A stretch of 31,494 bases of DNA from an uncultured virus (IMG/VR IMGVR_UViG_3300030102_003210) (lineage: Duplodnaviria; Heunggongvirae; Uroviricota; Caudoviricetes), in the IMG/VR virus record IMGVR_UViG_3300030102_003210; one strand, 5' to 3'. A program made the translations under genes and the position numbers. The notes under the pieces were generated by a model. The model had not been told where the DNA came from and did not search any database. It saw only the letters and a program-made list of their open reading frames with translations. Shown piece by piece: positions 1 to 31,494 of this stretch. Numbering within the stretch: the first letter of the stretch is position 1; every line of letters begins with the position of its first letter.

Positions 1-1212
1 TGCTCTCTTTCCAGTGCCATGCTTACCTGATGTTATGACGACATCAAGTTCTATCCTAGGTGGCTTGTATTTCAGTAGATTCTTCGACCTCCTTGACTCA
101 TATGGGGCATCTAGGTCTTTCACCATGATACCCTCAAACCCACCGTTGATAGCCACGTTGTATGCCGCTTCGATGTTGTCATGCTCAAACATCCTAGCCT
201 GATGCTTCTCAGGAACAAAACTTCTCATCAACTCCAACCTAACCTCGTAGGGCTGTTCTAACTGCACGTTGCCCAAGTAGGACATGCAATCAAAGACGAC
301 TAATTGAACAGGACATTCTGAGACGGCTTTTTGCTTGTCCTTTGAGTGAACTCTCGTACCTAGTTTCTGATGTGCGGTTGGTCTTCCATCGGAGTCTATG
401 GGAAATATCTCACAGTCGATGACGAATCTCTTTGCATCAAAACCAAACGCCCATGAGACAACATCAGGATACTGGTCTGTGACAATCTTTCCTTTTCTAT
501 TGAAGATAATTATGTCATCATCCTTGTGTATCTGATATCTGTTACCATCATACTTCGTATCGATGATGAACCTATCAGGTAGTTTTCCAGTATAGGACTT
601 GGCAAGCATTGGCTTGATGTAGGAACCGTGAGTATGTGTTGGTGGGTCTCTATCATTATCCAAGTAAATAACCAGTGAGCAAAGCGTGTTCGTCTTGGAG
701 TATGCTCGTATGTCCTTATCGTATAGAAGCGACATTGACTTCTCAACCGTACTATTGTTCACACCATTCCTAGGGCTTCTCAACCAATATCGTATGAACC
801 ACTTGACTTGTAGATTTGACATACCAATCAAGGCTCGACCTATCTCTTCGTAGGCGTTTGAGTTCATCCTTGAGCAATCTAACTCTAACAGATGTATCAT
901 CTGTTGAAGTGACAACCCATTGTCAGCATTGTCATAGGGTAGGAAATTCAACATCCCCTCACCTAGGTCGAGCCATTTTCTAGCCTCTTCCTCTATCTCA
1001 TCCTCAAACACATTGTATATGTTCGACAACCATTTGATTGCCTTTCTTTCACCGATGTTGTTGTTGTCATACTCCATCGCTAGTATCTTTATCATCGCAA
1101 TCCTATCACCAGTCGATAGACTAGATAGTGTCGCTGATATTATCTCTTTCTTTCTAGTTGGTGTGGAGTTCTCTATTGACTCACACATCCTGCTCAATGT
1201 TATCATACTCAT
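1..1212 (-). CDS. lig: ATP-dependent DNA ligase (3' end runs off the window; absent from the ORF track)
   Basis: Manual translation from ATG 1212: MSMITLSRMCESIE...; motif I DTKYDGNRYQIH (~530-560); FVIDCEIF, VFDCM, EGIMVKDLDAPY and LLKYKP match the later ligase motifs. Confidence 0.95.
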   Translation of the reverse strand, partial: MSMITLSRMCESIENSTPTRKKEIISATLSSLSTGDRIAMIKILAMEYDNNNIGERKAIKWLSNIYNVFEDEIEEEARKWLDLGEGMLNFLPYDNADNGLSLQQMIHLLELDCSRMNSNAYEEIGRALIGMSNLQVKWFIRYWLRSPRNGVNNSTVEKSMSLLYDKDIRAYSKTNTLCSLVIYLDNDRDPPTHTHGSYIKPMLAKSYTGKLPDRFIIDTKYDGNRYQIHKDDDIIIFNRKGKIVTDQYPDVVSWAFGFDAKRFVIDCEIFPIDSDGRPTAHQKLGTRVHSKDKQKAVSECPVQLVVFDCMSYLGNVQLEQPYEVRLELMRSFVPEKHQARMFEHDNIEAAYNVAINGGFEGIMVKDLDAPYESRRSKNLLKYKPPRIELDVVITSGKHGTGKRA

Positions 1213-1423
1213 TTCTATTCCTCATTATTTTACTCAGTGCCTTATGCACATCTTCCATTTCTTTCATGTTCATTCTGATACCCTTCTTAGTGGGTTGACT
1301 GTTCACATGCCAACGAATATCTACAATGTCAATATTGTAGAAGTTCCCTGTCCTAACTACCATCTCGTTAGTAGCGTCTCTTGCTATTCTTAGTATTATT
1401 TTCTCATCCTTCAAGCCAACCAC
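1181..1423 (-). CDS. PC4/p15-like ssDNA-binding protein (start may be TTG 1414)
   Basis: VDIRWH...PTKKGIRM is the PC4-family signature; 80 aa; overlaps the ligase start. Confidence 0.8.
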   Translation of the reverse strand: MVGLKDEKIILRIARDATNEMVVRTGNFYNIDIVDIRWHVNSQPTKKGIRMNMKEMEDVHKALSKIMRNRNEYDNIEQDV

Positions 1424-1802
1424 CTTTGAATTGTTGCAGGTTCTTCCACGACTTGAAGTATCGTGGAGACTCCTGTTCGTCTACTCTATGTGCTACCCAT
1501 ACAACGCCGCCTAGACTGCTAATCTTGACCAATTCGTATGTCCTTCCCTCAACCTCAAACATGTCTTCTGTCTGAACATCGGGAACCAAACCGAACTTCT
1601 GTGTCAACTCATTGGCAATCTCATCCATGTGTTCAGCGATATACTGAACAATAAGGTGACGTTGTATAGGCACTTTTGCATCTACTGTGACCTTTATCTT
1701 CCCTGTCATATCACATACCTTGCACTTGTTACCCTCACAAATAGGGCAAGGTATCTCCGCAGGAAGTGGAGCGGGAAAACGAATAGTCACTGCTCTTTTC
1801 AT
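1404..1802 (-). CDS. Hypothetical protein with a DnaJ-type CxxCxG zinc finger
   Basis: CPICEGNKCKVCDMTG; ATG 1802 overlaps the upstream stop (ATGA). Confidence 0.7.
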   Translation of the reverse strand: MKRAVTIRFPAPLPAEIPCPICEGNKCKVCDMTGKIKVTVDAKVPIQRHLIVQYIAEHMDEIANELTQKFGLVPDVQTEDMFEVEGRTYELVKISSLGGVVWVAHRVDEQESPRYFKSWKNLQQFKGGWLEG

Positions 1803-2281
1803 TCTCTGCCATCCCACACTCTGTAAACTACTTCATACTCAACTGTGACATCGAATGGGAAGGCTGCAAAGTGTAGGGTAGCATTACCAAACTCAGGAGC
1901 AAAGCCACTTGACCAATAATTGCTACCTTGAGTCAAGTAGCCTTGCATGTTAACCCAACTGTAGTTGCTGAATATCACAGAGTTATTCACCACCTCAAAG
2001 GATAGATGACTAATATTGTATTTGAAGGATTGAAGTTCAATCGCTCCATAACTTGTATTCACATCCAGCCAAATAGTAGGTGCATGGATTAGTGTTTGAT
2101 TGGTGCTGTTATCCATGATGAGAGTGAACTCTCCCACCAAGGAAATCCAATCTTCCTGTGACGTTTGACCATCAAACTCTTCGGATGGAGGGTCGGGTAA
2201 TGCTTCAGTGCATCCTGCTAGAAATGCTGCTACAACTAGAAGCGTCAAAGCCTTGTTGATGTTCGTCTTCATCTTCATCAT
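1799..2281 (-). CDS. Putative lipoprotein
   Basis: Basic N-terminus, hydrophobic stretch ALTLLVVAAF, lipobox LAGC; TATA-like ATATATAT (2302-2309) ~25 nt upstream. Confidence 0.7.
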   Translation of the reverse strand: MMKMKTNINKALTLLVVAAFLAGCTEALPDPPSEEFDGQTSQEDWISLVGEFTLIMDNSTNQTLIHAPTIWLDVNTSYGAIELQSFKYNISHLSFEVVNNSVIFSNYSWVNMQGYLTQGSNYWSSGFAPEFGNATLHFAAFPFDVTVEYEVVYRVWDGRE

Positions 2282-2319
2282 ACCTCGCACATGCAGGTAG
2301 GATATATATCTTACACCAA

Positions 2320-2391
2320 TTACTCAAAGGTGAAGCCAAACTCTTCCAATGTTGTCTGCCTACTGTTCTGCATAGTCATTCTTACACTCAT
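2320..2391 (-). CDS. 23-aa micropeptide with a PIP-box-like motif (MSVRMTMQNSRQTTLEEFGFTFE)
   Basis: Manual translation; ATGA overlap with the upstream stop; purine-rich RBS GAGGGAGAGGA; QTTLEEF. Confidence 0.6.
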   Translation of the reverse strand: MSVRMTMQNSRQTTLEEFGFTFE

Positions 2392-2519
2392 TCCTCTCCC
2401 TCCTTGTCTGTGAACATCTCTGTAAATGCCAATCCTGTCAGTACCTTGGTTTGAATATTGAGAAGTTTGATTATCTCATCAAGTTTGTTCTCTATGTTTC
2501 TGTCCTTGAAAGTCTTCAT
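2388..2519 (-). CDS. 43-aa hypothetical protein
   Basis: MKTFKDRNIENKLDEIIKLL...EGEE; ATGA-coupled to both neighbours. Confidence 0.7.
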   Translation of the reverse strand: MKTFKDRNIENKLDEIIKLLNIQTKVLTGLAFTEMFTDKEGEE

Positions 2520-2746
2520 TCTTTCACCACCTCATCAGGAAAGAACGCATCCTCCCAAACTATCATCTCTGCTTCTGTCATTATAGTAGTAAAGATTGTT
2601 CCACTCTTCATGTGTATCTCCACATCGTAGATGTTGCTCTTCAGGATACCTTGGGAAGCAATAACCACGGAATATGCAGATACATCTGCCATGTTCAACG
2701 TGGTCATTCCTGATTCTGTGTCTAGTTTGAAGAATCTGTCCTTCAT
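2516..2746 (-). CDS. Hypothetical protein
   Basis: 76-aa ORF coupled to both neighbours. Confidence 0.7.
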   Translation of the reverse strand: MKDRFFKLDTESGMTTLNMADVSAYSVVIASQGILKSNIYDVEIHMKSGTIFTTIMTEAEMIVWEDAFFPDEVVKE

Positions 2747-3294
2747 TACTCTTCACCATCCAATACGTCTTCAGCGACCTTCACCCACTCAGGTTTTCCA
2801 ACAGGCTCTTGCCTGTAGATACCGTAGTGAACCTTCTTCGCTATCTCAGTGTTGACATCGTAAGCGATGAACTGGTTGTCACCTAGAACCGTTGCACTTT
2901 CCAACATGCTTCTCCATGTGTTGATTGTTCTCCAATCAGTCCCACTGAAGAAAGCCTGTCCGAATGGATGTGTGTGTATCCAGCACTTCAATGGCAACTT
3001 CATGCCACCTAGTTGTTTCTCTTGGTCCTTGAAACTAACAAAGCCAAACGTTCCAACGCTGATATACAAATCATCCTTGGCATCTACAATAACCTGAACC
3101 TCTCTTGGGGAGTCAAACGCCTCAAGAGACTTGTTCCAAATCACCGTGTAGAATGCCTCTGTCTGTGCATCGGGGTATGGGTATGAGAACTCAATCTGCT
3201 TGAACACGCTTCTTATGTCCTCCATCCAGTTATCATCTACTATCTCTAATCCTTCTATTCCATTTTCATTATATTCTGTTTCATCTGTTTTCAT
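2746..3294 (-). CDS. JAB/JAMM (MPN+) metalloprotease
   Basis: REVQ...WIHTHPFGQAFFSGTD fits the E-xn-HxH-x7-S-x2-D JAMM motif. Confidence 0.9.
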   Translation of the reverse strand: MKTDETEYNENGIEGLEIVDDNWMEDIRSVFKQIEFSYPYPDAQTEAFYTVIWNKSLEAFDSPREVQVIVDAKDDLYISVGTFGFVSFKDQEKQLGGMKLPLKCWIHTHPFGQAFFSGTDWRTINTWRSMLESATVLGDNQFIAYDVNTEIAKKVHYGIYRQEPVGKPEWVKVAEDVLDGEE

Positions 3295-3295
3295 T

Positions 3296-3535
3296 TTATG
3301 CTCCTCCTAGTTTTTGTAGTAACACATCCATCTCATTCTCAAACTCATGGTATGCCCTGTGACCTGCGATGAACCCACCTGCATGTCTCTTTGTTCCCAT
3401 GAACTCTTCACCACAAGCAGGACAAGTGACTTTCACTATCGTCGCTTGCTTGTAGTACCCATCGGTAGCGATTATGTCAGTAATACTACCAATGTCTTCC
3501 TCTGTTAATTCGTCTATATTTGCGTCTTCTGTCAT
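3296..3535 (-). CDS. Small zinc-finger protein (C2H2-like)
   Basis: CPACGEEF...GHRAYH; acidic N-terminus. Confidence 0.7.
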   Translation of the reverse strand: MTEDANIDELTEEDIGSITDIIATDGYYKQATIVKVTCPACGEEFMGTKRHAGGFIAGHRAYHEFENEMDVLLQKLGGA

Positions 3536-3831
3536 ACATTCACCTTCATATAATGTCGAAGCGATTTGATTGCTCTAGGTGGAGACAATCTAGGTTCTTC
3601 GACTACAACCTGTTCCGCTTGGCTTTCCTCCCAAGCCCTGTTCCATTTCTCTGTTAGACTAAGCACTGGTGGTTGAACCTTCTTTACTCTTAGTACGTTC
3701 CTCCTGTATTGTTCCTTCCACATAACCTGTATGCAGTCGTTGCATAGTCTGCCATTCTTTGCTGCTTCCTCACTTGGTTCAGTGTACTTAGCACCACAGA
3801 GAGTTCTATCCAATATCCTAAAGTGAATCAT
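3532..3831 (-). CDS. Hypothetical protein with an N-terminal H/C zinc-binding motif
   Basis: IH...TLCG...LCNDC; ATGA coupling. Confidence 0.65.
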   Translation of the reverse strand: MIHFRILDRTLCGAKYTEPSEEAAKNGRLCNDCIQVMWKEQYRRNVLRVKKVQPPVLSLTEKWNRAWEESQAEQVVVEEPRLSPPRAIKSLRHYMKVNV

Positions 3832-4022
3832 TCCTCTTCACCTACTACTAGATTCCAATGAATCTCATACTTGACATTGAACCTGATGGTCTCGACTTTA
3901 CCATCATCGTTGGTTTGCTCAATCTCGTAGACTGGTAAAGCCCACTCTCTCTCAACCTTCTTGACTACAGCCACCTCATCAGTGTGGACATTAATTATGA
4001 TATCACCAACCTTGAACTTCAT
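3828..4022 (-). CDS. Small SH3/KOW-like hypothetical protein
   Basis: MKFKVGDIII start, beta-rich 64 aa; ATGA coupling. Confidence 0.65.
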   Translation of the reverse strand: MKFKVGDIIINVHTDEVAVVKKVEREWALPVYEIEQTNDDGKVETIRFNVKYEIHWNLVVGEEE

Positions 4023-4249
4023 GCATCTTTCCCCCTATATGCAGGATGTGTCTTCGGCAACCTATGCAGTCTTCTCACAATCATGTTGTTCACTAGATTG
4101 GATACAGAATCAGCACCATCTGTGAACCTCTTGCTCGCAACATCGTCGCCTGAAGGACACATCTTCTCTTCTAATTCGGTTAGGTCTATCTTGTCCATGA
4201 TGTATTTCAGGACTTCATACTCGACATGAATCTTAGAAGCCGCTCTCAT
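4019..4249 (-). CDS. Hypothetical protein
   Basis: 76-aa ORF, ATGA-coupled on both sides. Confidence 0.7.
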   Translation of the reverse strand: MRAASKIHVEYEVLKYIMDKIDLTELEEKMCPSGDDVASKRFTDGADSVSNLVNNMIVRRLHRLPKTHPAYRGKDA

Positions 4250-4863
4250 AGGTTCACCATCTTCATATCGGTCACATCCTCATTGTCATTGAACCATCTC
4301 TGAATCCACTGCACACCCATACCTGCAATCACCATGTTCATGCAGTTGATGTCCTTGGCACTACCATCCCAAGACTGTGCTTGACATGAGAAGGAACCCT
4401 CTTCACCAATGAGCAACGTATCCATCATCTTAGGGTCAACCTTGTATGAAATCAATGCCGCATTTCTACCAGTTGAGCGCAAATCTAGCCACTTCAACTT
4501 AGCATCTGACCCAAAGCCCTGCCGATACAACAAACGCCTCACAGCAAGGTTGTCTGCGCAGCATACCACCAAGTCATATCCGTGTAACTGCTTGTCAAGT
4601 AGAACGTTGAAAGGTTGGGGGTTTATGCCTCCAATACATTCAACCTTCTTCTCACCAACATCCAACTCATCATACGCTTGGTATCCAAGATTCTTGGTAT
4701 CTACCGTGTCACCATCAAAGACAGTTATGTCGTATAGATGAGTCTCAGGGACATTTATTCTCTGTGCCTGATTCATTCTCTTGAGGAACTGAGCCAAATA
4801 ACTTCCAATTCCTCCTGCTCCTATTATCATTATCTTTCTTTCTTCATTCTTCGTCATTTTCAT
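4246..4863 (-). CDS. ThiF/MoeB/E1-family ubiquitin-like activating adenylyltransferase
   Basis: IIGAGGIGS nucleotide loop, FDGDTVDTKNLGYQ, VVCCADNLAVRR, candidate catalytic Cys in FSCQ. Confidence 0.9.
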   Translation of the reverse strand: MKMTKNEERKIMIIGAGGIGSYLAQFLKRMNQAQRINVPETHLYDITVFDGDTVDTKNLGYQAYDELDVGEKKVECIGGINPQPFNVLLDKQLHGYDLVVCCADNLAVRRLLYRQGFGSDAKLKWLDLRSTGRNAALISYKVDPKMMDTLLIGEEGSFSCQAQSWDGSAKDINCMNMVIAGMGVQWIQRWFNDNEDVTDMKMVNL

Positions 4864-5080
4864 TACCTTCTAATATTTTCATTTGTATTCGTGCTTGATG
4901 AGCATCAATTATCTCATGTGTTATTCCATCCATTGTCGCACCTACAACGGATATCGCATCCTCCAAGACCGTCCTGCGAACTGTGTTCTGTATTCTTGGT
5001 AGGCTTTCGTATATCTCTATGAATGCAGAAAAGTGAATCTGCATATTTCTTAGTTTCTTTATTATATCATCCTCTTCCAT
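4844..5080 (-). CDS. Hypothetical protein
   Basis: 78-aa helical ORF between TFB and E1. Confidence 0.65.
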   Translation of the reverse strand: MEEDDIIKKLRNMQIHFSAFIEIYESLPRIQNTVRRTVLEDAISVVGATMDGITHEIIDAHQARIQMKILEGNENDEE

Positions 5081-5973
5081 TAGTATGCACCACTTAGAAA
5101 TTGTTCAACGCTCATCGCTAGAATCTTTTTCTTGTTCAATCCAATAGCACCAAGCATCTCAGGAATAGACGTTCTTATCCCCATCTCGGAACCATTCAAC
5201 GCCGCTTCTATTATCTTCTTCTGTGAGTGAGGCTCGTTCATCATCCTAGCAACTAACCAAAGTGTAGAGTTCTGCATGTTTGGCGTGTACCTGATAGTAG
5301 AGTTGCTCAACTCGCTGTTTATCCTCTCAGCCACAAGAACAACGTTCTGTCTGTAATCTGATGTGACTCCACTCATTCTATCCAGTGTGTTCCTCAATGT
5401 CATCACTGGGTCTCTGTCTGCGAAGACATAAGACTTCTTGAAGTGTCTAGCAATTTTCTTGGCATACTTCGCTATGATTGAGAACTCCACCTTGGTTTGT
5501 GCAGAGTGCTTCCTGAGTGTCACACCATAACCAGCCTCCTTCAACATGAAGTAGGACAGACCTGCTGCAATATGTTCAACAGGTATTCCCCTAGTCACCT
5601 TATCCTGAAAGAGTGAGCGATAGTTCCTTGGAACATTGTCGATTATTTGTTTCGATACATCATAATACGAAAGATACATCCTAGTATGTAGGATGGTTCT
5701 CTTCTCTGATTGGGATGCAGGTCTAGACCTAATGTTCTCTCTCTTCAATACCCAATCAGCCTTGTTATTGGTCTCCATGATGTAGGAGCCAAGCCCCTTT
5801 GAACTATCATTATCCTTGGTTGGGTTGTATCTCTCTTTAGAACTAATCCAAGATACTGTTTCCTCAAACGGTCTTACGACCTGAACCAATCCACAATCGT
5901 CACAAACAGACTCTCCCAACCTCTCATCAAATGTAGAGGAAGTGCAACTGCATTCCACGCATATCTGACTCAT
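5080..5973 (-). CDS. tfb: Transcription initiation factor IIB (TFB)-like protein
   Basis: N-terminal Zn ribbon CVEC...DERLGESVCDDCGLV, GLGS linker, helical cyclin-like repeats (RGIPVEHIAAGLSY); 297 aa. Confidence 0.85.
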   Translation of the reverse strand: MSQICVECSCTSSTFDERLGESVCDDCGLVQVVRPFEETVSWISSKERYNPTKDNDSSKGLGSYIMETNNKADWVLKRENIRSRPASQSEKRTILHTRMYLSYYDVSKQIIDNVPRNYRSLFQDKVTRGIPVEHIAAGLSYFMLKEAGYGVTLRKHSAQTKVEFSIIAKYAKKIARHFKKSYVFADRDPVMTLRNTLDRMSGVTSDYRQNVVLVAERINSELSNSTIRYTPNMQNSTLWLVARMMNEPHSQKKIIEAALNGSEMGIRTSIPEMLGAIGLNKKKILAMSVEQFLSGAY

Positions 5974-5975
5974 GA

Positions 5976-7277
5976 TTAGTCCTCCTTGATGTACTGCATG
6001 ATGAACTTGCTCAGTTCTAGAAACTGACCGTTGACTGCTATTTGGTCTAGGGTGTCATCACTAAAGCGGAAGTCATACTTTCTGACTGACCTAAGAGTGT
6101 GAATCATAGTCCTTGCTTGTATATCGTTCTTCAGAATCATTGCCCTTGAAGCGATTTGGTCTCCGATGCTTGAGTTGTCATGCAGATTGTCTATGCAGAA
6201 CGGTCCTTGGAACTGTGGTGAATCTCCTTCGTGGTTTGGCTCATAGGCGATAACCGCACTAACCCTTTGGAACTTTGAGTTTTGGTTATTGGCGTATATT
6301 ATCCAATCACCTAGTCTTCCCCTGACTAGAACGGCATGTTCGTAGTTCTCAGAGAGGTTCAGACCTAGATACTGCTTGGTGCATTCTGCATCGAGAAGAA
6401 CCATGTCATCATATTTGTCTGTCATCTCCTTGAGTAATACTGCTGCTCTTTCCTCGACCATCTTGGATGTTCTGTTCTGCATTAGCCAAGCAATCATCAA
6501 CTTCAACTCAGACTCACTTGGTTCCCTACCCATAACAGCCTTGAAGAGTTTCTTGGGACTCAAGTTTGACCACTTCTTAGAGCGAGTGCTGTTGCTTCTA
6601 TAGCAGTTGATGAAGATGTTGGCATCCTTCATCCCCATGCTTCCCCAAACACCATCAGATATCTCTATCGCAATCTCATCCTCATCGATGAGTTGCATGT
6701 TGATTCTACATTCTACCTTACTTCCGTCCTTGAAGAACCAATATGGTGTTCGGTTCTCCAATGCGTAGATTATGTTCTGCGAATACTTCACATTCTTTTC
6801 TATGTAGTCCCTCAATCTATCAGCAGAGCGGTTTGTGGTTCCATACATGATAATCTTCGCTATCGCAGAAGCACAGTCCTCCTTGTTCTTCTTGTGGGAG
6901 TTCAGCATGAACGAACCACCGACCTTCATCAAGCAGAGTCTAACATCCTCACCATCATACCTCCAACCAAACCAAGACATCCAATCATCATCCTCTTTGG
7001 CATAGCCTCTCCTAGGACTAAGGAACATCTCAGTAACCTTAGTCTTCATTCTCTCCAATATGGGGTCATACCCCAACTTGTTGATTCTATTGTTGATTTC
7101 AGGTCTAGATATGCGTACCTCCAACTCACCACGAATGTTCAAGTTGGATTTATGGAACATGTAACTGCTCATTGAATATCTAGTCACTCTACCTGTCTTG
7201 TATAGAAAACTTGAGTTGATAGTTTCTCTTCTATCATCCGGCGTTGGTATTAACATTTTCACTTTCATAATAATCAC
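5976..7277 (-). CDS. Hypothetical 433-aa protein; C-terminal LVRG...FCID...GDQ...SRAMILKND domain
   Basis: Long ORF within the operon; function not assignable. Confidence 0.8.
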   Translation of the reverse strand: MIIMKVKMLIPTPDDRRETINSSFLYKTGRVTRYSMSSYMFHKSNLNIRGELEVRISRPEINNRINKLGYDPILERMKTKVTEMFLSPRRGYAKEDDDWMSWFGWRYDGEDVRLCLMKVGGSFMLNSHKKNKEDCASAIAKIIMYGTTNRSADRLRDYIEKNVKYSQNIIYALENRTPYWFFKDGSKVECRINMQLIDEDEIAIEISDGVWGSMGMKDANIFINCYRSNSTRSKKWSNLSPKKLFKAVMGREPSESELKLMIAWLMQNRTSKMVEERAAVLLKEMTDKYDDMVLLDAECTKQYLGLNLSENYEHAVLVRGRLGDWIIYANNQNSKFQRVSAVIAYEPNHEGDSPQFQGPFCIDNLHDNSSIGDQIASRAMILKNDIQARTMIHTLRSVRKYDFRFSDDTLDQIAVNGQFLELSKFIMQYIKED

Positions 7278-7527
7278 TCATTTCATCTTTATTTTTTTCA
7301 TAATACAATTTAAAATCGTACATTTCTCTTAATTTATTTATATTTTTAATATTAGAATGCCCCATTCTTATGAGGTATTCTATTCTTTGCACAACGTATC
7401 TCGCTCTGACTCGACCTTCCTCCAACATACGGAAGTATCGAGATGTGTTAGTCTTACCTGCATTGGTCTGCATGGAATCAATAATCTCACTCTTTATCGT
7501 GAGTAGTTGCTTCTTCGACAAACTCAT
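7234..7527 (-). CDS. Hypothetical protein
   Basis: 97-aa ORF, ATGA overlap with the RNR stop; AT-rich 3' half. Confidence 0.6.
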   Translation of the reverse strand: MSLSKKQLLTIKSEIIDSMQTNAGKTNTSRYFRMLEEGRVRARYVVQRIEYLIRMGHSNIKNINKLREMYDFKLYYEKNKDEMSDYYESENVNTNAG

Positions 7528-9413
7528 ATTTCACAAACTCCACCAGCACAAGCAAGTTCTCCTTGTAGGTTGGTGTTGTCCACAGCCTCGATAACATCAG
7601 TTAGGTCTATCTCCTTGAGTTCCTTGAACATCAAGTTGAAGGTCTTCTTGTCCGTTGCCTCAAATGGTGCTTGCTTGTAGATACCACCATCATAGGGCAA
7701 TACGGATAGACCGTTGTAGAAGTCTCTGTTCTTCCACATCCAGTTTCTCACATCGTCCCACTCATCCTCACGAATGTTGACAGTTGCAGAAACGTTGTGG
7801 GTGTTGACACCCCTATTGTGTCCACCCATCACCCAATCAACTGAGAAACGCTTGACTCTCTCAAGCATCTCCAATGCTGACTCATCTCTAGTTATCACAT
7901 CACCCTTCGGTGTTTTCTGTGGTATTGATATGATACCCTGATTGGGATTGAAGTAATCATCCTCGACCAAGTTAGGGAACTTAGTCACAAGGTAATCGTA
8001 GATTGGCTCTGATTTCAGAACCCTGATTCTCCTGATGTAATACTTGTCGAACCAAGCATGTATTCCCGATGAGGAACCTAGCACTAGACTTGTAGTTCCA
8101 GCAGGTTTCACACAAGTTATCCTCGCTGATTCCTTGATTCCAAGGAGACCTGCTATTCTCTCATTTGTTTTCCTAGCATGATTCGCTGCTTTCTCCAAGT
8201 CTAGGTTCAAGACTCTGTTACTGGCGATACCAGTCATAGACACTCCAAGCAGTGCATCCTTCTCTGATGTCTTCTTCCAAACTTCCCTTAGATAGTGGAA
8301 GTCTGTGTAGGATGCTTGTAGTGTTCCTAGTATGGTTGCGACCTCTACCCTCTCATGCAAATCCATTTGGCCTTCCACATCTGAGGCATTGACCTCAGTT
8401 AAGTTGCAGAACTGATATGGTCGAAGTGCTATCTCACAACATGGGTTGGTTCCCCAATCCTTGTCATTGCTGAAGTAGAATCCCGGTTCACCTGTCCCTG
8501 ACTCCTGAACCCTCTTCCACAAGTTGTTGAAGAAGTCCTTCTTTATCCTGTGACGTAGTAGAACGACAGAGTTGTTGGCTCTCGCTCTCTGTGGGTTTTT
8601 CTCCCAAAAGTGTCCTGACTTCGCTGTTATCATGTCATTGTCATCTGCACTGAACAGACTGATTAGTGCTGCTCTACGAATACCACCTGCTAATACAGCA
8701 TCAGCGATATGGCAAACCATATCATGTGCCTCAAGTGTAGTTATCGAGTCACCGTTGTTCTTGTTGGATAGTATACCCTCTAGTTTGACTAAACACTCTC
8801 TAAGTGGTTGAGGGCCGGGAGCCTTACCGCCACTAGTCTTCAACAACGCACCTTTCGGTCTGATATCTGAGTAGTCGAATCTGACCGTTGTTGACCTCTT
8901 ACCGATGTAAGACTCAAACAACACCTTGACTGCATCTGCCCATCCTTCGATAGAATCTGCAATCAAGTGCCTGTACGTTCTGTTAGGGTTGGGTAGCCTA
9001 ATCTCAGGTAGTTTCTCTACATGATGTCTCTGCACTGAATAGCCTACTCCCGTTCCCCCAAGAAGCAAGAACATTGCCTCTGAGAATGACAGGTATGAAT
9101 CGATGGGCATGTAAGCACAGTTGTAGACTCTGTTAGGTGAGAGTTCAACAGGCTTACCTGCGAATTGCATTGACCTCATCGAGGGCAATACTTTCTTTGG
9201 ATAGACGAAGTTCGTGTAGACGTTCTCTATCTCCTCTTTCAGTTTCTCTTTGTTTTCATCTGTAATGTCTAGATTGCTAACATGGTTGAGATGCATGTCC
9301 CTGTTTCTCTGACATATCTCTGCCCATGACTCTCTTCTCATCTTTTCTGCATCGTACTTTGCATACTTCATGTGAACAGTTATGTCCGACATAATCTCTT
9401 GTTGTAATTCCAT
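7524..9413 (-). CDS. nrdJ: Class II (adenosylcobalamin-dependent) ribonucleotide reductase, monomeric RTPR type
   Basis: VYNCAY, GGIRRAALI, TNPCCEI (thiyl Cys), CNLTEV, KPAGTTS, C-terminal CAGGVCEI redox pair; no R2 subunit nearby. Confidence 0.92.
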   Translation of the reverse strand: MELQQEIMSDITVHMKYAKYDAEKMRRESWAEICQRNRDMHLNHVSNLDITDENKEKLKEEIENVYTNFVYPKKVLPSMRSMQFAGKPVELSPNRVYNCAYMPIDSYLSFSEAMFLLLGGTGVGYSVQRHHVEKLPEIRLPNPNRTYRHLIADSIEGWADAVKVLFESYIGKRSTTVRFDYSDIRPKGALLKTSGGKAPGPQPLRECLVKLEGILSNKNNGDSITTLEAHDMVCHIADAVLAGGIRRAALISLFSADDNDMITAKSGHFWEKNPQRARANNSVVLLRHRIKKDFFNNLWKRVQESGTGEPGFYFSNDKDWGTNPCCEIALRPYQFCNLTEVNASDVEGQMDLHERVEVATILGTLQASYTDFHYLREVWKKTSEKDALLGVSMTGIASNRVLNLDLEKAANHARKTNERIAGLLGIKESARITCVKPAGTTSLVLGSSSGIHAWFDKYYIRRIRVLKSEPIYDYLVTKFPNLVEDDYFNPNQGIISIPQKTPKGDVITRDESALEMLERVKRFSVDWVMGGHNRGVNTHNVSATVNIREDEWDDVRNWMWKNRDFYNGLSVLPYDGGIYKQAPFEATDKKTFNLMFKELKEIDLTDVIEAVDNTNLQGELACAGGVCEI

Positions 9414-9494
9414 TTCATTTCCTCCTAAATTTGACGTAGGCTTCGCACCTACTTGGCAGTCAATCTACCCCTGCTAAGACTTGGGTTACGTTAA

Positions 9495-9698
9495 TCAGCA
9501 CTTGCCGCCAACTACTGCTGGCACAAGTTTCACTTCATCGACGGTTTCCCAATTGACATCTGTGATGTTCTCACGGATAACCATGTCTCCATCTACAAAT
9601 ATCCAGTGTGTAGGATGGTCATTGATTTGGTCAATCACCTCTACCTGTGTCACCGTCATGTCTGTGTGTCCTGTTTCATTTACTATTACCAATTTCAT
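9495..9698 (-). CDS. Ubiquitin-like (beta-grasp, ThiS/MoaD/SAMP-type) protein with a masked di-glycine
   Basis: 67 aa; WIFVDG...DEVKLVPAVVGG-KC-stop; GGAGG RBS upstream. Confidence 0.8.
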   Translation of the reverse strand: MKLVIVNETGHTDMTVTQVEVIDQINDHPTHWIFVDGDMVIRENITDVNWETVDEVKLVPAVVGGKC

Positions 9699-9716
9699 TT
9701 CTTTCTTCCTCCATTT

Positions 9717-9932
9717 TCATTGCTTTTGTTGTTTCATTTCTTGAATCCGACCAGTCAGTATGTTGATGGTCTGCTCATAGTGATTGCACAGCGAGATGTA
9801 GTTGTTCGCTGTACTCACTAGAGTCTGAATGTTCGCATTGTTCTCCAAGAGCATCTGCTCAAGTTCCGCAATGCGAGCATCCTTCTCATCTACCTTCTTC
9901 TCGGTCTTCTTCGTTTCTTTTTTTGTTGTCAT
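9717..9932 (-). CDS. Small coiled-coil protein
   Basis: KDARIAELEQML heptad pattern. Confidence 0.7.
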   Translation of the reverse strand: MTTKKETKKTEKKVDEKDARIAELEQMLLENNANIQTLVSTANNYISLCNHYEQTINILTGRIQEMKQQKQ

Positions 9933-11059
9933 TCTTTTTCCTCCTTTAGTTCATCTATTAACTTTGATACTTGTCCTCTAACTAGACTGTTAATATCTCC
10001 ATCATAACCCAAAGCCCGCAGGTAATTCACCTGACGTTCCGTTGGCTTATCATTGTAGCGATTAATTATCTTCATCAGATTCTCAACCTGTCTCTCAGAG
10101 AGACCCTTCTTACCACGCACACGAATTTCCATGTCATGTAAAAAGCGACTCTCCCACTGGTTGCTCGCCATGTCTTTGCTGAATAATGGAATATCATAGT
10201 ATTCACATCCATCCCTCAACTCGACATCTCTTTGTTCCGCCAAGACAGACTTCCTGATTCTCTGCTGCTCTTCCCACTCAAGTTTCCTCTGAACCTGAGC
10301 CTCTATCCTCTCATCCTCATCAAGGACGACTGCCCTGTGATGACTGAGCATCACGTTGAATAGAGTCAGGTCATTCATGAGTCGCTCGTTGGGATATCCC
10401 TTCGTGTTTATCTGAGCCTTCGGATTGTCAGGATGGTTCCATCGCCAAACGATAGAACTCATCTTGTAGTCCTCCATCCCATAGTTTCCACTAGACTTCT
10501 TTCTCAACTTAGTCTCAGGGACACTTATCCCCAACTTAGAATCATACACATACTTCCCAGTGTAATGCACGTTTATTCTCAAATCAAGTTCCTTGGCTTC
10601 GTTGAACATCTGCTCAAAAGCCTCACCATTCTCGTTCCACCAAGCAGTTGCCATCATAGAACTAACCTTGGTCTTAATCCATTCCTCAATCATCTCTTCA
10701 GTGATTGCATCAGGTTCGATACCCATCTCATCTTGGATAGCACGAAGAACCATGTAGGAGTTTATGTGGTCTGAACCAACACAATCCCTGTGTCCTGTCT
10801 CTGTGTTCTCTATCTCAAAGTGATACACGATTGAGTGAGAGCAAAGGCATTTGTCAGGGTGTGCAGAAGCCCAAGCAGGTCTTGGAGTTCCAATACCCTG
10901 CCACCAAACTTCTCCCGTTGCCTTCCACTCATACTTGGCATCGTCATAGTTCTCTGCTACTGAAAGTGCGACCATCTCCCTCTTGAGGATTTTATCCCAC
11001 CTTCCCTCACCAAGAGTTCTCTTGGCGTTTCTCATAACATACTCTACGTCTTCACTCAT
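9929..11059 (-). CDS. Hypothetical protein with a Zn-binding motif and a C-terminal helical module
   Basis: CLCSH...ENTETG...VGSDHI; C-terminal PTERQVNYLRALG...SKLIDELK; GGTGA RBS before ATG 11059. Confidence 0.8.
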   Translation of the reverse strand: MSEDVEYVMRNAKRTLGEGRWDKILKREMVALSVAENYDDAKYEWKATGEVWWQGIGTPRPAWASAHPDKCLCSHSIVYHFEIENTETGHRDCVGSDHINSYMVLRAIQDEMGIEPDAITEEMIEEWIKTKVSSMMATAWWNENGEAFEQMFNEAKELDLRINVHYTGKYVYDSKLGISVPETKLRKKSSGNYGMEDYKMSSIVWRWNHPDNPKAQINTKGYPNERLMNDLTLFNVMLSHHRAVVLDEDERIEAQVQRKLEWEEQQRIRKSVLAEQRDVELRDGCEYYDIPLFSKDMASNQWESRFLHDMEIRVRGKKGLSERQVENLMKIINRYNDKPTERQVNYLRALGYDGDINSLVRGQVSKLIDELKEEKE

Positions 11060-11315
11060 TCGACTCACCATTCTGCTCAATGTCAAATAACTCGTCTCTT
11101 CTAACTTCCATCAGATGTCCGTACAGAAGTTCGTTTATCTTCTCAAACAAAGCCTCTGCGCAACCACCAATCGTCTTACGATGTAGCGACATCCAAATCT
11201 TGTGCTGGTTGTTCAATACAACCTTCACACCATCGTTATCATTCATCGTTATCATAATCGGTGGTAGTTGTCCATCGTCCACAAGCCTGAACTCAACTGC
11301 TGTCTCTTGCTTCAA
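11052..11315 (-). CDS. Hypothetical protein
   Basis: 87 aa, TTG start overlapping the upstream stop. Confidence 0.65.
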   Translation of the reverse strand: MKQETAVEFRLVDDGQLPPIMITMNDNDGVKVVLNNQHKIWMSLHRKTIGGCAEALFEKINELLYGHLMEVRRDELFDIEQNGESNE

Positions 11316-11479
11316 AATTCATACCCCCTTTCAATTGCTTCTTCCATCATTATGCCTTGCGTCTCAAAGTCACATCTAATCCAAACTCTGAACCAGTGTG
11401 ACTTATCTGCAAAGATGTCAGGTGTTCTCTTACTGTCTTCTTTTCTTTCTCTCATTCTTCTTATTATTTTCATTATCAT
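11312..11479 (-). CDS. 55-aa hypothetical protein
   Basis: Manual translation MIMKIIRRMREKK...RGYEF; fills the gap with overlaps on both sides. Confidence 0.55.
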   Translation of the reverse strand: MIMKIIRRMRERKEDSKRTPDIFADKSHWFRVWIRCDFETQGIMMEEAIERGYEF

Positions 11480-11736
11480 TTTCTATACCTCCCATTGAAT
11501 TCATCCTTTGGGATAATTGACGAGAGGAATCGAAGAAACGCTTTCGCCCTTCTCTTCCATCTCAAACCATGTTCATACTCTCTCTCTAGTTTGGCTAATG
11601 CCATTTGGTCGTACATCGAAACATAGTCAACCAACTCATCGAAATCCGATGGTAGGTTCCTTAGTTCATACTTCGACCAAAACAACCAATTGACACTAGA
11701 GTAGAAGTCCTTCTGCTCTCTCTTTGTCATAATCAT
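11476..11736 (-). CDS. Hypothetical protein
   Basis: ORF within the operon; GGAG RBS before ATG 11736. Confidence 0.6.
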   Translation of the reverse strand: MIMTKREQKDFYSSVNWLFWSKYELRNLPSDFDELVDYVSMYDQMALAKLEREYEHGLRWKRRAKAFLRFLSSIIPKDEFNGRYRK

Positions 11737-12133
11737 TCTCATCTCCATTGTTCCATACCTTGAACCTGACAACCATTTGGTCTAGGTTCTTCTTCGTGGT
11801 AGTCGTCATGAACTTGTTACTTCCCTTCAGGAAGATTACCACGCTGTAAACATCATCTGTGTAGTTCTGTCTTGCCCACATCTCTAGTAGTGGGTCACCC
11901 TCTCTCAGTTTCTTCCAAGAGAAGCCTTCTATCTGAGAGATAGCGACTATGCCGTTCTGAAACCTAACATAGCCCTTCATTTTTATCTCTCCTTCTGCTT
12001 CAGGAATACCATGTCTGTGCAAGAAGGAAAAGTAATCCTCCTCCATCACACACAAACAAGGCTCAGGTTCTCTCTCACCATCTGCGGTAAATAGAACTGC
12101 CGTTCCCGTTCCATTGCACATAGCACAAGTCAT
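11696..12133 (-). CDS. Hypothetical protein with an N-terminal Zn finger
   Basis: CAMCNGTG...EPCLC. Confidence 0.7.
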   Translation of the reverse strand: MTCAMCNGTGTAVLFTADGEREPEPCLCVMEEDYFSFLHRHGIPEAEGEIKMKGYVRFQNGIVAISQIEGFSWKKLREGDPLLEMWARQNYTDDVYSVVIFLKGSNKFMTTTTKKNLDQMVVRFKVWNNGDENDYDKERAEGLLL

Positions 12134-12720
12134 GCTCTCAACCTCGCTAGTATCTGATTGAAGGCATCCTGCGTTTTCCTAGCATCTTCCTCAAACTCAA
12201 GAGACATCTTGAGGTAGTGGTCATTCGGCCACCACTCAGGCTCCTGTGTCTTCCAAGAAGATATCTTCCACTTGCCCTGCAAGTAGTAGTGCCTGTAGGA
12301 GCGAATGGAATACTCAAAGGCATCCTCGTCGGAATCCCTCGGTATCCGATACCTGTCATCCATAGCAATAGCGAATGGAGTCAGAACAGTATCAGGAAGA
12401 AGGCTCTCTGCCTCATCCATCTGCTCTGAATATTCCTCCATGAGAATCTCGACCTTGTGCTTGCGACCATACCTAACCGTATACTCCTTGCACAGTGCTA
12501 GGCAATGCTCTCTCAACCACTGGAAGTTCTGACTTGTCTGCCTCGCCCATATCGTGCATGGGTGATTCAACATAACTGGTCTCCAAGCAGCATCGACACC
12601 TAGGTAGTCTAGGATTGTGTTAATCATCTGATTGCTCTCGGTTGGCATCTTGATTACATGTGAATCCATCATCATCTGTGCTGATGTCTTAGGACTCATA
12701 TCCAAAGCGAAAATATTCAT
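12130..12720 (-). CDS. Pyrimidine-dimer DNA glycosylase/endonuclease V-like protein
   Basis: MNIFALD..P...A....DSHVIKM..E..QM, NHPCTIWAR, Y..RYGRKH, YRHYY. Confidence 0.7.
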   Translation of the reverse strand: MNIFALDMSPKTSAQMMMDSHVIKMPTESNQMINTILDYLGVDAAWRPVMLNHPCTIWARQTSQNFQWLREHCLALCKEYTVRYGRKHKVEILMEEYSEQMDEAESLLPDTVLTPFAIAMDDRYRIPRDSDEDAFEYSIRSYRHYYLQGKWKISSWKTQEPEWWPNDHYLKMSLEFEEDARKTQDAFNQILARLRA

Positions 12721-13148
12721 TCTTCCTCACCATCCCTGAGACTCTTCTGTAGCCTCTTCACGACAATCGCATCAATCCTACGAATGAAGAAATCAGTTCT
12801 CATCTCTTCCTTCATGACAGCCCTGACCACTCTTTTGTTCGTGGCTATGTTATCGATTATCTTCTCAAGTCTCGCTACCTTGGCCTCTAAGTCTGCAACA
12901 GTCTGCCTCTCGATTTTCTCAACGTTCATCTTGTGCATAACCCACTGTCGCATACTGTCATTGTTACCACCTTGGGCATACCTGTTAGTGCTTCTCACTA
13001 GTGGAGTGTGACCCTCTAGATGATTGCTATCCTTATTGTTGCCTATGTGGTATTCACAATACTTCTGGTGACTATTACGGCTAGTGTAAGCCTTGTTGCA
13101 TTTATGTCCATCTTCTAATATATATTCACATCTTCTTGTCATTTTCAT
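12717..13148 (-). CDS. Zn-finger plus coiled-coil hypothetical protein
   Basis: CEY...KCNK...KYCEYH; GGTGA RBS. Confidence 0.7.
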   Translation of the reverse strand: MKMTRRCEYILEDGHKCNKAYTSRNSHQKYCEYHIGNNKDSNHLEGHTPLVRSTNRYAQGGNNDSMRQWVMHKMNVEKIERQTVADLEAKVARLEKIIDNIATNKRVVRAVMKEEMRTDFFIRRIDAIVVKRLQKSLRDGEEE

Positions 13149-13159
13149 TTTTTCTCACC

Positions 13160-13760
13160 TTTCTTATTATTATTATTTGGGAGTGTGATTGCAGAGAAGG
13201 TCTAGGCCACCACAGCCTATGTCGCTAGGATGTTTGGAAACACGCATTTCGACCTTTTTAGTCACGACAAACTCTGCTCTACCCTGTCGGGGTTGGAGTG
13301 TGATAGCAGGGGAATGCAATGTTGAAGTGAGTTGTTGGCATACAACATGAAACATCACTGTTATTGATTCTGCATTTTTACCACAGTAAACCTGCTGTTT
13401 GAGTTGAGGAGGGGAAGGATAGGTACTTTGCCCATCATACGGAGTAGGGAACTGCAACCGGGAAAGTTGCCTCGATGTAACTTACGCCACTTGTGTCCTG
13501 CTTCATATTTTATACCGGGAAGCCGCTACTCACGTTCCTTGCGAGTGCGAACAAGTCTGCTAAATACGATGTCATGACTTGTGCCATGTCTCGTATTGGT
13601 GGCTGCTCCTATATCTTCAATCCTTATTATTACTAAACCCTCAATCTCACGACTCGACCTTTTACTCTCTCGCATATTCAATCGCTAAACCGAATACACT
13701 CAAAGGCGAAGGCTAATCCGCCTGAAAGGTCAATGTCTCCCTGAGCCATATGTGAGTGTG
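13160..13760 (-). ncRNA. Candidate structured non-coding RNA (~600 nt)
   Basis: Gene-free gap in a tightly packed operon; nested stems with G-U pairs on the minus strand (13654-13662/13725-13733, 13672-13680/13691-13699, 13563-13597). Confidence 0.5.
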
Positions 13761-13762
13761 TT

Positions 13763-14164
13763 TTACTTTCTCCTGTAAACTAGGAGAAGCGTCAGATAAC
13801 CTATCAAGTCCTTGATGATGTCGTTATCTGATTCTAGTGAGTCATTACCGAGGACAAGCCTGTTCAACTTGTCATCGATTCTGACTTTGATTTGCTCATC
13901 AGTTGGTGCAGAGGAGAAATACCTCTTCGGGTCTAAGACCGAATCACCATACTGGTTGTTCTTCTGAAGAACTAGTTCCTTCATTTCGTCAAACACCTCG
14001 GCAATCAACTTCTGATTCTGAACCATTGTGGGTTGAATCGCCTCATTGTGCTTCTTGTGTGCAATTTTCGTTGTGCTATCTTTTTGTTTTGTCTTACTAA
14101 ATCCATCTGTCATACTGTTTCCTCCGACTTGTTCTAACTTCATCATGTTTTCTTTTTTCACCAA
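13763..14164 (-). CDS. DUF1599/nucleotide-modification-associated domain 1-like protein
   Basis: KNNQYGDS...IKVRIDDKLNRL...DIIKDLIGY. Confidence 0.7.
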   Translation of the reverse strand: MVKKENMMKLEQVGGNSMTDGFSKTKQKDSTTKIAHKKHNEAIQPTMVQNQKLIAEVFDEMKELVLQKNNQYGDSVLDPKRYFSSAPTDEQIKVRIDDKLNRLVLGNDSLESDNDIIKDLIGYLTLLLVYRRK

Positions 14165-14169
14165 TATTC

Positions 14170-14520
14170 CACCACCATGTAAAATTGAACAACTTCGCAG
14201 TAAAGCGTTTTTGTTTTATTTTTCAATTTTTCACATTTTTCACCCCTCTCCGAGAGAAGGAGTAGTAGTAGATATGATGACATATAGTAGTAGTAGAAGA
14301 GAGTGAAATATATGTAAAATTGAAATATTAATAAAAATCTATGATTTTACACTCTCTAAGCACGTTTTTGATTTTTCACCCTGACTGAAAAATAGTGAAA
14401 AATACCAAATCAATCTGAAAAAGGTGAACAGCAAATCATATTTCATATGAGTTATATCTCATGTGATATCCATATACATATATGATATATGTTATACATA
14501 TAGGAAACGATTTTTGACAC
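14170..14520. other. AT-rich divergent control region with short repeats (candidate replication origin)
   Basis: Strand-switch point; ATGTAAAATTGAA at 14177 and 14312; AGTAGTAGTAGA at 14261 and 14286; several TTTTTCA/TGAAAAA; CATAT/ATATG-rich tract 14437-14502. Confidence 0.45.
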
Positions 14521-14727
14521 CATATCAGAAGTAGTGATGCTAGGTAGATACAAATTACTACCAAACTGTTGAGTTCGATTAATTAGGGTCTAGGAATCTC
14601 TTGTGCAAAAAGGGATTGAACCCTGAAATGCGCCTGAGAGACTCAGACACCCTGAGCCGGATTTCACCTATATAAAGGGCTGACCACCCCTAGTGTCGGC
14701 CCAGAAATTATCTGTTCCAAACCTTTT

Positions 14728-14737
14728 ACCATATGGT
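14728..14737. repeat. ACCATATGGT palindrome, copy 1
   Basis: Exact 10-bp palindrome. Confidence 0.9.
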
Positions 14738-14786
14738 AGGATGCTTTGCTATCTGACCTTATTGTAGTTGAAATCCTCTATCTGTC

Positions 14787-15185
14787 ATGCCACTGATAGT
14801 AGGGATAGAGAACGGAATAGACAAAGGATTTACAGAAAGTGATATTTCACTGGTGAATGGGTTTGCATTTGGTATGTTAGCCATGAATGCAGGTGTTGGA
14901 AGCATGAGCGTTAGATATGGTGGAGTGAAGATTACTCCTGAAGTGTTCAGAAAGAGGATGTTGATGGTCAACTTTGTGAACAAGATATATGACATGGATG
15001 CACTTTACAACAAACTAACAATCGAGTTTTGTGAAAGACTTAGAGATGCTGATTGGTCATGCAACGTGAAGACCTTGAATGATGAGGACTTTGAGGTTGC
15101 ATACACACAATGGATGAGAAGGATATCAAAAATGGACTTCGATACATATGAGCGAAAGATGAAATCAAGAGGTGAAGAAGAATGA
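14787..15185 (+). CDS. Hypothetical protein (cassette 1)
   Basis: 132 aa; ATG 20 nt after the start of GTTGAAA. Confidence 0.75.
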   Translation: MPLIVGIENGIDKGFTESDISLVNGFAFGMLAMNAGVGSMSVRYGGVKITPEVFRKRMLMVNFVNKIYDMDALYNKLTIEFCERLRDADWSCNVKTLNDEDFEVAYTQWMRRISKMDFDTYERKMKSRGEEE

Positions 15186-15436
15186 ATGAATTACCCGGAA
15201 CAGGAAATGGAATGATTGAGATGAACAAAGGAATAGAGGATGAGGTGTACGAAGTCAAGTATCTAACAGGTAAGGACTACCCACATCTATGCTCTAATTG
15301 CCAAAGTGCCGTAGACAATGCACATACATTGATTGTGGATGGATTTGCATCCGAGCAATATGTTGTTGACGACGAGGGGCCAAACATGTTGGCATACGAT
15401 AGAGGCTGGTTCGGTGAATGTGAGTGTGAGGAATGA
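15182..15436 (+). CDS. Acidic Cys-containing hypothetical protein (cassette 1)
   Basis: CSNC...CEC; ATGA coupling; GGTGA RBS. Confidence 0.7.
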   Translation: MNELPGTGNGMIEMNKGIEDEVYEVKYLTGKDYPHLCSNCQSAVDNAHTLIVDGFASEQYVVDDEGPNMLAYDRGWFGECECEE

Positions 15437-15439
15437 CCT

Positions 15440-15613
15440 ATGACGACATACAAGATAATTAGGTTCAGATTTAACGGAAACAACCGGACAATCAAGAGGG
15501 GATTAACCCTTGAAGAGGCTCAAGCACATTGTCGAGACCCTGAAACAAGTGGTTCAACCTGTTCAGACTTGAGAAAGCGTGGTCAATGGTTCGACGGATA
15601 TGCAGAGGAATAA
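15440..15613 (+). CDS. 57-aa hypothetical protein (cassette 1; absent from the ORF track)
   Basis: MTTYKIIRF...RGLTLEEAQAHCRDPETS...WFDGYAEE. Confidence 0.7.
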   Translation: MTTYKIIRFRFNGNNRTIKRGLTLEEAQAHCRDPETSGSTCSDLRKRGQWFDGYAEE

Positions 15614-15619
15614 CAATGC

Positions 15620-15633
15620 CACCCTTCGGGGTG
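15620..15633 (+). terminator. C(UUCG)G hairpin after cassette 1 genes
   Basis: CACCC-TTCG-GGGTG just after the stop; no U-tract, so the role is uncertain. Confidence 0.5.
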
Positions 15634-15655
15634 TGCTAATAGCAAAGCACACCAC

Positions 15656-15665
15656 ACCATATGGT
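15656..15665. repeat. ACCATATGGT palindrome, copy 2
   Basis: Exact match. Confidence 0.9.
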
Positions 15666-15712
15666 AGGTAACTTTGTCACCTACCTGATATACATGAACC
15701 GAACTCTTAGTT

Positions 15713-16441
15713 ATGGAGATGCTAACCATACTAGCACTGCTGTTAGCAGTGATGCTTGCTGTTGAACGCCAAGAAGAACCTAATGATGGGATGACGGATA
15801 CTGGTGAAACCACTAGGTCGAACCCTCACTATCCCATCCTCAAACAAGAGCGTGAGGAAGGAGGTGTCTTTCTTCTCAGGAAAGGTGGGAACAAGAATTT
15901 CAACATGATGAGGTTTCATGTCTGCCGAACAGGTAAGAAGGAACAGTTCTATACTCTATATCAGGAGGTTGCGATATACAATGAGTTCGGAATGAACTAT
16001 TCAATGAACTACTGCGGTAATCTATCCCATAGCCTTGCTTCTGCTGTTGAGAAGGCTAGGGTCAGAGCCATGAATGTCATCAAGTCGGGTTTCTACCATG
16101 ATGTTCATGTCGATGTCCACAAGACACCTAGAGTAGTCACCAAGAACTACTATGCCTTTACCGATGATGAGGGTAAGAATGGCATTGAGATGAAGTTGGC
16201 TAAGTCTAAGAAGTGCTACTACGGCTACCTTCAGGGGGATGCTGGCAGAAGATTCTGGGATTTGTGGAAGGAAAACGACGGATTAGTTAGCGGTAAGGAT
16301 AAAATCAAGGAAGCGGGCTTTTGGATAAAGAAGATGAATGGCGGTAGTTGGATGTTATTCATGAGAGCGCAAGCAACAAACATAGACTATGAAAAAGAGG
16401 CTATTACCTATGAGCCTGACGAGGATGTTGACATAGTTTGA
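15713..16441 (+). CDS. Hypothetical protein with an N-terminal hydrophobic anchor or signal (cassette 2)
   Basis: 242 aa; MLTILALLLAVMLAV. Confidence 0.75.
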   Translation: MEMLTILALLLAVMLAVERQEEPNDGMTDTGETTRSNPHYPILKQEREEGGVFLLRKGGNKNFNMMRFHVCRTGKKEQFYTLYQEVAIYNEFGMNYSMNYCGNLSHSLASAVEKARVRAMNVIKSGFYHDVHVDVHKTPRVVTKNYYAFTDDEGKNGIEMKLAKSKKCYYGYLQGDAGRRFWDLWKENDGLVSGKDKIKEAGFWIKKMNGGSWMLFMRAQATNIDYEKEAITYEPDEDVDIV

Positions 16442-16449
16442 ACCAAACA

Positions 16450-16476
16450 GGTCGGGGGAGTGATACTCCCTCGGCC
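16450..16476 (+). terminator. 12-bp GC-rich hairpin after the cassette 2 gene
   Basis: GGTCGGGGGAGT-GAT-ACTCCCTCGGCC, two G-U pairs on the plus strand. Confidence 0.5.
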
Positions 16477-16505
16477 TCAAGGTTATACATAGACAAAGTT
16501 CGTCA

Positions 16506-16515
16506 ACCATATGGT
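16506..16515. repeat. ACCATATGGT palindrome, copy 3
   Basis: Exact match. Confidence 0.9.
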
Positions 16516-16631
16516 AGGAGAGTAGTGACGACAGGTTACACGCATCCATTGAAGAGTCTCACTCTTCATCATCGTAGTAAATCACTGTTGTCACCTCCTA
16601 ACCCCGACAGGTTGCACCAATTCTTTTGACA
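16516..16631 (+). ncRNA. Gene-less cassette 3: candidate small hairpin RNA
   Basis: AGGAG/CTCCT, GTGACGACAG/CTGTTGTCAC and TGAAGAGT/ACTCTTCA nested stems. Confidence 0.45.
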
Positions 16632-16641
16632 ACCATATGGT
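16632..16641. repeat. ACCATATGGT palindrome, copy 4
   Basis: Exact match. Confidence 0.9.
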
Positions 16642-16730
16642 AAGCAACTTTGTCAGCATATCCCTATATGGTTGAAAACCGTCTCCGGGTGTCCGTAGAG
16701 GTCGGACAGACTAACAGGAAGTGAAAAAAT

Positions 16731-17231
16731 ATGGCAAAAAGCAATGGAAGTATAACATGGAAAGAAGACACAACATTGATTGAGGACTACTGCAACAAGT
16801 ACGCAGCCGAGATTGGCGAATTCGCTATCTCAATGCTGCAAGCGCAGTTAGCAGAGGGGAACCGAGTAATATCAAGGCAGAATTCGATAACGAAGGCTGT
16901 CAAGGCTAACCTCTCAGCGATTGAGAGAGTACACGGTATCCGCTCTCCCTTCGTATCCAACCAAGGTAAGAAGCCTCCAATGGTGCTATCCGATGATGAA
17001 GAGGCTACACGCCCCTACAGCATGGAAACCAACGAGGATGGCTACACGGTGTTGACCGTTTCGCCTGAGTTCCTCACGTTCTTCACCAAGTATTACAGGA
17101 TGAAGAACGATGACGGCTCAAGCATCGAGTCAACCGGATACAGAACCAACGAAAACCTGCTGACGAGAGTGCTACTCAACGAAGTTGAGGCTAACTGGTT
17201 GGCTGGCATCAAAAAAGCGAGGTCTGAGTAA
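16731..17231 (+). CDS. Hypothetical protein (cassette 4)
   Basis: 166 aa; RBS GGAAGTGA; flanks complementary to each other. Confidence 0.8.
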   Translation: MAKSNGSITWKEDTTLIEDYCNKYAAEIGEFAISMLQAQLAEGNRVISRQNSITKAVKANLSAIERVHGIRSPFVSNQGKKPPMVLSDDEEATRPYSMETNEDGYTVLTVSPEFLTFFTKYYRMKNDDGSSIESTGYRTNENLLTRVLLNEVEANWLAGIKKARSE

Positions 17232-17265
17232 GTCTGACCTCTTCCGACCTCTCGGACACCCAATT

Positions 17266-17281
17266 TGGCCCTTCGGGGTCA
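17266..17281 (+). terminator. C(UUCG)G hairpin after the cassette 4 gene
   Basis: TGGCCC-TTCG-GGGTCA. Confidence 0.45.
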
Positions 17282-17318
17282 TCTTGGGGTCTCCGGGCTG
17301 GCAAAGCCGCCTACTACA

Positions 17319-17328
17319 ACCATATGGT
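17319..17328. repeat. ACCATATGGT palindrome, copy 5
   Basis: Exact match. Confidence 0.9.
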
Positions 17329-17376
17329 AAAGTGCTTTGCTACTGAACCTCATAGTGTTGAAATTGAGGAGAAGAC

Positions 17377-17574
17377 ATGGAATCGGAAGCGATACTAAAC
17401 AAGCAATACCAGTATGAAGTAGAAGTCGGACACGCAAAACAAGGTTCAGACCATGTTTTGATTCTCAAGTCCCTCAAAGTTCGTGATGACAACCTAGCAG
17501 ATGTCGTCGCACAACTTGAAGCAGCACTTGAGAAAGTCAAGGACATCTTCGTAGAAGGGGGATTTGCAGAATGA
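17377..17574 (+). CDS. Hypothetical protein (cassette 5)
   Basis: 65 aa; ATG 20 nt after the start of GTTGAAA. Confidence 0.7.
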   Translation: MESEAILNKQYQYEVEVGHAKQGSDHVLILKSLKVRDDNLADVVAQLEAALEKVKDIFVEGGFAE

Positions 17575-18338
17575 GCCAAAACCACAAGAGAACCGTTGAG
17601 ATAGCATACCCTTTCGGGTTTGATAGCAGTGAGAAGGAACTTCTCAACCTTGAGTTGTTCAAGCACAAAATAGTCAACTTGGATAAGTGGGACACTGAGA
17701 TACCCTCCTATGAGCCAACGGAGTATGTTGAGACATCTTCCGTCTATCATGTCGATGTTCACAAGGATGAAGATGGCGAGTTCCAACTTTCGTTCAAGTA
17801 CAGAAGTGATGCTAGAGATGTCATCAGGCAATTGAGAACCATGATGATTTCTTGCACTGATGAAGACTTGATTGAAGAGGTAAACATCAACATCACCAAG
17901 ATTCGGGAACCGCAGTGGAGGGGAAGCACCATTCTTTTCTTGGATGCACCACATCACCTTGGTTCCTACTCTCGAAAGTTCCACATTGTCTCTGAGAACG
18001 AAGTAGGAGAAGCCAATGTCAAACTGTATGTCGATTTTACAGCATACGGATACAGCAGCACACTAACATTCACTGCTGAATGGGACACTGAGAGGGTTCA
18101 GAAAGCCAATGTTATCGAACAACACTTGGTTGACTTGCCTACCCCAATGATGGGGAAGATACAGTCTATCTTTGAGAGCGTATTCTACTCAGAGATGTTC
18201 AACAAGCCAACAGACGAACCAATAATCTCATGCAAGTTCGATGTAGTGTCACAACACTCATCAGAATGCAAGCCTTCAGTTATCGAGATGCTGAAGGAAG
18301 CGAGAGACAACGCCTCTTCTTCAGATAAGGAAGAGTGA
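17571..18338 (+). CDS. Hypothetical protein (cassette 5)
   Basis: 255 aa; ATGA coupling. Confidence 0.8.
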   Translation: MSQNHKRTVEIAYPFGFDSSEKELLNLELFKHKIVNLDKWDTEIPSYEPTEYVETSSVYHVDVHKDEDGEFQLSFKYRSDARDVIRQLRTMMISCTDEDLIEEVNINITKIREPQWRGSTILFLDAPHHLGSYSRKFHIVSENEVGEANVKLYVDFTAYGYSSTLTFTAEWDTERVQKANVIEQHLVDLPTPMMGKIQSIFESVFYSEMFNKPTDEPIISCKFDVVSQHSSECKPSVIEMLKEARDNASSSDKEE

Positions 18339-18580
18339 ACCTAGCCTTTCCTGAGCAATGAAACCAAACTGCTCACTAACACTCCACCCCTTAAGGGAAA
18401 TCTTGGGGATGATGGACATGCATCTTTTTGATATTGATTCTTCGCACAACGTCATAAGTCGTAGATGAAGCCGGAATATACTCTACGCCATCATCAGTTC
18501 TACTGTCCGTTTTGAATGCAACCTTCTCTACAAAAAGTGCCTCTGTCCTGACTTCTCGGGGTTCTGTAACAAAGTACCTT

Positions 18581-18590
18581 ACCATATGGT
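18581..18590. repeat. ACCATATGGT palindrome, copy 6
   Basis: Exact match, inside a 34-bp imperfect palindrome ACAAAGT...ACTTTGT (18569-18602). Confidence 0.9.
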
Positions 18591-18640
18591 AAGCAACTTT
18601 GTCAGTCTACCACATATATAGTTGAAATTGACTGTCTAGT

Positions 18641-18904
18641 ATGACAGAAACAAGACAACGACTGATAACCAAGTTTGGGAATCCAGCAAGAGACCAGTTC
18701 AGGGTATTCAATGAGGAAGGGCAGCATTTTCTTTCATATGAAAGGAAAATTGCGACTATTGACGGCGATAAAGTGATTTTGTATAATCCATATTGGGACA
18801 TGTATAGTTCAACGACTAATTATTATCTTCTTCAGTTCTTGAACGAGACCTCCATCCGAGATATTCGGGAGAAAGTGGCCGGAGGTGAATATAGTGTTCT
18901 TTGA
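18641..18904 (+). CDS. Hypothetical protein (cassette 6)
   Basis: 87 aa; FLSY...IA...YWDMYSSTTNYY...FL; TATATA-GTTGAAA upstream. Confidence 0.75.
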   Translation: MTETRQRLITKFGNPARDQFRVFNEEGQHFLSYERKIATIDGDKVILYNPYWDMYSSTTNYYLLQFLNETSIRDIREKVAGGEYSVL

Positions 18905-18994
18905 TGATGACTGTTAAACAAATCAACCCGCTAATTATGAAAAAATGGTCAGAATAATACGAAATATGCGTTCAGACTGATTAATTAGTAAGAT

Positions 18995-19038
18995 GGAGGG
19001 GGGGAAGCCCCGAATTGAAGCCACGCTTCCCCTCTTCC
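18995..19038 (+). terminator. 14-bp hairpin after the cassette 6 gene
   Basis: GGAGGGGGGGAAGC/GCTTCCCCTCTTCC, two G-U pairs on the plus strand. Confidence 0.45.
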
Positions 19039-19072
19039 TAACCTTCGGGGTTTAACTGGCAAAGCCGCTCCC

Positions 19073-19108
19073 ACCATATGATTGTAAATCATTTTTTACA
19101 ACCATATG
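19073..19108. repeat. Two degenerate ACCATATG copies closing the array
   Basis: ACCATATG at 19073 and 19101, separated by a TGTAAA/TTTACA inverted repeat. Confidence 0.7.
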
Positions 19109-19469
19109 CAAATTTTTTTTTGACTTTTTTGTTGGCGTTAACTTTCTTGTAAAAACAAAAAAAATGTTGTTAAAACATGGTGTAGAAACTACACTACTAT
19201 AAACCGACAACATTTCAGCATTCTTTGTGTCAGATTCCAAGGAAAACATTGAGGTGAAAAAATCGCCCTCAAATACTTCCTTCAAGATACTTCTGAACAA
19301 TGAAACTTCTAACTTTGAGTTATTCGTGAACAACATCTATTTTTATTCTGGGAATGCAAAAAAAGAAGCCAAAAAAAATTTGCTAGTGCCAAAAAAATTC
19401 CAGTCCAATTTTTGAAAAGTAAGTGGTGAAATATATATTGTCCGAGTTAATTACAGAGAAGGGGGTCCA

Positions 19470-19559
19470 ATGATGTGCAAGTATGATGGGTGTGAGATGT
19501 GGACGAGTGATTTGGATGATATGTGCTTTTACCATAGGATGTGGGGTGATGATGAATGA
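19470..19559 (+). CDS. 29-aa Cys/His microprotein
   Basis: MMCKYDGCEMWTSDLDDMCFYHRMWGDDE; first of an ATGA-coupled chain. Confidence 0.55.
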   Translation: MMCKYDGCEMWTSDLDDMCFYHRMWGDDE

Positions 19560-19633
19560 GTAAAACGAACAGTGCGATGTTCTTGAGATGTCTGGAAGAG
19601 ATGTTCAAAGAGTGGGATGATGAATCTGAATGA
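19556..19633 (+). CDS. 25-aa microprotein
   Basis: MSKTNSAMFLRCLEEMFKEWDDESE; GGGGTGA RBS; ATGA overlaps. Confidence 0.5.
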   Translation: MSKTNSAMFLRCLEEMFKEWDDESE

Positions 19634-19686
19634 TTATATGGGAATTTATTCACGGTCTTTGGTGTTGGGGTAGACTTAGATTATGA
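19630..19686 (+). CDS. 18-aa microprotein
   Basis: MIIWEFIHGLWCWGRLRL; ATGA overlaps on both sides. Confidence 0.4.
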   Translation: MIIWEFIHGLWCWGRLRL

Positions 19687-19787
19687 AAACCCATTTTGAA
19701 GGCGTATGTCTGGTTTGTGAGTGGATAAGGACTATCGAATGGTCAAGACAGGGTTGCTTCTGTCAGTTATGCGGTGAGTATGTATGA
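19683..19787 (+). CDS. 34-aa zinc-ribbon microprotein
   Basis: MKTHFEGVCLVCEW...CFCQLCGEYV; ATGA overlaps. Confidence 0.6.
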   Translation: MKTHFEGVCLVCEWIRTIEWSRQGCFCQLCGEYV

Positions 19788-20095
19788 GTTGGTTCGATAC
19801 TGTGAAGGCTCCTAGGATACCGAGGAAGAAGGGACAGAGGAGAAACTCAAAGAAGCATTCTGACTTGTATACCGATGAGAATCCAAAGGGAACGATTCAC
19901 GGTTTGGGGTTCAAGGATGAGGAAAAGTCTAGGAAGTCCGTTTCCAAGATAAGGAATAGTAACAGGAGCCATGCGCATAAGATACAAGCAGCATTGGCGA
20001 TGGAGCAGAGAGCAAGAGTGATGGGTAAGAAAAAGGAAGCAGGAATATTTAGGGACTTCATAGAAGGACAACAGAAGAAGAGGGGTAAAGAATGA
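19784..20095 (+). CDS. Basic MSW-tag protein
   Basis: MSWFDTVK; HSDLYTDENPKGTIHGLGFKD. Confidence 0.8.
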   Translation: MSWFDTVKAPRIPRKKGQRRNSKKHSDLYTDENPKGTIHGLGFKDEEKSRKSVSKIRNSNRSHAHKIQAALAMEQRARVMGKKKEAGIFRDFIEGQQKKRGKE

Positions 20096-20379
20096 AGCAG
20101 AGAATAATTAGAAAAATGATTTCGTTGATGGGTCGAACCTATGTTTGGTTGGATAGGAAACTAGACCATCCCGAAGGTCCAGTTCTAGGTTTGGAGATTG
20201 ATGATGACTTTGCTGCGATGAGTAGGTATGAGTTGTGTTGTCACATAGAGGATAAGTTCGGGTTAGAGAGGGATTCCTTTTGGGAGTTGGAGTCTACACA
20301 GAAGATTCGCTTTTGTAGTCAAACTGCTAGGAACATCCTGACACCTAAGAAGAAAGGTCGAAAGAAGAAATCTTCATAG
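20092..20379 (+). CDS. Hypothetical protein
   Basis: 95 aa; ATGA coupling; no MSW tag. Confidence 0.7.
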   Translation: MKQRIIRKMISLMGRTYVWLDRKLDHPEGPVLGLEIDDDFAAMSRYELCCHIEDKFGLERDSFWELESTQKIRFCSQTARNILTPKKKGRKKKSS

Positions 20380-20402
20380 AACTACACCATCTCGCATGTA
20401 GC

Positions 20403-20657
20403 ATGTCGTGGTTTGACACACTCAAGATGCACTGTGGTGGTGATACTGAGAAAATTGACGAAGACCCCGATGAAATGACTGACTTGAAGAGTCAGATTCT
20501 AAGAGAGATTGAGAAGGAGGGCGGTGCTTTGGGCATGAAGAACCTGAAGCAGTTTGCTGATGAGAAGAAACTCAAGGAAGTTCTATCGAGCATGGAGAAG
20601 GATGGAGAGTTATTCATGCACGAAGATGGAGACATCTACACACATAAGCCGAAGTGA
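20403..20657 (+). CDS. MSW-tag protein, winged-helix-like C-terminus
   Basis: MSWFDTLK; LKEVLSSMEKDGELFMHEDG. Confidence 0.75.
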   Translation: MSWFDTLKMHCGGDTEKIDEDPDEMTDLKSQILREIEKEGGALGMKNLKQFADEKKLKEVLSSMEKDGELFMHEDGDIYTHKPK

Positions 20658-20662
20658 CTGAG

Positions 20663-20965
20663 ATGAGTTGGGAATCCATAATAAAAAACGTCCGAGATAC
20701 ACCCATTGGTGATATGGAGGAAGACGAAAGAAATGCTGAACGTATCCGTAGGGAGATGGAATCAAAGGACTACGATGGTCGAGAAAGGGCTAATAGAATA
20801 ACGGCTAAGATGGCAGTGAAAGAAATAAATGAATTGAGGGACAGACTGGATAAAGTCGTTGAAGAGTGTGAGGATGGAATAAACAGAGTCATTAACAATG
20901 AGGTAGATTCGGAATACGCTGAGAAACTTCTAGAGGGTATTAGGAAGACAGCCCTAGGAAAGTGA
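20663..20965 (+). CDS. MSW-tag helical protein
   Basis: MSWESIIK. Confidence 0.75.
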   Translation: MSWESIIKNVRDTPIGDMEEDERNAERIRREMESKDYDGRERANRITAKMAVKEINELRDRLDKVVEECEDGINRVINNEVDSEYAEKLLEGIRKTALGK

Positions 20966-20970
20966 CTGAC

Positions 20971-21273
20971 ATGAGTTGGCAAAAAATCTTGAAGGAAGAC
21001 GAACCAAGTCAATCCGATTCACAACTAAGGAAAGACCTGAAGAGAATCCTATACAGTGAAGAGAGGCTCCTAAGTAAGAAAGTCATTGATGAGTTGTTGG
21101 AAACTGACAATCCAATTGAGGAAGCAATGAGTATTCTAGAAATTCACCTCAAGCAGAAGAAAGTGGGTGAATCCTCGCTTGTGCCTTACAAGGAAGTCAT
21201 GCGTGAACACAAAGACGAAGTGAAAAGACTAGAGAGTGGTATATCTAAGTTGAAGGATTTGAAGCGTGATTGA
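20971..21273 (+). CDS. MSW-tag helical protein
   Basis: MSWQKILK. Confidence 0.75.
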   Translation: MSWQKILKEDEPSQSDSQLRKDLKRILYSEERLLSKKVIDELLETDNPIEEAMSILEIHLKQKKVGESSLVPYKEVMREHKDEVKRLESGISKLKDLKRD

Positions 21274-21274
21274 C

Positions 21275-21628
21275 ATGAGTTGGCAAGACAGCATAAGGAA
21301 AGAGAAGTTCCAAGGACCAAAGCGGGAAGGTGCAGACTTCACGCCTAGCAAGTTCGATTTGGGTTTGGGCTTCAAGCAGATAAATTACAATATAGACAAT
21401 ATTATGGAAACTGTTGAAAGAGCGATGGACGCAGATGCTCAGGTTGTCAAGTCCATGTTGAAATCGATACGACGGTATGCTGAAGAGGCAAAGAGAGCGA
21501 TAGACGAAGTAGACGAGAAGATGCTAGAGTCAGCAAAGTATTCTAAAAGGCGGGATAGTGACTATGTTCATATCGAAGGTGCGAAGTACCGAAACCGAGA
21601 TGGTTCGTTGACGTTTGGGGGTGATTGA
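21275..21628 (+). CDS. MSW-tag protein
   Basis: MSWQDSIRK. Confidence 0.75.
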   Translation: MSWQDSIRKEKFQGPKREGADFTPSKFDLGLGFKQINYNIDNIMETVERAMDADAQVVKSMLKSIRRYAEEAKRAIDEVDEKMLESAKYSKRRDSDYVHIEGAKYRNRDGSLTFGGD

Positions 21629-21629
21629 T

Positions 21630-22082
21630 ATGAGTTGGGAAGACGTATTGAAAGTGCAATTGAGAAAGCCTTCTTCTATGCAAGGTGCTAATACTCAAGC
21701 GATAAACAGATTCTATGATAACCAGATGAATCGTGATATTCAGGCTTACGTTGATGGAACGCAGAGAGAAGGTAAGATTCCCAACTTCTCTATTATGGTT
21801 AACACGAAGCAGCCTAATTCTGGTATGAAGCGTGGTAGGCTTGGTGCAACCTATATTATTGGCAACGAGGACTATGTTGCTATGGGTAGCCCGAACCCCG
21901 AGAGGATATATGAGACTCTAAGCCCTAAGTTTAGGCAAAGTGGTTTTGAACCAGAGAGAGGACTTAGGGGCGGAATAGCAATCAAGGTTCCGAAGGAACA
22001 GCGTAAGGACATACGGCAGAGAAATCCGGGTATGATGGGGAGAGCGTATAGGACACTTCAGTCGAGACTACCCGGTAGGTAG
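21630..22082 (+). CDS. Basic MSW-tag protein
   Basis: MSWEDVLK; GGTGA RBS. Confidence 0.75.
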   Translation: MSWEDVLKVQLRKPSSMQGANTQAINRFYDNQMNRDIQAYVDGTQREGKIPNFSIMVNTKQPNSGMKRGRLGATYIIGNEDYVAMGSPNPERIYETLSPKFRQSGFEPERGLRGGIAIKVPKEQRKDIRQRNPGMMGRAYRTLQSRLPGR

Positions 22083-22128
22083 TTTTGGAAATGTCTTTAG
22101 TCCAAGGTGTGTTGTGGAGGTTCAGGTT

Positions 22129-22344
22129 GTGTCATCTCCATACGAATCATCATGGTTTAATTTATTGCGAGCGGAGGGCGCAGTTCTGACAACCTCCCCC
22201 GGTAGCGTAGACGCAGAAACAGGGATGACAGCACTATTTGGAAGGAAATTTGGCACAAAGAGGAGGAGGAAGAAACGTGGCAAAGAGACTAAAGAAAAAT
22301 CAAATCAAAGTCACGATAGGCGACGATATGGTGATATACTCTGA
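22129..22344 (+). CDS. Small basic protein with a tag-like motif near the N-terminus
   Basis: GGAGG RBS then GTG 22129; SSWFNLLR; KRRRKKR. Confidence 0.55.
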   Translation: MSSPYESSWFNLLRAEGAVLTTSPGSVDAETGMTALFGRKFGTKRRRKKRGKETKEKSNQSHDRRRYGDIL

Positions 22345-23419
22345 AAAAGGCGTAGTTCCTTGGTCTGAGTACATATCAGAGTGGAAGACGGCTGCTGGAA
22401 AGTCACTTCCTGCTGGCTCGGGTTCACCCACAGTCCTATCGTGGATTGGAAACATGGGGAATATAGGTAGGAAGAAGGGTAGGTCAAAGAAAGGGGATGA
22501 AGACAACTTCGATGCCAAGGCTCCCATTCCTAAATACTTGGAGTTGGCTGATGCCATAGGGACGAAGAAGAACCTCTCTGAGGAACAGTTCGATGCAGTT
22601 AAGAACCTCAAGGAGTACCTTGAGAACAACGATAACGAGAATAGTAAAATCAACCCACAGAACATATCGTTCAGGTCGGTTGCGGATTTTGAGGAAGACG
22701 AAGAGGGCAGGGGTTTCCCTACTTCGTTCAAGACTATGTACGGTGACTACCGAACACCTCAGTATAGGGAATTCAGAAATGAGTATAGGGAAGGAAACGT
22801 TGAGAATGTTCCTAGTGATTGGTACGATGAAAATCCAAGGAAGGCCAATCCGCCAGTTTATCAGGCACTTTGGGGAACTCTTGGGACATCTTGGTTCGGG
22901 TCGAAGAGCCTTCTGCAAATCTGCAAGGAGTATGAAGAGCAGGAGTTGACAGAGTTACCGTTCAAGCCGACTAGAGAAAAACCGTTGAAGGTTGGTGGAA
23001 ACGGAACTGCCGAGTTCTTGATGAACAATGTTCCGGGATTCAGGAAGTTCGTACTGGAAACCGTTCAGAACACCAGCCAGTATCGCTTGAAGAATGGGAA
23101 CTACAGGTCAAAGAGGGCAATGAACATGCTAAGGAAAAATCCAACCGCCTTCCCACTTACTGATGACCAGTCAGACAAGGTTATGCAGCATCTGAAAACC
23201 AAAAGGCTCTATGATTTGAGTGGAATATTCTTGGATGTCAATTGGAGGCAGATGGAACATGCTGCCAAGATGCTTCCTGAGTACAAGCGTCTCAACTACG
23301 GAGTGTCGGATTCTGAAGTAGAGAAGAAATCTAAGGTTTCTGAGGATGGAGTTAAAAAATCACAAGAGAAATCCCCTGTTTCTATAAGTTGGAAGGAAAT
23401 CATGAAGGTGAGGACATGA
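22277..23419 (+). CDS. Hypothetical protein with a C-terminal tag-like motif
   Basis: GGAGGAGG RBS before GTG 22277; ends ISWKEIMKVRT. Confidence 0.8.
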   Translation: MAKRLKKNQIKVTIGDDMVIYSEKGVVPWSEYISEWKTAAGKSLPAGSGSPTVLSWIGNMGNIGRKKGRSKKGDEDNFDAKAPIPKYLELADAIGTKKNLSEEQFDAVKNLKEYLENNDNENSKINPQNISFRSVADFEEDEEGRGFPTSFKTMYGDYRTPQYREFRNEYREGNVENVPSDWYDENPRKANPPVYQALWGTLGTSWFGSKSLLQICKEYEEQELTELPFKPTREKPLKVGGNGTAEFLMNNVPGFRKFVLETVQNTSQYRLKNGNYRSKRAMNMLRKNPTAFPLTDDQSDKVMQHLKTKRLYDLSGIFLDVNWRQMEHAAKMLPEYKRLNYGVSDSEVEKKSKVSEDGVKKSQEKSPVSISWKEIMKVRT

Positions 23420-23510
23420 GGTGTAGAGGATTGAGTGAGGTTAATATGAAGAACATGGCGGGTGGATTTATTTGCCCGTATTGTTTTACGAATTGTGCGA
23501 GATGAATGGG

Positions 23511-23882
23511 ATGAGTTGGAAAAATATTCTGAAAGAAGAAATGAATATCGAAGATAATGATATTTTTGATAAGTTTGTGGAAGACTTAACAGATAGACTA
23601 ATTGATAGAGAATTAAAAGACCATTTAAGAAGACCAAAGCCCGACGACCCCATAGAGTTCAGAGAGCAATATAAAAATCACGAAACTGCTCTCAAAGAAG
23701 TTTTGTATGATGATTTATTTACCAATATTGGAAACAGATTAGGAAAGGCAATAGAAGAAGTAGTTTTTGAAAAGGGAACAATAGATTATGATGATAATCT
23801 TTCCTCATCGGGCATACTCGTTTTAATTGAAGCGATAGATAAAAATGAGAAAGAATTAGAATCTAGAAATTTAGAATGGTAG
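23511..23882 (+). CDS. Acidic MSW-tag protein (AT-rich gene)
   Basis: MSWKNILKEEM. Confidence 0.75.
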   Translation: MSWKNILKEEMNIEDNDIFDKFVEDLTDRLIDRELKDHLRRPKPDDPIEFREQYKNHETALKEVLYDDLFTNIGNRLGKAIEEVVFEKGTIDYDDNLSSSGILVLIEAIDKNEKELESRNLEW

Positions 23883-23895
23883 AAGGGTGATTAAT

Positions 23896-24213
23896 GTGAG
23901 TTGGAAAGAAATACTGAAAGAAGATAGAATAGCCAAGGCAACACTTGAGGTTGACCCTGAAACGGGAATAAGATACAAGAAGTGGGATGGTCAAGGAAGA
24001 CCACCGATTAATTCACTACTAGAGGAAGGAAAGGGACTAGGAAAGGACGTAACTGGTTGGGACTATGTTGTTGAACAAGCAGGAAGGAGACCCGGACAGG
24101 GAGTATTGGGTTATGATAGCAGTGGATTCAAACATAACACGATGGGTCATCAACCGTATACTCACAAGGGAAGACACTTCTGTTTAGCATGTCAAATTGA
24201 GTTTAGGGGTTGA
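23896..24213 (+). CDS. MSW-tag protein with a C-terminal H/C zinc motif
   Basis: GTG-start (M)SWKEILK; GGTGA RBS; HFCLAC. Confidence 0.7.
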   Translation: MSWKEILKEDRIAKATLEVDPETGIRYKKWDGQGRPPINSLLEEGKGLGKDVTGWDYVVEQAGRRPGQGVLGYDSSGFKHNTMGHQPYTHKGRHFCLACQIEFRG

Positions 24214-24217
24214 TAAA

Positions 24218-24397
24218 ATGAGTTGGGAAGATATTCTGAAAGAAGAGATGACTGAGGAAGAGAGAAAAAGGTACATGAAAAAACTGGCAGAGACATCTGC
24301 TGCTTTCGAGAGGTACAAGAAGGAACTAGCGGGAACCCCTGAAGCATTCAAACCCGGAGAGAGCCTAGAGGACCATCAGAAGAGATTTGGATACTAG
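24218..24397 (+). CDS. Small MSW-tag protein
   Basis: MSWEDILKEEM. Confidence 0.7.
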   Translation: MSWEDILKEEMTEEERKRYMKKLAETSAAFERYKKELAGTPEAFKPGESLEDHQKRFGY

Positions 24398-24405
24398 GTG
24401 GGAAA

Positions 24406-25062
24406 ATGATTACGAGAAAGCGTTGTCCTCTATGTATGCATGAGGATAGGAGTCAACTTGAGGCTGATTTGGAAGCCATGAGTTACTCAGCAGACGCTTT
24501 AGACCAGCAGATGAACTGGAAAAGTGGCACGACAGCACGACATCAGAGGAATCACATGGGAGCATATGTCGATTCTGCCAATCCAAGTTGCAAGATGTGT
24601 TCACATCCAATGAGAGCGGAGTTGGAGTCGCAGATTCACAGTGGGGAGATGAGTCCCTTGACTGCTTCACGCATAGTTGAATGCACAGAAGACCAAGTTG
24701 TCCGTCATGTGGATAAACATCTTAAGCCAATCGTGCAGAAATCTGCTGCGAACATGATTGCAAAGAAAGAAATCGATGAGATTGAGACTTTGAGTGCAAA
24801 CGTGCAGAGATTGGAGCAAAAAATTGATACTTTATTCGGTGAAGACTCTACTGACCCGAAATATATCGACTCGTTGACTAAGTTGGCAAAGGAGGTTCGT
24901 GAGTCTCTGAAGTATTTGCTAGAGTTCAAGGGCAAATTGGTGCATAAGAGGCAAGACACTATCATCGTTCATCAGATGCAGGTCATCAAGGAGGTTCTAG
25001 CACAGAACCATCCTGATGTTTGGTTGGATGTCAGAAGCAAGATGGAGGAGAAGTTGCAATGA
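24406..25062 (+). CDS. Tandem Zn-HTH protein with a coiled coil; candidate terminase small subunit
   Basis: Two repeats of CxxCxH..R..LE...RHxxxH followed by a helical oligomerisation-like region; upstream of terL. Confidence 0.5.
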   Translation: MITRKRCPLCMHEDRSQLEADLEAMSYSADALDQQMNWKSGTTARHQRNHMGAYVDSANPSCKMCSHPMRAELESQIHSGEMSPLTASRIVECTEDQVVRHVDKHLKPIVQKSAANMIAKKEIDEIETLSANVQRLEQKIDTLFGEDSTDPKYIDSLTKLAKEVRESLKYLLEFKGKLVHKRQDTIIVHQMQVIKEVLAQNHPDVWLDVRSKMEEKLQ

Positions 25063-25355
25063 GTTGGATGGCGGTTCTTAAGGAAGAAGACCTTGAAATT
25101 TTTTGGGATTCAAAAGATGGAAAGGCAAGTGCAGAAGTTTTCTATGCAGGTTATTGGGGAATTTTGTCTTTTCATCATGATGGAGAAGAAAGAAAGGGAT
25201 TGGGAGAAAAATACCTAAGAGAACTGGTTGAACACTTGCTTTCAATAAAGGATGCAGACATAGAGGCCGATGGAACTTTACCCAATGTAGATGGGTTTTG
25301 GGATAAAATGCTAGAGAAAGATATTATTGATTCAATTAGAAGAAGAGGACAGTAG
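25059..25355 (+). CDS. MSW-tag minimal GNAT-like protein
   Basis: MSWMAVLK; ERKGLGEKYLRELV (motif A-like); GFWDKM. Confidence 0.6.
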   Translation: MSWMAVLKEEDLEIFWDSKDGKASAEVFYAGYWGILSFHHDGEERKGLGEKYLRELVEHLLSIKDADIEADGTLPNVDGFWDKMLEKDIIDSIRRRGQ

Positions 25356-25366
25356 GAGAAGATGCA

Positions 25367-25663
25367 ATGAGTTGGTTTGATGTTTTGAAATATTTCCCAA
25401 GTGCAAGGGCTGAAGACCAAAATAAAAACTATAATTTGCCAACAAAAATAGAACAAAATCCTGATGGTAGTTACAAGAATCTACCGACATATCAAGAGTT
25501 TCAGGCAGAGACTAAGAGACTTCAAGATGAGGCGAGAAAGGCAGCAGCCGATGGTAATCATGAAATTGCAAGGTCATTGTCAGATTTAGCGAAATACAAC
25601 ACCCAAAGAATGCTTAACTTTTATCGCAATGGTCCTGACACATACACAAAGAGAGGAATGTAG
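25367..25663 (+). CDS. MSW-tag protein
   Basis: MSWFDVLK; GGAG RBS. Confidence 0.75.
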   Translation: MSWFDVLKYFPSARAEDQNKNYNLPTKIEQNPDGSYKNLPTYQEFQAETKRLQDEARKAAADGNHEIARSLSDLAKYNTQRMLNFYRNGPDTYTKRGM

Positions 25664-25664
25664 A

Positions 25665-26066
25665 ATGAGTTGGGAGATTATTCTAAAGGAACTTTCATGT
25701 CCTAGAGCAACGCAAGACCTGATGCTCAATACTAAGAACAGAGATGCCGCAGTGAAGAACCCAAATATTCGTTATGGTCCTCTCAATCTTGAAGATGAGG
25801 AATATTGGAAGGAGTATGCGAAAAGATGGAAAACAACTCCTGAAGTTGCCAAGGAGTCTAATTGTAGCAATTGCATTGCTTTTGACATATCTCCAAGAAT
25901 GGACAAGTGTATGCCTTTAACTACCGATGATGATGGTAGATTGGGATACTGTTGGATGCATGATTTCAAGTGTCATTCAGCGAGAACCTGCTACACTTGG
26001 GCTAAGGGTGGCCCAATAGATGATGATGCCACATCAAAAGAGAATCAAATGAGGGGAGAGCAGTAG
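25665..26066 (+). CDS. MSW-tag Cys-rich protein
   Basis: MSWEIILK; CSNC...C...GYCWMHDFKC...TCYTW. Confidence 0.75.
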   Translation: MSWEIILKELSCPRATQDLMLNTKNRDAAVKNPNIRYGPLNLEDEEYWKEYAKRWKTTPEVAKESNCSNCIAFDISPRMDKCMPLTTDDDGRLGYCWMHDFKCHSARTCYTWAKGGPIDDDATSKENQMRGEQ

Positions 26067-27944
26067 ATGAGTTGGTTTCAAGTTCTGAAGGACGATGACT
26101 CTCCCAAGCAAAGGAAGATTCCCAGTTTTCAAGAGAAGGTAATGAACACCGCTCGATGGATGAGAAGTAGAAGAAAGGAAATACTCGATGCAGTAACCAC
26201 GGATGATGCTCTTGAGAAGTACAGGGAAGACCCTGATATTATGAAATTGATAGTGGACAAAAATCAGAGTTTTATTCAAGATATAGAATTCATAAGAAGA
26301 CTTCTTACCGAAGACACTATCACGAATAGAAGAGGAAACACTTTCAAATCACTAAAAGGAATGCTAGGTGCAAGAGCATCTCAGATGGTTCAGAGACTAG
26401 ACCTTCTAGGCAAGGCGAAGAAGACAAGTCGTGGTAATGTCAGGGAAAGCACGAACAGAACATTCGAGATGATGATTTCTGATGGCAACTGGGGTGAACT
26501 CCTAGAATCTCTAGGAGATGAAAAGAGAAAAAGCAGATTCATGCAGATGATTCAATCCAACCCCTCCATGAGGAAGAAGATATATGACGAGACTAGGGAC
26601 ACTGAGTACGCAAACGAGTTCTCGTTGTTGATGAACATGAACCAAGAGGAGTTCGTCAGCATAGACTACACTGGTGATATCGCTGACTCGACAGTCAAGG
26701 ACTATGTTAATCATATCCTTTCCAAGATAAAAGCCTCCCCTGCCAAGAAGAACGAGTTCATCTACTTTGAGAAGAAGTCTGAGAGAAACATGCTCAACCT
26801 GTTTCATCGCACGAAGGGGATGAACCCTGCGCTTGAGTTCCTATTCGACAACGAGAACTTCAACACCAGTGCCATGACAAAGGGTGCGCCTATGATGAGG
26901 GACTCATATCTAGAAGAAACACTCATGAGCAATCTCAGGGATAAAAGCAGGAAGAGGAAGGTTCCAATACCAACCAAACTACAGAATGCATTCGACCTTC
27001 CTGAAGAGTTCCTAATCGGTGGGGAGGAAAGCACCCAGATGAAGATAAGACTCAGGGAGGCCAAGAAGAAAAGCAACAAAGAATTCATGGCTCTATTAAA
27101 CGATTATTTTCCAAAAGAGGTCAACGAGTTCAAGAATGCTCTCAGACAAGTTGAGAGAGGAAAATCAAAGGAAGTCGAGGAAGGTCAGACCTATCGTGAA
27201 CTACTAGAGGACATAGAGCAAGAGGTTCTTGAGTATGTGAATGAGGCTATGGGCCTAGATAATGATGATGAGAAGTTGGATGCTGCTCAACTAAGGGAGA
27301 GAAAGGAAGAACTGAAACAGGCAGTTCAGAGAATCATAGATGGTGATGCCAAGGAAGAAGACTTGAAGATGTTTCCCGGAGCAACGCAACAAACCAAGCA
27401 GGAGCATCCGTTTCTATCGGCAGACTTCAACTTGAGGAGAATCATGAGCAAAAAACTAGGAGTCGGTGCAACTGCAACTGACATAGTTATTGCACTACAA
27501 CTCACATCCAACTTGACCAATGGTGCTTTGACCATATACGAAATAAGGAAATACTTCAGTGACATAGAGAAAGTAAAGGATGCAAAAAAGATAGAGGAAC
27601 TGAATACCTTCCTAAGCAAGAAGGCAAAGGAGGGAGATGACCTTAACGAGGCAAAGTTGAGAGCCGAGGAGGAGGTTAGAGACAAGTTCCTAGATGAGGT
27701 TAGGAAAGACTATGCTAGTGCTAGGAAGGCTCTCATTGAAAAAATAAAGGACACGATGAAAGAGGTTCTGAAAGAGGGTAGGAAGATGGGTGTTGAGTTT
27801 GATAGGAAGGCAAAGCAGGAGAGAATAGTTACTTCAAGGGATGCTGAAGGAAGAGCAACCGACACTAGAGAAAGCGTATCCACTAAGTTCCAGTATCTTG
27901 AACCGTATTTCTACCTGATTAAAATACTAGACATTGAGAAATGA
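26067..27944 (+). CDS. Large helical MSW-tag protein (probable virion-internal protein)
   Basis: 625 aa; MSWFQVLK; charged and helical. Confidence 0.8.
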   Translation: MSWFQVLKDDDSPKQRKIPSFQEKVMNTARWMRSRRKEILDAVTTDDALEKYREDPDIMKLIVDKNQSFIQDIEFIRRLLTEDTITNRRGNTFKSLKGMLGARASQMVQRLDLLGKAKKTSRGNVRESTNRTFEMMISDGNWGELLESLGDEKRKSRFMQMIQSNPSMRKKIYDETRDTEYANEFSLLMNMNQEEFVSIDYTGDIADSTVKDYVNHILSKIKASPAKKNEFIYFEKKSERNMLNLFHRTKGMNPALEFLFDNENFNTSAMTKGAPMMRDSYLEETLMSNLRDKSRKRKVPIPTKLQNAFDLPEEFLIGGEESTQMKIRLREAKKKSNKEFMALLNDYFPKEVNEFKNALRQVERGKSKEVEEGQTYRELLEDIEQEVLEYVNEAMGLDNDDEKLDAAQLRERKEELKQAVQRIIDGDAKEEDLKMFPGATQQTKQEHPFLSADFNLRRIMSKKLGVGATATDIVIALQLTSNLTNGALTIYEIRKYFSDIEKVKDAKKIEELNTFLSKKAKEGDDLNEAKLRAEEEVRDKFLDEVRKDYASARKALIEKIKDTMKEVLKEGRKMGVEFDRKAKQERIVTSRDAEGRATDTRESVSTKFQYLEPYFYLIKILDIEK

Positions 27945-27953
27945 GGGAATACT

Positions 27954-30635
27954 ATGGATGAGAAATTTGCCACTTTGCTAGAAAGAGGTGTGAAGAGCCT
28001 TGGAGACAGGAGAGAGCAACGGGAATATCTGAATTCGTTGAAGGAAAACCCTGATGGGCAACTTCTCATCGACTATCTTGAGCAGAAAGATGTCGGAGAG
28101 ATAGCAACTGAAGACAATAGGGATGACTTCAAGACTTCATTGTTAGTTAGGGACACACTCGACAACAAGATAAAACTTCAACCATTCATAACAGTCAGGG
28201 GAAGTTCCAGTGCAGGTAATCAGATTGCTAGTAGACTACAGCAAAAATATCCCGGATTCAACTCGATACCTGTTGACGCAAGAACAAAAATGGTTGAGAA
28301 ACTAGTTGAGAATTATGGAGTGAAAATGACTAGTGCTGCTAGAAGAAGGGTTGAGACACCAATCAGCGAGGCTAGAGAATTAAAGAGGCACTTGTCTAAT
28401 TTTGTGAATAGGAACACTGGCAAGGAGTTGACCTCTGCCATACTAAGAAAACCAAAAATAGACACTAAGAACATAATGTTAGATTCGGAATCAACGAAGG
28501 CAGATAGGGAGTCGGCACTTGCTTTCCTGTCCAATCACTCAGAGAGGTTGAAGTTGAATCCGTTGATAACTATGCTTGAGTCATCTATGAATCTAGGTGA
28601 AAGAATAGTTCAACCAAATTTTCTACTGCAAGACTTCATCGCAAAGGGAGACCTTCGGCTAACTAAGAACAGGAGAAAGATATACGATTATTGGGAATCA
28701 ATATCACCTAAGTACGAGGCTTTAGTGAAGGCGCATAACGATTTCAAGGAAGTTCTCAACGCAGCCTTCCCGAAAGATGAGAGGGACAATCCAGAGAATG
28801 TGGAATTGAAGGACTCAGAACTCTATGACGTAATAGACAAGTTCAATGAGTTTGACAATGAGAAGATAAAGCAATTGGAGTATGTCTTCAAATTCGGGCC
28901 TGTTGACTATTCCACGATAGATAGTGACGACAAGGGAATAGAGGCATTAGATGAGTTTCTAGATAGGTACAAACTGCTTTCTGAGCGGTCTACCGCTCCA
29001 TCACCCAAAGCACGACAACGGAGCGGATATAGGAGAACAGAAGAACAAGGTGGAGGCCAAGTAGGTATAATGGAGGCAGGAGATTCAGGTTCAGAGATAT
29101 TGCAAGAAGAGACGAGGATTATGAGGCTTCGTGACTTGATTGAGGACAATATTATCGACACAAAACTAGACCCACTTTTCGCCTATGCATACAAGCAAGG
29201 CAAGGCGGGGTTCAGGGTCACACCTGCAATGGCACAAGACTTCAGAAGAATGAAGAATAGAATGAAGAAATATGCGATTAGACTACGACTCAATAAAGAA
29301 GCATTGAGACAGGTTGAGCGTTTCATGAATGACATCGAGATGCAAGCCGTGATATCAGAGGGAGACTTTTTCCTACCATATCAAGAAGAATTGATAGATG
29401 AGATATATGGTGGATTTAAGGACGATGGAAAGTATATTGAACCTGATTCTAAAACAGATACGAGGATAATCAAGGACTATCTAGATACGATATCCTCTTT
29501 TATTCAAGCAGGTCAAGAGGTAGAGAGAGGGACTGGAATAGGAATTAGCACTACTAAAGTAGTTGAGGCAGTTTCTGGAAAGAAGGATAAACTGGGTAGA
29601 AAGCAACGTCAACAAATTGGAAGCGGTAGGGGAGTCTCCCTACCATCTAAGAGAAGCATGAGAAGTCAGTTAGGCAGTCTCGATACCAGTGGCACTATAT
29701 TCAGAGAGGTTGAAGTAGAAGAAGGAGGAGAGAAAAAGAAAGTCATGAAGCCAAAAAAGGTGCAGTTAAAACCACTCTTCAATGACCTCCTGAAGGCAAT
29801 AAACGAATATTATGTAGACCCGGCCACATCAAGTTTGAAGCCCCTTGCTAGAAGGTTTGATTGGATGGACACGACTACCTTGGGAATCCTAGGCTCAAGA
29901 AGAGTGAAGGGAAACGCCTTCCTAACTATGTTGAGTCTACAGAGGTCTAATTCAGGTGGAATACTTCTAGATGAGCCTAACATGGAATCGGTTGTCAACA
30001 TACTATCGGCACTTGCCAAACCAGTCACAAAAAATAGTGCTGGTTCCTTCCTAGATTTGCTAGAGGATGCGGCAGGTGCAGTTGATGAGGTCTTCAAGGG
30101 AGATGACAGTAGAGGTGTAAGCATAGAGTTCGGTAACTTAGGATTCGAGACGTTGAAGAAAAACGGTCTAGATACTGATAAGAATTTCTCAGGAAAAAAA
30201 CTAAGCGAATGGCACAAAATATACAACGAATCTCCCGGAGTGATATATCCCTTTGGAGCGTTATACTACCATGTATTGTCTAATGAGACTTTATACACTA
30301 AATACAGTACGAAATACGAAAGCCTAATTTCAGAAATAAAGAGGATAGAGAATAAATTGGACATCGTTAAAAGCGACTTGGAAGTTAATTACCTAAACGC
30401 ACACGACACAGTTAGGAAGATGATGCAGAAGCCAATCTACTATGGTCTTAGTTCTACTGATGACTTCGATGACGTTCAAGAGACCATCTCAATCATGAAG
30501 TCTGAGTTTAACACTGACTTGACCGCTATGGAGATAGAGAGTATAGTGAAAGAACTAGACTCTATGGAGAATCTAAGCCGCAAGTACGGGATATCAACAG
30601 AGGGGGTCTATTACCTCAAAGCAACTCATAGGTGA
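27954..30635 (+). CDS. Large hypothetical protein; C-terminal HTH-like segment
   Basis: 893 aa; SMENLSRKYGISTEGVYYLK. Confidence 0.85.
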   Translation: MDEKFATLLERGVKSLGDRREQREYLNSLKENPDGQLLIDYLEQKDVGEIATEDNRDDFKTSLLVRDTLDNKIKLQPFITVRGSSSAGNQIASRLQQKYPGFNSIPVDARTKMVEKLVENYGVKMTSAARRRVETPISEARELKRHLSNFVNRNTGKELTSAILRKPKIDTKNIMLDSESTKADRESALAFLSNHSERLKLNPLITMLESSMNLGERIVQPNFLLQDFIAKGDLRLTKNRRKIYDYWESISPKYEALVKAHNDFKEVLNAAFPKDERDNPENVELKDSELYDVIDKFNEFDNEKIKQLEYVFKFGPVDYSTIDSDDKGIEALDEFLDRYKLLSERSTAPSPKARQRSGYRRTEEQGGGQVGIMEAGDSGSEILQEETRIMRLRDLIEDNIIDTKLDPLFAYAYKQGKAGFRVTPAMAQDFRRMKNRMKKYAIRLRLNKEALRQVERFMNDIEMQAVISEGDFFLPYQEELIDEIYGGFKDDGKYIEPDSKTDTRIIKDYLDTISSFIQAGQEVERGTGIGISTTKVVEAVSGKKDKLGRKQRQQIGSGRGVSLPSKRSMRSQLGSLDTSGTIFREVEVEEGGEKKKVMKPKKVQLKPLFNDLLKAINEYYVDPATSSLKPLARRFDWMDTTTLGILGSRRVKGNAFLTMLSLQRSNSGGILLDEPNMESVVNILSALAKPVTKNSAGSFLDLLEDAAGAVDEVFKGDDSRGVSIEFGNLGFETLKKNGLDTDKNFSGKKLSEWHKIYNESPGVIYPFGALYYHVLSNETLYTKYSTKYESLISEIKRIENKLDIVKSDLEVNYLNAHDTVRKMMQKPIYYGLSSTDDFDDVQETISIMKSEFNTDLTAMEIESIVKELDSMENLSRKYGISTEGVYYLKATHR

Positions 30636-30639
30636 TAGA

Positions 30640-31203
30640 ATGGTAACTATCAGTTCAAGCCTGTATTCCGAAGACCAAATGATAGACCTCTTGAAGGAGT
30701 TTCATGGTGATGGTAAAGACTGGCCTAAACCGAATGGGTTTAGACCTAGAAGCGTTTGGGGTGGTAACAAATACTCTAGCACCAACCCCGTATTCTTCAT
30801 GGCTTTTGATGGGAATAAACCAATAGGATATGGGGGATTTGAGGACAATGGGAAGTTCATAGTAAGTGCAGGAGTTAGTGTCCATCAAGACTATCGTGGT
30901 AAGGGGATAGCGAACAAACTCATCAGAATGAGAAATGACAAATATGCTTCAGCGAACAAGCCAGCACTTGTTGCTATGAATACTAAGGTCATGGCAGCAG
31001 GAGATTGGAAGAGCAAATGGAAGAGAACTGGTTGGGTTGATTCTCCTGAAGACTCGGAGATAAGCGAAGAAGACAAACGTGCGATTCCATCTGAGGTGTT
31101 AGAATACCACAGAAAAAGATACGGAGACAATTGGATGTTGTATCCTGTTGGTTCTAAGCCTATGGCAAAGGCTTGGAATATTCTATACAAGGGTGATTTC
31201 TAG
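30640..31203 (+). CDS. GNAT-family acetyltransferase
   Basis: PIGYGG...VSVHQDYRGKGIANKLI acetyl-CoA motif A; GGTGA RBS. Confidence 0.85.
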   Translation: MVTISSSLYSEDQMIDLLKEFHGDGKDWPKPNGFRPRSVWGGNKYSSTNPVFFMAFDGNKPIGYGGFEDNGKFIVSAGVSVHQDYRGKGIANKLIRMRNDKYASANKPALVAMNTKVMAAGDWKSKWKRTGWVDSPEDSEISEEDKRAIPSEVLEYHRKRYGDNWMLYPVGSKPMAKAWNILYKGDF

Positions 31204-31208
31204 TGGAG

Positions 31209-31494
31209 GTGGATAATCTAGATTTCATGTCTTCTATGGATATGGAACTATCTAAGAACTCATTTCCCTACTTCTTCAAGAACGTTCTAGGAATGATGTA
31301 TCCCGAGTACATGGAAGAGTGGCTAGGCTCTATGGAAACCACTGATAGAACAGTAATCATTTGTAGCAGAGACCACGGAAAGTCAGTCTTCATGCACAGT
31401 TGGGTTGTTTGGAATCTTATCTTTCAAGAGCCACCATATCAGATGCTATACATCTCATCGAACCAAAAGCAGACGCTTGTTCACATGAGGGAGA
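31209..31494 (+). CDS. terL: Terminase large subunit, 5' part (truncated by the window end; start uncertain)
   Basis: Manual translation: FPYFFKNVLG...RTVIICSRDHGKSVF (terminase-type Walker A RxxGKS)...MLYISSNQKQT. Confidence 0.85.
   Translation, partial: MDNLDFMSSMDMELSKNSFPYFFKNVLGMMYPEYMEEWLGSMETTDRTVIICSRDHGKSVFMHSWVVWNLIFQEPPYQMLYISSNQKQTLVHMRE

Follow-up and report, generated by a model that had tools for sequence, protein, structure and literature searches.

A palindrome-jointed array of variable accessory genes in a most likely magrovirus-like marine archaeal virus

Genes and joints of the array

Positions 14728–19110 of a 31,494-nt DNA stretch from an uncultured virus (IMG/VR IMGVR_UViG_3300030102_003210; the whole stretch is here termed the window) are partitioned into small units by six exact and two degenerate copies of an invariant 10-letter palindrome, ACCATATGGT, which we term the core (Table 1). 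A first-pass annotation had described eight such palindromes separating units of 0–3 genes; all eight were located, as was every cassette arm that it had quoted, and ORF counts for units 1–6 are 3, 1, 0, 1, 2 and 1. Scanning the whole window for ACCATATGGT with at most one mismatch gives nine matches compared with 0.61 expected, a count reached in 0 of 100 shuffles. The one-mismatch copies lie at 19073, 11772 and 22323, and ACCATATGCA at 19101 is a further degenerate copy. Pfam and PHROG gave no match for seven of the eight array ORFs; these accessory genes probably serve host takeover or counter-defence. Each of three complete relatives (96–103 kb) has a single array, with all cores within one 2.4–4.9 kb stretch and none elsewhere in the genome, and the array lies at a switch between genome modules. 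In host chromosomes, the extended palindrome gave only chance-level single matches among 185,579 species genomes.

Table 1. Array features in the window, from left to right
Feature	Position	Strand	Details
Core S1, left array edge	14728–14737		Exact ACCATATGGT; no CAAAG box to the left
Unit 1 promoter-like arm	14738–14786	+	CTTTG 14744–14748; TATA-like ACCTTATTG 14756–14764, 28 nt upstream of ATG at 14787
Unit 1 cargo, three ORFs	14787–15613	+	14787–15185, 15182–15436, 15440–15613; no family matches
Unit 1 end	15619–15647	+	Stem-loop 15619–15635 (MFE z = −3.0); CAAAG 15643–15647
Core S2	15656–15665		Exact ACCATATGGT
Unit 2	15666–16505	+	CTTTG 15672; TATA-like 15683; ORF 15713–16441 (242 aa)
Unit 2 end	within 15666–16505	+	Stem-loop 16450–16476; CAAAG 16494
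Core S3	16506–16515		Exact ACCATATGGT
Unit 3, mini-cassette of 116 nt	16516–16631	−	No CTTTG arms; Shine-Dalgarno-like AGGAGGTGA and micro-ORF (about 16585 to 16559) encoding a short acidic peptide
Core S4	16632–16641		Exact ACCATATGGT
Unit 4	16642–17318	+	CTTTG 16648; TATA-like 16661–16669; ORF 16731–17231 (166 aa)
Unit 4 end	within 16642–17318	+	Stem-loop 17267–17280; CAAAG 17302
Core S5	17319–17328		Exact ACCATATGGT
Unit 5	17329–18580	+	CTTTG 17335; TATA-like 17347; ORFs 17377–17574, 17571–18338; CAAAG 18570
Core S6	18581–18590		Exact ACCATATGGT
Unit 6	18591–19072	+	CTTTG 18597; TATA-like 18610; ORF 18641–18904 (87 aa, phrog_21575)
Unit 6 end	within 18591–19072	+	Stem-loop 19040–19052; CAAAG 19060
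Right array edge	19073–19110		Degenerate cores ACCATATGAT (19073) and ACCATATGCA (19101), then T-runs; between the cores an 18-nt mini-hairpin, TGTAAA...TTTACA (19083–19100)

Joints between units share a fixed order of elements. The 3′ stem-loop of the upstream unit is followed by a CAAAG box, 6 to 12 nt, ACCATATGGT, 6 nt, a CTTTG box, about 8 nt, ACC with a TATA-like box and then about 27 nt to the ATG (or a ~40-nt leader). The TATA-like box lies 27–29 nt upstream of the ATG in four of five units in the window. Across the family, distances peak at 25–29 nt (14 cassettes) and 65–79 nt (21 cassettes), peaks that rest on the 63 of 154 cassettes with the TATA-like motif. Unit ends fold more stably than unit starts (−13.8 kcal/mol for the last 60 nt vs −7.8 kcal/mol for the first 60 nt, p = 1e-16). 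By appearance, each joint looks like an archaeal promoter combined with an end hairpin, analogous to the promoter-early stem-loops (PeSLs) of T4-type phages. Transcription starts and factor binding are inferred here. Positions 16691–16975 of unit 4 are covered by RNA-library contigs; none of these contigs bridges a core, which is a weak observation given that only contigs were available.

The source virus is most likely a magrovirus-like, tailed, marine virus with an archaeal host. Magroviruses infect Marine Group II archaea (Poseidoniales) and rank with the most abundant surface-ocean viruses; to our knowledge, neither they nor their hosts have been cultured. Proteins encoded in the window include a TFIIB/TFB-like zinc-ribbon protein (23.6 bits, under the Pfam cut-off of 29), some homologues of which add a TFIIB cyclin domain, together with an ATP-dependent ligase, a B12-dependent ribonucleotide reductase and ThiF. 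The window shares the motif, Pyr_excise, the TFB-like protein, ThiF and the ligase with a complete relative (G002; 99 kb, with terminal repeats), which also encodes a split PolB, RFC, ERCC4, head-tail genes and two ATP ligases, one of them within the structural module. These genes of G002 correspond to the features given for magroviruses in the parts of the published description drawn on here: head-tail genes, an archaeal-type replication set, two ATP-dependent ligases (one in the structural module) and, in some groups, a split DNA polymerase (PMC5434244).

Unit exchange between related viruses

Alignment of related genomes, a check put forward in the first-pass annotation, shows by comparison that the core is where related viruses differ by the gain, loss, inversion and reordering of whole units. 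In one relative (L057), unit 2 is missing entirely, and unit 3 is present in two copies and is flipped base for base exactly between cores. Relatives hold an additional cassette just left of 19073; in L034, an additional unit of 449 nt occupies a site that is empty in the window and is bounded by a left core copy ACCATATGGT and a right core copy ACCATATGAT. Cassette order is not the same in related arrays, and the array has diverged more than the backbone in L063/L074. At core S6, a variant contig from a public run departs from the window at the very end of the core (18589). Of 684 internal homology ends, 5.0% fall within 8 nt of a core centre compared with 1.1% for random positions (~4.5-fold); most ends fall away from cores, for example a breakpoint at 15180–15189 inside unit 1. 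The additional L034 unit is flanked by directly repeated left arms; in this one case, ordinary homologous recombination is a better fit than a crossover restricted to the core.

Searches for an enzyme extended beyond the 31-kb window to related genomes and returned no recombinase. Integrase PF00589 had no match in four related records (three of them complete), with the control positive in 14 of 14 genomes, and a scan of 82 of the 126 ORFs of one complete relative turned up no recombinase or transposase family. No circle, inversion or back-joining junctions were seen in assembled contigs of public runs, an absence that carries little weight because contigs drop rare forms. The integron-like cassette exchange proposed from the window alone holds in part: exchange at the palindrome is supported, and the term “integron-like” applies only as an analogy given the lack of an integrase match and the promoter-like elements that the units themselves carry.

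Units could alternatively be non-autonomous transposable cassettes mobilized by a transposase in trans. The CTTTG-box arms and TGGT/ACCA termini would then be terminal inverted repeats, TA or CATATG would be the duplicated target, and ACCATATGGT would represent two element ends plus that target, so that any duplication would be concealed within the palindrome. Unit orientations agree with such elements, since both occur (19 of 77 adjacent pairs of ORF-bearing units are in opposite orientation, and unit 3 is inverted), as do the inverted-repeat ends that are statistically matched within units over a ~13-nt box. The cores at the right edge, ACCATATGAT and ACCATATGCA, have an intact left half and a degenerate right half, which is the expected look of an element end beside flanking DNA. 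The leftmost core, however, is intact in both halves with no unit to its left, and no transposase family was found among the 82 scanned ORFs of the complete relative. Confinement of cores to one array per genome means that transposition, if any, would be restricted to existing joints. We consider transposable cassettes improbable.

Matched cassette ends

The arms just inside the two boundaries of a unit were claimed to pair within their own cassette, and this holds in the window and in the wider family. In a 6 × 6 matrix of arm complementarity for the window, the own-cassette diagonal sums to 53, a value reached by one of 720 permutations, and by one of 120 when unit 3 (arm score 3) is omitted. 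Individual arms are less exclusive: R1 and R5 each score 11 with L2, and R2 scores 10 with L6 compared with 9 for its own L3. Among 207 cassette families from related viral contigs, each represented by one cassette, own ends score 7.66 compared with 6.46 for other ends of the same locus (p = 7e-8). Arms that matched equally well within and between cassettes would have spoken for a mere repeated factor site; the within-cassette match is the higher. The own left arm is the sole best partner in 44 of 207 families (21%) compared with 29.4 expected (14%), and the excess is restricted to positions −3 to +4 around CTTTG, within a box of ~13 nt. The own-end match in relatives is genuine yet modest, and it is weak for most cassettes.

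Scores for 272 cassettes locate the match on the inner arms (7.89). Outer arms (6.47), direct-repeat pairs (6.74 and 6.92) and same-site arms (6.21) lie much closer to the baseline of 6.52; same-site arms do not match above background, so array sites are not locally palindromic beyond their consensus. In orthologous cassettes, concordant double changes occur at 64 of 346 doubly changed positions compared with 25 of 297 in a slid control, and one-sided arm changes (567) far outnumber the concordant ones. End matching appears to operate at the DNA level: each cassette would carry both halves of one palindromic joint, an arrangement that is expected if units recombine inside the core.

These scores bear on a simpler account in which the core and its two CTTTG boxes are only a regulatory site, bound by a transcription-factor dimer of viral or host origin. 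Turnover would then be ordinary homologous recombination between repeated promoter/terminator modules, as in a plain PeSL-type system, and matched ends would arise incidentally, for instance through the exchange of whole alleles. Several observations suit a factor-binding site: the 5′ arm keeps a fixed spacing from the core (mode 6 nt) directly upstream of the TATA-like box, the box is present in about 90% of either arm (208/229 and 199/229), and the relatives searched yielded no recombinase. The extra L034 unit between directly repeated left arms, and direct-repeat pairs slightly over baseline (6.92 vs 6.52), likewise suit recombination between repeats. Such a site needs only a consensus, however, and leaves unaccounted for both the gap between inner arms and outer or same-site arms and the concordant double changes in orthologues. 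Outer arms sit at nearly the same distance as inner arms, yet lack the match, and the variable spacing of the 3′-side box (4–12 nt from the core) is awkward for a rigid dimer site. A purely regulatory site seems unlikely to us.

End complementarity above chance in the window and family is also what would be seen if the plus strand, as read-through RNA or single-stranded DNA, paired cassette ends so that the array became a string of closed loops, which would serve processing, circularisation or the exchange of single strands. The first-pass annotation proposed such folding and noted that most mismatches are G-T, which is correct by eye for the few mismatches in the window and does not extend to the family: among 63 oriented cassettes, G:T/T:G mismatches number 29 and A:C/C:A mismatches 27 (p = 0.89), with no strand bias. 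The stem of the mini-unit at 19083–19100 (18 nt) is kept in L034 through a two-sided change, which agrees with folding. Against it, the inferred promoter is downstream of the 5′ arm, which would place this arm outside the cassette's own transcript, single arrays hold units of both orientations, RNA-library contigs span no core (weak evidence) and Rfam gives no family match. Closed-loop folding of the plus strand or of RNA is not supported by these results, and we judge it very improbable.

Proposed mechanism and comparison with known systems

We consider it on balance probable that the region is a variable accessory-gene array of a magrovirus-like tailed marine archaeal virus, with promoter/hairpin joints and core-centred exchange of units. 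The right half of each joint would act as an archaeal-type promoter preceded by a factor-binding site, and its left half would terminate and insulate the preceding unit. Both ends of a unit would hold the ~13-nt CTTTG box, in inverted orientation, and the variable letters of the two copies tend to agree. Units would travel in circular form, or between flanking inverted repeats, and would recombine inside the core. In line with circles, a hypothetical circle junction has a more stable fold (−8.4 kcal/mol) than the junction in the genome (−6.6 kcal/mol). Candidate agents are general recombination functions of the virus or host, on the model of PeSL-type shuffling, and a site-specific enzyme that has escaped recognition. 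A more specific version is integron-like exchange without an integrase: a cassette would exit as a circle with a hairpin-forming palindromic junction (cassette-specific CTTTG-box arms around ACCATATGGT) and re-enter any array by strand exchange at the palindrome centre through an unrecognised virus or host enzyme, and selection on the folded or symmetric junction would keep the ends matched. We regard this version as possible and tentative. If an enzyme acts on the core, the array would represent a new site-specific recombination system. The joint signal provides a ready marker for magrovirus promoters and for a fast-changing block of accessory genes, and the core could be a concrete site of gene shuffling between co-infecting viruses.

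Integron cassettes form arrays of small cassettes whose ends derive from one imperfect palindrome (attC) of variable sequence with complementarity kept, and they move according to a circular model. The present array is alike in its small cassettes, complementary ends and possible circular form. Unlike integrons, it has no IntI in the records searched, no attI and no common promoter; its units bring their own promoter-like box and occur in both orientations, the crossover would be at the palindrome centre rather than its edge, and sites do not form a full imperfect palindrome (same-site 6.21 vs 6.52). Plasmid pdif modules are genes bounded by inverted Xer-type sites that are short, nearly palindromic and found in varied contexts and orientations. 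They resemble the array in being discrete gene modules between short near-palindromic sites. One difference is that the extended palindrome of the array had only chance-level single matches in host chromosomes. Literature searches found no paper that describes a palindrome-jointed cassette system.

PeSLs of T4-type phages (Arbiol et al. 2010, PMC2839356; Comeau et al. 2014, PMC4122927) are the closest comparison, and integrons were also invoked for them (PMC2839356). As portrayed in the sections of those papers considered here, both systems have composite promoter and stem-loop modules among small ORFan genes in a hyperplastic region. In the array, a promoter-type box with an adjacent stem-loop recurs in intergenic modules, with promoter activity predicted from the sequence, among ORFs that mostly lack family matches (7/8). 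Close relatives differ by insertion, deletion and replacement at modules in both systems, circular intermediates have been proposed and a dedicated recombinase is not known. PeSLs have bacterial sigma-70 promoters and belong to bacterial phages, whereas the array has a TATA-like box and archaeal-type viral genes; the array is a PeSL analogue, not a homologue. The haloarchaeal myovirus HGTV-1, in the part of its description used here, has a TATA-like box and an inverted repeat before most ORFs of one genome arm, and its authors compared this motif to PeSLs and shuffling (PMC3950731). Compared by description only, HGTV-1 is likewise an archaeal tailed virus with a TATA-like box and inverted repeat, but it belongs to another virus lineage and has another host. 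The array appears to be a second, archaeal case of the PeSL principle that regulatory joints are also recombination joints. New beyond PeSLs, for which the cited sections report neither feature, are the invariant palindromic core and the inverted cassette-matched ends, which together point to recombination at a defined position.

Palindromic cores and the joints between cassettes

A motif scan of the window finds the 10-nt palindrome ACCATATGGT (the core) six times exactly and three times with one mismatch; these nine matches compare with 0.61 expected, and none of 100 shuffles reaches nine. A further degenerate core reads ACCATATGCA. All six exact cores of the first-pass annotation, with the arms quoted for them, are present at the coordinates it claimed. 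Successive cores delimit units, or cassettes, whose ORFs lie on the plus strand throughout (see table). The feature is real and family-wide. The pattern ACCATATGGTANNNNNCTTTG retrieved 119 stretches of viral contigs, and three complete genomes carry 6, 11, and 5 cores, in a single cluster each, which sits where the structural and replication blocks switch and adjoins a repeat-rich, origin-like stretch.

Coordinates of features in the window (plus strand unless marked; last row, complete relative G002)
Feature	Position	Description
ThiF-family gene neighbor	2746-3294(-)	weak JAB-domain match, E=0.0016, under cut-off
ThiF-family E1-like protein	4246-4863(-)	E=2.7e-14
TFIIB-like protein	5080-5973(-)	297 aa
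Cores outside the array	11772; 22323	one mismatch each
Leftward genes	left of 14164	
Gene-free stretch	14165-14727	between replication genes and array
Palindrome array	14728-19110	
Rightward genes	right of 14787	
Core S1	14728	exact; opens unit 1 (3 ORFs)
Gene overlap in unit 1	15180-15189	first and second genes
Core S2	15656	exact; opens unit 2 (1 ORF)
Core S3	16506	exact; opens unit 3 (0 ORFs)
Unit 3	16516-16631	116-nt mini-cassette
Micro-ORF in unit 3	about 16585-16559 (minus strand)	8-residue peptide
Shine-Dalgarno-like box in unit 3	about 16599-16591 (minus strand)	AGGAGGTGA
Core S4	16632	exact; opens unit 4 (1 ORF)
RNA-library contigs	from about 16689	over unit 4 gene
Core S5	17319	exact; opens unit 5 (2 ORFs)
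Core S6	18581	exact; opens unit 6 (1 ORF)
Divergence of variant contig	18589	end of core S6
Core S7	19073	one mismatch
Right of array	19083-19780	about 700 nt; next gene block from 19784
Further degenerate core	19101	ACCATATGCA
Repeat stretch of G002	58128-59450	place equivalent to the gene-free stretch

The joints between units have a regular anatomy. At a constant 6 nt to the right of each core stands the box (A/G)CTTTG(T/C), followed after about 8 nt by ACC and a TATA-like box, which lies 27-29 nt from the ATG in units 1, 2, 5, and 6 and 67 nt from it in unit 4. To the left of the core, a GC-rich stem-loop ends the previous unit and CAAAG follows, with 6-12 nt separating it from the core. 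For folding of the upstream flanks, z-scores are -3.0 to -4.9 at S1, S2, S3, and S5, and there is no signal at S4, S6, and S7. Across the relatives, the terminal 60 nt of units fold at -13.8 kcal/mol and the initial 60 nt at -7.8 kcal/mol (p=1e-16), and the CTTTG box occurs in 208 5' arms and 199 3' arms, out of 229 each. The ACC-TATA-like motif is found in 63 of the relatives' 154 oriented cassettes, with motif-to-ATG distances that peak at 25-29 nt (14 cassettes) and 65-79 nt (21 cassettes); such spacing fits archaeal TATA boxes and mRNAs with a short leader or none. Bacterial promoters (sigma-70 -35/-10 or Bacteroidetes -33/-7) were also considered; by inspection of the sequence, their spacings do not match, and this reading was abandoned given the TFB-like gene and the TATA-to-ATG distance. 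RNA-library contigs over the unit 4 gene begin about 20 nt past its TATA-like box, which is a weak hint of a transcription start because contigs hide true ends.

The gene-free stretch to the left of the array is AT-rich; it contains direct repeats, which are short and resemble TTTTTCAC, along with runs rich in ATAT. The equivalent place in the complete relative G002 has a run of (CT)n and recurring words similar to GAGAATGAGAAA; this repeat-rich stretch adjoining the array may be a replication origin. The sequence to the right of the array contains extended runs of T and of A, and any ORFs in it are small and doubtful. Searches of Pfam, PHROGs, and a protein atlas for a cargo function of the proteins in units 2 and 5 returned nothing. 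Unit 3 carries, on its minus strand, a Shine-Dalgarno-like box and then a micro-ORF whose peptide has acidic residues at its end and whose orientation is free relative to its neighbors; a similar box with an M-x-(D/E) run occurs in 12 of the 40 relatives' cassettes that are shorter than 200 nt, in several unrelated families.

Matching of the two ends of a cassette

In the window, the 24-nt arm to the right of each site was scored against the 24-nt arm to the left of each later site. Own-cassette pairings sum to 53, a value reached by 1 of 720 permutations (1 of 120 without unit 3, which has no such arms), with ties among single cells. The relatives supplied 381 distinct sites, for which 24-nt local-alignment scores average 7.81 for the inner arms of one unit, 6.16 for arms at the same site, and 6.09 for random pairs. 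An arm scores 7.84 with its own partner versus 6.47 with other arms of the same locus (266 cassettes, p=6e-12), and 7.66 versus 6.46 with one cassette per family (207 families, p=7e-8); it is the unique best partner in 44 of the 207 families versus 29.4 expected. Control pairs spaced about as far apart stay near the baseline of 6.52 (outer arms 6.47; direct repeats 6.74 and 6.92). Gene conversion driven by proximity is rejected by the outer arms, which lie at nearly equal distance and have no excess.

Ungapped comparison anchored on CTTTG gives, of 14 variable letters, 5.49 shared with the own end, 4.69 with others, 4.39 at the same site, and 4.80 with outer arms, and the own-end excess is confined to positions -3 to +4 around CTTTG. 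A box in two variants, ACTTTGT or GCTTTGC, accounts for part of the excess; its positions -1 and +1 are complementary in 66% of cases versus 15% in a slid control. Local hairpins of the arms with CTTTG as loop were considered and rejected: only the -1:+1 pair covaries, and pairs -2 to -6 remain at control level, which makes this a seven-letter box in two variants and no real stem. Nor is the matching an artefact of these two classes, because own ends still exceed others when -1/+1 are left out (4.88 versus 4.26 of 14, p=6e-4). Orthologous cassettes include cases in which both arms have changed concordantly (e.g., for unit 4, CGA/CGA in the related locus L057 and TTA/TTA in L034). Over 93 orthologue pairs, which are non-independent, doubly changed positions are concordant in 64 of 346 cases versus 25 of 297 in the slid control, and the same pairs have 567 one-sided arm changes. 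The first-pass claim that cassette ends co-vary is thus borne out by own pairing being best in the window and by the own-end excess across relatives; this co-variation, though real, is modest in size and does not extend beyond a box of about 13 nt.

An RNA stem, or folding specific to a single strand, is expected to favor G:T mismatches. Among 120 mismatches in the well-aligned arms of 63 oriented cassettes, G:T/T:G (29) are about as frequent as A:C/C:A (27; p=0.89). The 5' arm lies upstream of the inferred promoter, and so outside the inferred transcript, and adjacent ORF-bearing units occur in both orientations (58 pairs same, 19 opposite); searches for tRNAs and Rfam families found none in the window. 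A plus strand or RNA folded into a chain of closed loops, as first proposed, is therefore rejected as the main explanation.

Recombination at the core

The three closest relatives compared have backbones about 78-85% identical to the window. L057 lacks unit 2 entirely, with one core in its place. Unit 3 (116 nt) lies there between two cores in an orientation reversed exactly to its final base; another inverted copy is found at the array end. The position of this second copy holds an additional 449-nt unit in L034 and nothing in the window. Whether filled by the one or by the other, the site has ACCATATGGT as its left core and retains ACCATATGAT in its right core, which places the exchange point to the left of core position 8. 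The relatives' 304 distinct cassettes form 216 families; between arrays, cassettes have been moved, inserted, or duplicated. In one family (F20), a cassette 97% identical in two contigs has homology that stops exactly at the left core, and on the right side similarity extends about 50 nt past the core. Of 684 internal homology ends, 5.0% fall within 8 nt of a core centre, compared with a random expectation of 1.1%; 35 ends lie directly beyond the core, and the majority of breakpoints are elsewhere. A variant contig from a public run diverges at the end of core S6. The proposal of cassette exchange at the palindrome hence gains support from unit gain, loss, and inversion at cores in close relatives and from enrichment of homology ends there. 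No back-joining (circle) junctions are listed among the assembled contigs of public runs, for the parts that they cover.

Population variants and L057 diverge at the gene overlap in unit 1, not at a palindrome, so that swapping at gene boundaries also affects genes within a unit. Recent horizontal transfer between distant backbones was considered and rejected, as cassette identity tracks backbone identity in scorable pairs. Two pairs of relatives have backbones that are 99.3% (L063 and L074) and 96.7% (L045 and L023) identical, with array cassettes at 91-99.7% and 90-98.5%, respectively; judging from such pairs, divergence or allele exchange is faster in the array than in the remaining genome.

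These features can be joined in a model in which the right half of a joint would be a promoter with an upstream factor site, the left half would end the previous unit, and the core would be the preferred crossover point. The matching of the arms would stem from each cassette holding both halves of a single palindromic joint. In a unit leaving as a circle, its own two arms would flank a single core and form an extended palindrome; recombination within the core would then leave one half at either end of the unit after insertion. Hypothetical circle junctions fold better than genomic ones (-8.4 versus -6.6 kcal/mol, p=3e-11). No integrase was found in four related records, and Pfam detected no recombinase or transposase family in G002 (82 of 126 ORFs scanned). 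A role for general recombination, the proposal made for the promoter-early stem-loops (PeSLs) of T4-type phages, is possible and is favored by a single case of directly repeated left arms, that of L034. A host dif-like site was rejected: among 185,579 species genomes the extended palindrome occurs in 28 stretches, of which 26 occur singly in unrelated bacteria, close to the number estimated for chance, and the other two are overlapping pieces of one 14,756-bp contig (NZ_NZTP01000027.1). That contig, binned in a flavobacterial Altibacter MAG, has six cores and is homologous to three viral loci (L010, L076, and L062); it is most likely a mis-binned contig of the same virus group and not evidence of a bacterial host.

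Virus identity and comparison with known systems

GenBank phages gave no match to the window by DNA or by two proteins. Pfam identifies an ATP-dependent DNA ligase with its N-terminal domain, a B12-type ribonucleotide reductase, ThiF, and a pyrimidine-dimer glycosylase. The 297-aa protein has a TFIIB zinc ribbon at 23.6 bits, under the curated cut-off of 29, and weakly matches TFIIB chains over residues 16-178 (E=0.1); its homologues carry the same ribbon, three of them also with a TFIIB cyclin repeat. Such a TFIIB/TFB-like protein could redirect host RNA polymerase to viral ACC-TATA promoters. ThiF also occurs in G002, and the window's ThiF gene with the weak JAB match near it hints at a ubiquitin-like modification module. 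Among its 82 of 126 ORFs scanned, G002 (99,250 bp, with terminal repeats) encodes a split family-B polymerase, RFC, ERCC4, a Cas4-like nuclease, a UvrD helicase, two ATP-dependent ligases (one within the structural block), a TFIIB-ribbon protein, ThiF, and head-tail genes. These gene traits are listed for magroviruses, viruses of Marine Group II archaea, in the description consulted (PMC5434244); therefore, the window virus is read as probably magrovirus-like, with a host that we infer only.

No published description of a palindrome-cassette system was found, and the main texts of two main magrovirus papers contain neither "palindrom" nor "promoter". The array does not qualify as an integron. 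Among described systems the nearest is the PeSL of T4-type phages, in which, as described, modules of promoter and stem-loop flank ORFans, mediate indels, and give mini-circles (PMC2839356; PMC4122927); a TATA-plus-inverted-repeat motif before ORFs of haloarchaeal virus HGTV-1 has been likened to PeSLs (PMC3950731). Compared with the PeSLs, as their descriptions present them, the array differs in having a 10-bp palindrome that does not vary, an inverted box at each end of a unit, and ends matched at the level of the cassette. The joints are of a PeSL-like type, regulatory as well as recombinational, in what is probably an archaeal virus, and what is new relative to PeSLs is the fixed palindrome with matched inverted ends.

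Follow-up and report, generated by a model that had tools for sequence, protein, structure and literature searches.

We analysed a 31,494-nucleotide stretch of DNA from an uncultured virus (IMG/VR record IMGVR_UViG_3300030102_003210), referred to here as the window. The window belongs to a magrovirus, a tailed virus of about 100 kb that infects Marine Group II archaea. The sections consulted of the published description give as magrovirus traits a genome of ~100 kb, a capsid protein nearest to those of haloarchaeal siphoviruses and a second ATP-dependent DNA ligase in the structural module (PMC5434244). The same features of Magrovirales were found here, as the complete relatives have genomes of 95-103 kb, the capsid protein is 25% identical to the HVTV-1 and HCTV-1 capsid proteins, and a gene of 861 aa with a ligase domain is located between the portal and protease genes. 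Between 19784 and 27944, thirteen ORFs on the + strand open with the eight-residue tag M-S-W-x-x-[ILVS]-[ILV]-[KR], and all starts listed for them in the initial annotation are present. The genes of this block and its surroundings are:

19784..20095, + strand, N-tagged gene, 103 aa, MSWFDTVK, basic body
20092..20379, + strand, untagged 95-aa ORF within the tagged block
20403..20657, + strand, N-tagged gene, 84 aa, MSWFDTLK, Ser codon TCG
20663..20965, + strand, N-tagged gene, 100 aa, MSWESIIK
20971..21273, + strand, N-tagged gene, 100 aa, MSWQKILK
21275..21628, + strand, N-tagged gene, 117 aa, MSWQDSIR (variant with S at position 6 and R at position 8)
21630..22082, + strand, N-tagged gene, 150 aa, MSWEDVLK
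22238..23419, + strand, 393-aa ORF (start uncertain), C-terminal ISWKEIMK at 23384-23407, three codons before the stop
23511..23882, + strand, N-tagged gene, 123 aa, MSWKNILK
23896..24213, + strand, N-tagged gene, 105 aa, GTG start, (M)SWKEILK
24218..24397, + strand, N-tagged gene, 59 aa, MSWEDILK
24406..25062, + strand, untagged 218-aa ORF within the block, its stop overlapping the next tagged start (ATGA, 25059)
25059..25355, + strand, N-tagged gene, 98 aa, MSWMAVLK
25367..25663, + strand, N-tagged gene, 98 aa, MSWFDVLK
25665..26066, + strand, N-tagged gene, 133 aa, MSWEIILK
26067..27944, + strand, N-tagged gene, 625 aa, MSWFQVLK, conserved all-helical protein, function unassigned
27954..30635, + strand, 893-aa protein, no N-terminal tag, conserved neighbour of the tagged block
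30640..31203, + strand, GNAT acetyltransferase (Pfam PF00583, E 5e-8), no N-terminal tag, only the C-terminus ...AKAWNILYKGDF tag-like
31203..31493, + strand, large terminase subunit, N-terminal part, running off the window (phrog_38, E 1e-7)

ORFs of at least 40 aa with the full motif were found on the + strand only (13/13). Their start codon is ATG in 12 cases and GTG in one (23896), and the Ser codon is likewise AGT in 12 and TCG in one (20403). For the partial pattern ATGWSNTGG, 24 occurrences were counted in the window, as compared to 5.9 expected and a maximum of 14 in 100 shuffles. Minus-strand and cassette genes had been described as untagged, and indeed no tag was found on the minus strand or on the + strand from 14787 to 18904. 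The tagged bodies are also as unrelated as first claimed, since the 13 bodies gave no mutual BLASTP match at E<=1e-3 once residues 1-10 had been cut off. Pfam at E<=0.01 gave no match for 11/13 of the tagged proteins, and the remaining two had sub-threshold coiled-coil-type matches only. The body of 19784..20095 matches phrog_727 starting at residue 9, i.e. past the tag. For both 25059..25355 and 25665..26066, the relative locus L034 has a body whose N-terminal sequence is closely similar, in the latter case directly behind the portal gene. In the 625-aa protein S-W-F-Q-V-L-K is invariant in 18/18 homologue rows with identity down to 39%, and residues 1-16 of its AlphaFold2 model have a pLDDT <50. 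The 893-aa protein gave no family match, and the full-length orthologue of the large terminase subunit gave E 3e-52.

The tag is not confined to N-termini, and at two genes this changed the first reading. The 393-aa ORF had been taken as untagged, whereas it carries the copy ISWKEIMK at its C-terminus. Among its apparent orthologues, which were recognised by their length, position and common C-terminal sequence rather than by homology search, 10 of the 17 unique C-termini listed carry a tag copy, and these ten read [SD]-W-[KR]-x-[IV]-[IMV]-K followed by 2-3 residues. A GNAT-like protein had been counted among the N-tagged ones; none of those in the window is GNAT-like, and the GNAT gene itself starts MVTISS. 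Some of its orthologues open with MDWFEIVK or MNWFSILK and others end with [SG]-W-[FR]-[FY]-x-Phi-Phi-R-G. Judging by these copies, the tag is usable at either terminus of a protein.

To what extent the tag is a peptide rather than a nucleotide signal can be read from its codons. Codon usage across 45 distinct tags shows selection on the residues, which bears out the claim that conservation is at least partly at protein level. Trp is present in 45/45 (the tagged ORFs were gathered by regular expression, and identity statistics within such sets are partly circular), Leu7 is written in six codons, Lys8 is AAG in 24 and AAA in 18, which is background-like, and Ile6 and Val6 similarly use all their synonymous codons. 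Residues 2, 4 and 5 vary among orthologues, and Ser2 is not obligatory, as T, N, K, D and A are also found at this position in relatives. The tag is mostly followed by K, E, A or D, with no conservation of the residue after Lys8. Codon 2 behaves differently, as 28 of 31 Ser codons are AGT against 24.5% in the background, AGC is absent, and 38/45 tags have A at +4, a bias that counts against a pure peptide signal. Possibly, the gene starts carry a nucleic-acid signal, either for translation initiation or coupling or as a recombination site for cassette swapping. Besides this bias, such a signal would fit the ATGA overlap at 25059, and illegitimate recombination between cassettes could be helped by the nine bases ATGAGTTGG that the starts have in common. 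The synonymous variation at positions 6-8 argues against it, and the same peptide is found at C-termini and in the scaffold tail (see below), where there is no initiation. In addition, most tagged starts do not overlap the preceding stop, and by inspection the untagged genes of the same operon-like block have similar purine-rich upstream sequences. We consider this reading extremely improbable, and in its purely nucleotide-level form it is excluded for positions 3 and 6-8. A Sec/Tat signal peptide was also rejected, as by inspection the tag has only two or three hydrophobic residues and lacks a hydrophobic core of ~7-15 residues behind a charged N-region.

We compared the window with 79 related IMG/VR loci, anchored on the portal gene. 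At least one tagged ORF was found in 76/79 loci, with 351 tagged ORFs on the portal strand versus 2 on the other, and the first tagged gene often lies directly behind the portal gene. A whole-genome scan for the motif, which the initial annotation had proposed, found the tag restricted to the head-gene neighbourhood in five CheckV-complete genomes (127-135 ORFs called per genome). These hold 55 tagged ORFs, or 9-13 tagged genes per genome by a conservative count, and 54/55 sit on the structural strand, in a region of ~17-21 kb that surrounds TerL and portal. No tail or replication gene of the five genomes is tagged, and the single exception is a tagged gene at 3003 in G007, on the other strand and far from the head genes.

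The bodies behind the tag are diverse also among relatives. The 366 distinct tagged proteins, 40 to 730 aa in length, fall into 145 BLAST clusters, of which 96 are singletons, and Pfam gave no match for 117 of 120 representatives. Recognisable bodies include a PAP2 phosphatase, GNAT and the basic phrog_7595 domain. The gene at L014:9902-10207 matches phrog_7595 from residue 10 onward, and Celeribacter phage P12053L and Synechococcus phage S-CBS2 have untagged homologues that open directly with the body; on this comparison the tag is a modular add-on to domains that are untagged in bacterial phages. The tagged genes could instead descend from one small ancestral gene that was duplicated repeatedly; the bodies would have diverged beyond recognition, while chance or weak constraint preserved the N-terminus. 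Small genes in tandem arrays and the common AGT codon are in line with repeated duplication. However, the bodies have unrelated folds, among them one with untagged bacterial-phage homologues, and span the wide range of lengths given above; the motif is moreover retained in orthologues at 39% identity and recurs at C-termini, which makes common descent very improbable. The set of tagged genes differs even between close relatives, as only 4/13 of the window's tagged genes have counterparts among those of relative G001, and G003 and G004, with portals 96% identical, have in common 4/7 and 4/6 of theirs. This fast turnover of the putative cargo set suggests roles in host takeover or counter-defence.

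A likeness to the tag was found in the protease-scaffold, in which a Pfam S78 protease is fused to the scaffold. The motif [MLI]-S-W-x-[DE]-[ILV] is present 10-14 residues from the C-terminal end in 56/56 unique protease-scaffold orthologues (Ser in 55/56), with the composition [M50 L4 I2]-[S55 D1]-W56-x-[D39 E17]-[I50 L3 V3]-[H50 N6]. The Met of this motif is not a start codon. The tail is helical in the predicted structure (block-mean pLDDT ~66-71, in a model that is poor overall). At the level of sequence, the tag and the C-terminal tail of the protease-scaffold have a common M-S-W-x-D-I core, although the tail has H-N where the tags have L-K, which counts against identity of the two. In a second lineage the tag instead reads M-T-A-F-D-x-A-W-x-L-V-K, with Met at W-7, and the scaffold tails, in 4/4 examined, read M-G-[SN]-x-x-x-G-W-x-A-[AV], with Met also at W-7; these four related genomes represent one evolutionary event. 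The likeness of tag and tail is much weaker here, being limited to the Met spacing, small residues, W and hydrophobics at +2/+3.

The protease domain itself ends in an invariant EAKFD[IV]LK (EAKFDILK in 53/56 and EAKFDVLK in 3/56), the expected point at which it would cleave itself from the scaffold part, and its FDILK equals residues 4-8 of the consensus tag. The motif could mainly be a site that the S78 prohead protease recognises and cuts after Phi-Phi-K, activating or releasing pro-proteins, with targeting achieved otherwise or not at all. Two hydrophobics and a Lys close both types of tag, the junction in the second lineage is [FY]-T-I-L-K, and Mullaney and Black are said to have found in 1996 that the T4 targeting sequence doubles as a protease site. 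On the other hand, the junction motif stays when the tag changes between lineages, and may therefore be no more than a strand in the fold of the protease. Lys is also kept in the C-terminal copies, where a cut would take off only 2-3 residues, no conserved residue follows Lys8, and the capsid protein, whose N-terminus is similar, has lost the Lys there in the second lineage. Finally, a P3-P1 site explains neither the invariance of Trp nor why tag and scaffold tail have the same Met spacing, and we regard the cleavage reading as quite unlikely.

Taken together, we hold it moderately probable that the tag is a docking peptide that can be moved between proteins, resembles the tail of the scaffold and brings hypervariable cargo into the procapsid, much like the capsid-targeting sequence (CTS) of T4. 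A terminal docking motif, M-S-W-x-x-[ILV]-[LI]-K, would copy the C-terminal tail of the protease-scaffold and thereby direct proteins to the inside of the procapsid as it assembles. As the HK97-type shell forms around the scaffold, the tail of the latter would grip an internal site, most likely on the inner face of the major capsid protein, and proteins with the same peptide would compete for these sites and so be enclosed. After removal of the scaffold and packaging of DNA the cargo would stay in the head, probably to be delivered to the host together with the DNA. The address label for head cargo that had first been suggested gains from the restriction to the head neighbourhood, the portability between termini, the add-on character of the tag and the core shared with the scaffold tail, while the presence of tagged proteins in virions is something we infer. 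It counts against head loading that the larger tagged cluster, that of the window, lies upstream of the terminase and outside the classical portal-to-protease interval, and up to ~13 cargo species per genome, including proteins of 550-730 aa by these counts, would have to be accommodated.

For binding partner, encapsidation and ejection alike we infer what the tagged proteins do, and this leaves room for tag and scaffold tail to dock on a shared hub other than the capsid interior, such as the portal, a virus-encoded chaperonin or a host factor. The portal gene often immediately precedes the first tagged gene, and thermosome- or GroEL-type chaperonins are among the genes that the consulted sections of PMC5434244 report for magroviruses. 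Against such a hub, the sole motif carrier of known role is the protease-scaffold, which acts inside the procapsid, and tagged genes keep to the neighbourhood of the head genes; twelve portal sites would presumably also be too few for ten or more cargo species in quantity. We judge it unlikely. Docking in the procapsid can be extended to a tag that functions at N- and C-termini alike, evolves together with the scaffold tail and marks the whole injected magrovirus proteome of ten or more hypervariable proteins per genome, but this is tentative and in our view falls somewhat short of an even chance. If true, a PAP2-type phosphatase, a GNAT acetyltransferase and others would be delivered with the DNA for takeover of Marine Group II cells or disarming of their defences, and the tag would be the first code for cargo loading known from an archaeal virus, readable straight from metagenomes. 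No mention of the tag was found in three papers on magroviruses.

Short terminal peptides on diverse cargo are known from encapsulins, where they dock on the lumen of an HK97-fold shell; these peptides are mostly C-terminal and differ in sequence from the magrovirus tag. Encapsulins have no portal, terminase or DNA, and an encapsulin-type system is ruled out here by the terminase and portal genes. A C-terminal capsid-binding end of the HK97 maturation protease was reportedly described by Duda, Oh and Hendrix in 2013, and we know of no case in 80alpha, P22, D3 or HK97 where many unrelated cargo genes have received a copy of the capsid-binding signal. According to the parts of PMC12749128 drawn on here, scaffold termini touch the inner N-arm/spine helix of the capsid protein in 80alpha, P22, HK97 and D3, so that a terminal segment contacts the inner surface of an HK97-fold capsid, a contact that is putative in magroviruses. 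In phage P1 DarB's N-terminal stretch of 30 residues suffices to send a reporter into the capsid, as stated in the portion consulted of PMC9024508. This signal has no sequence likeness to the tag and serves one large protein in the stepwise Dar assembly, rather than being a family-wide tag on dozens of small proteins.

The closest parallel is T4, whose internal proteins are, in the passages used of PMC3012670, diverse except for a conserved CTS that places them in the scaffolding core; IPI, IPII and IPIII likewise carry a short N-terminal peptide on otherwise diverse, polymorphic head-loaded proteins. In NC_000866, ipII and ipIII start with MKTYQEFIAE and ipI with MKTFKEFTST. The two peptides are alike in size and chemistry, an aromatic followed by polar/acidic residues and then a hydrophobic pair, without sequence homology, as MKTYQEFIAE and MSWFDILK are similar in pattern alone. 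The T4 prohead protease, gp21, is of a different family from the Pfam S78 protease that this archaeal virus has fused to its scaffold, and T4 has only a handful of tagged internal-protein genes, as compared to 9-13 here. Packaging and cleavage of the tagged proteins are putative in magroviruses. Unlike the T4 CTS, the magrovirus tag is also found at C-termini and shares its core with the scaffold's own tail.

All thirteen tagged starts that the initial annotation had listed were present in the window, each opening with a form of the eight-residue peptide M-S-W-x-x-[ILV]-[LI]-K, where Ser is preferred at position 2 but not obligatory. ORFs of at least 40 aa with the full motif lay on the plus strand in every case, and a partial 9-base tag pattern gave 24 matches in the window against 5.9 expected. 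The bodies had been described as unrelated, and BLASTP among the thirteen indeed found no similarity; in a Pfam search (E<=0.01) eleven of the proteins had no match and the other two only sub-threshold coiled-coil-type matches. One tagged protein had been called GNAT-like, which was not supported, as the GNAT protein of the window is without an N-terminal tag. The features of the window and of two related loci (L085, L081) are as follows:

1-14164, minus strand, genes for an ATP-dependent DNA ligase, a ThiF-like protein, a TFIIB zinc ribbon protein, a ribonucleotide reductase and a pyrimidine-dimer glycosylase
5080-5973 and 4246-4863, minus strand, the TFIIB zinc ribbon protein and the ThiF/E1-like protein
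From 19784, plus strand, small ORFs, a 625-aa protein, an 893-aa protein and a GNAT acetyltransferase, then the N-terminus of the large terminase at 31203
22238-23419, plus strand, 393-aa ORF with a C-terminal tag at 23384-23407, ending ...ISWKEIMKVRT
30640-31203 (L085:6652-7230; L081:6591-7148 in the relatives), GNAT acetyltransferase before the terminase, position of the tag variable

In the surface ocean, magroviruses rank among the most abundant viruses of archaea; to our knowledge no host has been cultured, and for most of their genes no function is assigned. The window derives from a tailed archaeal virus. Its complete relatives are ~95-103 kb and have halovirus-like head genes and a second ligase in the structural module, three features that agree with the published magrovirus description, where these viruses are assigned to Marine Group II archaea (PMC5434244). 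After the terminase the relatives encode a 445-486-aa protein, the portal, small genes, an 861-aa DNA-ligase-domain protein, a protease-scaffold (an S78 prohead protease followed by an acidic linker and a coiled coil) and a major capsid protein of the HK97/SU10 type, which among isolates comes closest to that of two haloarchaeal siphoviruses, HVTV-1 and HCTV-1 (25% identity). The ligase-domain protein (L014:13448-16033 in one related locus) is ATP-dependent and untagged, lies in the portal-protease interval and was present in 74 of 79 loci; a structural-module ligase has been reported for magroviruses before (PMC5434244). The capsid gene of this locus is followed by a 174-aa protein (L014:18745-19269) with a SAP domain at its C-terminus (E 4e-11). 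In the window, the TFIIB zinc ribbon and ThiF/E1-like proteins suggest possible transcription control and ubiquitin-like modification. An AT-rich gap of ~880 bases (18905-19783), holding short minus-strand ORFs only, separates the untagged plus-strand genes from the first tagged gene, and the promoter of the tagged block may lie there. A blastn search of isolated phages gave no match to 26067-31494, an ESM Atlas look-up gave no usable match for the 893-aa protein, and close IMG/VR relatives of the 625-aa protein numbered none by single-sequence query and five by alignment query.

A portal alignment run against IMG/VR identified 152 relatives, from which 80 loci were kept and 79 counted (L002, a duplicate of genome G002, was omitted). 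The portal strand of these loci held 351 tagged ORFs and the opposite strand two, and 76 of the 79 had at least one. In five CheckV-complete genomes we found 9-13 tagged genes each among 127-135 ORFs, a conservative count made with a simple ORF caller. The initial annotation had proposed checking whether the tag is restricted to the morphogenesis block, and such a restriction was seen in the complete genomes, where 54 of the 55 tagged genes were on the structural strand within ~17-21 kb, comprising the pre-terminase block and the portal-to-ligase interval. The commonest DNA form of the tag was found in at least 135 further IMG/VR stretches. The observation holds and extends across the family. 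The tag is not general to this capsid lineage, since the head-module proteins of HVTV-1 had no common terminal motif. Tag patterns also matched two contigs far above magrovirus genome size (L153, 184,733 bases; L277, 458,729 bases), which may represent concatemers, assembly errors, chance hits or other viruses.

The proteins that carry the tag are diverse. Pooled over all sources there were 467 tagged ORFs, with overlapping loci counted twice, and 366 distinct sequences, with a median length of 107 aa (range 40-730 aa), which fell into 145 BLAST clusters, 96 of them singletons. No Pfam match (E<=1e-4) was obtained for 117 of 120 representatives; the three exceptions were a PAP2 phosphatase domain, DUF5754 and a chance in-frame start within a reductase gene. 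The PAP2-type domain is on a tagged protein encoded just after the portal (L011:10914-12623; L122:13097-13948), and its version in genome G003 has a degenerate tag, M..SFMDILRK, where the orthologues have MSWFDAIK. Turnover of the tagged genes is fast: only four of the thirteen in the window have a counterpart among those of the related genome G001, and genomes G003 and G004 have portals 96% identical, yet share only four tagged genes, of seven and six. Genes also move between the pre-terminase and post-portal clusters, as judged from one related locus (L034), where the gene right behind the portal is an apparent counterpart of window gene 25665, its N-terminal sequence being closely similar.

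A recurrent start of this kind could be a nucleotide signal or a peptide signal, and we therefore examined codon usage in a set of 45 different tags, taken from the window and from five contigs related to it. Trp3 was invariant, all six Leu codons were in use at Leu7 and every Ile and Val synonym at position 6, and Lys8 was encoded by AAG in 24 and AAA in 18, matching background. In orthologues picked by body similarity the tag core was kept, with changes at positions 2, 4 and 5. Likewise, S-W-F-Q-V-L-K was invariant throughout an 18-row alignment of the 625-aa protein, in which the window sequence stood beside 17 of its 18 homologues with identities as low as 39%, and so was the Trp in 34 of 34 members of a 106-aa tagged family. 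These results bear out the earlier proposal that conservation is at least partly at the protein level. A comparison of within-cluster identity at core and variable tag positions was partly circular, the ORFs having been chosen by motif. On the side of a nucleotide contribution, the Ser2 codon was AGT in 28 of 31 tags of the window and relatives (12 of 13 in the window genes) as against a background of 24.5%, AGC was never used, and A was found at +4 in 38 of the 45 tags. An ATGA stop-start overlap was considered as the reason for AGT and rejected, as it fits one tagged start only. Since synonymous codons are mixed at positions 6-8 but the AGT and +4 preference remains, the signal is best described as a peptide plus an unexplained codon-2 bias.

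The tag is a module. One related locus encodes a basic body (L014:9902-10207) that matches phrog_7595 from residue 10 on, and homologues of this type in roseobacter phages and cyanophages, 55-68% identical, lack the eight residues and have the body at their start. In window gene 19784, likewise, the match to phrog_727 begins no earlier than residue 9. In the all-helical, weak model of the 625-aa protein (mean pLDDT 62.6, pTM 0.32), the first 16 residues lack structure, with the fold setting in near residue 21.

The N-terminus is not the only site of the tag. In a position-weight scan over the five complete genomes, hits scoring above 15 bits numbered 51 at N-termini and one internally, the latter at an in-frame internal start; weaker hits gathered at C-termini. 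The motif rate in the last 12 residues was ~6 times the internal rate (20/20,839 versus 60/384,792 positions). A family of 393-aa proteins, with membership assigned by length, position and common C-terminal sequence rather than by homology search, accounted for ten of the 17 unique motif-bearing C-termini listed, ending in [SD]-W-[KR]-x-[IV]-[IMV]-K plus 2-3 residues. GNAT orthologues were either canonically tagged at the N-terminus (MDWFEIVK, MNWFSILK) or had a tag-like C-terminus, the latter being the case in the window; the GNAT protein may be part of the cargo and not an enzyme that modifies the tag. In two related genomes (G001 oriented 28866-29579; G007 54644-55060) the tag was in frame ~42 codons inside a longer ORF beginning MPIRRVKGGYKWG, which represents a fusion or else a wrongly called start.

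The same motif recurs in the scaffold. In each of the 56 unique protease-scaffold orthologues a tail motif lies 10-14 residues before the C-end; it consists of E, S or D, then M (50), L (4) or I (2), S (55) or D (1), W (56), any residue, D (39) or E (17), I (50), L (3) or V (3), and H (50) or N (6). Tail and cargo tags thus have the same M-S-W-x-D-I core, the Met of the tail being a non-initiator. Published structures show scaffolding proteins contacting HK97-fold capsid proteins with their ends, at the inner N-arm/spine helix (PMC12749128); on the simplest reading, the cargo would bear a duplicate of the end by which the scaffold itself binds the capsid. One case of co-variation served to test this. 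A second lineage of magroviruses (L338-L341, L264-L337) has a different, 12-residue tag, M-T-A-F-D-x-A-W-x-L-V-K; its pattern gave 76 matches in IMG/VR, with a start codon exactly three codons upstream in 43. In four genomes of this lineage the scaffold tail is M-G-[SN]-x-x-x-G-W-x-A-[AV]. The Met-Trp spacing is seven in tag and tail of the second lineage and two in both of the window lineage, a co-variation that is a single evolutionary event and in which the tag-tail likeness is weaker in the second lineage than in that of the window. An AlphaFold2 prediction for the protease-scaffold had a mean pLDDT of 49, with the protease domain poorly modelled, and was uninformative on the placement of the tail and of an FDILK segment; co-folding of the capsid protein with the 106-aa tagged protein scored 0.00 in two runs without controls, which speaks neither for nor against binding. 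The N-terminus of the capsid protein, Y-I-[NK]-T-[LIVM]-K-D-L-E, was considered as a further motif copy and set aside as unreliable, the second lineage having T-I-E-D.

Taken together, the sequence comparisons make it moderately likely that the tag is a head-loading label that mimics the scaffold. If so, about a tenth of magrovirus genes would be given a virion-interior location and a likely first-to-host role from sequence alone, a simple motif would be at hand to pick candidate host-takeover and counter-defence proteins from metagenomes, and an eight-residue handle would be available for packing foreign proteins into a shell of the HK97 type. The sequence shared with the scaffold tail suggests, in addition, an origin for such codes in which cargo imitates the scaffold's capsid-binding end.

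Cleavage after the Lys had also been suggested. The protease domain of the protease-scaffold ends in an invariant EAKFD[IV]LK, in which the stretch FDILK is identical to positions 4-8 of the consensus tag; a Lys preceded by two hydrophobic residues closes each of the two tag types. This likeness would fit a combined dock-and-cut label as in T4, a proposal weakened by four observations: the junction motif of the second lineage is still [FY]-T-I-L-K though its tag differs, C-terminal tags retain the Lys where a cut would be pointless, the residue after Lys8 is not conserved, and the look-alike N-terminus of the capsid protein is without Lys in the second lineage. An F-x-I-L-K-S at the N-terminus of the protease (56/56) was considered as a tag-linked element and set aside, since it is also found in the lineage with a different tag; it is probably part of the protease fold.

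Among the papers that a literature search on archaeal viruses listed, none contained the term capsid targeting sequence. The main texts of three magrovirus papers (PMC5434244, PMC11706807, PMC10160649) make no mention of an N-terminal tag, and 'motif' occurs in only one of the three, twice within a single passage on a helix-turn-helix protein. Among known systems, the T4 internal proteins ipII and ipIII begin with MKTYQEFIAE and ipI with MKTFKEFTST, a pattern like that of the tag in unrelated sequences, and phage P1 DarB has an N-terminal packaging signal of 30 residues (PMC9024508). The magrovirus system differs in the domain of the host, in the fusion of S78 protease and scaffold, in the number of tagged genes, in the use of either terminus and in the identity of the tag with the scaffold tail.
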